The position numbers were made by a program, and so were the translations under genes. Shown in pieces: positions 1 to 64,000 of a DNA stretch of 64,000 nt (position 1 is the stretch's first letter; every line of letters starts with the position of its first letter). This stretch comes from Alphaproteobacteria bacterium (GTDB taxonomy: Bacteria > Pseudomonadota > Alphaproteobacteria > UBA828): the NCBI GenBank assembly GCA_965214705.1, contig CBDCCI010000002.1, positions 1,248,001 through 1,312,000 on the forward strand. Direction: 5' to 3'. The notes under the pieces were generated by a model. It did no database searches, had not been told where the DNA came from, and saw only the letters and a list, made by a program, of their open reading frames with translations.

Positions 1-40
1 CCTTGCTCGCGCCGTGCACTTCGAGCAGCGGCGGGCTCAT
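1..40 (-). CDS. Peptide ABC transporter second ATP-binding subunit (DppF/OppF-like), N-terminus only; runs off window
   Basis: ATG at 40-38 overlaps the upstream TGA (ATGA); reads MSPPLLEVHGASK, a typical ABC ATPase start, in the expected operon position. Confidence 0.65.
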   Translation of the reverse strand, partial: MSPPLLEVHGASK

Positions 41-918
41 GCGCTGGCCCTCTCGCTCTCGTGGACGACCAGGGGCTGCGAGAAGTCGCGCGGCTCGTCG
101 CCGATGTCGGGCAGCCCGCCGCCGGTGATGCGCGGCACCGCCGCCATCAGCGCCCGCGTGTAGGCGTGGCCGGGGCGCTCGAAAACCGAAGCGCACGGCC
201 CCTGCTCGACGATCCTGCCCTTGTAGATCACGTAGACGCGGTCGGCGAACTCGCGCACGACGCCGAGGTTGTGGGAGATGAACAGCACCGACGTGTGGTG
301 ATGCTCCACCAGCTCGCGCATCAGCTTGAGCGTCTGGGCCTGCACCGTCACGTCGAGCGCGGTGCCCGGCTCGTCGGCGATGAGCAGCGCAGGCTCGTTG
401 GCGAGCGCCATCGCGATCATCACCCGCTGGTTCATGCCGCCCGAAAGCTGGAAGGGATAGGAGTCGAAGACCCGATCCGGGTCGTCGATGGAGACCTCCA
501 GCAGCATCTGCGCCGCGCGCTCCCTGGCCGCGTGCTCGTTGATCTTGGGCTCCGCCCGCCTGAGCACCTCGTGGAACTGGGTGCCGATGCGGTAGACCGG
601 GTTGAGCGACGAGGTGGGGTCCTGGAACACCATGGTCATGCGGGTGCCGCGCAGCCGCTGGCGCTCCCGCGCCGACAGCCGGTCGAGATCGCGTCCCTCG
701 AAGACCACGTTCCCCGAAATCCGCGCCGAGCGCAGCAGCTGCAGCAGGCCGAGGACGATGCGCGCGGTGACCGACTTGCCGGAGCCGGATTCGCCCACCA
801 GCGCCACCCGCTCGCCCGGCGCAATGTTCAGCGAAATGCCGTGCAGCACTTCGACGTAGGCCTCGTAGGTCCTGAAGCCGAGCCGGAGGTCGCGGATGTC
901 CAGCGTCGGCACGGTCAT
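37..918 (-). CDS. Peptide/nickel ABC transporter ATP-binding subunit (DppD/OppD-like)
   Basis: Walker A GESGSGKS, signature LSGGMNQR, Walker B LLIADEP; start MTVPTLDI at 918 overlaps the permease stop. Confidence 0.93.
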   Translation of the reverse strand: MTVPTLDIRDLRLGFRTYEAYVEVLHGISLNIAPGERVALVGESGSGKSVTARIVLGLLQLLRSARISGNVVFEGRDLDRLSARERQRLRGTRMTMVFQDPTSSLNPVYRIGTQFHEVLRRAEPKINEHAARERAAQMLLEVSIDDPDRVFDSYPFQLSGGMNQRVMIAMALANEPALLIADEPGTALDVTVQAQTLKLMRELVEHHHTSVLFISHNLGVVREFADRVYVIYKGRIVEQGPCASVFERPGHAYTRALMAAVPRITGGGLPDIGDEPRDFSQPLVVHESERASA

Positions 919-1748
919 TGGTCGGCCCCGAAGAGCTCGCGCAAGGCGTCGCCGATGAGGTTGAAGCCGAACACCGCAATCAGGATCGCGAGGCTCGGGA
1001 AGATCGTGAGCCACCAGGAATCGGGCAGGTATTTCGCGCCGTCGGCCACCATCGAGCCGAGGTCCGGCGTCGGCGGCTGCACGCCGAGGCCGAGGAAGGA
1101 GAGCGAGGACGCGATCAGAATGATGAAGCCGAGATCGAGCGTCATCTTGGTAACGATGGAGGGGAAGCAGTTCGGCAGAACCTCGCGGAACATCACGTGC
1201 AGGCGCGACGCGCCGATCAGCTCGGCCGCGAGCACGTAGCCCTCCTCCTTCTCTCCCCGCGTCATGTTGTAGACGAGCCTCGCGTACCACGGCCACCACA
1301 TCGCTGTGACCGCCAGCATCCCGTTGATCAGCGTCGGCTCCAGCACGCCCATGATCGACATGGCGAGGACCAGCGGCGGGATCGAGAGGAAGACGTCGGT
1401 CACGCGCATCAGCGCGAACTCGGTGTAGCGCCCGAAGTAGCCGGCGATCAGCCCGACGGTGACGCCCACGGGAACGGCGATGCCGAGCACCACCACGCCC
1501 AGGATCAGCGAGATCCGGTAGGCGTAGATGACACGGCTGAAAAGATCGCGGCCGACCAGGTCGGTCCCCATCAGGTGCGGCCACTTGGGCGCCTGATTGA
1601 AGTTCGCGAAGTCGACCACCGCGCCCCGATGCTCGGGGAAGGGCGCAATGAAGTCTGCGAAGATGGCGCAGATCAGGATGATACCGATCAGGATCAGCCC
1701 GAGCAGTGAGAGCGGATTCGAGGCCAGGATCGCGAACGCCCGCCTCAC
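915..1748 (-). CDS. Peptide ABC transporter permease (DppC/OppC-like)
   Basis: HLMGTDLVGRDLFSR motif, EAA-like loop GYVLAAELIGAS, FLGLGVQPPTPDLG; GTG start overlaps upstream TGA. Confidence 0.92.
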   Translation of the reverse strand: MRRAFAILASNPLSLLGLILIGIILICAIFADFIAPFPEHRGAVVDFANFNQAPKWPHLMGTDLVGRDLFSRVIYAYRISLILGVVVLGIAVPVGVTVGLIAGYFGRYTEFALMRVTDVFLSIPPLVLAMSIMGVLEPTLINGMLAVTAMWWPWYARLVYNMTRGEKEEGYVLAAELIGASRLHVMFREVLPNCFPSIVTKMTLDLGFIILIASSLSFLGLGVQPPTPDLGSMVADGAKYLPDSWWLTIFPSLAILIAVFGFNLIGDALRELFGADQ

Positions 1749-2770
1749 GACGCGGTCCTCGAATAGCGGATGCGCGGGTTGATGATGGTGACCAGTACAT
1801 CGACGATGAGATTCATAATGAGGAAGGTCGCCGAGATGATGAGCACCGTGCCGACGATGGCATCCAGGTCCTTGCGCAGGATGACCGAGACGCCGTAGCG
1901 CGAGAGGCCGGGCCAAGCGAACACCGCCTCGACCAGGAAGGCGTTGCCGAGCATGGCCGCGAAGTCGAGCCCGATGATCGTGAGCGACGGAATCAGCGAA
2001 GGCTTGAAGGCGTATCGGTTGGCGATGCGCCGGTCCGGCACGCCGTAGGAGCGCGCCATTTCGACGTAGGGCTTGTCGTAGGTCTCCACCATGTTGGCGC
2101 GCGTGAGCCGTGCCGTCTGCCCGATGCCCGAGAGCGCGAGCGCGAAGGCAGGCAGGATGACGTGCCAGACGGCGTTGCCGAAGGCCGCGAGGTTGCCCGC
2201 GATCAGCGTGTCGAGGAACAGGAAGCCGGTGACCTGCTCGATGGCAAAGGTGTCGGAGATGCGGCCGGCGATGGGGAAGAGTGGCAGGAAGTACGCGAAC
2301 AGCAGCATCAGAATCACGGCCCAAACGAAGCTCGGCGCCGAGACTCCGAGCAGGGCGATCATTCGGATGGCGTTGTCGATCCAGGTGCCTCGCCAGCGGG
2401 CGGACGCGATGCCGAGCGGAAGCCCGATCACGATCATCATCGCGCCGGCGACGAAGATCAGCTCCAGCGTGGCCGGCAGAAACTGCGCGATATCCACCAC
2501 CACGGGCCGGTTGGTGTAGAGCGAGATGCCGAGGTCGCCCTGCGCGAGCTCGCTCAGGAAGTGCCCGTACTGGGTCGTGATCGGCTCGTCGAGGCGAAGC
2601 TCGGCGCGCAGCTTGGCGACCTGCTCTGCGGTCGCGCTCGGTCCAAGCGCGATGCGCGCGGGATCGCCCGGGATGACCCGGGCGATCGCGAAGATCAGCA
2701 TCGAGACCCCCAGTAGGACGATGCAGGAGATCCCGACGCGCCGCACAAAAATGAGGATCGTCGGCGTCAC
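1745..2770 (-). CDS. Peptide ABC transporter permease (DppB/OppB-like)
   Basis: IPGDPARIALG, GDLGISLYT, YVEMARSYG, VEAVFAWPGL motifs. Confidence 0.93.
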   Translation of the reverse strand: MTPTILIFVRRVGISCIVLLGVSMLIFAIARVIPGDPARIALGPSATAEQVAKLRAELRLDEPITTQYGHFLSELAQGDLGISLYTNRPVVVDIAQFLPATLELIFVAGAMMIVIGLPLGIASARWRGTWIDNAIRMIALLGVSAPSFVWAVILMLLFAYFLPLFPIAGRISDTFAIEQVTGFLFLDTLIAGNLAAFGNAVWHVILPAFALALSGIGQTARLTRANMVETYDKPYVEMARSYGVPDRRIANRYAFKPSLIPSLTIIGLDFAAMLGNAFLVEAVFAWPGLSRYGVSVILRKDLDAIVGTVLIISATFLIMNLIVDVLVTIINPRIRYSRTAS

Positions 2771-2787
2771 GACCCCACTCTAAACGA

Positions 2788-2820
2788 CGGGGCGGGCAGG
2801 TCGACAGCATGCCCGCCCCG
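2788..2820 (-). terminator. GC-rich intergenic stem-loop after the substrate-binding protein gene (mRNA stabiliser or partial terminator)
   Basis: CGGGGCGGGCA (2788-2798) pairs perfectly with TGCCCGCCCCG (2810-2820). Confidence 0.55.
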
Positions 2821-2830
2821 CCGCTGAGCG

Positions 2831-4423
2831 TTACTCGGTCATTTCCATGAGGCGGAAGCTGAAGCCGAATCCGTCGAGGCCGAAGGCCATGGCCGGATCG
2901 CTCAGAGCCGGCACCTTGACCCGGTTGGACGCCGCAAAGACCGACTGCGAATCGTGCGCGTAGATGGTGGGCGAGATCGCGATCAGCCTGTCGTTGAGTG
3001 CGGAGTAGGCCTCCTGCCGTGCCTCCGGTGTCGCCCCCGTGCGTCCGGCGTCCAGCAGCCGGTCCACCTCGGCGTCATTGAGGTGTTCGGGCGACTGCCA
3101 CGTCCCGGCTGCGCTGGAGTGGTACATGCCGTAGAGCAGCGTATCGGTATCGCCGGTCACCGCGGTGACGTAGACCTGCGAGACGTTGGGCGTGGTCTCC
3201 GAGTTCGACACCTGCTCGGCGAACAGCGCCCACGGGATCCTGCGGATTTCGGAGTTGATGCCGATCTCCGCGAAGTTCGCCTGCATGAGCAGCGCGAAGC
3301 GCTCCTCCAGCGGCACTTCGCCGATCCAGGTGAGCTCCAGAGTGAACTCGTCCGGCGAGTACTTGCAGTCGGCCAGATGCTGCCGCGCCGCGTCGAGATC
3401 GCGCGTCTGCGCCTTCTCGCGCGGGTTGGCGCCCAGCATCGCGGCCGGGATCGCGCCGGTCGACAGCGTCCCCTGGGAGACCTCGTCGGTGACCGCGATG
3501 ATCTTGACCCCACCCTCGTAGTCGAAGGCCTTGGCCAGCGCGAGACGGCAGTTCACATCGTCGAGCGGCGGCTTGGTCGTGTTCAGCTTCATGTAGAAGC
3601 CGGTCACACCGCCCTCGGTGAGGAGCTGTGCACCCTCCCCGGCAAGCGCCCCCAGAACCTCCGGCGGCACCCACTGCGAGGAGATGTCGTGCTCGCCCTG
3701 AGCGATGAGCGTGCGCACCGTCGCCGCCTCGAGCCCGTAGCGAAGGCGCGCCGTGTCCGGCGCCGCTTCGGCGATGGGCAGGAAGTAGTCGGCGTTCTTC
3801 TCCATCACCGTCTCTTCCTGCGGGTTGTGCGAGACCACCCGATAGGCGCCCGTCCCACCCCCGTTCTGGGACAGGAAGGCCTGGCCCCAGTCGCCCATCT
3901 CGCCCTCACCTTCGCCGAGATTGGCCATGACGAGCTGCTTGTCGACGATGGGGAGCCGCACCAGCGACGAGACGAAGGGCGCGTAGGGCTCGGAGAGGGT
4001 GAAGCGCACGGTGTGCGAGTCCACCGCGTCAGCGCCTTCCACGCTCACGAACAGGTAGGAAAGTCCCTGGCCGATGGTCTTCATGCGGTCGAGCGAGAAG
4101 ACCACGTCGTCGGCGGTGAGTGGATTGCCGCTCTGGAACGTCACGTCGTCGCGGAGCGTGAAGGTGAAGCTCGTCCCCTCGCCGGACCAGCTCGCGGCCA
4201 GATGCGGATCGTGGCCGGGCGCGCCCTGCTGCGGGATCACGAGGGTGTCGTAGACGTTGAACATCAGGATGGAGTCGGCGTAGTCGGTCGCCTTGGCCGG
4301 GTCGAGCTCGCCGACCGCGACCTCGTCGAGGCGCAGCACACCGCCCGCCTGGACGATCTGGGGAATCGCCCCCAGGGCTGCCACCAGCGAGGCTGCCGAC
4401 AGCAGTTTCAGTAGTGTTCTCAT
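2831..4423 (-). CDS. Peptide ABC transporter substrate-binding protein (family 5, DppA-like)
   Basis: Signal peptide; LDPA, VYDTLV, FTLRDDVTFQSGNPLTADDVVFS, GTGAY motifs; 530 aa. Confidence 0.93.
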   Translation of the reverse strand: MRTLLKLLSAASLVAALGAIPQIVQAGGVLRLDEVAVGELDPAKATDYADSILMFNVYDTLVIPQQGAPGHDPHLAASWSGEGTSFTFTLRDDVTFQSGNPLTADDVVFSLDRMKTIGQGLSYLFVSVEGADAVDSHTVRFTLSEPYAPFVSSLVRLPIVDKQLVMANLGEGEGEMGDWGQAFLSQNGGGTGAYRVVSHNPQEETVMEKNADYFLPIAEAAPDTARLRYGLEAATVRTLIAQGEHDISSQWVPPEVLGALAGEGAQLLTEGGVTGFYMKLNTTKPPLDDVNCRLALAKAFDYEGGVKIIAVTDEVSQGTLSTGAIPAAMLGANPREKAQTRDLDAARQHLADCKYSPDEFTLELTWIGEVPLEERFALLMQANFAEIGINSEIRRIPWALFAEQVSNSETTPNVSQVYVTAVTGDTDTLLYGMYHSSAAGTWQSPEHLNDAEVDRLLDAGRTGATPEARQEAYSALNDRLIAISPTIYAHDSQSVFAASNRVKVPALSDPAMAFGLDGFGFSFRLMEMTE

Positions 4424-4508
4424 GTCATGGTTCTCCCTTGTCTCCTGCTTTTGAAGTCAATTCGCATACGGTCATGCCGGAGAGCGATCTCAACAACCGC
4501 GCCTCTCT

Positions 4509-4610
4509 CTCACGTCGTCATGCCCGGACTTGATCCGGGCATCCACGTTCCTTGCCCCTGCCGCACGAAAAACACGTGGATGGCCGGGTCAAGCCCGGCC
4601 ATGACGTGAG
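4509..4610. repeat. REP-like palindromic element of the alphaproteobacterial GTCATGCCCGG..TTGA.CCGGGCATC type
   Basis: Arms 4517-4548 and 4574-4605 are imperfect inverted repeats of each other and each is itself a hairpin; intergenic. Confidence 0.8.
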
Positions 4611-4654
4611 GGGCGGCGTAGACAAACAGAAACTTCTCGAACGGGTCACTAGTC

Positions 4655-5275
4655 TCACTCTTCGATCTCGGCCGCCTGCGGCCGCTTGCTGTGGTCGCCA
4701 AAAATGTCCGATGTGCACACGTGCAAGATCACGGCCGGCGACGTGCCGTGGTTCCAGCTCGAATGCCGCCGCGTCGACTTGAAATGGATGGAGGAGCCGG
4801 CCTCGAGCACCGTGCTCTCGTCCTCGGTCTCCACCGTGATGGCTCCCTCCAGGATGTAGAACAGCTCCTCGCCTTCGTGCCGTATCCACTCGGAGCGATG
4901 CCCCGGCGGCTTGTGGATGATGACGCAGTTGAGAACGCTGCCGGGGAAGGACGCCGAAATCCGCTCGTAGCGGAGCGCGAGCTTCTCGATGGTGAAGCTC
5001 GGCCGCTCTCCCATCAGCGTAAACGGCGCATCGGGGCGCGGCGGGGCGAGAAACTCGGTGACGTGCGTGCCCAGCACGCCGGATATGGCGGCAAGCGACG
5101 ACAGCGAGGGCGCGTTTAGTCCTCGTTCAATTTGGGAGATGAAGCCGACCGAAAGCCCGGCCCCGTCGGCGACCTGCTTGAGCGTCAGCCCGAGCTGCTG
5201 GCGGCGGTCGCGCAGCCGCTTGCCCAGGGGGGCATCCGCCTCCGCCGACTGTGCCTTCGCCGAACTCTTGGCCAT
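4655..5275 (-). CDS. XRE-family HTH regulator with C-terminal cupin domain (PuuR-like)
   Basis: LTLKQVADGAGLSVGFISQIERG helix-turn-helix; HEGEELFYILEG cupin motif. Confidence 0.9.
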   Translation of the reverse strand: MAKSSAKAQSAEADAPLGKRLRDRRQQLGLTLKQVADGAGLSVGFISQIERGLNAPSLSSLAAISGVLGTHVTEFLAPPRPDAPFTLMGERPSFTIEKLALRYERISASFPGSVLNCVIIHKPPGHRSEWIRHEGEELFYILEGAITVETEDESTVLEAGSSIHFKSTRRHSSWNHGTSPAVILHVCTSDIFGDHSKRPQAAEIEE

Positions 5276-5811
5276 CTCCCGAGGCGCCCCCTGATTTCAC
5301 TCTGGGTAAAATCCTGACGCATCGGGCTGAGCCGAGTCAACCGCTCTGTGCTGGCAGCGGGATCGCCGCCGGCAGTGTCAGCGAGGGAAGAGAGTCGCGT
5401 CCCGCGCGGCATCGCGCGCCCCATGTGAGACGGTCAAGCCAAAAATTCAGGCGGGATTCGCCGGGATCCGGTGAGACCAGTGGGATAAGTGAGATAAGTG
5501 AGACAGGCGGGATTTCGCGCGGCCCGAATGACTTCCCTCTCCCCCTGTCCCCCTCCCAAGTTGCTCATTTCCCTCAGTCGCCGGGCGCTCACTCCGTTCG
5601 CTTGGCTACGCGCCTATCGGTGCTATTTTTTAGCTTGGTTCATGACGTGCGTTTAATGACCAAAATCATTCAATTACTTGATTGCACCCTCTCCGCATGT
5701 AGCATCGCACACTACACTGCAAACACCGAGTCAACACAAACGCCGAGCTCTGTGCGGCCGGGTATGAGAAGGGTCGTTGGCGAGCCTCCGCTCCAGCCGC
5801 CTCCGGTCATA

Positions 5812-6398
5812 GAATGTTGGTTGGCCATGATGAGCGCCTCGAATTCCTCGCGCGGAAGAGTCTGGATTTCGTCGAACAAAATCACGATTGAGGTATTGCG
5901 GTCCCTGGCGGCATCGCCGGCGGCCACGAAAACTTCGGCAAGGTCGCGGCTCAGCCTGCCGCTGTCGGCAACGCCCGGCTCGCCATCGATGTCGACCGCG
6001 AATTCAACGCCCTCCACCTTCATCGTCACCAAGCCGACGAAACTTTTGAGAACCCGCAGGCCCTTCTTTACATGCTCGCTCACCCCCTTGATCCGGTCGA
6101 GCTTCAGCAGGATCGCGCAGGGTGGCAATGATCGATATCGACAGTGGCTCGTTGCTGCCAACCTCAATGAAGTCGGTCAGGTCAGCGCTCCTTCTTCCTC
6201 TGCCATGGCCTGAACTTCGTTTAGCAGAACCGTCTTACCGACGCCGCGCAATCCTACGAAAATGAAGCTGCGGGCCGACCGGCCGGACCTGTTGCGCTGC
6301 ACCGCGAGGCGGGCGTCGGCGAGGACGGCGTCTCGCCCGGCGAGTTCCGGCGGCGGCGTTCCCGCGCCGGGCGCATAGGGATTAAAGCGTGGGTTCAT
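5812..6398 (-). pseudogene. AAA-family P-loop ATPase, frameshifted and 3'-truncated
   Basis: NPYAPGAGTPPPELAGR start, Walker A GLRGVGKT, Walker B ILFDEIQ in a different frame; 5-bp duplication GTCAG at 6176-6185 creates a stop; similarity ends near 5812. Confidence 0.8.
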
Positions 6399-6629
6399 TC
6401 AGCCGCTTCCACATAGTTTATCCGCAACCGGCATAAACCGCTTCGATCCGGTCCCCGGCCGGCTCCGTCAGTTTATACATGATTGCCATAAACTCTCTAC
6501 ACGTCCAGCCTGCCAACCGGCATTGCAGGCCAACCGCTGCCATCATTCGTCGCCGCGCCCTTCGCAGCCGGGGGAGGGAAGAGTCGAATCGAAAGCGAGG
6601 CAGCGCTCCGAGATCCCGTTCCTGCGCTC

Positions 6630-6810
6630 GGTCTATGTCCGGCGGGATCGTATCGAGTTCCCCAACGCCAAGACTGGTAAGCGCATGGTGTCGCTTGGCT
6701 TCGACCCCCGATTTGCCTCGGCTACATGCCCCCCCCCTCCAGCAGTGCCGCTGACCACGCCGGTGGTCGACGACATCGAGGGCAGTCCCTGGGTCATCCG
6801 GAGCCAGACG
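6630..6810 (+). pseudogene. Tyrosine recombinase/phage integrase internal fragment
   Basis: RIEFPNAKTGKRMVSL...EGSPWVI resembles the catalytic-Lys hairpin (LPDSKTG.R.VPL...PWVF) of alphaproteobacterial integrases; other catalytic motifs absent. Confidence 0.45.
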
Positions 6811-6887
6811 CGCCTCCGCTCGCAACGCGAGGTTTGTCGGTCCTATGCGGATTCCCATGCACTGGCCTCTTCCATCCCTCACCCACG

Positions 6888-7544
6888 CTATCTCGGGATC
6901 CAATGCTTGAATTCGATCCCAAACCGCTGCGGGCCGAACCGATAGCCCATGCCCTTCGGGTCGACGAACGCTAGCCAGTATTCCGAGGGCGGCACAGAAT
7001 TCACATAGTGCGGCCGACCCTGCCTTCGCAACAGCGACACGCTCGGTCGCCCTCGATAAAAGGACAGCTCCCTGCGCACGCCGAGCACCTGCCTCACGAT
7101 ATCCTTCTTGAAGTTGGCCTGAGCCTTGCACTCCACGCCCAGAATGATCTGATTGTGAGCAGGCCGCTGCCGGTCCTGTGCGCCCGCCAACAAAACGACA
7201 TCTATCTCGTGATAGGAACTCGGGCCCCGCACACCACCTGCCAAGGACGAGCTCAGCGTCCTGACCTCGATGTCGGTATGCAACTCCAGCTCAGATCCCA
7301 TCCCGTCGACGACAAAGTACGACCGCTTTTGGTCGATCATCCCCGGACTAGCTTTGAAATCGACTGCCGAACCTTGGAAGCCGACCGAAACCCCTGGCAA
7401 GCCATGCAAAAACTCCACGGCCCGGGCGAGACAATAGAGTTCGTAGACCTTTCCCTTCCCTGTGCCCAGGAGGGATGGCCGAACGTTTTGCCTGTGGCTG
7501 TCGAAGAAATCCTCGACTTTCTTCCTGGCCTCGCTCAGTTTCAC
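6888..7544 (-). CDS. Hypothetical protein with PD-(D/E)XK restriction-endonuclease-like motifs
   Basis: GKVYELY helix, HEIDVVLL and ILGVECK in canonical order; GTG start overlaps upstream stop (GTGA). Confidence 0.7.
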   Translation of the reverse strand: MKLSEARKKVEDFFDSHRQNVRPSLLGTGKGKVYELYCLARAVEFLHGLPGVSVGFQGSAVDFKASPGMIDQKRSYFVVDGMGSELELHTDIEVRTLSSSLAGGVRGPSSYHEIDVVLLAGAQDRQRPAHNQIILGVECKAQANFKKDIVRQVLGVRRELSFYRGRPSVSLLRRQGRPHYVNSVPPSEYWLAFVDPKGMGYRFGPQRFGIEFKHWIPR

Positions 7545-7969
7545 GATGCACCGCTATCGGGTTCCGAAGGCGGCGATGGCTCCATGAGAGCCGCTTCGAG
7601 CATGTGCAACTCGCTGCGAATCTCCACCATGTCCCCCAGGGTTGGTATCGGTACACCTTCATCAGGCCCCGCGAGCCCAGACAAACGATCGTCCTCGAAA
7701 TGCAACATGGCGCTCTCCGGCCTAGCGCCGTCGTCCAGGCTGTTGCCGATGAGCAAGAGCGATTCGGTCACCGCCTCGGCAGCATTCGCCGCAAGGTAGC
7801 GGTCGAACGCCCCGAGCATCCGCTTCACCAACGTCCGCCCAACGGGCAGCGATCGCTCTTCACCTTCTTCGTCCATGTAGTTGCCGAAGTCGGCAATGTC
7901 GTCTAGGCCAAGCTCCGAAAGACGCTGGCCGATCAGTCCCGCCAACTCGAGGTACTCCTCATCGTCCAT
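7541..7969 (-). CDS. Acidic hypothetical protein, 142 aa
   Basis: GGAGG RBS before ATG, protein-like composition, translationally coupled to the downstream gene. Confidence 0.7.
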   Translation of the reverse strand: MDDEEYLELAGLIGQRLSELGLDDIADFGNYMDEEGEERSLPVGRTLVKRMLGAFDRYLAANAAEAVTESLLLIGNSLDDGARPESAMLHFEDDRLSGLAGPDEGVPIPTLGDMVEIRSELHMLEAALMEPSPPSEPDSGAS

Positions 7970-8126
7970 CCGTCCCTCCAGACACCATCCGTCCTGGCGC
8001 CTACCGCGGCCTCGTCGACCGCTTCAAGTTCGGCGCACTTCCCAAGCCGCCTCTCCCCATTCACCCAGCCACCTTCGCAAGGCCGGAAATCGCCGATGGT
8101 CAGCACGCGGTACCGACCCGATAAAC

Positions 8127-11100
8127 TTACATCCCAATCTCCTGTCGTACGAAATTGGTGACAGCCGGCAGATTGCCTCGCACGATTAGCTCATTTTCTA
8201 CAATCACCGAAATGCTGCCGCCCACCTTTCGGTAATCTTCTACTGCGATATCGGCTGCACAATTCGACGTTAACGGTCCCGATAGAGCTATTATAAACTC
8301 GTCGCCGTTGTTTTTCCGCACCAAAATGGGAGCCACCAACCCTTCCATTTCCTGATCGAGTTCAGCGTCCAGCTCCAGTTCGACGCCAGGTAATCCCTGT
8401 CGCCGAAGATCGTGATACAGCAGAGTGGTCGAGCGGGAGAGACGCGCTGGATCAAACTGTGGCATTGTTCCGAACGCTAGATACTCCAGAAGCTCAGCAC
8501 CCGTATGGCGATCCAGGAGATTGTGTTCAAACTTATTCTTGTAGCTACGCAAACATCTGTAGCATGATGCGTCGCAACCTTCCTTGCACGACTTCAACAC
8601 GCTCAGTGCCTTCTCCAGCAATTCCTGTCCGAAGTATGCCGCCAATCTCGAAAACCCCGCACCCCCCGCCAATGTGTCGTAGAAAAATATCTCCGCTTCC
8701 GACCCCAGCTTTCCTTCTGGCGTAAGAGCCGGACGGTACTCTGCCATGACTTCCCCGCCCTCAACCTGGAGCAACTCACAAGCTGCCTTGGACAATGCCT
8801 CACTTACGGTACGCAAGGCTACCTTCGTCGATGAATAGCCTGGTCGAAGGTTCATTGGTGGTGCTACTCGGAACGAGAATAGCGCTATGTCCGTGATGAA
8901 GTCTGTCCCTAGCACGATATGTCTAGTAGAGCTGGTCCCATCACAAATGTTTTTCTTGTCATCTTCCGGGTACGGCTTTCGATGCGCACCATTTAGTTTC
9001 GGCTCATGTTCATAAGTGGATTCTATTCTTCCGCAACTTGTGCAGTACGTGTACCCATCACTTTTCGGCCCGGTATTCGATACCAGAAGGTGCTGTCGAT
9101 CCGTTAGCACCCGCACTCGTTCGTTGATTTCTCTCCACCCGGCGGACTCGTCCGGCGGTGTACCCATTGTCAGCTTTGCCCGCGTAGCGTAGCTCGTCTC
9201 CGGCATATCATCCGGCGACGTTACTTCTTCGAGATCAACGGGGTGTGCGAATCCTGGTGGGCGAAGCCAATATCTGCCGGGGCCGAAGCTTCCCTCTCCA
9301 CCACACGCTTCACAGTCGTGTTTATCCCCTCTGTCCCTCTCCGTCGTCTCGAACGTCCTGGCAAACCCGCACTCCCGACACTCCATATAGATTCGCTTGG
9401 TTGACCACGCGTCGAACCTCTCGTCCCGGAAAGGCGAGTAGATCGCTCCCGAAGTGTAGCACTTGCCGGAAATCCACACTTGCTTTCCGGGGGCATATTG
9501 CGACAGCGCCACCGGCAGACCTTGAGACGGTGCGAACCGCATGATCGGCCGGAACGGCGTCGACCGCCCTTTGTCGAATACGTGAAACGTCGCCACGTCC
9601 GTTGGAAATGCGTAGCGTGGCAGAACCCCGCAATACAATAGCCTATCCAGCAGCTTTCCGGAGTTCCAGGACTGCTGCCCCCGCTCTTCTCCCTCCTCCG
9701 ATGCAACCTCGGCTCCCACTTCTTCGTTGCCGTCGTTCACTTCCGCAGAACCGTCGTCGTCTTCCCTTCGTCCGATCGCTCCGTCTATCGCCCTAAGGCA
9801 ATCTACCTTCATTCCCTCGAGAAGCCCGGCACGGTCGTGATCAGATAGTTCCTTAGGTATCCAGGAATCGACTTTTCTCCTTAGCTCCTCTTCATTCTCT
9901 TCCAACCACTTTGCGAAATTGTCCCGGCTCAGCACCCCCGTCCCGGTTCGGAACTCCGACACCGTACCAAGAACCGAAAACAGATCCTGTCGCATATCCG
10001 GATCAAGTTTCGGGATTCGCGCCTGGTGATAGTTCTGTAGCAGGAATGCGCGAATATGACGTCGGGCGATGTCCGCATTGTCAAGAGTCAGTCTCGGATC
10101 GACCACGTCACCACGGATCATGCCATCAGGTTCGGAAAAATAATGCTCATCGTGGCTGTCCGAACTACCGAACGCGACGACAGTCGCCACCGCATTGCCT
10201 CGACGTCCGGCTCTGCCACTACGTTGCTGGTAGTTGGCCCGTCCCGGTGGCATGTTGCGCAGAGCCACTCCTGACAACGCTCCAATGTCGATGCCGACCT
10301 CCATAGTCGTGGTGCTTGACAAGACATCAATGGCCGTTTGTGTCCCATCTTCAGGGTCCAATTGGATATCCTGGAACAGCAACTCGTTTTCCTCTGCCTT
10401 GGAAAACACATCTTCATTTTGCGGCGCATTCAGCTGGGCTGTATGTTCGGCGGCGATTAGAGCCATTGGCTGCCGAGGCGGATCCGTCAGCGCTTCCGTC
10501 ACCGCTTTGCGGTAGAATCCCTTCCGCGCGAGAAATACAATATCCGTATCGGGATGCATTTCGCGAACGCTCAGCTCACCGCAATCAAGGCAATGGTCCA
10601 GTCCCGGCACTGGACGATGAACAGACTTGCAACTTGTGCAATGGACCCAAGGACCATCAAAGCTCAAGGAAAGCTGGCTCCCCCGCAGACGCTTGAATCC
10701 ACCCTCTGCATCCTCCGCGAACAGGTTGAGGAGTTCTGGCGACCACTGGTTCCAAAACACCTTCTCGCCCTCTTTGTTCCTTAGGACGGTAGCCATTGCC
10801 CTAAATTTTGCCTTCTGACCGCCTATGCTGATACCTTGCGATCGTGGCCGTTTCCACCATACCGGCGGCATCGCGTTGAGCCAGAAGCCATGTCTTTGCC
10901 AGCAACGAAGCCAAGCCCTTGCGAGCCCCACCTTCGCCTCCGCTGTCTCAACAAGACCCGGGATTGACGGAAGGCGTTCCAGCGAAGTCGTCAGCTCTTG
11001 ACGCTCGACAATCGTGCCCAGAGCCAGTGCCTCAAAACCCAGAAATCGATCTCGGACAGTCGTTACGACGTTATCGAGGAGAGCCTCCGGCGGTCTTTCA

Positions 11101-13679
11101 CTGCGGAGCTTTATGCATAGCGCCAACAACTCCGCGTCATTGTCCAGCACACCCTGCTCGTAGGCTTCTGCGACGATCCCCTCCGCGGCGAAGCTCTCAC
11201 CGGACTTGATTTCCGGACGAAGACGAACCTTCAACCTGTTCGATGCCAACAAGACCGCCAAATACAAGTCGTCAAGACTTAGTAGTGACGCGAATGCCGG
11301 CAGCTCCTGCAGACGTCGATAGCCCCACGCTATAAGAGGTCGCAAAGAATCTCGATCGGAATACAGTTGCAGATTGGGCGCCAGCCGGGCAGCGACTTGC
11401 CTCGAATCCGCAAACGTCAATACTTTTCGCCCCTGCAATGGAGCGAAGCCGGTCGCCTCCACCGGTGCTGGTGGCTGAATTTGTACCTGTCGAGAGACCA
11501 AAGCCTGAAAAGGTTGGTCCCCTTTCGTCTGATGGTCTTGAACGTATGACCGCCCGAAACGCCCGGTTGCCCTACATACTGCGCACCTGATGAACTGCGC
11601 ACACGAAGCTTCGTCTGCGACTGTCTCACCATCTTCATCAACCGAATTCGCAATCCTGTCGCCACGGATGAACACGTTTCGCATGCGCTCGCCAGGCGCC
11701 GGCGGATTGAGTCGACCTGTTTCAAGGTCGTACTCGGCCAGTTCCACAGCGTCCTCATCCAAAGGCTCCTCCAAGAGAAGGTCGATTGCGGAGAGCGGCT
11801 CAGTATCGGCTGTTGCCATCCTTAGGCGTTCGCCGGGTTCGGCCCACAGCGCTGTCGGCTCCAGGGGATCATCGGTGTACGCTCTCGCGTATGCCGTCCC
11901 GCAGTTGCGACACGTATACAGTTCCAATACGCGAGCTCCGCAACCGCAAGATTCCCGCGGTTGCCCATACATTTTTCCGCAAACCGGATCTTCGGCTTCC
12001 TGTTCCCTCTCAGAGCACTCCGGATCCATGCACACCCACAATCCCGGGAGACCCCTAAAGAAATTGTGAATGCGGCATGGCAGCAGCCCAGGCGTATGTG
12101 GTTCCTCTCGGGCTACACTTCCTAGTGCCATCAACGTGGTAAGCGCTGCATTCGCCGCTTCTTTGGGTGCCCCGGGGAAAATTTCGCTGTCCAGCTCACC
12201 TAGCGGCAGCGCCTCTTTCATTGTCGCATTAATCAATAGCTTCATTGGCCCGTAGTCGAACAAAGCGCCGTAGAGCACGCGTTCCGCCGTGTCTCCCTTC
12301 GATACTCCCCTATATTCAACAAGCTCCTGGACTGTCTCTAGGCGTTCTGAGTCCGTATTCGCTTTGTAGAACCGTTCAAGATCGATTGAAGACAGTATTT
12401 CTGCATCCCGCTCCGTTCCAAACGCTTCCTCTTCTTTCAGGTCAAGCGTACCGGTTATGGCAACAAAGGAACTTGACGACAGACCGGACAATTGTGCGCC
12501 GAATTCAGGGGCATATTCTCGCCTACGAAAACTGGCCGTAGCACTAATTATCTGCAAACGATCTTCGCCTATTCCCAGTCGATCTCGCAACCTCCGTATA
12601 AGCAAACCAACTTCCGCGCCACCAGCACCTCTGTACAGATGCGCTTCGTCAAGAACCACCAGGAACCGTTCGTCCGGATTTGCTTCAAGCCATCGACTCG
12701 TCGCGTCAAAAATAGGACGCTCGATCGGCCGCATCAGCATGTATTCGAGCATTGAGTAGTTCGTGACCAAGAGGTCCGGCGGCGCGACCTGCACCTCATG
12801 CCGCGTGATCAATTCCGAATCCTCGGGCAGTGTTACCGCTCGCCGAAAATCTCCGGTTTTAGGGTCCTTCCATCGACTGCCTTTACTTCCTAGCCATGCT
12901 GACAGGCTCGGCTTGGCTGGCCATTTCCCGTGTTCCTTCAGTTCGTTCAAGAGACTCTGCGCCTTTCCCCTTTCGTCCTGATCTGCCGACTTAGCTTTGC
13001 GTTCAATGTCCGCATAGAAGTCGTCAATAGCCTTCAGTTTTCTGCCATCCTTGTTCGGACTGCGCATGCCGGCGTAGGGTGTTCTGCTCGTATAACGCGC
13101 GAAACGAGGAGGGCGAGCCGACCAGCTCTTGAAGAGTTCTACGATCCTGGGATCCCCGAACAAGCCTCGTAGCCGACCCAGTTGATCGTTGACCAGCGCG
13201 TTCATTGGATAAAGAACCAGCGCGCGCATGGCTGGTAAACCATTGAAGGATTCTGGCTGCCGCTTTGCTTCCCCGGCCAGCTTTCCGAGAATCGGCAGCA
13301 GGAAAGATTCCGTCTTCCCGGATCCGGTTCCGGTCATAATGACCAGGTTTCGTCCTTCGATCAGGCATCCGCGAATGGCATCTGACTGATGGCTGTACGG
13401 CGGATCGTAAACCAGCTGCGGGAGTTCTCCGTCCTCCTTGGCTATGGCCAGATATGCTTCCAGGGCCGCATCAGGCAGTCCCACCATCTCCGACAGTGCT
13501 TCGCCTGACGAATAGCGTGGTGTCGATTCCAGATACGGGACCTGATAAATCAAGCCAGGCTGATCCAGTAGTGCCTTACGCTGCCGAATGAGGGATGGCC
13601 CACTGATATGGTATGTCGCTTCAATGTATTCGCTTAGCGCGCGGTGAAGCTGCTCGATCGATTCTTGCGTGGTGTGCAT
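8127..13679 (-). CDS. druE: Druantia DruE: large DEAD/DEAH-box helicase with DUF1998-type C-terminus
   Basis: TGTGSGKTE, YPMNALVNDQ, VLDEAH, SAT, TTTMEVGIDIG, YQQRSGRAGR, C-terminal YDTLAGGAG..CDASCYRCL; about 1850 aa, last gene of an operon starting with a DUF4338 gene. Confidence 0.9.
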   Translation of the reverse strand: MHTTQESIEQLHRALSEYIEATYHISGPSLIRQRKALLDQPGLIYQVPYLESTPRYSSGEALSEMVGLPDAALEAYLAIAKEDGELPQLVYDPPYSHQSDAIRGCLIEGRNLVIMTGTGSGKTESFLLPILGKLAGEAKRQPESFNGLPAMRALVLYPMNALVNDQLGRLRGLFGDPRIVELFKSWSARPPRFARYTSRTPYAGMRSPNKDGRKLKAIDDFYADIERKAKSADQDERGKAQSLLNELKEHGKWPAKPSLSAWLGSKGSRWKDPKTGDFRRAVTLPEDSELITRHEVQVAPPDLLVTNYSMLEYMLMRPIERPIFDATSRWLEANPDERFLVVLDEAHLYRGAGGAEVGLLIRRLRDRLGIGEDRLQIISATASFRRREYAPEFGAQLSGLSSSSFVAITGTLDLKEEEAFGTERDAEILSSIDLERFYKANTDSERLETVQELVEYRGVSKGDTAERVLYGALFDYGPMKLLINATMKEALPLGELDSEIFPGAPKEAANAALTTLMALGSVAREEPHTPGLLPCRIHNFFRGLPGLWVCMDPECSEREQEAEDPVCGKMYGQPRESCGCGARVLELYTCRNCGTAYARAYTDDPLEPTALWAEPGERLRMATADTEPLSAIDLLLEEPLDEDAVELAEYDLETGRLNPPAPGERMRNVFIRGDRIANSVDEDGETVADEASCAQFIRCAVCRATGRFGRSYVQDHQTKGDQPFQALVSRQVQIQPPAPVEATGFAPLQGRKVLTFADSRQVAARLAPNLQLYSDRDSLRPLIAWGYRRLQELPAFASLLSLDDLYLAVLLASNRLKVRLRPEIKSGESFAAEGIVAEAYEQGVLDNDAELLALCIKLRSERPPEALLDNVVTTVRDRFLGFEALALGTIVERQELTTSLERLPSIPGLVETAEAKVGLARAWLRCWQRHGFWLNAMPPVWWKRPRSQGISIGGQKAKFRAMATVLRNKEGEKVFWNQWSPELLNLFAEDAEGGFKRLRGSQLSLSFDGPWVHCTSCKSVHRPVPGLDHCLDCGELSVREMHPDTDIVFLARKGFYRKAVTEALTDPPRQPMALIAAEHTAQLNAPQNEDVFSKAEENELLFQDIQLDPEDGTQTAIDVLSSTTTMEVGIDIGALSGVALRNMPPGRANYQQRSGRAGRRGNAVATVVAFGSSDSHDEHYFSEPDGMIRGDVVDPRLTLDNADIARRHIRAFLLQNYHQARIPKLDPDMRQDLFSVLGTVSEFRTGTGVLSRDNFAKWLEENEEELRRKVDSWIPKELSDHDRAGLLEGMKVDCLRAIDGAIGRREDDDGSAEVNDGNEEVGAEVASEEGEERGQQSWNSGKLLDRLLYCGVLPRYAFPTDVATFHVFDKGRSTPFRPIMRFAPSQGLPVALSQYAPGKQVWISGKCYTSGAIYSPFRDERFDAWSTKRIYMECRECGFARTFETTERDRGDKHDCEACGGEGSFGPGRYWLRPPGFAHPVDLEEVTSPDDMPETSYATRAKLTMGTPPDESAGWREINERVRVLTDRQHLLVSNTGPKSDGYTYCTSCGRIESTYEHEPKLNGAHRKPYPEDDKKNICDGTSSTRHIVLGTDFITDIALFSFRVAPPMNLRPGYSSTKVALRTVSEALSKAACELLQVEGGEVMAEYRPALTPEGKLGSEAEIFFYDTLAGGAGFSRLAAYFGQELLEKALSVLKSCKEGCDASCYRCLRSYKNKFEHNLLDRHTGAELLEYLAFGTMPQFDPARLSRSTTLLYHDLRRQGLPGVELELDAELDQEMEGLVAPILVRKNNGDEFIIALSGPLTSNCAADIAVEDYRKVGGSISVIVENELIVRGNLPAVTNFVRQEIGM

Positions 13680-13689
13680 CACCTGTCCT

Positions 13690-14799
13690 CTATCCGGAGT
13701 CTTCTGTACGCGAGAGCCAGAGAGTTTTCTGCAAGAACCGCTCTTCGTCTTCCGCAGCGGCATAGGGCAATGCGTATGCCATCAGGCACGACCCTGCCTG
13801 CGCCGCCCTGCCGAACGTGATGAGACGTCTCTCAGCCCAAGCCGGCAGCGGCGAGAAAAACTCGAAACGCCATTCTGCGTCACCGGAATGCACTCGATAC
13901 CGCTGGGGTTCGCCACGATCCGCATCAATAGCCATCTGGAGATGCCAGGCTTCGTCGCAACCGCGCCAATGCGACCGCTTTCTCGGCATATCCATGAACC
14001 GCCTGGAAGCCCCTTCCACCAGTTCGACAAAGCACCAAATCGGGGCACCGTACTCCTGAGGCCGCCTTCCCACGAAGGTGCCCGTTTCCCCTTCACTGCT
14101 TTTCCATCGGCCCCGATAATAGGTAACCGGCTGTTCTGCAACTAGGACCTCCAGACCTTCGACTTCACCCGAAGGGGGCACTTCATCGAGTCCTCGGCGA
14201 TACCGCTCCAATACACGCTTGGCCTCTTCCGCCTTGGGACTCCTGAGCCATGACCTCTCCGACAGTCGCTGAAGCCCCTGCTCTTCCATCCTCCCAGCCA
14301 AGTCCTCGCCTGGCTCCGGCGTGATCAGCCTCGTATAGCCCTGCGCACACACCCTTGACGCAAGCGAATCCGGTAGAAAGATATCTTGGTCGCTCACTAT
14401 TCCGATAACAAATATCTCGTTATTTGGACGGACAACATAACTGGGAGGAGCGGCGAAGACCCATGTACCTCTAACTGACGGATCGAGCGTACTCACATCA
14501 TGTAACTCCAATAAGTCGCCCGTAACCACCAGCCCCTCGACGATTGCCTCAATCCTTTCTCCGACGAGTTCACCCGAGTCGGAAAGATATTGGAGCGCTT
14601 CAGTAAGTGACGTTCGAAGCGTGGCCCTGGAGCACGGACAGCAGATTCCTGCACCCCGCCGAATAAGCGCAATCAGTAAATCGTCATCTACACTTGTACA
14701 GCCGGAACTATTTAGGCCAAGCGTTTCCCGACAGACATCCAGTATTTCCTGCTTCTCAATCTTTTCTATCATTCGATCATCCCATGTCTTCAGCTTCAC
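13690..14799 (-). CDS. druD: Druantia DruD-like protein
   Basis: 369 aa, immediately upstream of druE and coupled to the preceding gene (GTGA); assignment rests mainly on position and size. Confidence 0.7.
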   Translation of the reverse strand: MKLKTWDDRMIEKIEKQEILDVCRETLGLNSSGCTSVDDDLLIALIRRGAGICCPCSRATLRTSLTEALQYLSDSGELVGERIEAIVEGLVVTGDLLELHDVSTLDPSVRGTWVFAAPPSYVVRPNNEIFVIGIVSDQDIFLPDSLASRVCAQGYTRLITPEPGEDLAGRMEEQGLQRLSERSWLRSPKAEEAKRVLERYRRGLDEVPPSGEVEGLEVLVAEQPVTYYRGRWKSSEGETGTFVGRRPQEYGAPIWCFVELVEGASRRFMDMPRKRSHWRGCDEAWHLQMAIDADRGEPQRYRVHSGDAEWRFEFFSPLPAWAERRLITFGRAAQAGSCLMAYALPYAAAEDEERFLQKTLWLSRTEDSG

Positions 14800-15188
14800 G
14801 AAGTCCGCGCAAACAAACGTGACAACTGAAGAAATCGCGCGCCACGTAATACAGACGGATTCTCTCGAACTGCATGGAGAAACTTGTTGACATCGTCACC
14901 GAAGAGCTCCGGAATCCGGTGGACTTCGCGCGCCAAACTGAACGCGAATCTGGTTAGCGCAGGGTCGGTACACACATGATATCGCTTGGCCAGATCCATG
15001 TACCAGCGCAAGTCCCGGGTGCCCTCACCGGTGGCCTGCTCGTACTCCCGTCGCAAGACCGCGCCGAAGCCTGTAGATCTTCTTTCAACCGATCGCTGGA
15101 GCATATCCAGCGACTGTTTATTACTTGGCGACCTTCTTAAGGTTTCTTCGGCCCGTACCCAATTCCGACCACACAATTTCTCATAGAC
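14796..15188 (-). pseudogene. C-terminal 130 codons of the DruB/C-like gene, separated by the IS
   Basis: Removing the IS and one AATG copy joins RYLAI to VYEKLCGRNW in frame. Confidence 0.8.
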
Positions 15189-15192
15189 AATG

Positions 15193-16686
15193 GAGCCTCT
15201 TGCAAAATAGCTGAGTCGAGTTGCTCTTCTGCCTGAGTGAAGGCCTTTGCGGTGGGACCGGCCCACCCTCGTGAGTATCATGTGCTGCCGCAAAACACCG
15301 CATGATGACCACGGAGGAGTGGAGCCGTGTCCCTGCGCGAGATGCTATCGGATTACTGGTACGCCTTTCAACAAGAGTTATTCCCGAGGCTCGAGAGCGA
15401 GCTTGGCCCGATGGGCGAGCGCTACGAGCTGTTCGTCGCGGTTCTGGAACTGGTGCGGGTCGAGGCTCTTCTGCCCTACTTCCGCGGCCAGGTAGGGCGG
15501 CCGGAGGAGGACCGCGCGGCGCTGGCGCGCGCCTTCATCGCCAAGGCCGTGTTCGACGTTCCGACGACGCGCGGCCTGATCGAGCGTCTTGAGGTTGACG
15601 GCAGGCTATGGCGGCTGTGCGGCTGGAGCGGTGCCGGGCGGCTTCCGAGCGAGGCGACGTTTTCGCGGGCCTTTTCCGAGTTTGCCGAGAGCCGTCTTGC
15701 GAACCGTCTGCATGAGACGTTGATTGCGCGGACGATGGATGGCCATCTTGTCGAGCACATCTCGCGGGATGCGACGGCGATCGAGGCGCGGGAGAAGCCG
15801 AAGCCGAAGGCAGCGAAGCCGAAGCGGCGCAAGCGGGGGCGGCCACGCAAGGGAGAGGCGCGGGCGAAGGAGCCGAGCCGGCTGGAACGGCAACTGACGA
15901 TGAGCCTTCCGCAGATGCTGGCAGACCTGCCGAGGGCCTGCGATGTCGGCAGCAAGCGCAACGCCAAGGGCCATACCACCTCCTGGATCGGGTACAAGCT
16001 GCACGTCGATACCGCCGATGGCGGGATCCCCATCAGCTGCATCATGACGTCTGCGTCGACGCATGACTCCCAGGTGGCGATTCCGTTGGGAACCCTGACG
16101 GCCGGGCGGGTCGAGAACCTCTACGACCTTATGGACGCGGCCTATGATTCCATCGAGATCTGGGCGCACAGCATCTTGCTGGGCCACAAGCCGATCATCG
16201 ACGTGAACCCCCGCCGCTCGGTCGAAATGCAAGAGGCGTTGAAGCAGGAGAAGAAGGCGCGGCGCACGCTCGGCCTCGTCTTTCCCGAGGAGCGTCGTTA
16301 CGTCGTGCGCTCGGGGTCCGAGCGGATCAATGGGCGGCTCAAGGATGAGTTCGGCGGCCGCCATGTCCGCGTGCGCGGGTACGACAAGGTTCTCGCCCAC
16401 CTCATGTTCGGCATGACCGTGCTGACGGCCAGCCAGCTGATGCGCCTTATCGTTCCGCCGATCTAGTCCGGCTCCTCTCCTTCGCCATCACCGCAGCCGC
16501 ACTTCCTGAGAGGCGGAGCGGCCAAACGCGCCTGGAGTTCGGCGAAAATACCGAATCGGAGGCAGCGCCAACGCTGATCCGACCATGGTCGCGATCAAAA
16601 TCGCGCCAATTGCCGTGCGCCGACGTCGCTGCTAGCTTGGGTGTTCTTGCGCCGCTCCGAGTCGATCAGAGTTTTGCAAGCGGCTC
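15193..16686 (+). mobile_element. Insertion sequence, 1494 bp (IS1182/IS5-like DDE)
   Basis: Terminal IRs GAGCCTCTTGCAAAA (15193-15207) and TTTTGCAAGCGGCTC (16672-16686), 14/15 match; AATG direct repeats at 15189-15192 and 16687-16690. Confidence 0.92.
15327..16466 (+). CDS. DDE transposase (IS1182/IS5-like)
   Basis: PSEATFSR, ISRDATAI, WIGYKLH, LMDAAYD, ERINGRLKDEFG motifs; lies within the IRs. Confidence 0.92.
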   Translation: MSLREMLSDYWYAFQQELFPRLESELGPMGERYELFVAVLELVRVEALLPYFRGQVGRPEEDRAALARAFIAKAVFDVPTTRGLIERLEVDGRLWRLCGWSGAGRLPSEATFSRAFSEFAESRLANRLHETLIARTMDGHLVEHISRDATAIEAREKPKPKAAKPKRRKRGRPRKGEARAKEPSRLERQLTMSLPQMLADLPRACDVGSKRNAKGHTTSWIGYKLHVDTADGGIPISCIMTSASTHDSQVAIPLGTLTAGRVENLYDLMDAAYDSIEIWAHSILLGHKPIIDVNPRRSVEMQEALKQEKKARRTLGLVFPEERRYVVRSGSERINGRLKDEFGGRHVRVRGYDKVLAHLMFGMTVLTASQLMRLIVPPI

Positions 16687-19134
16687 AATGGCGAGGTACC
16701 GTTGCTTTATCTTTTCCCATCTGATTTGTATGATCGGGCCGTACCGTCTAGCATTGTGCCAATTCGAATATACGATCAAGTTGTCATGCTCCAAAGTAGT
16801 TACCTTTTGTAGTTGAGAAAAATCTGATTCAACAATCAACCCTTCAAATCCCTGCCCCGTGAGGCCACTACTGACAACTACGCAATCCTCGAACACCCCT
16901 TGTCTTGCTACCAACAGTCCACCGGGTGGCTGGACGATCCATCCTCCCAGCATTTGATCGGGCGGACATCGGCGCCCCACTATGGGCGCCTCCATACCAA
17001 AGAAGGTTATATCCAAGTCCGTTTCTTCTTCTCCGCTATCATCCACTAGACGCACAACGATATCGTCCTGATCGCGATTCAAGACCCAACGCAATGGAGG
17101 AACATCGTGCTCAAAGCGGAAAGAAAGGGTACCCAGCTCCTCGGCCGACACATCTAGGTCGCCGGTCGCTGCTCCAAGATAGATCCAAGTGTTCTTGTCT
17201 CTATTCAGAAACTGACCGAACCTTTCTTTCCACACATCTGGACGAAGAGGTAGTTCCATGCGTCCGCCGACTTCTTCGGAGAGTATTTCGCCTCCCGTCC
17301 TGTCGCTGAGTCGAACCTTGGCTGACACGGGCCGACCTTCCGGCCCGAATACCGAGAGCCTTACCTCGTTCCTCCAGAACGTTTCCAGATCCGCATCATG
17401 CGGCTCGAGGTTACCGATTAGTCCACTGTGTGACGCGACACCTGGAATCCACGGCTCTGGCTCTCTTACGTGAAGCGCAATGTGCCCTTCTGCCTCGGGC
17501 CTCGAGATGACTGCGCCAAGCTCGCCACTGCGCCTCGCCTTGACCGTGAGGACATGCTTGCCCGTCTGCAACCGCGGCAACCGTACGAATACGGGTTCTC
17601 CAGGCCTATCTGCCTCGACTGCTACCTCGCTTTCTCCGTTGAGGCGCAGCAAGTACCGCTCCACCTCGTAGTCATGCACCATACCGATAATAGGAGTCTC
17701 AGTTGTTAACCACTCGCTCAGTCCTTCCCCATTCCAGCCCCGACCCGGAAGCCCGGCAGGCCAGACGCGAGTCGTGTGCACCACCCTCAGACTGAATTGC
17801 GAAAGCCACTCCACGATGTCCGCAGTCGTCTCGTCGGGTGCATCCAATCGATAGGCCGATATCCCAGCACAATCGACGTCAAGCGATTGCATACCGAACC
17901 TGAGGTCATCCAGCTCCTCGGCGGACACGATGATGTATCTGCCCCCGGGCCGAAGGTTGCCGCCAGCTATTTCCCGCCCCGTTCCATCCTCGCCGATACG
18001 GAACAGCCAGATCGGTCCAGCACTCATCCGACATGAGGTCTGGAGGATGTTGTCAAGGCGTGGTTCCGACCGCTCGAACTGGATCATCGGTTGCGCAGGA
18101 TCGGGCCACCGTTTCAGGACGCCCTTTCTGTTTCCGTATAGCAACCATCCGCCTGGCTTGTAGTCGTCGGCGCCACTAAGTTGACACCTTGTGCCTCTCA
18201 CGAATGAACGAATATCGCCACTCAGCGCGCAAACTTCCTTGAAGGAGGGCGCCTCCGCCCAGACAATCCATTTTCCTCCGCCGCGATGACTGAAGCAGAT
18301 CCTGGGCCTTACATCCGGCGCCGACTCTTCCCGCCCATGACTTTCACCCTGGCGAATACCTCCTCCGCCACCTGGGAGCCCTCCTGCTATGCCTACAAAC
18401 CTGTCCCTGACATACCTTCGGGCCTCGCCAAGCCACTCGCGCGCGTTGCGTGTCTCTTCCAAGTCCCTGACAATGCGTTCCAGCGTGGGCGGGTAGATGG
18501 GCTCCGTACCCTCTTCCGGCCATTCTCCGAGGAGTCCCAACACTATTCGCCCGGTCAACTCCTCTTGTTGAAGGAAGTCTTGGAAGCGCGCTGAGCTGTG
18601 ATATGCATTACCGGCAAATCGTCTACCGACACCACTTGGATTCACTGACGTCAAAATACCCAAACTGTGACGCTGATGATATAGCTCCTTGGCAAACTGC
18701 AATTGCAAGTACTTCGGGAGAATGGCATGGGTAATCGGTCTAGAAATGATGCTGAAGTGATTGGCCCACCGACCGCTGGGAACTACCCCGTTGTAGGTTC
18801 TCAAGAATCTCCGAAACCACTGAGATAACTGACTACGATGCCGACCGTCCCACAACGGCGTTTGCGTTTCAAATGATGGCCAATACTCGTCACCCTTGTA
18901 TTGATACCCGTGTTCAGTCGAATAGATGACCCACAACAACCAGTGTGTTGACAGTCGATCACCCCTCTTCAAGCGCAAACGTAGCCCATCGGCAATTTCT
19001 TCGACTTCGTCCTCGTCGAGCCCATGCTCGATGGCAAATACACCCAACCCAGTCTCTTTCCGCCCTACCGAAAGCTCTTGAAAATGCCGTTCAATCCGAT
19101 CCTGCCAATCGTCGAGAGACCTCATCATAGCCAC
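16687..19134 (-). pseudogene. Druantia DruB/DruC-like (apparently fused) gene, N-terminal 816 codons, interrupted by the IS
   Basis: Only ORF between druA and druD; the last six codons of the 822-aa ORF (EPLAKL) come from the IS end; reconstructed protein 946 aa. Confidence 0.75.
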
Positions 19135-19163
19135 TCTGCCCCATGCTCCGACGTTGCGTCCAG

Positions 19164-20360
19164 CTAACCTGCCTGCCGAAGCTGGGATCTAATCTTCCGG
19201 CTATGTCTGCCAAATAACGACGCCAAGTCTTCAAGTTTCCATTCGAGGTAATCTGACCTCCGCTTCGCCCGCGGCCGTACCCATCGCTCAAGTGCCAACT
19301 CTGCCACCTCGCCCACGCTGAGCAGATTTGAAATATCTGGTTGGCCCTTCCCCGTCAGGAGTATCTTTGCTCCCTCGGACACGAGGAACGAGATGAAGAC
19401 CTCTCTCCTAATCCCGTGCCGAAGGATATTGTCCCTCAATCCCAGTTCTTTCAGTGCGGCTCGTGTCGTTCGCAGTCGCCAATTCGGACCCTCACCAAAC
19501 CGGTGACGATCTGCATAGGGATGCGCTTCTCTCCTCAAGTAGCTTCGTAGCTCCAAAAACAATTTGTCTGGAATATGGAAATGGCCCCAGCCCTCAGTAT
19601 AGCCCAGGGACTCAAAATATTGTGTACCATCCAACTTCAGGCGGTTGTACACTGACGATCGACCCATCGAAGAAGAGGTTGTTACGGCTATCAAACGAGC
19701 ATGTTTATTCGCACCAGAAATGATTCCCGTCGTGTCTCCGTATTCCGCTTGGAAGTCCTTGTATATTTCGCGTGTCCGGATCAAGCACGCAACCATCTTT
19801 CCTGCAAGCAACAAATTATAAGGCGGAAGTGCTCCGAGCACGTATGCGTCCATGAGATTCACAAGCCGGGCGCTTCTATCCTGAGCTGACCAGCCAATCA
19901 AATTATCTCTCACAGCAAGATTAAAAACCGGATCTCCGATAGCAATTAATCCGATCAACTTGTCGTTACTATCGTCCCATAAAAGATATCTCAGCCTGCG
20001 GCCGAACCCATTAGAAACCGGCACAGACCAAGTCAGCGATGCCAAGCGAAACAGCTCGGACTGCTGAGTCCCGGCGTAGATTCTCTCTAGTCTTGGAGAA
20101 ATCTGCTCGGGACGTATATCTTCACCCGAGGCAAAGTGTTCGACTAGCTTCGGGGCTCGCTCAGATAGAAATTTACGGTTGTTGGCTAATCTTGCCTTTC
20201 GTTGGGCACCGTGCAGCGCCCGTACTGCATGCTTCCCATCGCCATCTATTGCCAAGGATCCATCATTCTGTCTCCTGAAACCAATTTGCCTCAGGTGCCG
20301 TCGGACTTTTCTCTTGAGGTTGTCTTCATACGAAGAAATTGTGACAACGTTAGTTTTCAT
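19164..20360 (-). CDS. druA: Druantia DruA (DUF4338 family)
   Basis: 398 aa; WSVPVSNGFGRRLRYL, GDPVFNLAVRDNLIGW, VLGALPPYNLLLAGKMVA, LGYTEGWGHFH; first gene of the operon. Confidence 0.88.
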   Translation of the reverse strand: MKTNVVTISSYEDNLKRKVRRHLRQIGFRRQNDGSLAIDGDGKHAVRALHGAQRKARLANNRKFLSERAPKLVEHFASGEDIRPEQISPRLERIYAGTQQSELFRLASLTWSVPVSNGFGRRLRYLLWDDSNDKLIGLIAIGDPVFNLAVRDNLIGWSAQDRSARLVNLMDAYVLGALPPYNLLLAGKMVACLIRTREIYKDFQAEYGDTTGIISGANKHARLIAVTTSSSMGRSSVYNRLKLDGTQYFESLGYTEGWGHFHIPDKLFLELRSYLRREAHPYADRHRFGEGPNWRLRTTRAALKELGLRDNILRHGIRREVFISFLVSEGAKILLTGKGQPDISNLLSVGEVAELALERWVRPRAKRRSDYLEWKLEDLASLFGRHSRKIRSQLRQAG

Positions 20361-20689
20361 CTAATGTGACCTACCAGGCTTATTCATTTGAAGATGGCAA
20401 TCGTCAACCATTAAATGACCGGAAAGTTTGTTCGATATGAAATTCGTCCATGCGCCAGTTTCCACCTGGCATGGATACCCACCAAGAGATCCATATCTGC
20501 TTGTTTCGTAAGCTCGGCAGTAGCGGAGACCGCTGCCCTGCATCAACCCCTTATCCCTGTTTGGCTTCCCGCGGCTTGGCGATCCCGCCGGAGCGCGCGC
20601 TGTCTTCGAACGGCAAGCGGCCGAATTCAACTTGCGGCCCCCCTGTCCGCGCTTGTCCTCGGTCGCCCTTCACCCCGATCACGAGTCGC

Positions 20690-20962
20690 CTGCGTCGACG
20701 GCATCCCATTAACGGCTTGCCGGCTTTGAACGTCGGGGCGGTCGAGGCGACGATGTTCAGCTTTCTCCCGTCCTGGGATTGCGCCCAGTGCGGCGGGGCG
20801 GCTCCTGGTGCCGAAGATGCCGAAGCCGGCAATCCGAACATGCTCGCCCTTGGCCAGGGCCTCCGAGATCGCCTCGAACACGGCGTCCACCGCATCCTCG
20901 GCCGCCGACTTTCCGACTCCGGTCCGGGCGGCCACAAGGCCCGCGATCTCCGACTCGTTCAC
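20690..20962 (-). pseudogene. HU family DNA-binding protein, frameshifted
   Basis: VRIAGFGIF in one frame; RTGRNPRTGES and PTFKAGKPL in other frames. Confidence 0.8.
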
Positions 20963-21230
20963 CCGTTCTCACCCTCCGTTGCCGCGTTCTCGGGACGCCC
21001 GATCCGCCCGACAGACCGCAGCCCAGGCCGGCACCCACGGTTAGCACGAAACCTCCGCCGTTTCGATCCCGGTAGCGGCAATTCCGCCCTCTTCCTGCCG
21101 GAGCGACGCCACCGGCGCGTCGCACTGCCAAGCCTCGCGGCGGGGCTTCAGGCGTTCGAGGTTGGTCTGCTCCAGGCGCCTCGTGGGGGCCGGAGAGCGG
21201 CCTCTCGCGCCACCGCCGGGGGACCGAACC

Positions 21231-21515
21231 ATGTCCAGCCGTATCGCCGACATTCCCGTGCCGCCGCAGTGCGACGACAGGATTCGTGCCGGCGCCCTCG
21301 TCGCCATCAACGATTCAGGCAGCAAGGATTCACAGGGCATGACGATCCTGCTGTCGCGGATCGTCCCGCTCGCGCAACTCGTGGCTGTCCACGCACCGCT
21401 GGGCGAAGTCGAATGGCCGGGCACGGTCGAGCATATCGAAGCGACGCTGCCCGCAGGCGTGCCGCTCATATTCGCGCCCGTCACATCCGGCAAGTCGCTG
21501 CTCCACCGCGTCTCC
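21231..21515 (+). pseudogene. PAPS-reductase-family protein, N-terminal fragment
   Basis: Degenerate PP-loop AINDSGSKDSQ followed by VHAPLGEVEWPG; similarity stops after about 95 codons. Confidence 0.65.
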
Positions 21516-21638
21516 AGGTGGTCCCGAATTGGGGCCGGCCCGAGACGTTATGGACGGCGCCGGTGCAGCGCCGGGCGCGTTGGCGTCGAGCGACATGGGG
21601 TCGGTCGACATTCTCGTCGGCAAACGCGCTGATGGATG

Positions 21639-22091
21639 TCATCGATCACCGTGGCTCGAAAGGAGGATGCCTTCGGTAGCCGGCAAGCCCAACTTCGTTG
21701 CGGCCGCCACCATCGACTTGTCCAGGCTGTAGATCGCATCGGCGCGGCGGTTGTCCGCAATGGCGAGGTGCAATGCGTCCCCCGCCCTCAGACCGGTCTC
21801 GAACCGGTTGACCCAATCTCTGGCCCGATCGAAATCGTTACGGTCCGGCAAGAAGACGACAAAGGACTCCTCGATCATGGATTCGAACCGTGACCCCGCC
21901 TCGTGCGCCGCTGCGGGGTCAAGGTCGCCCATGCGGACCTCGCGGGCAAGCAGCGAGGCGAACTCGACCCGGGTCCAGTGGCTGACCGCCAGTTCGTCGG
22001 CCGGCAGGTTTTCGAAGAATCCGGCTATCGGTTCGCTGGTGGCCTCGGGGAGGATGAGGGGCACGAGGAAACTGGTGTCGAAATAGCGCAT
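21639..22091 (-). CDS. vapC: VapC-family PIN-domain toxin
   Basis: YFDTSFL, VEFAS, LRAGDALHLAIA, SLD motifs. Confidence 0.9.
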   Translation of the reverse strand: MRYFDTSFLVPLILPEATSEPIAGFFENLPADELAVSHWTRVEFASLLAREVRMGDLDPAAAHEAGSRFESMIEESFVVFLPDRNDFDRARDWVNRFETGLRAGDALHLAIADNRRADAIYSLDKSMVAAATKLGLPATEGILLSSHGDR

Positions 22092-22109
22092 CCGCGGGGA
22101 TTGCCGGCT

Positions 22110-22406
<297 letters not shown>

Positions 22407-22470
22407 CTACATTGTTTTCGCGAAGGCACCGGCACCGGGGTGCAGACGACCTCGCGCCTGACGGTCCGGC

Positions 22471-23217
22471 TCAGACTTTCCTGACGGTCCAGATCACCTT
22501 GCCGACGATATGGGCCTCGTCGATCAGACAGGTATAGGGCTCGTAGTCCGGGTTTGCGGAGAGCAGTCGTATCGCGGGGGGGGGGTCGGAGCGGGCCAGC
22601 ATCTCGACCCGCTTGACCACGAGGCCGCCGCCGTCCCAGAGCACCACCATCTCGCCGGTCACCGGCATGCGGCGGGAGATGTCGACCACGATCCTGTCGC
22701 CCTCTCCGATGAAGGGCTCCATGGAATCGCCGCGTGCGCCGAGGATGCGCAGGTTCTCGGGCGCGGTGCGTCCCTCGTGGCGGATCATGGCGTCGGGCAT
22801 ATACCAGCGCGCGGCTTCCGCCGTGTTGTCCTCATTGAGAGCGCCGGGACCGGCGGAGGCGTCGACGGCCATCTCCCGGACGGCCGACACCGGCGCGTTG
22901 GGAAGCTGGGGCGGCTTGAAACGGGGAACGCGGGGTTTTGCAGGCCTGCGCCTTGGCACGAAGTCCTGACGCAGGCTCTCGGGATCGCAGCCGAGCCACT
23001 CGGCCAGCGCGCTGCGGTCGCGGGAGCGGAGCACTTTGGGGGTTCCGCGCTCGAGAAACTGGTGCACGTAGGAGGGGCCCCTTCCGATGGCGAGGGAGGC
23101 CTCGCGCATGGTGCCGTCGCGCTCCCGGAGGAGGTCGCGGATTCTCTGCCTGACGGGGTCTGTCTTGAGAATGTGCCTGTCATCGGCAGGCGTTGAGGCT
23201 TTTCGGTCATGGGGCAC
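22471..23217 (-). CDS. Phage CI/LexA-like repressor with S24 peptidase domain
   Basis: N-terminal HTH-like region, ASAGPG cleavage-site motif, GDSMEP (Ser) and VVKRV (Lys). Confidence 0.88.
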   Translation of the reverse strand: MPHDRKASTPADDRHILKTDPVRQRIRDLLRERDGTMREASLAIGRGPSYVHQFLERGTPKVLRSRDRSALAEWLGCDPESLRQDFVPRRRPAKPRVPRFKPPQLPNAPVSAVREMAVDASAGPGALNEDNTAEAARWYMPDAMIRHEGRTAPENLRILGARGDSMEPFIGEGDRIVVDISRRMPVTGEMVVLWDGGGLVVKRVEMLARSDPPPAIRLLSANPDYEPYTCLIDEAHIVGKVIWTVRKV

Positions 23218-23433
23218 GGAGTGTTCTCGGGAAGTGGGGATCGTTGATATGTCATAGGCGCTTCATGCGTATTGTCAAGCATATGTTGTATGTCTGTTCT
23301 CAATTCGCTCAACCCGTGCCCCGGCTCATCCACACGTCACTTCCGTAGCGTTTGTCGACTCCCCCACGAACTGGTGAGTTCGTCTGCTAAGTCGAGTCAC
23401 CCCCTTCCCCTTGGACGAACCGGCACGACAGAT

Positions 23434-25917
23434 ATGAACGAAGAATCCAATACGACGACCATCATCATTGTCCTCGTCGTATTGGCGTTGTTGGCGGTCG
23501 GTACAGCATTCCTCACGCGATTTATCGTGCGCCGCATTGCGCGGGCATTTTCGCGTCGATCATCGCAGCGACGTGTAGGAGGGTCAGAAACCAAGGAGCA
23601 ACAAAGAACTGCCAAGACGACTCCCGGAACCACCCACAAGGAGCCCACGCTCCGTTCGGGAACCTCAGCTCGTAAGCATACTGCTCCTAGGACCCAACGT
23701 CCGGAGGCGCCAGTCGCCCGCACAGCTCCTCCAAAGTCCCAGCCCTCAGAACCGCCGCCGGTCGTCCGCCTGTCCTCTGCCGAGTCCCACCCACAGGAGG
23801 TGTCGCCTCCTCCCAAGGAGTCCACGCCAAGGACAACACGCCAAACGAGGACCAAACAGCGCGTCGGATCGGGATGGGTTCCCAAGGACGGCAGCGCCTA
23901 TGTCGCCGGCCGGGAGATTGGCGGCATGGTCTATGTTGGTCGGGGGGCGCGTGCCGGTAACTTCAACGAACCGGACAACGCGTTTATCGATCCAAGCAAG
24001 AATGCCGCCTCGCGTGGAGGCGATTATGAGGGGCAGGGCATGGACTATTGGCCGAATTACTCGGCCATCAATGCTCGGTCGCGAGCAACGTATCTTGATT
24101 GGCTTTCCGGTGGCCGCTCCGACACGCGCTACAATGTGGGCTACGTGTTTCTTTATTTCTATGGGCTTGAGCGACGGGTCTTTGTCGACAAGACGGACCC
24201 GCAGGAACGTGCCGACATCGTTGCCGAAGTTCGCAGACTGCTTGAAATCTACGGCGATAACCACTCGATACGCCGTTACCTTGGCGCCTTCATCGATACG
24301 ACAAGCCTCCTGGAATCGGGCAGCGCCCCCCAGCCTGTCTACGAGCACGACGGTTACGAGATGCCTGCGAATGTCCTGCTTGCACTGGGCAGTATGGCGG
24401 CGCACGGCGTGCCGCTCTCATCGGATTGGCTTCTATCCTGGTTCCTATGCCACCCTGAAACGAGGTTAAGAACACCGGCCAAGCGCGCCTTTGCCGAGTT
24501 CAAGGCTTACTTTCGTCACTTGTTTGACCAGGAATATCCGGATGGACTGAAGATTCGCACGCCAAAGCGGCGCTTGAAGCTTCAATACCATGCTTCTTCC
24601 GGCAAATTTGCAACAGACTTGAGCGAGTACCTGGGCGACATACCCGACGTTTCAGGTCTCTCAGCACCGCTTCGAATTGCACAGAAAATAGCCGACGCGA
24701 GCGCCGATGGGTTGGACAAGTACAGTCGTTATCTCGGGCGTAATCCCGATGGGAAAGGCACCATTGAGGCCCACGCTCTCCTGCCCGAAGCCCTGTGGCC
24801 GTCGTTCCCCTGTCCTGAGAAGGAGGACCTTCAGATCTGGGCGACGACACAGATTGAATCCGGTGGTCTCGTGCCGGTCGAAGACGTCGTGGAGAGGCTG
24901 GAAGGGGCTCGGCCCGACAAGATCGGGAAGCGCCAGCTGATTGGAGTTGCCGATGCGCTCGCAAGACTTGGCGTGGGCATGGCGCCCGATCCCCGTTTCG
25001 CGCTGAGGAAGCCGCAGTCGGGCGAACCCGTGGTCCTTTTCCATCTGCCGCAAGACACGCGCACCATCGAAAGCCCCGGCGATGCGTATCGAAGCGCGAT
25101 CCTCAACCTCGCGGTTGCGACGCTGGTAGCCCACGCAGATGGTCAGATCGATCATGCGGAGCGACAGCATTTGGCCGGACAGATCGACGGCAACCAATCG
25201 GTATCCGAGGCCGAGCGGGGGCGGCTGCACGCCAATCTCTCCTGGATGATCGCTGTCCCGCCCGATATCGGCATGCTGCGGACCCGCCTCCGCAACGCGC
25301 CCGAAGATCTACGCGGTGCGCTGGGTCAATTGGCGGTCGTCGCGGCAGGAGCAGATGGCGCGATCGACCCGGAGGAAATTCGCGTCATCGAGCGGCTCTA
25401 TGCAGTGATGAGCCTGGAGCGCGAGCGTGTTTACGCCGACTTGCATGCGCTCACGTCCGCGCCGGAGCCGGTAACCGTGCGTCCTGCCGATCGCACCACG
25501 CGAGAGTTCGTGATCCCGTCGGCACCGCCCGAGACGCCCGCGGACGCAGTGACCCTGGACGCGGCGCGCGTATCCGCGGTGATGGCCGACACTGCGCGCG
25601 TCAGCCAGGTACTCGGCGATATTTTCTCGGACGGAGATGACGACGACGAGGAGAGCGTCGACGACAGCGTTGTCGACGCAGACGATGGATTCAGTGGCCT
25701 CGACGCCCCGCACAGGGCTGTCGTGTCGGTGCTCATCACGCGCCACCAGTGGACAGAGGACGAGATCGCAGGCTTGGCCGACGAGCATCAACTGATGACC
25801 GCGGGCGCGCTTGAGGCCATCAACGAGTGGGCCTTCGATAGGTTCGACGACGCGCTCATCGAAGAATACGACGGCTATGAGATAAACGGCGATATCGTCC
25901 AACAATTGATGCGTTGA
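23434..25917 (+). CDS. sngA: Shango SngA: TerB_N/TerB/TerB_C protein with N-terminal transmembrane helix
   Basis: Hydrophobic N-terminal helix; YWPNYS..RATYLDWL..GYVFLYFYGLERR; HADGQIDHAE and ADGAIDPEE TerB motifs; GALEAINEWAFDRFDDALIE. Confidence 0.85.
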   Translation: MNEESNTTTIIIVLVVLALLAVGTAFLTRFIVRRIARAFSRRSSQRRVGGSETKEQQRTAKTTPGTTHKEPTLRSGTSARKHTAPRTQRPEAPVARTAPPKSQPSEPPPVVRLSSAESHPQEVSPPPKESTPRTTRQTRTKQRVGSGWVPKDGSAYVAGREIGGMVYVGRGARAGNFNEPDNAFIDPSKNAASRGGDYEGQGMDYWPNYSAINARSRATYLDWLSGGRSDTRYNVGYVFLYFYGLERRVFVDKTDPQERADIVAEVRRLLEIYGDNHSIRRYLGAFIDTTSLLESGSAPQPVYEHDGYEMPANVLLALGSMAAHGVPLSSDWLLSWFLCHPETRLRTPAKRAFAEFKAYFRHLFDQEYPDGLKIRTPKRRLKLQYHASSGKFATDLSEYLGDIPDVSGLSAPLRIAQKIADASADGLDKYSRYLGRNPDGKGTIEAHALLPEALWPSFPCPEKEDLQIWATTQIESGGLVPVEDVVERLEGARPDKIGKRQLIGVADALARLGVGMAPDPRFALRKPQSGEPVVLFHLPQDTRTIESPGDAYRSAILNLAVATLVAHADGQIDHAERQHLAGQIDGNQSVSEAERGRLHANLSWMIAVPPDIGMLRTRLRNAPEDLRGALGQLAVVAAGADGAIDPEEIRVIERLYAVMSLERERVYADLHALTSAPEPVTVRPADRTTREFVIPSAPPETPADAVTLDAARVSAVMADTARVSQVLGDIFSDGDDDDEESVDDSVVDADDGFSGLDAPHRAVVSVLITRHQWTEDEIAGLADEHQLMTAGALEAINEWAFDRFDDALIEEYDGYEINGDIVQQLMR

Positions 25918-25929
25918 CGGGAGAAGGAC

Positions 25930-27252
25930 ATGGAGCGTCCCAAGATCAAGCGGCGCGAGCGCGACACGATCATCCAGGCATTGAGCGCAGGCGTCGTGCC
26001 GAAGCTGGGCCTGCGCCATATCCAGGTCGGGCGTGCACGAGAGACCACCGAAATGGTCCGCGATGTCGAACGGATCGGCGAAGGGGGCGCCGCGATCCGC
26101 TTCGTGATCGGCGAATACGGATCGGGCAAGACATTCTTTCTCAATCTCGTTCGACTCATCGCTTTGGAGAAAGGCCTCGTCGTGCTCTCAGCGGACCTTG
26201 CGCCCGACAGGCGTATCCACGCCACAGGCGGGCAGGCCCGTTCGCTGTACGCGGAGCTTACGCGAAACGCAGCGACTCGCACGAAGCCGGAGGGCGGCGC
26301 GCTTGCCAGCGTGGTGGAAAGGTTCGTCACCCAGGCGGTCCGGGAGGCGGACTCTTCCGACCGGACGGCCGACGCCGTGATCCGAGATAAGTTGGAGCAT
26401 CTCGAGGAACTGACGGGCGGATACGAGTTTGCCACCGTCATCGCCAGATATTGGGAAGGGCACGAAACCGGCGAAACCGAACTGAAGTCGAATGCGCTGC
26501 GCTGGCTCAGGGCCGAGTTTGCGACCAGGACGGATGCGCGCAAGGCCCTGGGTGTTCGCACGATCGTCGACGACGCCGGCGTCTACGATCACCTGAAGCT
26601 CATGTCCGCATTCGTGCGCGAGGCGGGCTACGGCGGATTGCTGGTGGAGCTCGATGAACTCGTAAACCTCTACAAGCTCACCAACAGCCAGGCCCGGAAC
26701 GCCAACTACGAGCAAATCCTCCGAATCCTGAACGACGTTCTCCAGGGTAGTGCCGCGCATCTCGGCTTCATCCTCGGTGGCACCCCCGAGTTTCTTATGG
26801 ACACGAGGCGGGGCCTCTACAGCTATGAAGCGCTCCAGTCGCGGCTTGCGGAGAACACCTTTGCACGAGACGGCCTGATCGATCTGTCCGGGCCGGTCCT
26901 GCGTTTGTCCAGCCTGACGCAGGAAGACTTGTTCGTGCTGCTTGCCAATGTCAGGCGCGTGTTTCTGGGAGACGAAGTTGACGGCGCGCCGGACGATGCC
27001 CTGACGGCCTTCATGGCGCATTGCTCACAGCGGATCGGTGATGCGTATTTTCGGACACCGAGAAACACGGTCACTGCGTTCGTGAACATGCTCTCGATCA
27101 TCGAGCAGAACCCCGGGACCACGTGGCAGGACCTCGTCGCCGATGTCGAGATCACGGCGGATGGCGGCGATGACTTGAGCGACATCGTCAACGACAAGAC
27201 GTTGAAGACCGCGCCACAGGGTGACGATGACCTCACCACCTTCCGTCTCTAA
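25930..27252 (+). CDS. sngB: Shango SngB: DUF2791/BrxD-like P-loop ATPase
   Basis: ALSAGVVP, GEYGSGKTF, LDELVNL, GLYSYEALQSRL; lies between the TerB gene and a helicase. Confidence 0.85.
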   Translation: MERPKIKRRERDTIIQALSAGVVPKLGLRHIQVGRARETTEMVRDVERIGEGGAAIRFVIGEYGSGKTFFLNLVRLIALEKGLVVLSADLAPDRRIHATGGQARSLYAELTRNAATRTKPEGGALASVVERFVTQAVREADSSDRTADAVIRDKLEHLEELTGGYEFATVIARYWEGHETGETELKSNALRWLRAEFATRTDARKALGVRTIVDDAGVYDHLKLMSAFVREAGYGGLLVELDELVNLYKLTNSQARNANYEQILRILNDVLQGSAAHLGFILGGTPEFLMDTRRGLYSYEALQSRLAENTFARDGLIDLSGPVLRLSSLTQEDLFVLLANVRRVFLGDEVDGAPDDALTAFMAHCSQRIGDAYFRTPRNTVTAFVNMLSIIEQNPGTTWQDLVADVEITADGGDDLSDIVNDKTLKTAPQGDDDLTTFRL

Positions 27253-29482
27253 CGGTGAATCCAAGGCGTTCGATCTTCTGGCAGAGCCTGTTCGACGCTG
27301 GATCTGGCAGAAGAGGTGGACTTCGCTGAGGGACATTCAGGAGCGCGCGATTCCGTATCTCGTCGATGGCGACGACGATCTCATCATTGCGGCCGCGACC
27401 GCAGGGGGAAAGACCGAAGCGGCGTTCCTTCCGCTGATCTCGAAGGCCTTCACGGCCGGAAGTGGCGAGGGCTTCGAGCTGGTCTATGTCGGTCCCCTCC
27501 GCGCCCTGATCAACGATCAGTTCCGGCGGCTTGAAGACTTGTGCGAGTCTCTGGAAATGCCGGTTCATCCCTGGCACGGCGACATCTCGCAGTCTGTGAA
27601 GGCGCGCGCCAGGAAGAACCCGCGCGGTATCCTGCTGATCACCCCCGAATCGCTCGAAGCCATGTTCGTCCTGCGCGGTGCGGACGTGCCCCGCCTCTTC
27701 GCAGGCACCCAGGCCATTGTGATCGACGAGCTTCATGCGCTGCTCGATTCCGAACGGGGCGTTCATCTGCGCTCTCTGCTGACCCGGCTCGAACTCGCAG
27801 TCGGCCGTCGAATTCGGCGCGTCGGGTTATCGGCGACCCTGGGCGATATGGCGCTGGCCAACGCCTATCTGCGCCCCGAGGCGCCGGAGAAGGTGGGACA
27901 ACTGGTCAGTCGCTCCGATGGGCAGGAGCTGCGTGTTCAACTGCGCGCTTACATCGAAGGCCGACGGACGGAGCACTCCGACACGGAAGACGACCAAGCA
28001 GACGATGCCAACGTGCAGGATCTAGCCGCGACACGGGCCGTTGGCGAGCACATCTTCGACAAGCTTCGGGGAAGCAACAATCTCGTCTTTGCAGGGTCCC
28101 GCGGACACGTCGAACTCTATGCCGACCTGTTGCGCCGGATGTGCGAAGAGAAGCGTCTGCCCAACGAGTTTTTCCCCCATCACGCCAGCCTGTCGCGGGA
28201 ACATCGCGGCTTCGTCGAGAAGCGCCTCAAGGACGGCGGCCTCCCGCTCACGGCGATCTGCACGTCGACCCTGGAACTCGGGATCGACATCGGCGACGTG
28301 ACATGCGTCGGGCAGATCGGCGCGCCGTGGTCGGTCGCCGCATTGAAGCAACGGCTGGGCCGGTCGGGCCGGCGGGCTGGTCAACCCTCGATCCTGCGCA
28401 TGTATGCCATCGAACCTGAGACCGAGGCAGACTCGCACCCCGTCGACACGTTTCATCTGGGCCTGGTGCGCTCGATTGCCATGGTTGAACTGCTAGTCGA
28501 GGACTGGTGCGAGCCACCGAAGCCGGAGGCGTTTCACCTTTCGACGCTGACGCACCAGATCCTCTCCGTGATCGCGGAACGCGGGGGCGCATCGGCGCAG
28601 CGGCTCTTTGCGACCCTGTGCGACCGCGGCCCGTTTCGGTCGGTCGATCCCGCGCTGTTCGGCCGGCTCTTGCGCCAGCTTGGCGACCCCGACGTTGCCC
28701 TGATTGAGCAAGCGCGCGACGGTACGCTTCTGCTAGGCCGCGAGGGCGAGCGCGTTGTCGAGCATTACAGCTTCTACGCGGTCTTTCAGACACCCCATGA
28801 GTATCGTGTCGTACACGATGCGAAGACGCTCGGCACGATCCCCGTCAATGCGCCGCTCACAGCGGACATGACCATCATCCTAGTCGGCAGGCGTTGGCGC
28901 ATTCTTGAGGTTCACGACCGAGATAAGGTCATCGAAGTGGTTTCGGACCGTGCCGGCAAGCCGCCGACCTTTGGCGGAGACCCGGGAGAAATTCATGAGA
29001 AGGTGATTCAAAGAATGCGAGAGGTGCTGCTCGCCGATTATCTGCCGTCTTTTCTCGACGATACCGCAGTAGAAGTGCTTTCCTCCGCCAGAGCCGCCTA
29101 TCGACGATCCAGACTCGATGACGTACCCGTTCAGCCGCTCAGTGATGATCGGCATCTTCTCGCGCCATGGACGGGAACGGTTGGCATCGACTCGCTTGCG
29201 ATCGTGCTGGCTTGCCTCGATTATCGCGTCAGCAAATTCGATGGCATTCTCGAAGTCTCGTCGACCGGATCCAGATCAGGGAGCTTTGTTTCGGAGCTCG
29301 AAGATATCGCGGCGGACAAGATCGACTTGCCCGATCTCATACGAGGTCGCGCCGGCGCATTGCTCTTCGAGAAATTCCATCAGTATCTCGGAGATGATCT
29401 GTTGCTTGCCGATGCGCTTTCCCGACGACTGGACTTGAATGCGGCGCCAAGGATCGCCCAAGACTTGTGCTCGCGGTTATAG
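27221..29482 (+). CDS. sngC: Shango SngC: Lhr-like DEAD/DEAH helicase
   Basis: ATAGGKTEAA, IDELH, LSAT, TSTLELGIDIG, QRLGRSGRR; overlaps sngB. Confidence 0.85.
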   Translation: MTMTSPPSVSNGESKAFDLLAEPVRRWIWQKRWTSLRDIQERAIPYLVDGDDDLIIAAATAGGKTEAAFLPLISKAFTAGSGEGFELVYVGPLRALINDQFRRLEDLCESLEMPVHPWHGDISQSVKARARKNPRGILLITPESLEAMFVLRGADVPRLFAGTQAIVIDELHALLDSERGVHLRSLLTRLELAVGRRIRRVGLSATLGDMALANAYLRPEAPEKVGQLVSRSDGQELRVQLRAYIEGRRTEHSDTEDDQADDANVQDLAATRAVGEHIFDKLRGSNNLVFAGSRGHVELYADLLRRMCEEKRLPNEFFPHHASLSREHRGFVEKRLKDGGLPLTAICTSTLELGIDIGDVTCVGQIGAPWSVAALKQRLGRSGRRAGQPSILRMYAIEPETEADSHPVDTFHLGLVRSIAMVELLVEDWCEPPKPEAFHLSTLTHQILSVIAERGGASAQRLFATLCDRGPFRSVDPALFGRLLRQLGDPDVALIEQARDGTLLLGREGERVVEHYSFYAVFQTPHEYRVVHDAKTLGTIPVNAPLTADMTIILVGRRWRILEVHDRDKVIEVVSDRAGKPPTFGGDPGEIHEKVIQRMREVLLADYLPSFLDDTAVEVLSSARAAYRRSRLDDVPVQPLSDDRHLLAPWTGTVGIDSLAIVLACLDYRVSKFDGILEVSSTGSRSGSFVSELEDIAADKIDLPDLIRGRAGALLFEKFHQYLGDDLLLADALSRRLDLNAAPRIAQDLCSRL

Positions 29483-29858
29483 CAACGTCGATCTGGGTGT
29501 AGGTCTGACATGGGGATCGTAAGACATTGATTCACTGCGATAGGCGGGTGGCAGAGGGCACGCCGCGGCCACCTGTGCCATGATATTCCCGTGGCGTTCC
29601 GATCTCGCGCCAATGCGCTGCATTCTGCTCACCCGGTGGGGGTCAGGCAGTCGATATCCGGCCACCAAATGTCAGCGGCACGCCGTCGAAAAACGCCACA
29701 GCGCACTTGCCTCACCTCTGCTTGACGTCAAGGTGACGCGCCCGCGCCCTTTACATTCCGGCCGTGCCGACCGGCAACGGGCAGCAATTCGGTGCGCCTG
29801 CTGCCGTCAAGCGCTTCGAGGAATGCCTTGCCGGGAGGCCGAGGGTGGGTACTAGGGA

Positions 29859-30260
29859 CTACTTGGACGCGTCGCCCAGGACGTGAGCCTCGGCATCCCG
29901 CGCAGCCTGAACCGTACGTTCGAGTTGTTCCTGCCGCCCTTCGCGGATCATATCGTCCCGCTTGAGCGTCGAAAGGATGTAGGCGCTGCGATAAGTGCGC
30001 TTGACCAGCTCGAGCATGCCGGGCGGAAGGGCGCCGTCCGAGGCCTCCGCGGGTTCGACTAAGGCGTTCAGGACGGCGTTGCGCGCAAAGGTGGCCGTCG
30101 AAATGTTGGCTGCTGCTGCTGCGCGCTGGACCTTCGCCCACTCGGCATCTGTGAACCTGACGGTTCGCGGCGAGCGAGTCCCGGTCGGTTTTTCATCGAC
30201 TTTGGCCTTGGAGGGGGGTCCTGTCTTGCTCTTTTTCGTCACGATAGCGCTCTCCCGCAA
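29859..30260 (-). CDS. Small hypothetical protein, possible ribbon-helix-helix (MobC-like)
   Basis: RTVRFTDAEWAKVQRAAAAANISTATFARNAVL fits a strand-helix-helix pattern. Confidence 0.6.
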   Translation of the reverse strand: MRESAIVTKKSKTGPPSKAKVDEKPTGTRSPRTVRFTDAEWAKVQRAAAAANISTATFARNAVLNALVEPAEASDGALPPGMLELVKRTYRSAYILSTLKRDDMIREGRQEQLERTVQAARDAEAHVLGDASK

Positions 30261-31255
30261 CGCGATCTCGCTGGGCGTTCATCTTTTCGCGCCCCGGATT
30301 GCGGACATGTGTCGCCCTATCAACCCGTTCAAGTCGCGTGTTTCAAAGAACTACGAACCGCTTGGTGTCGCAAAACGCCTTCGTATTTCAATGTATTTCT
30401 ACATGTCAAGACATGCGTCCAATCAGGTGGCTAAGAGCCGTATTTCAATGTACTTCTCTCGTTCCAACGCCACCGCCAGTGGATTCGCTACAATTTTGTC
30501 CTCTCGTGTCCGGCCATGACAGGCTATGTCGCCTCAAAATAGCTCTGCGCCTTCAGGCGCGTGGGGTGTGAGGGTTAAAGCGGCTCCGCCGTAGAGCCGG
30601 GACTTGAGGGGGGCGAGAAGAGGGGTCAGGGCCAGCCCTGATTCGAAGGCGGGGAGGATAGTCTGCGGCAGGCGGTCGTGCGACCGCGGCGACCAGGCGA
30701 CGGTTGGCCGGACGGCAACCGGGACGAAGTGCAGAAGCTCGCGATCGCGAGCGGCGCAGTGGGTCGATCACCATGTTGGTCGCGAGTGTCGGGCGTGGTG
30801 ACGCCGGGCCGTTCAGGCCCGGCTGCACCAATGTCCGGCGAGGTGTCACGGCGCTCGTCGCCATCGGCGACGGCACTGACGGGGAGCCTGCACGGGGAGC
30901 CTGCACGGGGGTCTCGCAGTTCGTCTCGCGGCGGTAAAGTTCAGCACAGCGACAACGGCTGCACTGTCGGTCGCAGCTTCGCCATCGTTGTCGTCATCGT
31001 CACAAGCGAAATGGCGAGACCGATGCACGCGCCGGTACACCGGTCGGCGACGGCGACGTGAAGCTGGAGCGCGGGCGAGGGCCGCGCGGACGTCACCGCG
31101 GTCGGTCTCGCTGCCATGAGGCGAGCGTCCGTTGACGGTGCGCAGCACCGTGACGGCGGCGATGCCGAGGCCGCGTCCGGGAGGGTTGGCCGTTCGAGCG
31201 CGAGCGGCGCAGGCGCGGATGCGCCGAGCCGCGATGCGGGGTGGCAGGCACGGCG

Positions 31256-31296
31256 AAAAAGGGGGAGCCGATCGCCGCAGAGGCAGCGATCGGCTC
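31256..31296 (-). terminator. Rho-independent terminator after the DUF2493 gene
   Basis: GAGCCGATCGC/GCGATCGGCTC stem followed on the minus strand by CCCCTTTTT. Confidence 0.7.
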
Positions 31297-31319
31297 GTAG
31301 TGGACAGGTGGCGCCATCG

Positions 31320-32246
31320 TCATGCGGCGAGCTGAACCTTCATGACCGGTATCCCCAGCTGCCGAGCTTTGTCGACGAGGTTGCCGGTGATGCCGGAGCC
31401 GGGGAACGCGATGACGCCCTTGGGCAGCAGGTTGAGCAGGTCGTCGTTGCGACGGAAGGGCGCGGCCTTGCCGTGGGCGTTCCAGTCGGGGCGGCAGATG
31501 ACCTGGTTGACGCCTCTGGCCTCGGCCCAGCTTGCCGCGATCTTCTCGACGCCGGGACCGCCGCCATGTAGCAGCACCATGTCGCCGTACTTCGCGCGCG
31601 CCATGTCGAGCGTGCTCCAGACCGCGTCGGCATCGCTGACGGTCTTGCCGCCGGTGACGGCGACCAGGGTGCCCTCGGGCAGGTGCGCGCGGGTCTCGCG
31701 GTCCTTGCGTGCGCGCCTGAAGTCGCGTGCGTCGATGGCGGCGGAGGTCAGCGTGCCGGTCTGGCTCGCGTGCGATCCGTGCCTTGGGCGCCAGACGTCG
31801 CCGGTCTCGACGCGGTAGGCGTCGGCGGCGAGGTCGCGGAGCTTCTCGAAGGCGTCGCGGCGGTCGCCGAGGTTCTGCGCACGGTCCGTGAGGGTCTGCA
31901 GCTCCCACGCCTTGACCTCCGATCCGTCCTGCGCCTTCTCGAGGTCCTTCATCTCGGGCGCGATGCGGTCGACGGCGCGGTCGAGGCGTGTGACCTGTGA
32001 GTGCAGCATGTTGGTCAGGCCCCACATCAGCGGCTCGCGCTCGTCGGCCATCTGAGTGCCGTCTACGGTGATGCCGTCGACGATGACGCGGATGGCTTCG
32101 TTCAGCGCATCGATGGCGTCGTCCTCGTCCCAGACGACGCGGCTGTCGAGCTCGCCGCGCTCGGGGCTTGCGCCGTAGAGGGCCATGCTGTCGCAGACTG
32201 CAGCGGTTGCTGACGCGGTCGGGGTAGCGTTTGTGGTGTCGATCAT
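31320..32246 (-). CDS. DUF2493 (YspA/SLOG-like) plasmid/ICE protein
   Basis: WRPRHGS, VAVTGG, LLHGG, HGKAAPFRRND, IAFPGSGITGNLVDKARQLGIPV; AGGGAGG RBS. Confidence 0.85.
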   Translation of the reverse strand: MIDTTNATPTASATAAVCDSMALYGASPERGELDSRVVWDEDDAIDALNEAIRVIVDGITVDGTQMADEREPLMWGLTNMLHSQVTRLDRAVDRIAPEMKDLEKAQDGSEVKAWELQTLTDRAQNLGDRRDAFEKLRDLAADAYRVETGDVWRPRHGSHASQTGTLTSAAIDARDFRRARKDRETRAHLPEGTLVAVTGGKTVSDADAVWSTLDMARAKYGDMVLLHGGGPGVEKIAASWAEARGVNQVICRPDWNAHGKAAPFRRNDDLLNLLPKGVIAFPGSGITGNLVDKARQLGIPVMKVQLAA

Positions 32247-32297
32247 GTCGACCTCCCTTGTTTCATCCCTCTGGATGTTCATCCTCCGGGGCCCAGT

Positions 32298-32696
32298 GCC
32301 CCTTCGTGATGTCGTTTCTCTTCACGCGCGCGCAGTGGAAGCACCTGGCCCTAGATGGTCTTAGGCGGGAGTCGGTGCGGAACGTCGCCGATGTTGGTGC
32401 GGAAGTTGGCGTTCTTCGATCCTGGGAGGCCCGGCGCGCCGCCTCGGTGACTGGCCGCGTTTCGAGTAGGCCTTCTCAAGAACTGCTAGCGCCGGGCCGA
32501 CGCGCCGGCCCCGCGCAAGGGGCCGGTGCGCCACACACTCGGCGTTGGAGAGTTCTGGCAAGCCAACTTCACGGTCGGCGACGTTCACGGCCCGCCTTAG
32601 AGCATCTTGGGCCAGGCCGCAGGGAGCGGAGCGACCGGAGGACCCGCAGGGTTGCTGGAATGAGCACGCGTGACATCCTGCGACATCACGACGGGG
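32298..32696. promoter_or_regulatory. Long nested inverted-repeat structure; candidate single-stranded-DNA promoter (Frpo/ssi-like)
   Basis: Five nested complementary arm pairs in mirror order plus two inner hairpins, directly upstream of the DUF2493 gene; function inferred. Confidence 0.6.
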
Positions 32697-32747
32697 TGGC
32701 TATTCTCTCCCCACGCACGGTCTCCGTTTCTGTTGTGCCTGCCGGCA

Positions 32748-32981
32748 TCACGACCAGAGTGGGTGTGAGCGGATACGCTGCTCGGCCACCTCGCGAATGC
32801 GCGAGCGGTCGTGCACACGCACCGGGCCGCGGGGATCTTCGTCAAGATGGATCACGAAGAAGGACGAACCCGGGTGAAGGATGTCGGGATGACGGAAGAG
32901 GTCGCCGACGTGATCGCCGTCGGCGTCGAGGATGCGAGCCTCGTCGTCGCCGACGCGCGTGAAGGTGATGGTGCTGCTCAT
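32748..32981 (-). CDS. Hypothetical protein, 77 aa
   Basis: AGGAG RBS before ATG; protein-like sequence MSSTITFTRVGDDEARIL. Confidence 0.6.
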   Translation of the reverse strand: MSSTITFTRVGDDEARILDADGDHVGDLFRHPDILHPGSSFFVIHLDEDPRGPVRVHDRSRIREVAEQRIRSHPLWS

Positions 32982-33079
32982 GCTGCGCTCCTGGCGTGAT
33001 GGCGGCGGGGAGAAACCTCTCTCCCTCTCTGCGCCGCTCGCCCGGCGCCTGCTCTTCTCCGTCTCTGGCCGGGCGATCG

Positions 33080-34069
33080 TCACCACCGGTCCCCGGCGCT
33101 GACCCGGCGGCAGAAGATCGGGGCGAGCCTGGCGCGAATCGCCGGCGCGCCGAGGGCGACGAGATCGCTGTTGAAGTCATCGCCCGCGGGCGCGACGACC
33201 AGTGCGGCGACCCTCGCGCGTGCGCAGCGCCGGGCGAGGCGCTCGGCTGCGCGCTCTCCCTCGGGGTCGTTGTCGCGCGCGATCACCAGCCGCGTGACGC
33301 CGGCAGGCGGCGCGAATGCGCCGAGGCTGCCGGCGGACAGCGCCGCGGCAGCAACGGTGTCGGGGATGGCGGTGACGATGGACAGCACGGTCTCGATCCC
33401 CTCGCCGACCAGCAGCGTGCCGGCGCCGGGAGCGCCGAAGCGGACGGCCAGTCCGTGGACGCGGCCGAGCGCCTTGCGCGGGCACGCCACGGGCGCCTTG
33501 GCCGGGCGCGAGGGATCGAGCCAGGTGCGGTGGACGCCGGTAACGGATCCGCCGGTGCCGGTCACGGCGGCGACCAGCGCCGGCAGGCGGCGCACGCCGC
33601 CGCCGTCGCGGTAGAAGAGCGCGGGGTGGAAGCGGAGCGCGGGGAAGCGGCAGCGATGGACATGCCTGGCGCGCAGATAGGCCTCGGCATGGGTGCCGTC
33701 GATGGCGCGGCAGCGCTGCCACAGGCGGCGTGCCGCCTCGGTGGCGTCGTAGGCGTCGCCCGGGCCCGCAGCCGGCACAGCCGGCCGGGCGAGGAAAGCG
33801 CGCGCCTCGTCGAGCGCCGCGCGAAGCGTCGGCGCGCAGGTGCGACGGCGGATGATGTCGAGCAGATCGCCATGCTCCCCCGTGGCTGCATCGGTGAACT
33901 TCCCCGGCGGACCTGGAGGCGCGAGGCGGACGAAGAGGGATCGCCCGCGCCCGCCGTCGAGGTCGCCCGCGACCCAGTACCGGCCCCGGCGGCGCCCGTA
34001 GGGCAGGTATCGGCGGCAGACCTCTTCGGCGCGCTCGGCGAGCGCTGCGGCGACGGAAGCCGCGTTCAT
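33080..34069 (-). CDS. Toprim-domain DNA primase-like protein of plasmids/ICEs
   Basis: TGEHGDLLD, AEAYLRAR, GVHRTWL, VGEGIETVLS, IARDND, DFNSDL. Confidence 0.88.
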   Translation of the reverse strand: MNAASVAAALAERAEEVCRRYLPYGRRRGRYWVAGDLDGGRGRSLFVRLAPPGPPGKFTDAATGEHGDLLDIIRRRTCAPTLRAALDEARAFLARPAVPAAGPGDAYDATEAARRLWQRCRAIDGTHAEAYLRARHVHRCRFPALRFHPALFYRDGGGVRRLPALVAAVTGTGGSVTGVHRTWLDPSRPAKAPVACPRKALGRVHGLAVRFGAPGAGTLLVGEGIETVLSIVTAIPDTVAAAALSAGSLGAFAPPAGVTRLVIARDNDPEGERAAERLARRCARARVAALVVAPAGDDFNSDLVALGAPAIRARLAPIFCRRVSAGDRW

Positions 34070-34274
34070 GGCGCACACTTCTGGATCAAGCGGGAATCGG
34101 CGAAGCCGGGACTGTCGGCGGTGATGGGGCGCATGAGAGACCTCTCCGGACGCTGCGTGGGACGCGCCCCGGTCCCGGCCTCGACCGGCCTCTCGCCGGC
34201 GCCGGAACGGCAGGCGCCGCGCGAAGCGCACGGCGCGCCATCCGGCCCGTGAGGGACTCGGATCGGGCTGCACG

Positions 34275-34313
34275 AAAAAGCCCGCCCCGCGCGGGAGGAA
34301 CGCGGGGCGGGCT
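34275..34313 (-). terminator. Rho-independent terminator after ssb
   Basis: 13-bp stem AGCCCGCCCCGCG/CGCGGGGCGGGCT followed by a T-run on the minus strand. Confidence 0.75.
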
Positions 34314-34354
34314 CTGGGGCGAGCGGGCGGGGAAGGCCCGCTGCGGGGACAGGC

Positions 34355-34798
34355 TCAGAACGGGATCGAACTGCCCTGGTCTGCAGCCACGGCCGAACCG
34401 TTGGCCGGCTCCGCCGTGTCGGCCGCGCCGTTGCCGCTGGCCCCGGCAGGACGATCGAGGAACTGCACGCGGCCACCGGGCACGAGGAGGATCTCGGTCG
34501 AGAACCGGTCGCTGTCCTCACCGTCCTTGCGCCACTTCCTGGTCTGCAGCTTGCCCGCGACGTAGACCAACCGGCCCTTCTTCGCGTGCTTCTCCAGCAT
34601 GTCGATCAGCCCGCTCTGGAAGCTGACCACCCTGTGCCACTCGGTCCGATCCACCCGCTCGCCGGATTGCCTGTCGATATAGGATTCGTCGGTCGCCACC
34701 GACATATTGGCGACGCGCCCGCCGGAGGCGAGGTTGCTGATGGTCGCATCGGCGCCCAGCCGGCCGATGATCTGAGCGGAGTTGAGTCCGAACGCCAT
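34355..34798 (-). CDS. ssb: Single-stranded DNA-binding protein
   Basis: IIGRLGAD, RTEWHRVV, KGRLVYVAGKLQTRKW, C-terminal IPF. Confidence 0.93.
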   Translation of the reverse strand: MAFGLNSAQIIGRLGADATISNLASGGRVANMSVATDESYIDRQSGERVDRTEWHRVVSFQSGLIDMLEKHAKKGRLVYVAGKLQTRKWRKDGEDSDRFSTEILLVPGGRVQFLDRPAGASGNGAADTAEPANGSAVAADQGSSIPF

Positions 34799-35041
34799 GA
34801 TCGTGTCTCCTTGCGATTCGAGTTGATGACGAAGGTTGACGAGCGGGCTGGAGCCTCTCCTCGGCCCCGCCCTGCTCACCTTCTCCAAGCCTCACTTCAC
34901 TCTCGCCTGCGGCCTGCTCCGAGGCCCGCCGGGTTTACGAGGCCTCGCGAATCGCACGGCCGGTGACTGCCGTGGCGCCGGTTCGGGATCGCGATTGACG
35001 GGAGCGGGCTCACCTTCGGAAGGCCCGCGGCGGGTCCGCGC

Positions 35042-35851
35042 TCATGACGGCGATAGAGCCATCAAGGGAATGTTGGAGCGGATCTCGACTTGCTCGGGGC
35101 GCAGGTGGGCGAAGGCGATGCAGGCGGCGGCCTCGGATTCGGTCTCGAAGACGCCCAGCTCGTCGCCCGTCTCCAATTCGATCACGGTGATCTGCGGCGG
35201 CCAGAGCGCCGCCAGGTGTCGCTCGGGCGCGCGGGAATTGGACCGATATGCGCAGCGCTCACAGCGGGCCGTGCCACCGGTGCGGACCCCACAATCCACA
35301 CACGCGCCCTGCGCGCGCCTCGCGGCATAGCGCTTCTTCCCGGCAGCGCTCGCTCGGTCGGGACAGACGCGCTCCTTCTCCAGTGCGAGGCAGCGGCCGC
35401 AGCGCGACAGGCCCCCGACCGTGGGCTGGTTGCAGCGCACGCAACTGTCGGCAGCGCGCCGCGCGTCATAGCGCCGGCGGTCGCGTGCGCGCCGCTCCTC
35501 GCGGCACGGCTCGCAGACGGAGCGGTTCTCGTCCGGCCGACGGAGGCCGCAGGACGTGCAGAGTCCCGCCTCCTGACGCGCCCGGCGGCGGCGCCTGTCG
35601 CCGGCGCGGTCGGCTCTGCGGCAGCGCTCCGGATCGCGGCCGCCATATTGCTGGCCCTCGCCGCGGGCCTTCGCCCGGCGGGCGCGCTCGGCGGCGCGGC
35701 GCTTCTCGGCACAGCCTGTACACACTTTGCGACCGGGCTCGGGAGGAAGCCGGCCGCAGCGAGTGCAACGGCCGCTGGCGGTGCGCGCGGCGTGGCGCTG
35801 GCGGAGGCGGCGATCCCGCGCCTTCTTCTTCACCGGGTCCTTGAGCGGCAT
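35042..35851 (-). CDS. Arg-rich protein with four repeated C4 zinc-finger-like modules and a NUMOD1-like C-terminus
   Basis: Eight CxxC motifs in four pairs separated by basic helices; tail VIELETGDELGVFETESEAAA. Confidence 0.7.
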   Translation of the reverse strand: MPLKDPVKKKARDRRLRQRHAARTASGRCTRCGRLPPEPGRKVCTGCAEKRRAAERARRAKARGEGQQYGGRDPERCRRADRAGDRRRRRARQEAGLCTSCGLRRPDENRSVCEPCREERRARDRRRYDARRAADSCVRCNQPTVGGLSRCGRCLALEKERVCPDRASAAGKKRYAARRAQGACVDCGVRTGGTARCERCAYRSNSRAPERHLAALWPPQITVIELETGDELGVFETESEAAACIAFAHLRPEQVEIRSNIPLMALSPS

Positions 35852-35866
35852 GACCGGCCACCCCGG

Positions 35867-36193
35867 TCAGCGCGCGTGGCGCATGGCGCTCAACCCGCTC
35901 GCGGAAATCCCCCAAATCTGCACGCCCGACGCCTTGAGATCGAGCGCGGTGCAGACGATGATCTCGTCGCGCTCGGGCCGCAACTTCCTGACGGCGCCTG
36001 CGCTCACGATCGTGCGGCGCGGCCTGCGTCCGCCCTTCTTTGCCTTCGGCTGCCCGGCCTCGACCGGGTGGATCTGCCCGTCGGGCCGGGAGCGGTACTT
36101 CTCTACCACGTAGCGCTCCCCGTCGAGCCCCCGCCCGAAGACGTGGACCAGGAACGTGTGCGCGTTGCGATACGACGGCCGGCGAATCTGCAT
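35867..36193 (-). CDS. Hypothetical protein, 108 aa
   Basis: GGGGAGG RBS before ATG, same strand as neighbours; no recognisable motif. Confidence 0.45.
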   Translation of the reverse strand: MQIRRPSYRNAHTFLVHVFGRGLDGERYVVEKYRSRPDGQIHPVEAGQPKAKKGGRRPRRTIVSAGAVRKLRPERDEIIVCTALDLKASGVQIWGISASGLSAMRHAR

Positions 36194-36540
36194 GGCCTGC
36201 CTCCCCTTCGTCTGATGTGCCGACGGCGGGGACCCGCTCCGCAGCGCCGCCCCCACCGCCCGCGTCACGGCCGGCCTCTCGCTCGCAGCGGCGCAGAAGC
36301 GTGTGGCGGCGGAAGGACGACGGGGAGGCGGCGGGGCGGAGGCGGGTGGGAGTGACGGACACCGCCGTTTCGTCATCCGGGGGACGGCCGGGGCCGCTTA
36401 CGAGGCGTCCGCCGGTCTGTCACCGCGGGCCGGCCGTGGCTATGATGACGGCCCTGCGGCGGAGACCATCCCGCCGCAGTCATTCGGGTTGCCCGGCGGC
36501 GGGTTGGCCCAGGCAAATCACACAAGGCAGGTCGTTCGGA

Positions 36541-37383
36541 ATGCTGGAAGGCGGTTCAGGATCGGCGCCCGGCGCCACAGTCGTTGCAACAGTGAAGTGG
36601 TTCAATCCGGTGAAGGGGTTCGGCTTCCTTACGCCCGTCGACGGTTCGCCCGACGTCTTCTGCCATGTCTCGGCGGTGTCGCGGGCGGGCTTTGACACTC
36701 TTCCCGAGGGCGCGAGCGTAACCTGTCAGGTCGAGCAGGGCCGTCAGGGTCCGCAGGTCTGGCAGATCCATGCCGTCGATACGTCGACCGTGACCGCGAG
36801 CCCGACGAGGGGCGGCGGGCCGCCGCGCGGCGATTACGGACATGGTCACGGCGAGCGGGGTCCTGCTTCCGGCCGCCGCGTCGTGGCTGCCGTGAAGTGG
36901 TTCAATCCGGCGAAGGGTTTCGGCTTTCTGGTTCCCGACGACGGCTCGCCCGATGTGTTCTGCCATGCCTCGGCGGTCCGGGACGCCGGGTACGACACGC
37001 TCCCGCAGGGCGCGACCGTGACCTGCGAGGTGACGGAAGGCCGGCAGGGTCCGATGGTTTCGTCCATCGTCGCCGTCGATGCCTCGACCGCCATGGCCCA
37101 ACATGCGGACCGCGACGAGCCGTACCGCGACCGGCGTGAACGAGGGTGGGACCGCGACCAGCCGGCCGGGCCGGTCGAGGAGCGTTCCGGCCTGGTCAAG
37201 TTCTACAACGCCGCCAAGGGATACGGCTTCGTGGTTCCGGACGACGGCGGGCCTGACGTGTTCCTGCACGGGAGCGTGCTCAACCGGGCCGGCCTGGGCG
37301 CGCTTGAGCCGGGCGAGCGGGTGAGCGTCATGGTGGAGCAGGGAACGCGCGGCGCGCAGGCGAGGGACATCGAGCTCATCTGA
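36541..37383 (+). CDS. Cold-shock protein with three tandem CSD domains
   Basis: Three copies of VK(W/F)(F/Y)N..KG(F/Y)GF..P.DG.PDVF.H (RNP1/RNP2). Confidence 0.9.
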   Translation: MLEGGSGSAPGATVVATVKWFNPVKGFGFLTPVDGSPDVFCHVSAVSRAGFDTLPEGASVTCQVEQGRQGPQVWQIHAVDTSTVTASPTRGGGPPRGDYGHGHGERGPASGRRVVAAVKWFNPAKGFGFLVPDDGSPDVFCHASAVRDAGYDTLPQGATVTCEVTEGRQGPMVSSIVAVDASTAMAQHADRDEPYRDRRERGWDRDQPAGPVEERSGLVKFYNAAKGYGFVVPDDGGPDVFLHGSVLNRAGLGALEPGERVSVMVEQGTRGAQARDIELI

Positions 37384-37471
37384 GGCGGAACGGCCGCCGC
37401 GCGCCGGTACGTCTCACATGCCGGGATGTACGGCCGGAACGCGAGCGCCGATTCGGCAGGGTGGCGTGGAG

Positions 37472-37813
37472 CTATTCCACCATCCGCTTGAGGCCCGCCA
37501 GGACGCGGACCTTGACCGCCGTGGACGCTGGCTTTGCAGCCACCTGTATCTCCTCGCCGGTGCGCGGCGAGATCATCGTCCGCGCCTTGGTGGCAGGCTT
37601 GCGTACACGCATGACCCTGAGCAAGCCGGGAAGCGTGAAGGTGCCGACGGCGCGCTTCTTGATGTGGCGCTCGATGAGAATGCCCAGTTCGTCGAGCACC
37701 GCAGCGACGTCCTTCTTCGGAAGCCCGGTCGACTCCGAGAGCGAGGCCAGCAGCTGCGTCTTGGTCATCGCTTCCCTGAGCGCGGTGGCCTTGCGGTGAG
37801 TTGAAGTTGCCAT
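37472..37813 (-). CDS. HU/IHF-family DNA-binding protein (divergent HU-like)
   Basis: MTKTQLLASLSESTGL, FTLPGL, ISPRTGEEIQVAAKPAS..VKVR. Confidence 0.85.
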   Translation of the reverse strand: MATSTHRKATALREAMTKTQLLASLSESTGLPKKDVAAVLDELGILIERHIKKRAVGTFTLPGLLRVMRVRKPATKARTMISPRTGEEIQVAAKPASTAVKVRVLAGLKRMVE

Positions 37814-38298
37814 GTTTCGGGTCTCTGATGGTGGGGCTGGGGCGGCTGCATACTACGCCGGCGAGCGGGCGCCAAGGGACGCTGGTCCCTACCGGAGCCC
37901 CACCGGCGTCTTCCCGCTCCGGGAACCTCTTCTCGGCCGGCAGGTACACAACCAGGCCCGAGGGATCGCTGGCGGCAACCGGTCCCGCGTTGCCGCCGGC
38001 CGTCGCCGCCACGCCGCGGGCCGTGAGCGCGGGCGACCGCGTCGGTGAATTGCGAATCGGATGTTCGGCGGCCGAAGAGTGGGAGGGAGGCACAGGTGCG
38101 TCAGCGTCACGGTCTGCTCAATGGATGGGCGCGGGTAGTTTGCCGGGGATGCTGTGCAGGTGAGAGGCGGATTGCTCGCGGCGGACGCAGGCCACGGATG
38201 CCGGACTCTGCCCACGGTCCGATCCCGCCCGGAGATGCCGGTGCGGCGGCGCCGACGGTCCGAGTCCCCACCGCCCGGCCGCAGCCGCTGCGCGCTTC

Positions 38299-39891
38299 CT
38301 ACTCGGCGTCCGGCCAGGCGTCCTCGTCCGGAAGCCCTATCGCGAAACCGTATTCCTCCATCTGCCAGGCCGCGATGCTGGCGGAGAGGACGTGCTCCAT
38401 GATCGGCACCTTCTTCAGCGCCCAGCCGTCGAGCAGTGCGTCCGCCGTCGCTGCGAAGGACCGCCACTCCCCGCCCCTGCTGCCGGCCCTCAGGACATGC
38501 GCCGTCCTCAGCATGAGAAGCGCCCAGTAGTCGCGACGCTCCTCCAGGCGGGTCCACAGCGCCGCTTCCAGCTGCCGCGGGCCGGGCGCGTCATCCAGCG
38601 CCTCGTCCACCACAGCCGTGCCCTCGCTCCAGGTGGACACCAGCGCGTGGTCGAGCGGCCACTGCGCGCTGCGGCCGACCAGAACTCTCCGCTCGCGGGC
38701 CGAGAGCCCGGCGACCTCGCCGCCGGGATCGGCGAGGGCCGTCCATTCCGGCACGCCCATCGGCCGGGGCCGCAGATCGTCGATGCCGCACGCGCCTGCC
38801 ACGTCCAACAGTCCCGCGGCAGGCGGGCGCCCAGTGATCAGCCCGTCCGCCAGCGCAGCCGTCAAGACCGTCTCAAGCGCCGGCCAGGCCACCTCGAAGC
38901 CGCCGGACTCGGCGACGTGAGACGGCACGACGTCCTCGATACCGTTCCCCTGCGCCAGGAAGGCGTCCTTCACTCCCTCGCCTGTCTTGAGCAGCACCAG
39001 CGCCGCAGCGGGGCCGTTCCCGCCCTCGAGCGCCGCCGCGAAGGACTGGCCGCCCGTGCCGTCCGGCACCGTGCCGAACAGCTGCAACCGGCGCAGGCCA
39101 TGTTCCTCCAGCGGTCCCACCGGGCCGCGCCGCCGCGCCTCGCGCAGCGCCGTGTCGAGAAGCGGGCGCGTGCCGTCGGCGGGAAGCCAGCTCCGGATGA
39201 GGGGCAGCGCTGCCGCCGAACCGGGGTCGAGGGTGCCCCGCCGCGCCCGCTCGCCCAGCCCCCCGGCGGCGGCGAGACGGACCTCCGACGCCGTATGCAG
39301 AAGCCAGTACAGCGCCAGATGGCCGCACCACGGCTCGTCCCGGCCCGCGACACGGTGGACGAAGCCCGGCCGGAGCGGCGCAGGAAGCAGACCCAGCAGG
39401 TCTTCGAGCATCGCGTACAGGCGGTAGGTGTCGCCCTCCGCCTGCCGCCGCAGGTCGTCAAGCTCGGCGTCGAGGTCGCCGGGATAGCCGCGGCTCTCCG
39501 CCTCGTCCGCAATGGAGGCAAGGAGGAATGAGGCCAGGGCCTCGGGCGCGTCGATCTCGGCGCGGGCGTAGGCGCGAGCGAGCGACAGGGCGGTCTCAAG
39601 ATCGAGGCCCCCGGACGCGGCCAGCCCGTCGATCGTCCCCTGCGCCTCTGCCAGGAAGCGCTCGCCCAGGCGCCCCCCGCTCTCCCGGTCCAGCCGGGCG
39701 TGCTCGACCAGGGCCTCGAACAGGCGCATTCGCCGCTCCGGGTCCCACCGGGGGTCCAGAAGCAGCGCAGTTGTGATCCCCGGCGCTCCCAGGAGCGCCG
39801 GGGCGTGGTCCATCGCAGCGCGCATCGCGGCCTCGGCATCGTCGCCTGCGAGCTCGTCCAGCCAATCGGGGCCGGTATCGTCGTCCGGCAT
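38299..39891 (-). CDS. Hypothetical protein, 530 aa
   Basis: Long ORF with normal amino-acid composition; no family recognised. Confidence 0.7.
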   Translation of the reverse strand: MPDDDTGPDWLDELAGDDAEAAMRAAMDHAPALLGAPGITTALLLDPRWDPERRMRLFEALVEHARLDRESGGRLGERFLAEAQGTIDGLAASGGLDLETALSLARAYARAEIDAPEALASFLLASIADEAESRGYPGDLDAELDDLRRQAEGDTYRLYAMLEDLLGLLPAPLRPGFVHRVAGRDEPWCGHLALYWLLHTASEVRLAAAGGLGERARRGTLDPGSAAALPLIRSWLPADGTRPLLDTALREARRRGPVGPLEEHGLRRLQLFGTVPDGTGGQSFAAALEGGNGPAAALVLLKTGEGVKDAFLAQGNGIEDVVPSHVAESGGFEVAWPALETVLTAALADGLITGRPPAAGLLDVAGACGIDDLRPRPMGVPEWTALADPGGEVAGLSARERRVLVGRSAQWPLDHALVSTWSEGTAVVDEALDDAPGPRQLEAALWTRLEERRDYWALLMLRTAHVLRAGSRGGEWRSFAATADALLDGWALKKVPIMEHVLSASIAAWQMEEYGFAIGLPDEDAWPDAE

Positions 39892-40069
39892 GGGTCCGCT
39901 TTCCCGTCAGTCCCTGAAAGTGCCGCCGGCAACTTGCGAACACTGCGGCCGGAACGTGCACCGCCCGGTGCAGGGCAGCCGGAGACAGGAAGCCGCCCGG
40001 CGCCTCCGGGAACTGTGCCTGTTCGCCTTCCCGGGACTGGCGGTGCCGCAGGCGGCCGATAGTGGGGAA

Positions 40070-40459
40070 TCAGTCATCATCGCCGTCCGTTCTTCCGGGA
40101 GGCTTGAGAGGCACCATCAAGTCGGCGTCCAGCTTCGGCTCGTCCCACGCCCGGACGGAGGATTCCCAGAACCCCAGCATGGCCTGGAATTGCGGATCGT
40201 CGATCTTCGCATGGAACGTGTAGAGGCGGTCGACAACTTGCCGCATCAGATCGCGCATCGCGTCGTCGTCGAAATGGGACACGCGCGGCCACGGTATTCG
40301 CTGTCCGTCGGCGTCGACGACCGTCACGTCCGAGTAGTCGCCGGTGCGGGTGACCGGGACGATGCCGGCGTGGATGTCCTCGAGCTTCGTGTTGCGGACG
40401 CAGGTCAGGGCCATCAGCTTGGCTACGATCGACAAGGTCTGTCGCTCACTTTCGTTCAT
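40070..40459 (-). CDS. Hypothetical protein, 129 aa
   Basis: GGAGG RBS; protein-like sequence CVRNTKLEDIHAG..IPWPRVSHFDDDAMRDLM. Confidence 0.7.
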   Translation of the reverse strand: MNESERQTLSIVAKLMALTCVRNTKLEDIHAGIVPVTRTGDYSDVTVVDADGQRIPWPRVSHFDDDAMRDLMRQVVDRLYTFHAKIDDPQFQAMLGFWESSVRAWDEPKLDADLMVPLKPPGRTDGDDD

Positions 40460-40857
40460 GGCCCCCGCCTCCCGCGCCCGGGTCGTCCGCCGGGGAAGGT
40501 TACTGGAAAAGGGAGGGTGCGGCGACGTGGCGGAGGAGGTTCTGGCGGTCCTGCATCGGGCGGCGATGCATCCGCTGCTGCCTGGGCCTACCGGCATCGA
40601 AGGCGGAGCCTCGCCGCTTCGCAATCGAGAGGTCCGTGCTGAAGGCGGATCGGCTTGTCGCGGACGCGTGGCAGGCCCCTGCCGCGAGGTGGACGCCTCC
40701 TTGAATCGCACCGGACCCTTGCCTATAGCTTCGGGCGCCGGACGGGCGATTCGGAGGACGATCCGGGGCTGCGTGCGGGAGCGAACCCGTTACTTCGTTC
40801 AGTGCGGATGCCGGTCCGGTCGAGTGGCCTGTTCGCAGGCGGAGAGGTTCGATCCTC

Positions 40858-41726
40858 ATGGCCGATAGCCTCGATCCTATCGCAGGGCTCGACGAGAGCG
40901 CCCCCGCCAGGAAGCGCAAGCCCCAGCGCAAGGCTGCGCGGAAGGCGCCGCGCTCGCCCGGCCGGCGGTCGAAGGCGAGGGCGCCCGCGCCTCAGCCCGC
41001 GCCGCCCGGCAACGGCGACTACACTGCGCGCGACATCGAGATTCTGGAAGGGCTGGAGCCGGCGCGCCGCCGGCCCGGCACGTATGTGGGCGGCACCGAT
41101 CAGCGGGCGCTGCATCACCTGCTGGCCGAGCTCATCGACAACGCGATGGACGAGGCGATCGCCGGCCACGCGAGCCGGATCAAGATCGCGCTCTACGACG
41201 ACGGCTCGGCCTCGGTCAAGGACAACGGCCGTCGCATCCCCGTCGACCCGCATCCAGGTACGAGAACGTCTCGGCGCTGCAGGTGATCCTGACCACACTG
41301 CACTCGGGCGGGAAGTTCGGCGACAAGGTGTACGCGGCCTCGGGCGGCCTGCACGGGGTCGGCCTCTCCGTGGTCAACGCACTTTGGGAGCGGCTGACGG
41401 TGGAGGTCGCGCGCGACAGGCGGCTGTGGCGGCAGTGCTACGCGCAGGGCACGGCAGCCGGCCCGTTGGAGGACGCCGACCGCGACCGGCTGCTGGAGAG
41501 CGACTTCGCCGGCGCCGGCAAGGTCGAGATCAGCCGTTTCAAGGGGCTGGGCGAGATGCCGCCGGCCCAGCTCAAGGAGACCACCATTGACCCGGCGCGG
41601 CGCACGCTGCTGCGCGTCGAGGTTGCCGAAGACGCAGGCACGGCCACGGCGCACCGGGTCGAGGAACTGATGGGCCGCCGCCCGAATCCCGCCTTGCCTT
41701 CATTCAGAGCCACGCCGGCCAAGTGA
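40858..41726 (+). pseudogene. parE: Topoisomerase IV subunit B remnant (frameshift plus large internal deletion)
   Basis: [49 protein letters not shown] joined directly to the C-terminal [16 protein letters not shown]; transducer and most of Toprim absent. Confidence 0.85.
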
Positions 41727-41855
41727 GCGCGCTCGACCTGTGACACGGCCGGCTAACCGGGGCCTCGTTGGGCGTTGGGCCGCGCAGCGGAACGGAGATT
41801 TGACCCTTCCGTTGCCTTTCGTATCGTGATCCTGCAGGCGGAGGACTTATCGGCG

Positions 41856-42361
41856 ATGGGGACCTTGACGCGCGCGGATCTGGCGAGGGCCGTCAGCGAG
41901 GAGACGGGATGGACGCAGCGCAACGCGAGGAAGTTTGTCGACGCGGTATTCGAGGCGATCATGGCCCGCCTTGAGGCAGGGGAGACGGTGAAGCTCACCG
42001 GCTTCGGCAGCTTCAACCTGCGCGATTGACGCGCGCGGATCTGGCGAGGGCCGTCAGCGAGGAGACGGGATGGACGCAGCGCAACGCGAGGAAGTTTGTC
42101 GACGCGGTATTCGAGGCGATCATGGCCCGCCTTGAGGCAGGGGAGACGGTGAAGCTCACCGGCTTCGGCAGCTTCAACCTGCGCGACAAGAGCGAGCGTC
42201 TGGGCCGCAATCCCCATACCCTGGAGGCGGCGCCGATAGCGCCGCGCCGTGTGGTGATCTTCCGGGCTTCCCATGTGCTGAAGAAGCGAATCGCCAAAGG
42301 ACTGTCGGGCGGCCGGGACGGCATTTCGGCAGAGAGCCCCGCATCCGGAGTTGGATTATAG
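41856..42361 (+). pseudogene. ihfA: Integration host factor alpha-like gene disrupted by a 161-bp tandem duplication (second part may restart at TTG 42026)
   Basis: TLTRADLA, VKLTGFGSFNLRDKSERLGRNP, RRVVIFRASHVLK. Confidence 0.75.
41865..42186 (+). repeat. Perfect tandem duplication, 2 x 161 bp
   Basis: 41865-42025 reads identical to 42026-42186. Confidence 0.92.
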
Positions 42362-42372
42362 GGAGTGCCGGA

Positions 42373-43797
42373 ATGAGTCGGAGCCGTCTCGACGCTGAGC
42401 CTACCGTCTTGTCCGATTCCATAGACGAGGCTGTGTCCCCGCCGAGCCCGATTGCAACACTGGCGGAAGCATCGCGGGTTGCAAACGGTATCGAGGATCC
42501 CGCCAGTCGGGTCGAGGCGCTCGCTGCGATCTCCGAAGGGCTGCACAAGGCTGGCGATATCTCGCGCGTGGCCGACACCATGTTGGAGGCTCTCGCCGTG
42601 GCCGAGGCAATGACGGGAGACACCGCACGGGCGTCCGGGCTCGCCTCGATCGCGGAGGTGCAGGCGTCGACCGGCGACCTTCCGTCGGCGCGGGCGACCG
42701 TGGCGAAGGCATTGGAGACCGTGCCCGAGACCGGTAATGACGATGCGCGGGGGGACGTCCTCGCCTCCATCGCACGGGCTCAGGCGAAAGCAGGCGATGC
42801 CGCCGGCGCCCTGACAACGGCAGAGCGCCTGGCAACGGAGTTCCTCCGACAGCGCTCGCTGTCCGGCATCGCCATAGCTTTATCTTCGGCAGGCATGTTC
42901 CGTGCTGCGCTGTCTGTGTCGCAGGCAATCGCGTCACCTGATGCACGAGCCTATGCGTTGACTTCGATCGCCAGGGAACAAGTCCGCTGCGGCGACGTTT
43001 CGGGCGCGGAGCTTTCGATTGCGCGAGCGCTTGAAGCCGCCAGCGTATTCATGGACGTCGAGCGGGTCCTGTTGCTGGTCGAACTCTGCCGTGTTCAGAT
43101 CTCTATCGGAAGCAATTCGGGCGCTGCGGACTCGATGGCCGAAGCCCTGTTCGTTGCCGAATCGGCCTCCGAGGAGAGCGATCGCGTTTGGGCGTTCGCG
43201 CATATCGCCCGCAACCAGCCGAGGCTCGGCTATCCTTCACAGGCGCGGCACACGATCGCCAGGGCAATTACGGCCGCTGAAGGAATTGCGGCAGACCGCG
43301 ACCGTGCATCCGCTCTCTGCCAAATAGCGGAAGCACAGGCCAGGACCGGCGACCGGACCGGCGCGTTGAGTTCGATCGCCGAGGCAGTTGAAATCGTCAA
43401 TAGACCTGGGGATGCCTGGGACCGCGACTACATCCTGTCTCAAATCGCCGTGGCGGAGGCTACGGCAGGCGACGACCATGCGGCGCTCTCAACCGCTCGC
43501 CGCGTCAAGGAACTGCCCGGGCCCGATGCACTGCTGAGCGAAATCTGCGAAGTGCAGTGCTGGGAACACAATTTCCCGGAGGCCATTGCAACGGCCCGGG
43601 AGATTTCGGGGGCTCGTCTGCGGAGCGGGGCGTTTGCCGACATCGCGAGGTACAGTGCTCGAGACGGCAACACTTCGGGGGTTGGGCAGGCGGTAGTCCT
43701 GGCCCTGGAGGCTGCGGCGTCGATAGCGGATGACTTCGAGCACGCGATGATCCTGGTGGAGGTCGCCGCGGCTCAGCTCGACGCCGTCACGGATTGA
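42373..43797 (+). CDS. Alpha-helical repeat (TPR-like) protein
   Basis: Recurring R..AL..IA..QA..GD...A units through 474 aa. Confidence 0.75.
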   Translation: MSRSRLDAEPTVLSDSIDEAVSPPSPIATLAEASRVANGIEDPASRVEALAAISEGLHKAGDISRVADTMLEALAVAEAMTGDTARASGLASIAEVQASTGDLPSARATVAKALETVPETGNDDARGDVLASIARAQAKAGDAAGALTTAERLATEFLRQRSLSGIAIALSSAGMFRAALSVSQAIASPDARAYALTSIAREQVRCGDVSGAELSIARALEAASVFMDVERVLLLVELCRVQISIGSNSGAADSMAEALFVAESASEESDRVWAFAHIARNQPRLGYPSQARHTIARAITAAEGIAADRDRASALCQIAEAQARTGDRTGALSSIAEAVEIVNRPGDAWDRDYILSQIAVAEATAGDDHAALSTARRVKELPGPDALLSEICEVQCWEHNFPEAIATAREISGARLRSGAFADIARYSARDGNTSGVGQAVVLALEAAASIADDFEHAMILVEVAAAQLDAVTD

Positions 43798-44029
43798 CGT
43801 CCACTCCCGCCGGCATGACTCGGCTTCGCTTCGACGATGCCGGAGCGGACTGGAGCGGTACGTTGCAGAAGGAGCGTTTCATCGTAAGGCCGGTATCGAG
43901 GCCCCATGCTCCAACGAATCTGATTTCGCGGCCGACTCCGGGCGTTGACAAGGAGCCTGAGAGGAGGCATCGCGATGACGGGTTTGGAAATTCTGCCCGG
44001 CCACAAGATCGGCAGCATCTCGGTCGAGG

Positions 44030-44155
44030 CGTCAGTGCGCGGCGAGATCATCGTCTGCGCCTTGCGCGCGGGCTTGCTCACGCGCCTGATCTTCGGGAGG
44101 CCGGGCAGCGTGGAGGTGCCGACGGCGCGCTTTCCTTACGTGACGCTTGATCAGG
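44030..44155 (-). pseudogene. Degenerate fragment of the HU-like gene at 37472-37813
   Basis: LIKRHVRK/AVGTSTLPGLPKIRRVSKPARKAQTMISPRT aligns with LIERHIKKRAVGTFTLPGLLRVMRVRKPATKARTMISPRT. Confidence 0.75.
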
Positions 44156-44721
44156 GGTCCCAGTCGGGCGCGGCTGCGACGCCACGGGCTCCGCCTCTCC
44201 CTGCGCCAAGCGTTCTGACCCGGTTCCCGCCGCGGCAAGGCCGATGGGAGGAAGCGCGCGCCGGCCATTGGGATCGCGGGCCTCCGAAATCAGAGCGTTC
44301 GGGACGCGCGGGCGGGCTCGGCATGTGCACCGCCGCTCCGAGGGCCTGAGCGGCCCGCGTCTTACCGCTGGCACCCGACGTCCGCGTCTGATTGGTGATC
44401 CCGCAAGAGCGCGAAGGACATCGGGGTAGCGATCGCGGATCAGGTTGAAGGGCATCACGGCTACTCGCCGTTGCTCGCGGCGGATGGAGAGTACCGCATG
44501 GGGATCTCGGGAACCGACAGGACATCCGTGTCCGCGAGATCCAGCCGTCGTGCCCGCGCAAGCTCCGCACGATGCCGGCAAGAAGATGGGGGGCCGGGCA
44601 TGACGTTGCCGGTTGCCTGCGGACGCCTCAGAATATCGGCCGGCTCGATTGGCTGCCGGTTCTCGAGCGTGGCGAGTCGGTCAACGCCTTGAGGCCTCAC
44701 CGGCGAGAAGGAACTCCAGGT

Positions 44722-45099
44722 ATGACCGAGCATCGCTGGCAGGACATCTGGATCGAGCAGTGCGAGGCAGCCGAGGACATCATGCACGGTTTTGGAGTCG
44801 AATCGGCCTTCGACTACATCGTCGGCGAGAAGCTTGTCACCTTCGCGCAGGCGGCTGCGGAACGTCCCGAGTTCGCGCAGGCGCTGCCCGGTTTCGTGTC
44901 GAGGCTGCGGAGCATGTTCACGCCCGAGGAAATGCAGGACAATTTCGCCCGGTTCGAGCAGTTGTTGCACGACATGGAAGAGGCCGCTGCGGAAGAGCCC
45001 GAACTGAGCATTTATGATCCGGAGGCGATCGCCGAGCATGCGCGGCAGCTGGGCCTGCTCAGGGAGTTGCTGTTCGCGCCCGCGCTCGGGACATCGTGA
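44722..45099 (+). CDS. Hypothetical protein, 125 aa, coupled to recD2
   Basis: RBS-like AGGAAC/AGGT before ATG; GTGA overlap with the helicase start. Confidence 0.7.
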   Translation: MTEHRWQDIWIEQCEAAEDIMHGFGVESAFDYIVGEKLVTFAQAAAERPEFAQALPGFVSRLRSMFTPEEMQDNFARFEQLLHDMEEAAAEEPELSIYDPEAIAEHARQLGLLRELLFAPALGTS

Positions 45100-47324
45100 A
45101 GCCGGGCGTCCGGCCGGCGCCGTCACCGGACCGCGAGGTTCTGGCGGGTCTGGTCGAGCGCGTCACCTTCCACAATCCCGAGAGCGGCTTCTGCGTGCTT
45201 CGGACCAAGGCGCGGGGCCACCGCGACCTCGTCACCGTGGTCGGTCACGCCGCCATGGTCGGGGCCGGGGAATGGATCACGGCCTCCGGCGAATGGGTCA
45301 ACGACCGCACCCACGGCCACCAGTTCAAGGCACGCTTCGTGCGCACCTCCACGCCGTCATCCGTGGAGGGCATCGAGAAGTACCTGGGCTCGGGCACGAT
45401 CCGGGGCATCGGCCCGGTCTACGCCGGCAAGCTGGTCCGGGCATTCGGCGAGAAGGTCTTCGACGTCATCGAGGCGGAGCCCGGCCGGCTGCGCGAGGTG
45501 ACGGGCATCGGGCCGATGCGCGCCGGACGTATCACCGACGCCTGGGCGGAGCAGAAGGCGGTGCGCGAGATCATGGTGTTTCTCCACGGCCACGGCGTGG
45601 GCACGGCGCGAGCGGTGCGCATATTCAAGACCTACGGCGCCGACGCGGTCGAGGTCATGACGGAGAACCCGTACCGGCTCGCCCGCGACATCCGCGGCAT
45701 CGGCTTCAAGACGGCCGACGCGATCGCGATGAAGCTCGGCATCGAGAAGACGGCGACGGTCCGGGTGCGCGCAGGCATCTCGTATGCGCTGACCGAGGCT
45801 ATGGACGAGGGGCATTGCGGGCTGCCGGCGGACGAGCTGGGACCGCTGGCATCCCGGCTTCTGGAAGTGTCCGACGACCTGATCCGCACCGCGCTCGATC
45901 TGGAGTTGGCCGAAGGCACCGTGGTCGCGGACACGGTGGAAGACACCCCCTGCATCTTTCTCGGCGGTCTCTACCGGGCAGAACAGGCGATCGCGGAGCG
46001 GTTGTCGAGCATCGCCGCGGGCAGGCTGCCCTGGCCCGGCATCGACGCGGAGAAGGCGCTGCCGTGGGTCGGGCGTAAGACGGGGCTCACGCTGGCGGCC
46101 GGCCAGGCCGAGGCAGTGCGTCTGGCGCTCACCTCCAAGGTCACTGTCGTCACCGGCGGCCCTGGCGTGGGCAAGACGACGATCGTCAACGCCATCCTGC
46201 GCATCCTGTCGGCCAAGGGCGTGGAGCTTCTGCTGTGCGCGCCGACCGGGCGCGCCGCGAAGCGGATGAGCGAGGCCACCGGCCTGGAGGCGAAAACCAT
46301 CCACCGCCTGCTCGAGGTCGACCCAAGGCATGGCGGGTTCAGGCGCGATGGGGACAACCCCCTCGACTGCAGTCTCCTGGTGATCGACGAGACGTCCATG
46401 GTGGACGTCATGCTGATGCGCTCGCTGCTGGCAGCGGTGCCCGACGAGGCCGCACTGCTGATCGTGGGCGACGTCGACCAGCTGCCCTCGGTGGGTCCCG
46501 GCCAGGTACTCGCGGACATCATCGCCTCCGGCGCGTTTCCGGTGGCGCGCTTGACTGAGGTCTTCCGTCAGGCGGCGCGGAGCCGGATCGTAACCACCGC
46601 CCACGGCATCAACCGGGGCGCCATCCCCGACCTGTCCCGGCCGGACGGCGAGAGCGACTTCTACTTCGTGCCAGCGGACGGCCCGGAAACCGCCGCCGCG
46701 AGGATCGTCGAGCTGGTGAAGACGCGCATCCCGAAGCGCTTCGGCCTCGACCCGGTCCGCGACATCCAGGTGCTGTGCCCGATGAACCGCGGTGGGGCGG
46801 GCGCGCGGTCGCTCAACATCGAGCTCCAGTCCGCCCTCAACCCTGCCGGCGAACGCAAGGTCGAGCGCTTCGGCTGGACCTTCGCGCCCGGCGACAAGGT
46901 GATGCAGATCGAGAACGACTACGACAAGGAGGTCTACAACGGCGACATTGGCCACGTCGTCGACGTGGACCCCGAAACGGGGGAACTCACCGCGCATTTC
47001 GAGGGAAGCGATCACGTCTACGGCTTCGGCGAGCTCGACACGCTGGTGCCGGCCTATGCCGCGACCGTGCACAAAAGCCAGGGCTCGGAGTACCCGGCGG
47101 TGATCGTGCCGGTGCTGACCCAGCACTACGCGATGCTGCGGCGGAATCTCCTTTACACAGGCGTCACGCGGGGCAAGCGGCTGGTGGTGCTGGTGGGCCA
47201 GAAGAAGGCGGTGGCCATTGCGGTGCGCAACGTCTCGGGACGGCGGCGCTGGTCGAAGCTCGACGAATGGCTGGGCCTCAACGGCTCCGATCGCGGAAGC
47301 CTTGAGAGTGCATCGCGGCGATAA
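45096..47324 (+). CDS. recD2: ATP-dependent RecD2-like DNA helicase
   Basis: VERVTFHN, GIGFKTAD, TGGPGVGKTT, APTGRAAKR, IDETSM, GDVDQLPSVGPG, TVHKSQGSEY, LLYTGVTR. Confidence 0.93.
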   Translation: MKPGVRPAPSPDREVLAGLVERVTFHNPESGFCVLRTKARGHRDLVTVVGHAAMVGAGEWITASGEWVNDRTHGHQFKARFVRTSTPSSVEGIEKYLGSGTIRGIGPVYAGKLVRAFGEKVFDVIEAEPGRLREVTGIGPMRAGRITDAWAEQKAVREIMVFLHGHGVGTARAVRIFKTYGADAVEVMTENPYRLARDIRGIGFKTADAIAMKLGIEKTATVRVRAGISYALTEAMDEGHCGLPADELGPLASRLLEVSDDLIRTALDLELAEGTVVADTVEDTPCIFLGGLYRAEQAIAERLSSIAAGRLPWPGIDAEKALPWVGRKTGLTLAAGQAEAVRLALTSKVTVVTGGPGVGKTTIVNAILRILSAKGVELLLCAPTGRAAKRMSEATGLEAKTIHRLLEVDPRHGGFRRDGDNPLDCSLLVIDETSMVDVMLMRSLLAAVPDEAALLIVGDVDQLPSVGPGQVLADIIASGAFPVARLTEVFRQAARSRIVTTAHGINRGAIPDLSRPDGESDFYFVPADGPETAAARIVELVKTRIPKRFGLDPVRDIQVLCPMNRGGAGARSLNIELQSALNPAGERKVERFGWTFAPGDKVMQIENDYDKEVYNGDIGHVVDVDPETGELTAHFEGSDHVYGFGELDTLVPAYAATVHKSQGSEYPAVIVPVLTQHYAMLRRNLLYTGVTRGKRLVVLVGQKKAVAIAVRNVSGRRRWSKLDEWLGLNGSDRGSLESASRR

Positions 47325-47385
47325 CCGGTGGCGCCCGGCACGCGGTCGCGACGCCGCCCCGGCCGGATGGCGCGGGAGCGGCGGG

Positions 47386-47652
47386 TCAATGCCCGGTGCC
47401 CGGTCCGGTGGCGGGAGAGCGCAGACAGCGGGCAGCGAACGCGGTCCATGAGTCCCGGTCGTGGCCGAGCCGACGGTTCAGGACATCGCACATACGTAGC
47501 GCATCGTCGATACCGAGCGCGACCATTGCGGTGGGGATGCTGGCGCTCATTCCGTCGACGGCGATCGCGATGCGGTGGACCCCGTCCTCATCGGGCAGGT
47601 CCTCTGCGAAGAAGACGAAATCCACTTCGTCCGGCAGGGCATCGACGCTCAT
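47386..47652 (-). CDS. Hypothetical protein, 88 aa
   Basis: GGAG before ATG; protein-like sequence; no motif. Confidence 0.5.
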   Translation of the reverse strand: MSVDALPDEVDFVFFAEDLPDEDGVHRIAIAVDGMSASIPTAMVALGIDDALRMCDVLNRRLGHDRDSWTAFAARCLRSPATGPGTGH

Positions 47653-48119
47653 ATGCTGGCTCCGTTGGCGATTGTGCCGGTGCCCGCCGCCGGGCCGGCA
47701 TCCCTATTTGGCGCGGCGGCGGTTTGGCCGTCCACCGGCCGCACGGGTAGAAGAGGCCGACACCTGTCCCCGTCAACGCGTGCTCGCCATCGCCGCGGCG
47801 CCCGCGGCGATGGACGAACTGCTGACCGACATCACTCCGCAGCTACGAAGATGCTGAGACGCGCGGCTTCGAAATCGTCTTGCGCCAGGAAATGGAAACG
47901 CTCGTCGTTGTGAGTCTGGGCGACGCCGGAGCCGCAGACGGGCCTGGGCATTCGTTGAAGCAGAAGACGATGGGCGGTCTCGATTGCCTGTGCAGGGACG
48001 GATGCAGCCCCATGACGCTCACGAAGGGCAGCGCGGTCAAGGAAGGCTCATGACAAGTTGTCCACAGCAGCCGGGCGGGAACAGTCAGCGCTTGAGAGCG
48101 GGCGTTCCGCCATGTCCGT

Positions 48120-49533
48120 TTAGCGGGCGGAGCCCGCGAGGCCGCGTCCACCGCTCGCCAGCCACTCCTCGAATCTCTCGGTAAGCGCGACCTGGTGCGT
48201 GGCCCACCATTCGGCGTCGGTCTGCAGGGCGCGGGCGAGGTTGTCCGGCGCGGTGGGCAGGTGCGGCTTGGTCTCGTCGGAGACCAGCGCCATGGAGGAC
48301 ATCCTCGCCGGCCCGTAGGAAATGTATTTCGTCTGCTCCGCGAGCGGCCCCGTGCTGGTCGCGAAGCGGATGAAGTCCGTGGCCTTGTGCAGGTTGTCGC
48401 TCCCCTTGGGGATGCCCCAGGAGTCGATGTCCCAGATCTGGCCGTCCCACAGGATGGCGTAGGGCTTGCCGTCTTCGACGATCGGGCGATACATGCGCCC
48501 GTTCCACACCGAGGTCATGACGACCTCGTCCGAATTGAGCAGGCGTAGCGGGTCCGCACCCGCCTCCCACCACTCGATGTGGTTCTTGATCTCGTCCATG
48601 ACCGAGAACAGCGGCTGGTATCACGCTCGCTGGCGGGATGGACCATCCTGGCGACGATCAGCGCGCTGGCGATGCGCCCGTCGCGGCCCTTGATGTCGAG
48701 GCCGTGGAGGATTTCGGCGAAGCCGAGGGCGTCGAGGGCCTTGAGGCACAGGCGCTCGCAACCGTGCGCGGGTTCTCGTGCAGGGTATCGAGGTCGACGG
48801 TGGCGATGTCGGGCTTCGCGCCTCTTCCTGCATCGCCTCGGAACCCCCTGGCCCTGAGCTTGGCGACGATGTCCTCGGTGCGGCCCGCCCGGTCAAGCCC
48901 GTCCTCGGTCTCGAGCAGGGCGTAGACCTCCTCCGGTGCAGCGCCATCGGCGATCAGGGCCCATTCGAGGATCACGCGCGGATCGCGCCGAAGCCCGCGC
49001 TTGCCGGGGAACGCATCGACATCGAAGAAGTCGGCGAGGGTGGCGGGAGCGCTCTCGCCCACCGCTTCGGTATCGTAGCCCACCACCGTCGACCACACGG
49101 TCTGGCCGACGCCGCAGGGAGTGAACGCGCCGGGGATGAAGTCGTCGGCTGCCGACGTGCCGTCGTCGCCCGGCGGCAGCGTGCCGTGGTCGAATTCTTC
49201 CAGCAGGCCTTCGCGGCAGCCCCGGATCAGGTCCGAGAGCTCGAAGTCCACCACGTCCCAGGTCACGTTCTCGGTCTCGACCTGCTCGCGAATCTCATCG
49301 AGCCCGCCGTTGTAGGTCTCCATCGACACCCATTCGCCGCTCGAGATGCGGTAGGGCTTCACGTAGGCCAGCATCTGGCTCCGGGTGTAGGCGCCGCCCC
49401 AGGAGACGATGGTCAGCTCCTTCGTCGGTGCCGCAACCTGATGCTCCGGCGGCTCGTCCCCGGCAAACGCGGGCACCGAAACCGACAGTGCGACCGACAA
49501 GGCAAAGGCCCCAATCCCCCGACAAGATGCCAT
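48120..49533 (-). pseudogene. Polyamine-type ABC substrate-binding protein interrupted by a 277-bp insert
   Basis: LTIVSWGGAY, WDVVD, FPGKRGLR, WNGR motifs; removing 48609-48885 restores GLDRA-FSVMDEIK in frame. Confidence 0.85.
48609..48885 (-). mobile_element. Internal fragment of an IS1634-like transposase
   Basis: ERLCLKALDALGFAEILHGL...ASALIVARMVHPASERDT matches the IS1634 N-terminal pattern from memory; no IS ends. Confidence 0.6.
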
Positions 49534-49582
49534 CTCCGCTCCCCCTCTAGTTCGAGCCTCGAGTAATCGCACGGCAGCGAAC

Positions 49583-51244
49583 TCAGCCTCGAAGGTCACC
49601 CTTCAAACTGGTGCCGTCGGGTGCCTTGTCGCCGCTCGGCATGGGCACGGCGCTCGGGTCCTCGTGCAGGGACTTGATGATGCCGTAGGTCATCATCAGC
49701 ATGATGACGCTGACCGGCAGGGCGGCGGCGATGGAGGCGGTTTGAAGCGCCTTCAGCCCGCCGGCCAGCAGCAGCACCGCAGCAACAAAACCCTCTCCCA
49801 GCCCCCAGAAGATGCGGAACTTCCTGGGCGGATTGTCGCTGCCCATGCTGAGCATGGTGGTGATGACGAGCGTGCCTGAATCCGAGGACGTGATGAACCA
49901 CGTCGCCAGCAGGAAGGTCGCCAGCGCCGCCATGATCCAGTTCAGCCACGTAATGCCCGTCACCAGGTCAATGGTGCCGTAGAGCGCGGCGGGCAGGTTC
50001 CAATCCCTGATCAGTTGGGCGACACCGGCAGTGCCGACGCCGCCGGCCGCCTCCAGCTCGGCGTACATGGCGTTGCCGCCGAAGATGCAGAGCCACAGGA
50101 AGGCGATGGTGGTGGGCACGAACATCACGCCGACCATGAACTCGCGGATCGTGCGGCCGCGGCTGATCCTCGCGATGAACATGCCGACGAAGGGAGCCCA
50201 GGAGATCCACCAGCCCCAGTAGAAGATCGTCCACCCGCCCTGCCATGCGGACGCGCCTTCGGTATTGAAGATCTGGAAGCCCATGGGGATGACGTTCCAT
50301 AGATAGTCGCCCACGGAGGTGACGAAGAGGCCGAGCAGCCACTTCGTCGGCCCGCCGAACAGGAAGAAGGCGACCAGCACGATGCTGAGCCAGATGTTCC
50401 ATTCCGAGATGATGCGGATGCCCTTGCCGACCCCGGAGACCGCAGAGAACGTGGCCACGATCGAGATGATCACGATCAGGATGACCTGCGTAATGATGCC
50501 GGGGTCGATCCCGAACAGGTGGTTGAGGCCGGTTGCCATCTGGCTGATGCCGAGCCCGAGGGAGGTCGCGACGCCGAACACGGTCCCGAACACGGCCAGC
50601 AGATCGACGGCGTGGCCGGCGGGGCCGTAGATCTTGTTGCCGATGATCGGGTAGAGCGCCGAACGCAGCGTCAGCGGCAGCTTCTTGCGGTACCCGAAAT
50701 AGGCCAGGCAAAGACCTACGATCACGTAGACCGCCCAGCCGTGGAAGCCCCAGTGGAAGTAGGTGACCCGCATGGCGAGGACCGCGCGGGCCTCGTTCAT
50801 CTCGTGGACGCCGGCCTAGTCGGCGAAGGGATTGTTGGGGTAGCCCCAGGGCATCGTGTTGTCGAAGTAGAACAACGGCTCGGCGATGCTGAAGAAGAGC
50901 AGCCCGATGCCGACGCCGGCCGAGAACAGCATCGCGAAACACGAGAAGGTGCTGAACTCGGGCTTGCTGTCGTCGTCGCCCAGCTTGATGCGCCCGAAGC
51001 GGCTGAACATCAGGTAGAAGCAGGCGAAGAGCATGACGACGAGCGCGCTCATGTAGTACCAGTTGAGCGCGTGCTCGATCCATCCGCGGATCGCCGAGTA
51101 GATGCCATCGGCGATGTCCACGAAGAGCGCCGTGAACAGGACGAACGCCGCGATCATGCCCTTGGACGCGATGCCGGGGTGCAGCCCCTTCCAGAGCCCC
51201 CGGTTCGCGACGTTCTTCGGCATGTTGTCCTGCACCGCTCTCAC
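49583..51244 (-). pseudogene. BCCT (betaine/choline/carnitine) transporter split by an in-frame TAG at 50816-50818
   Basis: MLFSAGVGIGLLF..AEP, FHWGFHGWAVY, WTIFYWGWWISWAPFVGMFIARISRGRTIREF, FITSSDSG; both ORFs share a frame. Confidence 0.88.
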
Positions 51245-51527
51245 CCCTCTCGGTCAGCTCTCGTATGTATTCGATCCTGGCACTGTTTTGCCTCGGGCAG
51301 AGCCGCGAAGAGGGCGCCCCTCCGCCCAATGTGACCGGAGTCTGGCGCGCAGTCGCCGCCCGGCCACCCTTCGACCCCGATTGCTTTCAGGGAGTCCGAG
51401 TGTGTGCGACCAACGGCAACAAGATCGCTACAGGGGTGAAACCGTCATATCCATAGTGTGCGTGAGCCTCACGGTTTGCCTGAACGACGCAAGCGAGTAA
51501 CTTGAAGGGGAAACGAGTCCGCCAAGC

Positions 51528-52301
51528 ATGCCGGTAGCGGCAGACAACGTTCAGGCAACGGCGCGCATCGGCACTTGGAATGTTGAGTGGCCGGCGCCTG
51601 ATAGCGAGCGGGGCATTCGCATTGCCGCCGCCCTGAACGCGCCCGATTGCGACATCGTGTGCGTGACCGATGGGTGCGCGGATATCCTTCCCGCTGGCGG
51701 TCATACCATCGATGGCGGACCGGATTGCAGCTATAGCCACGAAGAAACGCGGCGCAACGTCCTGCTCTGGAGCAAGCAGCCCTGGGCCGCAGTGGACATC
51801 GGCGACTCCGGGGCGCTTCCGGGCAGGGGGCTGGTAGCGGGCATCACCCTGACCGCGCTGGGTCCGCTGACGGTGGTCGGTGTCTGCATTCCCTGGCGGG
51901 ATGCGCACGTGCGCTCGGGCCGCAAGGACCGCAGCCAGTGGCAGGAGCACGAGGCATGGCTGGCGGGGTTCGAGAGTCTGCCGTACCGGCATGCGAAGAG
52001 GCGCACCGTCGTTCTCGGCGACTTCAATCAGCGTGTTCCGCGACGGTCGCAGCCGAAGGGGGTGCATGCGGCGCTGCTGCATGCGTTCGAGGGTTTCAGC
52101 TTCGCGACTGCCGGGGACCTGGAGGGTGCGCCGGGCAGGGCGCTCGATCACATCGCCCATACGCCGGACATGGCGCCGGCCGGCGGCATCGGATTGTGGC
52201 CCCGGGAAGACTGTCACGACAATCGCCTGTCCAGCCACTTCGGGGTATGGGGCGACTTCGCCTTCGGCACGACCGGCATGCGGCCCGCAAGATGGGCTTG
52301 A
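51528..52301 (+). CDS. Endonuclease/exonuclease/phosphatase family protein
   Basis: IGTWNV, VLGDFNQR, LDHI, SSHFGV; the usual Glu reads TD and SDH reads SSH, so activity is uncertain. Confidence 0.8.
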   Translation: MPVAADNVQATARIGTWNVEWPAPDSERGIRIAAALNAPDCDIVCVTDGCADILPAGGHTIDGGPDCSYSHEETRRNVLLWSKQPWAAVDIGDSGALPGRGLVAGITLTALGPLTVVGVCIPWRDAHVRSGRKDRSQWQEHEAWLAGFESLPYRHAKRRTVVLGDFNQRVPRRSQPKGVHAALLHAFEGFSFATAGDLEGAPGRALDHIAHTPDMAPAGGIGLWPREDCHDNRLSSHFGVWGDFAFGTTGMRPARWA

Positions 52302-52611
52302 GGATCGTCGCGTCATTGCCGGAGGGAGTGTGCCGGACCGGCACGTCCGGTGGCGGCCGTTCCCGGATCGATGATCACCGGGCGGAATGGCGGAATACCC
52401 GGAGGAGTAACCGGCGGCTTTGCGTTGACGCGGCCGGTCCGTGCGAGACTGTCTTGCCCGGGACTTGGTCTTCCTGCCGGGCTTGAACGCGGTCCGGAAT
52501 CTTCCCATCCTGAGGCTGGATGGTTCCATCGTCGTCGGTCCGCGTCGAGCAGCGCATGCTCGCCGGCAGGCGACTACAATTTCGCACGGAGGAAAGGTCG
52601 ATTTTGGTGCA

Positions 52612-53161
52612 ACCCTGGAGAAGGGCGTGCCCTACGAGTTCGACCCCGTGATTCCGCAGTCCGACGAGCAGAAGGCGGTGCAGCCCTGGGGGTCAGTGCT
52701 GGCCATGTCCCACGGCGACGTGCGCATGTACGAATCGATGGCGATGCGCAACTACATCGACCATGCGTTCGACGGCCTGCCCCTGCAGCCGGCCGATGCG
52801 CTCGCCAACGCCCGCTGCTGGCTATGGACTTCGGTCTTCATCCAGTACCTCTACCGGCCGGCGATCGACATTGTCCTGCAGCGCCTGATCGTGCCCGCGC
52901 GGGGCGGCGAGCGCGACGAGGCCCTGGTCGCGAGCAGCGTGCCCAGAGCCGACAAGGCGCCCGGCATTCTCGACGGGGGGCTCGAAGGGCAGGCGCACTT
53001 CGCCGGCGACGACGCGTTACATGTTGCTGCGCATGTTGCACTACCTGAAGATGACGCCGGAGGGCGCGGACCTGCTCGCGCCCCGCGCCTGCATCGCCCG
53101 CTGGCAGGCCGCCATCGACCAGCGCGAGAACGCCGTCGCGACGGGCCCCGATTTCGGCTGA
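52612..53161 (+). pseudogene. Glutathione S-transferase remnant (no N-terminus, frameshift near 53010)
   Basis: LEKGVPYEF, QPWGSV, MYESMAMRNYID, HFAGD; C-terminal helices continue in another frame. Confidence 0.7.
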
Positions 53162-53379
53162 TCGTTTGGGCTGTCAGAATCCAGTTCACTCGGCGAGGGC
53201 GTAGCCTGCCGCGCGCACGGTCCGGATCGTGTCGTCCTCGCCCTCCACGTTGGCCAGCGGCCGAACGAGCGGTCTCCACACTCGGGCGGGCTGCCCGGCC
53301 TGCGCTCCGGCGGGCGTGCAACCTCGTCGAAGGGATCGTCGCTGAAAGACTGCGCCCGCCCAGGTGCGCCGGTCTCGCC

Positions 53380-53574
53380 GTTGCCCATGAGGACGACGCG
53401 GAGGCCCGAACTGCCGATAATGCGCAGGTTCTCGAAGTCCATGATCACCGTGCGGTCCCCGTCCTCGAGCGCGGTCCTGACCGTCTGCTCGAAGTCGCTG
53501 GCGTTGCCCGCGTCGATTCGCCCGCTCTCGTGAACCGACAAGTCGCGGTCCTGCCGCTCAGTGGTTATTTCCAT
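53380..53574 (-). pseudogene. STAS anti-sigma-factor antagonist, truncated
   Basis: SGRIDAGNASDFE..VIMDFENLRIIGSSGLRVVL, then similarity is lost. Confidence 0.75.
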
Positions 53575-53705
53575 GGCCGTGATCAGCTCACGGATGGCAT
53601 CATCGGGAGTGTCGATGCGGGCGAACGTGGGAGGCGCGCTTCCCGTTGATAATGATTATATTTAGGTAATATCCTGCATTCTCGGCATACGCGCCAGGAG
53701 ATGAC

Positions 53706-54380
53706 ATGAGCCCCGATCCACCGCGAGACAGCCTGCGCCAGGCGCTATGGAAGAACGGAATGTCCCTCTCCGAGGCCTCCCTTGCCATCGGTCGCAACAA
53801 GGCCTACCTTCACCAGTACTTCTCTCGCCGCATGCCCCGGGTGCTCTCGCATCAGGACAGCGAAGCGCTCGGCAAGCTCCTCGGCTCGGATCCCGCTGAC
53901 TTCCGCCACGACGAGCTGCCCGCGCCCAAGCCCTGGACAGGCAAGCGGAAAAAGACCCCCGCACCCGCGCTCGCCACCGTCATGGAGGTCGAGGTCGAGG
54001 CCTCCGCCGGGCCCGGCGCCTTCGCCGAGGAGTTCGTTCAGGAGAGAGCGCGCTGGCGCCTGCCGGAGGTCATGGTCCGCCACGAGGGCCACGCCGACCC
54101 CGATGCGCTCCGCATTCTCCGCGCACGCGGCAACTCGATGGAGCCCGAGTTGCGCGACGGCGACCGCGTCGTCGTCGACACCGCAAGGCGCATCCCCGTC
54201 ACGGGCGAGCTGTTCGTGCTCTGGGACGGCACCGGCCTCGTCGTCAAGCGCGTCGCCGGCCTCTCGGCCGACGGCATGCTCAGCCTGCTCTCCGCCAATC
54301 CCGACTATCCGGCCTACGAGTGCCGCGCCGAAGAGGCCCACATCTTCGGACAGGTGGCCTGGAAGTTCACAAGGGCATGA
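53706..54380 (+). CDS. CI/LexA-like repressor with S24 peptidase domain (paralog of 22471-23217)
   Basis: EASLAIGRNKAYLHQ, ASAGPG, GNSMEP, VVKRV, LLSANPDY. Confidence 0.88.
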   Translation: MSPDPPRDSLRQALWKNGMSLSEASLAIGRNKAYLHQYFSRRMPRVLSHQDSEALGKLLGSDPADFRHDELPAPKPWTGKRKKTPAPALATVMEVEVEASAGPGAFAEEFVQERARWRLPEVMVRHEGHADPDALRILRARGNSMEPELRDGDRVVVDTARRIPVTGELFVLWDGTGLVVKRVAGLSADGMLSLLSANPDYPAYECRAEEAHIFGQVAWKFTRA

Positions 54381-54461
54381 AACCGCCGCTCAGCGCCTGT
54401 GGCTTCCTCGCCGGAGCGAACGCGCGTGTCCGACGAATCCCCGGTGTAGCCCGTTGTAGCA

Positions 54462-56777
54462 CTACAGCCATCCCCGCTCGCGGAATGCGTCGAGATCCAC
54501 GCCGGGCGGCGCGTACCAGCCATCCGTCCCGTATCGGGCGCCCATGCTGAAAGCCACCTTCTTGTTCCCGTACGGAATCCGAAGCGGCGTCGGCGAGTTT
54601 GCCTTCGCCTGAGGCGCACCGGCCGAAAGTTCGGTCCGGACACGCTTCGACCCGGACGCCAGACGCGATCCCGTCGCTTTCGGCCTCTCCGTGCCCCGCT
54701 TGGCGCTCCCCGCCTTGCGCGGCTTCTCCTCCCGTGACGCGACGCGGCCAATCCCGCCGCCCGAATTCGCTTCCTCCCTCTGCCCGGCGTTTCGCTTGGG
54801 CGCATGTTCGTCGAGGAACGCCCGGCAGAGCGCCGCCGACTTCGTGTACCCGGTCGGCGGCTTGATCCCCTTGCTCTTCGCGATCGACGCCGCGAACTTC
54901 CGCATCTTCGCCGTTGGCGGACGGTCGCTGCCGCCGTCGGCTTCGCCGAGAAACACGCCCTCTGCATCGGCGCCGCGCTCCCCGAGCCGGCCGATGATGC
55001 GCCGGGCCGAATCGCACACCGCGTCGATCGCCCCCGCCATCTCCTGCCGGCCGGTCAGCACATCGTCGAGCAGGCACTCCAGCTCCGCCGTCACGCCCGG
55101 ATCCACCAGCGCGGGATCGGCGCGCTTCAGCACGCCGAACAGCGCGAGGCCCCGCTCGGTGGGCATGACGTTCTTTCCCTGCGCCGTCAGGAACCCCTGC
55201 TTCTTCAGGCCCGAGATGATCTCCGCCCGCGTCGCCGGCGTGCCGATCCCCTTGGCCTCCTTCAGACGCTCTCGCAGCGCCTCGTCCTCGACGAAGCGCC
55301 AGGCGTTCTGCATCGCCTCGATCAGCGTGCCCTCCCGGTAGCGCGGCGGAGGGCGCGTCTCCTTGTCCTCGATCCCGGGATCGCGGAGACGTGCTGCCTC
55401 CCCGTCCCGCAGGGGCGGCAGTGCCTGTGCCGCCTCGCCCTTCTCCTCGTCGGGCCGCCAGTCCGGAAAGGCGCCGCGCCAGCCGGCTTCGATGGGCTGG
55501 CGCCCCGTCGCCCGGAACTCGAATCCCCGCACGTCCATCGTCACCGTGGTCTGCCGGTAGCGGTAGTCCGGCATGACCGAGGCCAGGTAGGACCGCGCGA
55601 CCGCGTCGAACAGTTTCTTCTCGTCTGCCGTGAGTCGCGGCCAGACCTCGCGCAGGTCGCCGATCCTGTTCACGTTGGGGACGATCGCGTGATGGCTCGC
55701 GCCCTCCAGCCCCTTGTCGTGGAAGGCGCCGTTCCGGCCCTTGCGGATCACTGGCGGCGACGGCACCGGAATGTCCGCATAAGCCCGGCCCGCGCGCAGA
55801 CCCGCAACGATCCTCGGCACGTCCGCGGCAGCGCTCTCCGGCAGGTAGCGCACCTCGGCGCGGGGGTAGGTCAGGATCTTCTTGCCTTCCCCGTCGTAGA
55901 GCTCCTGCGCCACCTCCAGCGTCTTCGACGCCGTCCAGCCGAAGCGCGAGCTGCACAGCTTCTGAAGCGAGGGCAGGTCGTGCAGACGCGGCGGACGCTG
56001 GCGCTTGTCCTCGACGCGGACGCCAAGCGGCCCTTCGAATTCCCGCGCCGCCTCGGCGACCGCCTCCGCCTTCGCGCGCTCGACGATGCGCTCCTTCGGC
56101 GCGTGCCGCATCCTGAACGCGCCGCCTTCGGCGTGTGCCGTCGCCACCACCTCGAAATACCCCACCGGCACGAAGTCCCGGATCTCCAGCTCCCGCCGGC
56201 AGGCGATCGCCAGCGTCGGCGTCTTGACCCGGCCGATCCCGATCACACCCCGCGAGCCTCGGCCCAGCGTCACCGTCGCGGTGCGGGTGAGCGACAGGTT
56301 GTAGATCTGATCCGCCTGCCGGCGTGCCACCGCCGCCTCGTAAAGCCGCGCGTGCTCGCCGTTCGGGCGGGCGCGCCGGAACGCCGCGCGGATGGTCTCC
56401 GCGTCCTGCGCCGTGAACAGCACCCTCAGCACCTCGCCCCGGTAGCGGCAGTGCTCCAGGATTTCCTGGCCGATCAGCTGCCCCTCGCGGTCGCAGTCCG
56501 TTGCGAGCCACACCCGGCCGGCCGTCTTCAGCGCGGCCCGGATGGCCTTCAGCTTCGCCGCCTTGTTGCCGCCGGTGGCGGGCTTGGTGCCGTAGAGCCC
56601 GTCCGGTTTCAGCAATGCCGTCGACCAGCGCTTCCAGGCCGGGTTCACGTCCTCCGGCTCGCACAGGTCCAGCAGGTGGCCCTCCGCCGCGAGAACCGTG
56701 CCGTAGCGCGAGCCCACGGCGGCCCGCACGTCCTTCGCCTGGCTCGCCTTCTCGGTGATGACGATCTGGCGCGTCAC
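54462..56777 (-). CDS. topB: Type IA DNA topoisomerase III (plasmid/ICE type)
   Basis: ITEKASQA, EGHL, ATDCDREG, GRVKTPTL, catalytic LTYPR, GIGTPATRA. Confidence 0.92.
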   Translation of the reverse strand: MTRQIVITEKASQAKDVRAAVGSRYGTVLAAEGHLLDLCEPEDVNPAWKRWSTALLKPDGLYGTKPATGGNKAAKLKAIRAALKTAGRVWLATDCDREGQLIGQEILEHCRYRGEVLRVLFTAQDAETIRAAFRRARPNGEHARLYEAAVARRQADQIYNLSLTRTATVTLGRGSRGVIGIGRVKTPTLAIACRRELEIRDFVPVGYFEVVATAHAEGGAFRMRHAPKERIVERAKAEAVAEAAREFEGPLGVRVEDKRQRPPRLHDLPSLQKLCSSRFGWTASKTLEVAQELYDGEGKKILTYPRAEVRYLPESAAADVPRIVAGLRAGRAYADIPVPSPPVIRKGRNGAFHDKGLEGASHHAIVPNVNRIGDLREVWPRLTADEKKLFDAVARSYLASVMPDYRYRQTTVTMDVRGFEFRATGRQPIEAGWRGAFPDWRPDEEKGEAAQALPPLRDGEAARLRDPGIEDKETRPPPRYREGTLIEAMQNAWRFVEDEALRERLKEAKGIGTPATRAEIISGLKKQGFLTAQGKNVMPTERGLALFGVLKRADPALVDPGVTAELECLLDDVLTGRQEMAGAIDAVCDSARRIIGRLGERGADAEGVFLGEADGGSDRPPTAKMRKFAASIAKSKGIKPPTGYTKSAALCRAFLDEHAPKRNAGQREEANSGGGIGRVASREEKPRKAGSAKRGTERPKATGSRLASGSKRVRTELSAGAPQAKANSPTPLRIPYGNKKVAFSMGARYGTDGWYAPPGVDLDAFRERGWL

Positions 56778-58753
56778 GGCGGGCCCTCATGCGTGCCTCC
56801 GCCTCCGTCGCCCTCTGCCGGCGCGGCCGCGATGGCGGCCAGGAACGGCACGGCGAACTCCTTCAGCTTGGCCGCGCCCACGCCGTTGACCTCGGCGAAC
56901 TCCGCCTCGGTGCGCGGCCGGCGGCGCACCATGTCGATCAGCGTCCGGTCCGGGAACACGATATAGGCCGGCACGCTCCGCTCCCGCGCGATCTCCAGGC
57001 GCAGCGCCTTCAGAGTGCCCAGCAGCGCCGTGTCCTCGCCGCCCAGGGCAGGCTCCCCGGCATCGCCGCGGGCCGCGCCGGAGTCCCGGGCCTTCGCGGG
57101 CGTGCGCGCGATGACCGTGTCCTCGCGGTAGAGGAACTCGCCGTCGCCGCGCAGCAGGCCGAGCCCCTTCTCCGTGATCCCGATCCCGCCGTAGCCCCCG
57201 ATGTCGATCCGCAGGAACCCCGTCGCCACCATCTGGCGGATCAGCGAGCGCCACTCGTTCTTGCCGCGCTCCGCGCCCACCCCGAAGGTCGGTATCCGGT
57301 CGTGGCCGAAGCGCGCGATCTTGTCCGTTCCGGTCCCCCGCAGGATGTCGATCAGGTGCGCGGCCCCGAAACGCTGGCCCGACCGGTAGGCCGCCGAGAG
57401 GATCTTCCGCGCGTCCTCGGTCCCGTCGACGCGCTCCGACGGATCGAGGCAGACGTCGCAGTTGCCGCACGGCTCGATCCGCTCCCCGAAATACTCCAGC
57501 AGCGCCACACGCCGGCAGGCCGGCGCCTCGCAATAGCCCAGCAGGGCATCGAGGCGCTTGTGCTCCCGGCGCTTGCGCTCCGGCCCGGCGTCCTCGTCCT
57601 CGATGAACTGCCGTCGCATCCTGATGTCGTCGAGGCCGTAGAGCATGTGCGCCTCGGCCGGAGCGCCGTCGCGGCCCGCCCGGCCGATCTCCTGGTAGTA
57701 GGCCTCGACGCTGCCCGGCAGATCGGTGTGGAAGACGTAGCGCACGTCCGCCTTGTCGATCCCCATGCCGAAGGCGATGGTGGCGACGATCGCCACGCCC
57801 GGCTCTGTCATGAATATGTTCTGGTGGGCTTCCCGATCTTCCTTCTCCATGCCGGCGTGGTAGGGGAGCGCGCGCACCCCCTCCGCCGCCAGCATGGCGG
57901 CCGTCTCCTCGGTCTTGCGCCGCGACAGGCAGTAGACGATGCCGCTTTCACCCTCGTGGCGGGAGATGAAGCTGCCGAGCTGGCGCTTCCAGTCGCGCTT
58001 CATCTCCACTGCAAGCTTGATATTTGGACGGTCGAAGCCGAGCACGAACTGCTCGGCCCGTCCGCCGAACAGCTTGTCCACGATGTCGTTCCGGGTCACC
58101 TCGTCGGCGGTCGCCGTCAGCGCCGCGATGGGGACGCCGGGGAAGAGCTCGCGCAGCCGGCGGAGGTCCTCGTATTCGGGCCTGAAGGCCGGGCCCCACT
58201 GCGAGATGCAGTGGGCCTCGTCGATGGCGAAGAGCCTGACCGGAAGGCGGGCGAGCGCCGCCAGCATGCGCTCGGTCATCAGCCGCTCGGGCGCCATGTA
58301 GAGAAGCCGCGTCCGCCCCTCCGCCGCCCGGCGCCAGGCCGCGACGTTGGCGCCCCGGTCGTTCGCGGAGTTGATGCAGTCGGCCGCGACGCCCGCCAGC
58401 CGGAGCGCGGACACCTGGTCCTGCATCAGGGCGATCAGGGGGGACACCACCACCGTGAGCCCGTCCATGACCAGGGCGGGGATCTGGAAGCAGAGCGACT
58501 TGCCCGAGCCCGTCGGCATCACGGTGAGCGCATGGCGGCCGTCGAGGAGCGCTTCGATCACGGACTCCTGGCCGGGGCGGAACGCCTGGAAGCCGAAGAC
58601 CTTCCGCAGCGACCCGTGTGCCGCTTTCAACGCACTGCCTGCCGCGCCCGGCCACTGCGCGGCTTCCCCCGATGGCGCTTCCGTCGAGTGACTCGACCGC
58701 CCCGGCGGTTGGCTTCCTTCGAGCGCTTCAAACCGCCGGTACGCCCGCTCCAT
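56774..58753 (-). CDS. recQ: RecQ DNA helicase (start uncertain)
   Basis: MPTGSGKSLCFQ, IDEAHCISQWG..FRPEY, ATIAFGMGIDK, YYQEIGRAGRDG, CGNCDVC, RQC and HRDC regions. Confidence 0.93.
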   Translation of the reverse strand: MERAYRRFEALEGSQPPGRSSHSTEAPSGEAAQWPGAAGSALKAAHGSLRKVFGFQAFRPGQESVIEALLDGRHALTVMPTGSGKSLCFQIPALVMDGLTVVVSPLIALMQDQVSALRLAGVAADCINSANDRGANVAAWRRAAEGRTRLLYMAPERLMTERMLAALARLPVRLFAIDEAHCISQWGPAFRPEYEDLRRLRELFPGVPIAALTATADEVTRNDIVDKLFGGRAEQFVLGFDRPNIKLAVEMKRDWKRQLGSFISRHEGESGIVYCLSRRKTEETAAMLAAEGVRALPYHAGMEKEDREAHQNIFMTEPGVAIVATIAFGMGIDKADVRYVFHTDLPGSVEAYYQEIGRAGRDGAPAEAHMLYGLDDIRMRRQFIEDEDAGPERKRREHKRLDALLGYCEAPACRRVALLEYFGERIEPCGNCDVCLDPSERVDGTEDARKILSAAYRSGQRFGAAHLIDILRGTGTDKIARFGHDRIPTFGVGAERGKNEWRSLIRQMVATGFLRIDIGGYGGIGITEKGLGLLRGDGEFLYREDTVIARTPAKARDSGAARGDAGEPALGGEDTALLGTLKALRLEIARERSVPAYIVFPDRTLIDMVRRRPRTEAEFAEVNGVGAAKLKEFAVPFLAAIAAAPAEGDGGGGTHEGPP

Positions 58754-59166
58754 CAGGCGAGGACCCAACGCCATCCCGGCACATCGTCCCCGCCAGACTG
58801 CCCTGCAGTCCGCCGTCCCGCAGCACTTCGCCGCCCATCCCGAGTTGTCGAACCCCAACCCGCACGATCGTCCGGTTGATGAAGAAATCCGCTATCCGCG
58901 ACCCGGCGAGTCATGGAGGACTCGTACCACGAATCGGCCCGCTCGAACGACTACCGAGAAACCCCGCCGCGGCGAGTCGCTGACGAGTTGCGGGGCACCC
59001 CCCGAGCCGGAATCGACCGGCATCGGGATCGCGCGCAAACCCTCAGTTGCCGCGCGCCGCAGGGGCGCGCCAGCAATCTTTGTGCGAAGTGCGGCGCCTG
59101 GCCGGGCGCCGCCGCGGCTTCAGTCCGGACCAGGAAATGGTGCTGGCCGGCGGCGCCCGAGAGCGC

Positions 59167-60854
<1,688 letters not shown>

Positions 60855-61074
60855 CAGGACTATCCCACGCTCCCCAAATGCGGACGATCTGGGCCGCGTT
60901 CGGGCGATTTCGGGTGTTGCGGCTCCCGCGCGATAGCCCGATTCGCAGGCTCACGGCTCTCGGTTCGGGCGAGACGTTGGCTTGGCCGCAATGAACGTCA
61001 GTGCTGACAGCTGAGCGGTGACGAGGTTGCACACCGCCATTGTCTGCCGTCCGGATCGGACGGCGTGGTGGCGC

Positions 61075-62709
61075 TCAGGGGGAAAGGATCGCGGCGAAGG
61101 CGTCCTCGCGCTGGAGCGCGAAGTGGCGGGTTGCCGAGGCGACGCTGTCGAAGTCGGTTTTGTGGATGATGAGCGCGATCGCGATGTTGGTGCAGAGCGC
61201 GTTGTTCTCGGGCGCGAAGCCGGTGCGCGCGAGGCACGCGTCCTCGTCGAAGAGCTTGTCCCTGACGTGGTGGTTGACCTCGACCGACCAGTGGCCGCGG
61301 TTCCAGGCGAGAAGGTCCTTTGGCGAGGCGCGCTCTGCCGGCACCGAGGTGATGCCGTAGGCGTGCTCGATGCTGGTCTCGCCTGTGCCGTTGCGCCGTG
61401 CGTCGGTGCGCTTGCGGGTGACACGGAAGATCTGCGCGACATGAGGATAGTTGATCAGGCCTGGAAGCGGGGTCAGGGTCTCGATGCGGCGTTGTTCGAT
61501 GCGGCCATGGGCCTTGGCGACATCTTCCTCGAAGTGTCCGCTCGCGTCGCGCTCCCAGTCGATGGAGGCGAGGGTCTCGCAGGTCTCGGGCGCGTTTTCC
61601 TTGACCGTCATGAGATAGTCGGCGCCGTGGGTTTCCTTGATGGTGCGCGCGGTGTCGCGGGTGGTGTCGCGGGTGGTGTCGCGGGTGGTGTCGCGGGTGG
61701 TGTCGCGGGTGGTGTCGCGGGTGGTGTCGCGGGTGGTGTCGCGGGTGGTGTCGCGGGTGGTGTGAAGCGCGTCGATGGTGATCACGCGGCCTTCGACGGG
61801 AACCTCGTCGAGCAGCGCGCACACGGCCGCGATCTCGCCGCCTGAGTCGTTGAAGGCGAGGCTTGCGAGCGGCGCGCCGGTTGCGTGGTCGACCAGGGTC
61901 GCGGTCTCGTGGTGGCCCTCGCCGTTGCGGTTGGCGCCGCGAATGCGCTTGCCGTCGAGCGCGATCGCACGGCCAAGGTTAAGTCTCGGCATCGAGAAGC
62001 GTTGCAGCGCCGCCTCGATCTGCTCGGGGTCGAGGGAGGCGATGACCCGGTGCAGGGTCGACTTCGAGACCGGCACGTAGAGGCCGGTCTTCGGGTTCTT
62101 CCAGGCGCCGAGCGCTTCCAGTTCCCGCTGCGCCAGCTTGCTCGCATACTCGGCGGCGGCGACGGGACCGCGCATGTTGGCGAGCCTTGCGAGGATATAG
62201 ACCGCGAGCGTGGTTGCGACGCTGTGCTTGCGCCCCTGGCCGCGCCGGAAGTCCTCGATCCCGTCGAGTTCCTGGTAGAGCGAGCGCAGTTCGCTCGGCG
62301 CCCTGCCGGCGTGGCCCTTGGGCTCCCAGCTTGCGGGCAGCGGGCGGGGCGCGCTGAGCCGCCGGCGGGCATCGCGGCGCAGGGGATAGACATAGAGCCG
62401 CTTGGGCTCGCCGTGGGGGTCGGTGTAGCGGCCGTTGTGGCGGGCAAAGCCCCTGGTGTCGCCGAGATAATGCCAGTTGGCGGCCTCGTAGATCGTGCCC
62501 TCGAAGAGCGCCGGGTTCACGAAGGTCTCCGCGATCAGAATCGGATGCCCATAACAGGACTGCCAGTCGTCGCCGAGGCGGCGCAGCATCGCGGCGATCG
62601 CGAACGAGGCAAGACACGGAAAGACGCGCTTCGCGCCGAGGATGACGAAGCGGGTGTTGTTCGCGATCAGATGCAGGCGCTGGAACTGCTGCGCCGCCGA
62701 CCACCCGAC
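61075..62709 (-). pseudogene. ISAs1 transposase with N-terminal DUF4338 domain, lacking its start
   Basis: DUF4338 motifs IANNTRF, ETFV, GTIYEAANW..LGDTRG; ISAs1 motifs IALDGK..RG, ITIDALH, TVKEN, HGRIEQR, RGHWSVE, RD.LFDED. Confidence 0.85.
61651..61758. repeat. 12-bp tandem repeat (GGTGTCGCGGGT) x9 encoding (TTRD)9
   Basis: Nine perfect units counted; the inverted copy has one unit. Confidence 0.95.
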
Positions 62710-64000
62710 GGGATCGAGGACTTCCGGCGCGGCCAGGGGCGCAAGCACAGCGTCGCAACCACGCTCGCGGTCTATATCCTCGCAAGGCTCGCCAACATGC
62801 GCGGTCCCGTCGCCGCCGCCGAGTATGCGAGCAAGCTGGCGCAGCGGGAACTGGAAGCGCTCGGCGCCTGGAAGAACCCGAAGACCGGCCTCTACGTGCC
62901 GGTCTCGAAGTCGACCCTGCACCGGGTCATCGCCTCCCTCGACCCCGAGCAGATCGAGGCGGCGCTGCAACGCTTCTCGATGCCGAGACTGAACCTTGGC
63001 CGTGCGATCGCGCTCGACGGCAAGCGCATTCGCGGCGCCAACCGCAACGGCGAGGGCCACCACGAGACCGCGACCCTGGTCGACCACGCAACCGGCGCGC
63101 CGCTCGCAAGCCTCGCCTTCAACGACTCAGGCGGCGAGATCGCGGCCGTGTGCGCGCTGCTCGACGAGGTTCCCGTCGAAGGCCGCGTGATCACCATCGA
63201 CGCGCTTCACACCACCCGCGACACCGCGCGCACCATCAAGGAAACCCACGGCGCCGACTATCTCATTGACGGTCAAGGAAAACGCGCCCGAGACCTGCGA
63301 GACCCTCGCCTCCATCGACTGGGAGCGCGACGCGAGCGGACACTTCGAGGAAGATGTCGCCAAGGCCCATGGCCGCATCGAGCAACGCCGCATCGAGACC
63401 CTGACCCCGCTTCCAGGCCTGATCAACTATCCTCATGTCGCGCAGATCTTCCGTGTCACCCGCAAGCGCACCGACGCACGGCGCAACGGCACAGGCGAGA
63501 CCAGCATCGAGCACGCCTACGGCATCACCTCGGTGCCGGCAGAGCGCGCCTCGCCAAAGGACCTTCTCGCCTGGAACCGCGGCCACTGGTCGGTCGAGGT
63601 CAACCACCACGTCAGGGACAAGCTCTTCGACGAGGACGCGTGCCTCGCGCGCACCGGCTTCGCGCCCGAGAACAACGCGCTCTGCACCAACATCGCGATC
63701 GCGCTCATCATCCACAAGACCGACTTCGACAGCGTCGCCTCGGCAACCCGCCACTTCGCGCTCCAGCGCGAGGACGCCTTCGCCGCGATCCTTTCCCCCT
63801 GAGCGCCACCACGCCGTCCGATCCGGACGGCAGACAATGGCGGTGTGCAACCTCGTCACCGCTCAGCTGTCAGCACTGACGTTCATTGCGGCCAAGCCAA
63901 CGTCTCGCCCGAACCGAGAGCCGTGAGCCTGCGAATCGGGCTATCGCGCGGGAGCCGCAACACCCGAAATCGCCCGAACGCGGCCCAGATCGTCCGCATT
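62706..64000 (+). mobile_element. Second, inverted partial copy of the ISAs1 element (transposase 62707-63802 frameshifted near 63266)
   Basis: Reverse complement of about 60877-62265, apart from repeat number, a 1-bp insertion and a few substitutions. Confidence 0.85.

Follow-up and report, generated by a model that had tools for sequence, protein, structure and literature searches.

The window, by which we mean the whole 64,000-nucleotide stretch of DNA analyzed here, carries a long inverted repeat directly upstream of a gene for a DUF2493/YAcAr protein, and the question it raises is what this structure is for. A sequence-only reading had described it as a nested, rod-like hairpin of ~400 nt and had offered two interpretations, namely a single-stranded-DNA (ssDNA) promoter like the Frpo and ssi elements, or a new structured RNA. 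Our analysis gives better support to the first. That is, we consider it likely, with a probability of about 0.7, that the hairpin is the ssDNA promoter of a conjugative element, Frpo-like but not homologous to Frpo. This reading is a prediction without experiment; the use of the site by RNA polymerase, its activity as ssDNA and its inactivity as double-stranded DNA (dsDNA) are all inferred. The features on which the argument rests are collected in Table 1.

The hairpin and the strand under selection

Computed folds confirmed a rod-like hairpin at 32299-32696, formed by the + strand, and every arm pair that had been listed in the earlier reading reappeared in them. The paired segments are 32300-32314/32681-32695, 32323-32331/32664-32672, 32344-32369/32591-32616, 32380-32391/32575-32586 and 32402-32410/32562-32570, and the computed inner hairpins are 32428-32437/32489-32498 and 32501-32512/32519-32530. 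Both strands fold strongly. As ssDNA, the + strand of 32280-32715 reaches -125.4 kcal/mol, against a shuffle mean of -97.9 (z -7.24), with 0 of 100 shuffles as stable; the - strand reaches -117.9 kcal/mol (z -4.84). For the RNA folds of the same interval, z is -5.99 on the + strand and -5.48 on the - strand. An inverted-repeat scan of 29000-41000 placed the pair 32344-32369/32591-32616, which is 26 nt long and 88% complementary, third among its 25 longest pairs. The inner pair 32428-32447/32492-32511 was also listed, none of the remaining listed pairs lies within 32299-32696, and a by-eye reading of the list revealed no second rod-like hairpin of comparable length in the scanned interval.

The lower stem is interrupted at a position of particular interest. 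In the copy in the window its largest unpaired patch, 32674-32679 opposite 32315-32321, is the predicted -10 element. The 5′ arm contains an invariant CACGCGCGCGCAG at 32323-32335 (alignment columns C33-G45 of the first sequence). The side branch of the 3′ arm includes a small hairpin (32617-32620/32626-32629) and a conserved GGAGGACCC motif, as well as an invariant mini-hairpin, ACCC/GGGT (32642-32645/32649-32652), which abuts the predicted -35 element and is paired in 100% of cells (helix 10). The upper rod covaries, and its centre is of variable length; it has an invariant GGTGCGG at 32396-32402, with a second copy at 32374-32380, and opposite these CACGGYC at 32570-32576 and 32586-32592. 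Hairpins in other genera are shorter, 246-283 nt overall.

Table 1. Positions of the hairpin, its predicted promoter elements and the neighboring genes within the window.
Feature	Positions	Strand	Basis and remarks
Whole rod-like hairpin	32299-32696	+	Folds, covariation, strand asymmetry; template strand of DUF2493 and predicted transferred strand
5′ arm	32299-32410	+	Folds, alignment; would serve as promoter template strand, continuing into the DUF2493 template
3′ arm	32562-32696	+	Folds, alignment; would serve as promoter non-template strand
Side branch of 3′ arm	32617-32652	+	Folds, alignment, covariation helices 9 and 10; conserved, without 5′-arm partner
Upper rod and apex	32344-32616	+	Folds, alignment, covariation; no role assigned
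Predicted -35 hexamer, TTGCTG	32652-32657	+	TTG invariant in 52/52 copies (columns T362 T363 G364)
TG of extended -10	32671-32672	+	One base before the hexamer, at the spacer end; invariant in 52/52 copies (G380 T381 G382; columns 555-556)
Predicted -10 hexamer, CATCCT	32674-32679	+	Mismatched bubble opposite 32315-32321
Predicted start region	32685-32688	+ (non-template numbering)	Rule of thumb, ~7 nt after the -10; no mapped 5′ end
DUF2493/YAcAr (SLOG-family) gene	31320-32246	-	PF10686, E 1.4e-23; would be transcribed from the hairpin
DUF2493 ribosome-binding site (RBS), GGGAGG	32252-32257	-	42 nt beyond the stem base; equivalent GGAG before the ATG in other copies
Terminator-like hairpin and T run, after DUF2493	31265-31296	-	Sequence scan
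Small conserved ORF, upstream of hairpin	32748-33086	-	112 aa; no family match
DUF7146 and Toprim protein, primase-like	33080-34273	-	PF23639, PF13362
ssb, single-strand-binding protein gene	34355-34888	-	Profile and similarity matches
NikA-like mobilization gene (oriT-binding type)	29859-30260	-	PF21983, 29.9 bits (cut-off 27); ~1 kb beyond the end of DUF2493
Non-coding region of ~1 kb, NikA-like gene to DUF2493	30261-31319	.	Candidate oriT region, inferred

Covariation was assessed over 116 consensus pairs in 52 distinct copies of the hairpin, which come from this genome, from its genus and, outside the genus, from seven genomes of other genera. Across these copies 90.4% of the cells pair, compared with 36.0-41.9% in controls with slid partners, and two-sided changes occur in 66 of the 116 pairs, compared with 16-28 in the slid controls; no observed covariation measure was equalled by any of 500 shuffles. 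An earlier count, on 44 copies, had found compensatory changes in 53 of the 116 pairs. The null consisted of slid partners and shuffles and is not phylogeny-aware. The inspected copies from this genome fold as rods. We conclude that the hairpin structure is conserved under selection, with covariation.

The two strands are not equivalent in this respect. G.T oppositions were counted in 286 cells and A.C oppositions in 55, where composition alone predicts a ratio of ~1.4:1; thus, it is the + strand, the template of DUF2493, that has been selected to fold. The share of standard pairs falls from 90.4% on this strand to 85.7% on its complement. The ssDNA energy of the + strand minus that of the complement averages -15.0 kcal/mol and is negative in 18 of 18 copies, compared with -3.2 for an adjacent gene-body control. 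The + strand is likewise the more stable in the inspected own-genome copies and in 39 of 39 upstream regions from other genomes and plasmids. For upstream stretches of 700 nt, global minimum-free-energy folding gave spurious long-range closures, and a rod measure and local folds were used instead. The strand under selection is the DUF2493 template, and not the mRNA strand.

These results bear on the alternative that the structure acts as RNA, i.e., that the - strand forms an RNase III site, an attenuator or a stabilizer in the DUF2493 leader or in read-through transcripts from ssb and the toprim gene. In its favor are the strong RNA fold of that strand, at -220.2 kcal/mol, and its location between co-directional genes. 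Against it, both the wobble-type intermediates and the share of standard pairs favor the + strand, and the conserved promoter hexamers described below would be left unexplained. Nor does any Rfam family match the hairpin: a cmscan of 31000-34000 at E <= 10 returned four weak chance matches, none of them in 32299-32696. We regard an RNA element on the - strand as very unlikely.

Predicted promoter elements in the 3′ arm

The 3′ arm is predicted to hold a sigma70-type extended -10 promoter directed at the stem base, composed of TTGCTG, a 16-nt spacer ending in TGn, and NANNNT; its transcription by RNA polymerase is inferred. Of the -35 hexamer, T32652 belongs to the mini-hairpin, where its partner is A32642, and the remaining bases, 32653-32657, are paired to 32339-32343. 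The spacer between the -35 and -10 elements measures 16 nt in each of the 44 regex matches. Within the -10 hexamer, A32675 (A-11) and T32679 (T-7) are invariant (52/52 copies), and positions 1, 3, 4 and 5 vary, the first being C in 32 copies, G in 13, A in 6 and T in 1. A complementary base stands opposite A-11 in only 7 of the 52 copies and opposite T-7 in 5. Among 45 folds of single copies, 35 leave A-11 unpaired and 10 pair it with T, and 34 leave T-7 unpaired and 10 place it in a G.T opposition. The pairs that flank these two positions covary (helix 1).

Independent loci from named metagenome-assembled genomes (MAGs) were also inspected. Among the 76 with enough upstream DNA, the motif was found in 53 by strict and in 9 more by fuzzy matching; the second base of the -10 hexamer is A and the sixth is T in 53 of 53 strict matches and in the 9 fuzzy ones. 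A by-eye reading of the 14 loci without the motif indicates that one is cut by a contig end, two are disrupted or deleted, about nine have DUF2493 directly behind the small ORF, and two have unrelated low-GC sequence. The hairpin is thus not obligatory for DUF2493 loci. A long hairpin and a TTGC motif also occur in a distant group of plasmids (protein identity 42-47%), where a -10 element with A as its second and T as its sixth base could not be placed.

As a match to the E. coli consensus the copy in the window is weak, with three of six positions in TTGCTG and three of six in CATCCT. A strict promoter scan of 31200-33200 returned 0 promoter-like sites, which counts against our reading; that it revealed no consensus promoter for DUF2493 on the - strand counts in favor of it. 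The direction of the predicted elements is informative: the hexamers run from loop to base on the 3′ arm, so that on the folded strand the template continues into DUF2493. According to a by-eye reading of the alignment, the complement of the 5′ arm has GTGCTT where the 3′ arm has TTGCTG, and the A/T pattern is absent from it. For the predicted start region, 32307-32310 on the 5′ arm would serve as template, and the inferred leader would extend for ~60 nt to the ATG at 32246. The open frame of DUF2493 reaches to 32282, and the conserved RBS favors the ATG at 32246; the claim that this RBS lies about 40 nt beyond the base of the hairpin held.

In dsDNA the same hexamers could fire rightward, which is a point against the ssDNA-promoter reading. 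The corresponding alternative is a conventional dsDNA promoter that fires rightward and produces RNA antisense to the small ORF and the toprim gene, with the repeat being a protein-binding site or a cruciform. The hexamers are indeed on the + strand and, in the duplex, directed to higher coordinates. Extended -10 promoters can, moreover, function despite a weak -35. This alternative, however, leaves unexplained the covarying pairing of the arms, the tolerance of wobbles on one strand only, and the lack of complementarity opposite A-11 and T-7 beside neighbors that covary. To the right of the stem base, beyond 32697, the sequence is poorly conserved by eye, which disfavors a conserved rightward transcript, and no + strand ORF between 32748 and 34888 passed the GC3 screen. 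We therefore give a rightward dsDNA promoter very little credence.

Gene neighborhood and relation to known ssDNA promoters

A single strand carries the small ORF and the genes for the single-strand-binding protein, the Toprim protein and DUF2493. The DUF7146/Toprim protein resembles the C-terminal part of TIGR02760 TraI, and one homologue is annotated as 'DNA primase'. In the non-coding region on the other side of DUF2493, some blocks are conserved, and the AT-rich CGTATTTCAATGTAYTTCT stands as a direct repeat at 30382-30400 and 30439-30457; neither a fold beyond those of shuffles nor a recognizable nic was found in this region. In three other copies of the locus a TrwC relaxase starts 1.1-1.7 kb downstream, on the same strand. 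One annotated copy reads, in order, strawberry-notch helicase, 2OG-Fe(II) oxygenase, ssb, toprim, small ORF, hairpin, DUF2493, 1.6 kb, and TrwC (1369 aa), the last at C1:1386487-1390596; the arrangement is that of the F plasmid. The TrwC family PF08751 has 36 matches in this genome, and the relaxase families PF03432 and PF03389 have none. With a NikA-like gene ~1 kb downstream in the window and TrwC in those three copies, the gene order fits a leading-region position beside oriT, although this position is inferred. That the + strand is the transferred one is likewise an inference, made only from gene order and the F/R388 paradigm, from which the direction of transfer is assumed; no nic site was identified.

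In the window no relaxase adjoins the NikA-like gene, and a defense island is found there instead; this copy may therefore be a relic. Another copy, at C1:2818000-2837000, was considered as a locus in which a relaxase follows NikA and was rejected, as the place behind NikA is taken by a reverse transcriptase of a group II intron and by an IS.

The hairpin is multicopy: this genome alone has 22 loci, and related genomes have many. This would be expected of a selfish palindromic repeat, MITE- or REP-like, that is present here by chance. Such a repeat is, nonetheless, all but excluded. All 22 copies lie directly upstream of a DUF2493/YAcAr gene and in identical orientation, so that the observation that would have refuted the sequence-only reading, a dispersed MITE, was not made. 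Homologous hairpins occur in the same synteny in other genera and named MAGs. The copies diverge alongside the gene (75-100% identity) rather than being near-identical and dispersed, and in this genome none was found away from DUF2493 at E <= 1e-5.

Related copies are present in MAGs labelled Gammaproteobacteria and Binatia, and DUF2493/YAcAr is encoded on 667 plasmid records. The only RNA libraries found are Logan contigs of coral and sponge metatranscriptomes (shares 0.38, 0.09 and 0.06). These contigs are short fragments of a multicopy family, without start or strand information and with possible DNA carry-over, and are uninformative on expression or habitat.

Frpo1 and Frpo2 of plasmid F and ssi1-3 of ColIb-P9/pESBL are class 1 ssDNA promoters (PMC9849209, PMC12672017; Masai and Arai 1997, via these), and in the F-plasmid layout the leading genes are transcribed from the T-strand as template (PMC9849209). 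The present hairpin shares with class 1 a long, imperfect stem-loop on the template strand of co-oriented leading genes, ssb included; a stem that rebuilds -35 and -10 boxes, with transcription leaving the hairpin into the downstream gene, which is predicted here; and a location near oriT, inferred here, with the relaxase operon on the other side and in the same direction. It differs from class 1 in its hosts, which are uncultured Alphaproteobacteria and other MAGs, in its TrwC-type relaxase, and in its downstream gene, DUF2493/YAcAr. Its predicted promoter is an extended -10 one; the -35 is weak, and in the -10, which is otherwise variable, only A-11 and T-7 are constant. The fold, too, is different, with a three-way junction whose mini-hairpin abuts the -35, and a long covarying upper rod with GGTGCGG motifs. 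As in Rfam, no sequence similarity was found among plasmids: a search of 72,556 plasmid records, which we take to include IncF and IncI plasmids, by blastn in distant mode and with the hairpin (416 nt) as query gave no match at E <= 1e-3. Because the hairpin has no sequence similarity to any plasmid record, it is an analogue and not a homologue of Frpo. The earlier proposal of an alphaproteobacterial analogue is supported to this extent, as a prediction with inferred activity. A relation by sequence to the listed Frpo candidates (PMC11541004) or to the class 2 and 3 hairpins (PMC12672017) remains possible, i.e., it has not been excluded.

Class 2 (ardA/klcA) and class 3 (M.EcoGIX) of pESBL and F are hairpins without homology to Frpo, found by folding of leading regions and confirmed by 5′ RACE (PMC12672017). 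With these the present case has in common that several unrelated sequence classes share the ssDNA-promoter mechanism (PMC12672017); those classes, however, are from enterobacterial IncI1 and IncF plasmids and are backed by experiments, whereas the present hairpins are only predicted promoters. For pLS20-family plasmids of Bacillus, ssDNA promoters have been proposed for establishment genes (PMC6294495, PMC8708921). There, too, leading or establishment genes would lie behind hairpin promoters, in another phylum, but the hosts are Gram-positive and the sequences unrelated.

The closest competitor of our reading is an ssi site that solely primes synthesis of the complementary strand, through RNA polymerase or the element's own Toprim/DUF7146 protein, with no role in DUF2493 mRNA. 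Several observations speak for it: the hairpin is on the predicted transferred strand, a primase-like gene is immediately upstream, and the invariant GGTGCGG/CACGGYC of the upper rod is not explained by the promoter model. Frpo itself has been proposed to make primer RNA (PMC12672017). Against it, the invariant positions are exactly the sigma70 determinants TTG, TG, A-11 and T-7, and the site is always oriented so that its product enters DUF2493, ~40 nt from the RBS (22/22 here, and likewise in other genera). Since priming and mRNA synthesis are not mutually exclusive, this alternative is also in part a sub-case of the main reading. As the sole function of the hairpin, we consider priming unlikely.

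Proposed mechanism and its implications

Our preferred reading, that of an ssDNA promoter, can be stated as a sequence of steps, all of them hypothetical. The + strand of the window would enter the recipient 5′ end first, from an oriT on the left, so that DUF2493 arrives first, followed by the hairpin, the small ORF, the toprim gene and ssb. As soon as the recipient holds both arms, folding would take place, and the 3′ arm would become the non-template strand of a sigma70-type extended -10 promoter. The invariant mini-hairpin would stack on the -35 duplex, and A-11 and T-7, the bases flipped out by sigma, would be held mismatched, leaving the -10 pre-melted. The host RNA polymerase would then start near the stem base, with the 5′ arm as template, and run into DUF2493 before any complementary strand exists. 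Formation of dsDNA would separate the arms; the hexamers would then face away from DUF2493, and early expression would end.

A bolder and less likely reading is also possible, in which the hairpin is a two-part device. The lower stem would be the ssDNA promoter. The covarying upper rod, in which GGTGCGG/CACGGYC bubbles are invariant and GGAGCGGAGCGA-type side loops are present, would form a further recognition site on the strand as it enters. This second site might be meant for the primase-like Toprim/DUF7146 protein of the element itself or for its TrwC relaxase. A single structure would thereby link the first transcription with the onset of complementary-strand synthesis and, in this way, set the time of its own shut-off. 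If true, this would amount to a broad-host-range 'entry switch' that transfer has carried between several classes of bacteria associated with sponges and corals.

The ssDNA-promoter reading itself has consequences that do not depend on the two-part device. Promoters of this type account for the expression of protective genes within minutes of entry, before the double-stranded state is reached. In the literature searched, they have so far been shown only for enterobacterial IncF and IncI plasmids (classes 1-3) and proposed for pLS20-like ones; if our reading is correct, the mechanism extends to TrwC-type integrative or conjugative elements of uncultured Alphaproteobacteria. DUF2493/YAcAr, a SLOG-family protein with no known role, would then probably be the product of a first-expressed establishment or anti-defense gene, an inference made without evidence of its expression. 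A large survey of leading regions sought ssDNA promoters by comparing intergenic regions 50-350 bp long with five known sequences by BLAST; a non-homologous hairpin of 400 nt would therefore be missed. The features described here provide a signature that is independent of homology, namely covarying arms, tolerance of wobbles on one strand, invariant TTG, TG, A-11 and T-7, and mismatches at the two flipped bases, and this signature could help to detect such promoters elsewhere.

Structure and distribution of the hairpin

The window segment 32299-32696 folds into a single extended, imperfect hairpin, shaped like a rod, that branches twice at its apex and once from the side of its 3′ arm. Folded as single-stranded DNA (ssDNA), the plus strand reaches −125.4 kcal/mol; 100 dinucleotide-shuffled versions average −97.9 ± 3.8 kcal/mol and none does as well (z −7.24). 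The minus strand reaches −117.9 kcal/mol (z −4.84). RNA folds are also strong on both strands (z −5.99 for plus, −5.48 for minus). The nested rod described in the sequence-only reading is confirmed, and every arm listed there is recovered in the computed folds. The arms 32344-32369/32591-32616 rank as the third-longest pair in the inverted-repeat list of 29000-41000, in which no comparable nested rod was seen elsewhere by reading of the listed pairs. No Rfam family matches the hairpin. The credible genes around it are all on the minus strand.

Features of the window around the hairpin and in the neighbouring defence island
Feature	Position	Strand	Remark
DEAD/MrfA-Zn helicase, 1878 aa	8127-13763		defence island
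IS transposase	15327-16466		defence island
DruA	19164-20360		defence island
S24 peptidase	22471-23217		defence island
TerB-N/TerB-C protein	23272-25917		defence island
BrxC/D-type ATPase	25930-27252		defence island
DEAD helicase	27221-29482		defence island
NikA-like mobilisation gene	29859-30260	-	
Non-coding stretch, ~1 kb			between DUF2493 and NikA-like gene
DUF2493/YAcAr SLOG-family gene	31320-32246	-	RBS 32252-32257; terminator 31265-31296
Hairpin	32299-32696		between 112-aa ORF and DUF2493
Predicted -35, TTGCTG	32652-32657	+	3′ arm
Predicted TG of extended -10	32671-32672	+	3′ arm
Predicted -10, CATCCT	32674-32679	+	3′ arm
Small ORF, 112 aa	32748-33086	-	
DUF7146+Toprim protein, primase-like	33080-34273	-	
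ssb	34355-34888	-	

The host genome (7.92 Mb, three contigs) contains 22 element loci of 75-100% identity, all 22 directly upstream of a DUF2493 gene and in one orientation; the other flank usually holds a small ORF, toprim and ssb. A MITE with target duplications, named in the sequence-only reading as what would refute it, is rejected, because the copies are not dispersed but fixed at the same site and orientation relative to DUF2493. One copy is interrupted (C3:2993321-2993911, outside the window): the break falls right after the first GGTGCGGA, and the insertion begins GTGCG and resembles a group II intron 5′ end. At another locus (L037:6787-8097), a group II intron reverse transcriptase/maturase follows a NikA-like gene.

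Within the genus, 16 of 20 other genomes carry the element. It also turned up in one of 16 genomes from the family's other genera, there as a 270-nt version with the same synteny. Of 300 other genomes in the class screened with a DUF2493 protein query, 22 returned a homologue. Thirty-six regions upstream of DUF2493 homologues were fetched, and in six further genomes a homologous hairpin of 246-283 nt lies beside DUF2493 proteins of 60-71% identity. MAGs that bear the labels Gammaproteobacteria, Candidatus Foliamicus, Candidatus Binatia and Dehalococcoidia also contain close DUF2493 homologues (67-93% protein identity), with the putative hairpin promoter in L126, L137, L147, L148, L150 and L152, and too little upstream DNA in L083; the labels reflect either wide horizontal spread or binning errors.

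In more distant plasmids of Sulfitobacter, Rhizobium and Agrobacterium (43-47% protein identity), the order is strawberry-notch/methylase, toprim, a 325-375-nt gap and DUF2493. This gap folds into a long hairpin, as is also found at further genome loci of the distant DUF2493 group. These distant loci (L062-L075, L038-L040) have conserved hairpin features of their own, common to the group: GGCCGCGCC..TCGCGGCCTTCATGGCGACGA on the 5′ side, a TATTTTG..CGCGATG..AAAG motif at the apex, and CGATCGCCCTCT..GAAGGCC on the 3′ side. At several of these loci, the outer stem reaches into DUF2493, pairing with the beginning of its coding region.

Covariation and the strand that folds

Covariation was assessed by pair counting on an alignment of 52 distinct copies, with a 116-pair consensus structure derived from single-sequence folds. 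Standard pairs fill 90.4% of cells, versus 36.0-41.9% when partners are slid by 1-3 columns; 66 pairs are changed on both sides, versus 16-28; and the covariation score is 0.206, versus 0.024-0.055. None of 500 column shuffles reached any observed pairing measure. The share of paired cells is favoured because the structure was derived from the same 52 sequences; the two-sided changes, for which helices 3 and 5 give examples (GC/CG/AU/UA at several pairs), have no such advantage. The arm pairing covaries.

The paired columns contain 286 G.T cells versus 55 A.C cells, the latter being wobbles on the opposite strand (46 and 20 pairs with any, respectively), where base composition predicts about 1.4:1. 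Moreover, the ssDNA energy of the plus strand minus that of its complement averages −15.0 kcal/mol and is negative in 18 of 18 copies, versus −3.2 for a 420-nt control taken, in matching orientation, from within the adjacent gene. All 39 regions lying upstream of DUF2493 in other genomes and on plasmids show the same sign. Thus, we conclude that the strand selected to fold is the template of DUF2493 rather than the one with the mRNA sequence, a result that speaks against both a leader-RNA element and a symmetric duplex or cruciform site.

Predicted promoter elements in the 3′ arm

Read 5′ to 3′ from loop to base, the 3′ arm of every copy carries TTG(C/G)(C/T)(G/A), a 16-nt spacer ending in TGn, and the hexamer NANNNT. 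Invariant columns in the 52 sequences include TTG, GTG, and A and T at hexamer positions 2 (A-11) and 6 (T-7), and positions 1, 3, 4 and 5 are variable, with three or four bases seen at each. The invariant sites are those at which sigma70 is most selective, namely TTG of the -35, TG of the extended -10, and A-11 and T-7, the two bases that are flipped out.

An independent set comprised 80 named MAG loci, 76 with at least 330 nt of upstream DNA. A strict pattern with the hexamer left free matched 53 of the 76, all with the TG and with A and T at positions 2 and 6; a fuzzy pattern added nine with the same A/T. The 14 loci without a motif match were, by reading, one contig end, two disrupted or deleted copies, two unrelated low-GC sequences, and about nine hairpin-less loci in which DUF2493 lies directly behind the small ORF.

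The pairs flanking the -10 hexamer covary (helix 1). The 5′-arm base facing A-11 is G in 26, C in 12, A in 7 and T in 7 copies (complementary in 7/52), and that facing T-7 is T in 35, G in 9, A in 5 and C in 3 (complementary in 5/52). In 45 single-copy folds, A-11 stays unpaired 35 times and T-7 34 times; T-7 forms a G.T pair in a further 10. From this avoidance of complementarity among covarying neighbours we infer, from sequence alone, that the -10 is held open in the folded strand.

An ordinary duplex promoter for DUF2493 would use the complement of the 5′ arm. By reading of its alignment, this strand shows GTGCTT where the -35 would lie and has no A/T pattern, and a strict scan of 31200-33200 on both strands gave no promoter-like site. 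The main sequence-level argument against the ssDNA-promoter reading is that the window copy matches the E. coli hexamers weakly (3 of 6 and 3 of 6).

An invariant mini-hairpin, ACCC/GGGT (32642-32645/32649-32652, helix 10; 100% paired), takes in the first T of the -35, whose partner there is A32642; in three copies insertions lengthen this mini-hairpin, with pairing kept. The other -35 bases pair with 32339-32343. Between these two pairings the upper rod (32344-32616) departs, and the promoter duplex would be continuous only if the mini-hairpin stacks on the lower stem, as we infer. The upper rod also covaries, and its invariant GGTGCGG faces CACGGYC in the 52-copy alignment; the rod is without a tested explanation.

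Inferred transfer geometry and predicted function

In three copies of the element, DUF2493 is followed after 1.1-1.7 kb by the start of TrwC, encoded on the same strand. In the one annotated, all genes run in one direction: strawberry-notch helicase (1502 aa), DUF4326 protein, 2OG-Fe(II) oxygenase, ssb, toprim, small ORF, hairpin, DUF2493, 1.6 kb, and TrwC (1369 aa). This copy shares the layout of plasmid F, whose leading genes are transcribed toward oriT and whose T-strand is their template (PMC9849209). In F and R388 the relaxase operon enters last. If the same holds here, the transferred strand is the window's plus strand, the one that folds; this is inferred from gene order by analogy, and a search for a nic site in the DUF2493/NikA spacer found none.

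The window copy has the NikA-like gene with no relaxase after it, and the defence island (8127-29482) occupies the place expected for one. The otherwise GC-rich spacer holds an AT-rich direct repeat, CGTATTTCAATGTAYTTCT, at 30382-30400 and 30439-30457, 120-200 nt upstream of the NikA-like gene, possibly an oriT accessory-protein site or promoter. Several other DUF2493 loci each contain two distinct matches to spacer block 30665-30897 (e.g., C1:4084588-4084744 and 4084932-4085164), which is therefore a repeated sub-element, of unknown role. A plus-strand ORF at 36040-37383, inside the island that carries the leading genes but on the strand opposite to them, encodes three cold-shock (CSD) domains and may specify a nucleic-acid-binding protein. 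Split-looking genes lie within 40858-41726, 48120-49599 and 49583-51244: GyrB has HATPase_c and its C-terminus as separate small ORFs, and a solute-binding protein and a BCCT transporter are each in two ORFs, possibly through pseudogenisation.

Taken together, four independent lines of sequence evidence support the ssDNA promoter proposed in the sequence-only reading. We consider it likely (probability about 0.7) that the hairpin is such a promoter driving DUF2493; this remains a prediction, with no ssDNA-versus-dsDNA experiment and no mapped nic. In the proposed mechanism, the plus strand would enter 5′ end first, from the left, and fold once both arms are inside. Host RNA polymerase would bind the rebuilt, pre-melted extended -10 promoter, start about 7 nt past the -10 (32685-32688 in non-template numbering; template bases 32307-32310), and leave the hairpin toward DUF2493 with the 5′ arm as template; the leader would be about 60 nt long. 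Second-strand synthesis would then separate the arms and end expression. The hairpin-started RNA could additionally prime that synthesis, a role proposed for Frpo RNA (PMC12672017).

The ssDNA promoters known from Gram-negative plasmids are Frpo1/2 and ssi1-3 (class 1) and the class 2 and 3 hairpins of pESBL and F (PMC12672017; PMC9849209); others have been proposed for pLS20-type plasmids. A leading-region survey used BLAST to five known sequences and intergenic regions of 50-350 bp (PMC11541004); its main text mentions neither 'Alphaproteobacteria' nor 'DUF2493'. In the literature searched, five papers mention DUF2493, none with a title or abstract on conjugation, and a search of 72,556 plasmid records returned no nucleotide match to the element. 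The element is predicted to work as Frpo does but lies outside its sequence family; leaving aside candidate hairpins listed in supplements, it would represent a new, non-homologous class of ssDNA promoter. With 36 TrwC-relaxase matches beside the 22 DUF2493/hairpin loci in 7.9 Mb, many broken by IS elements or introns, the host genome is unusually rich in related elements of conjugative or mobilisable type.
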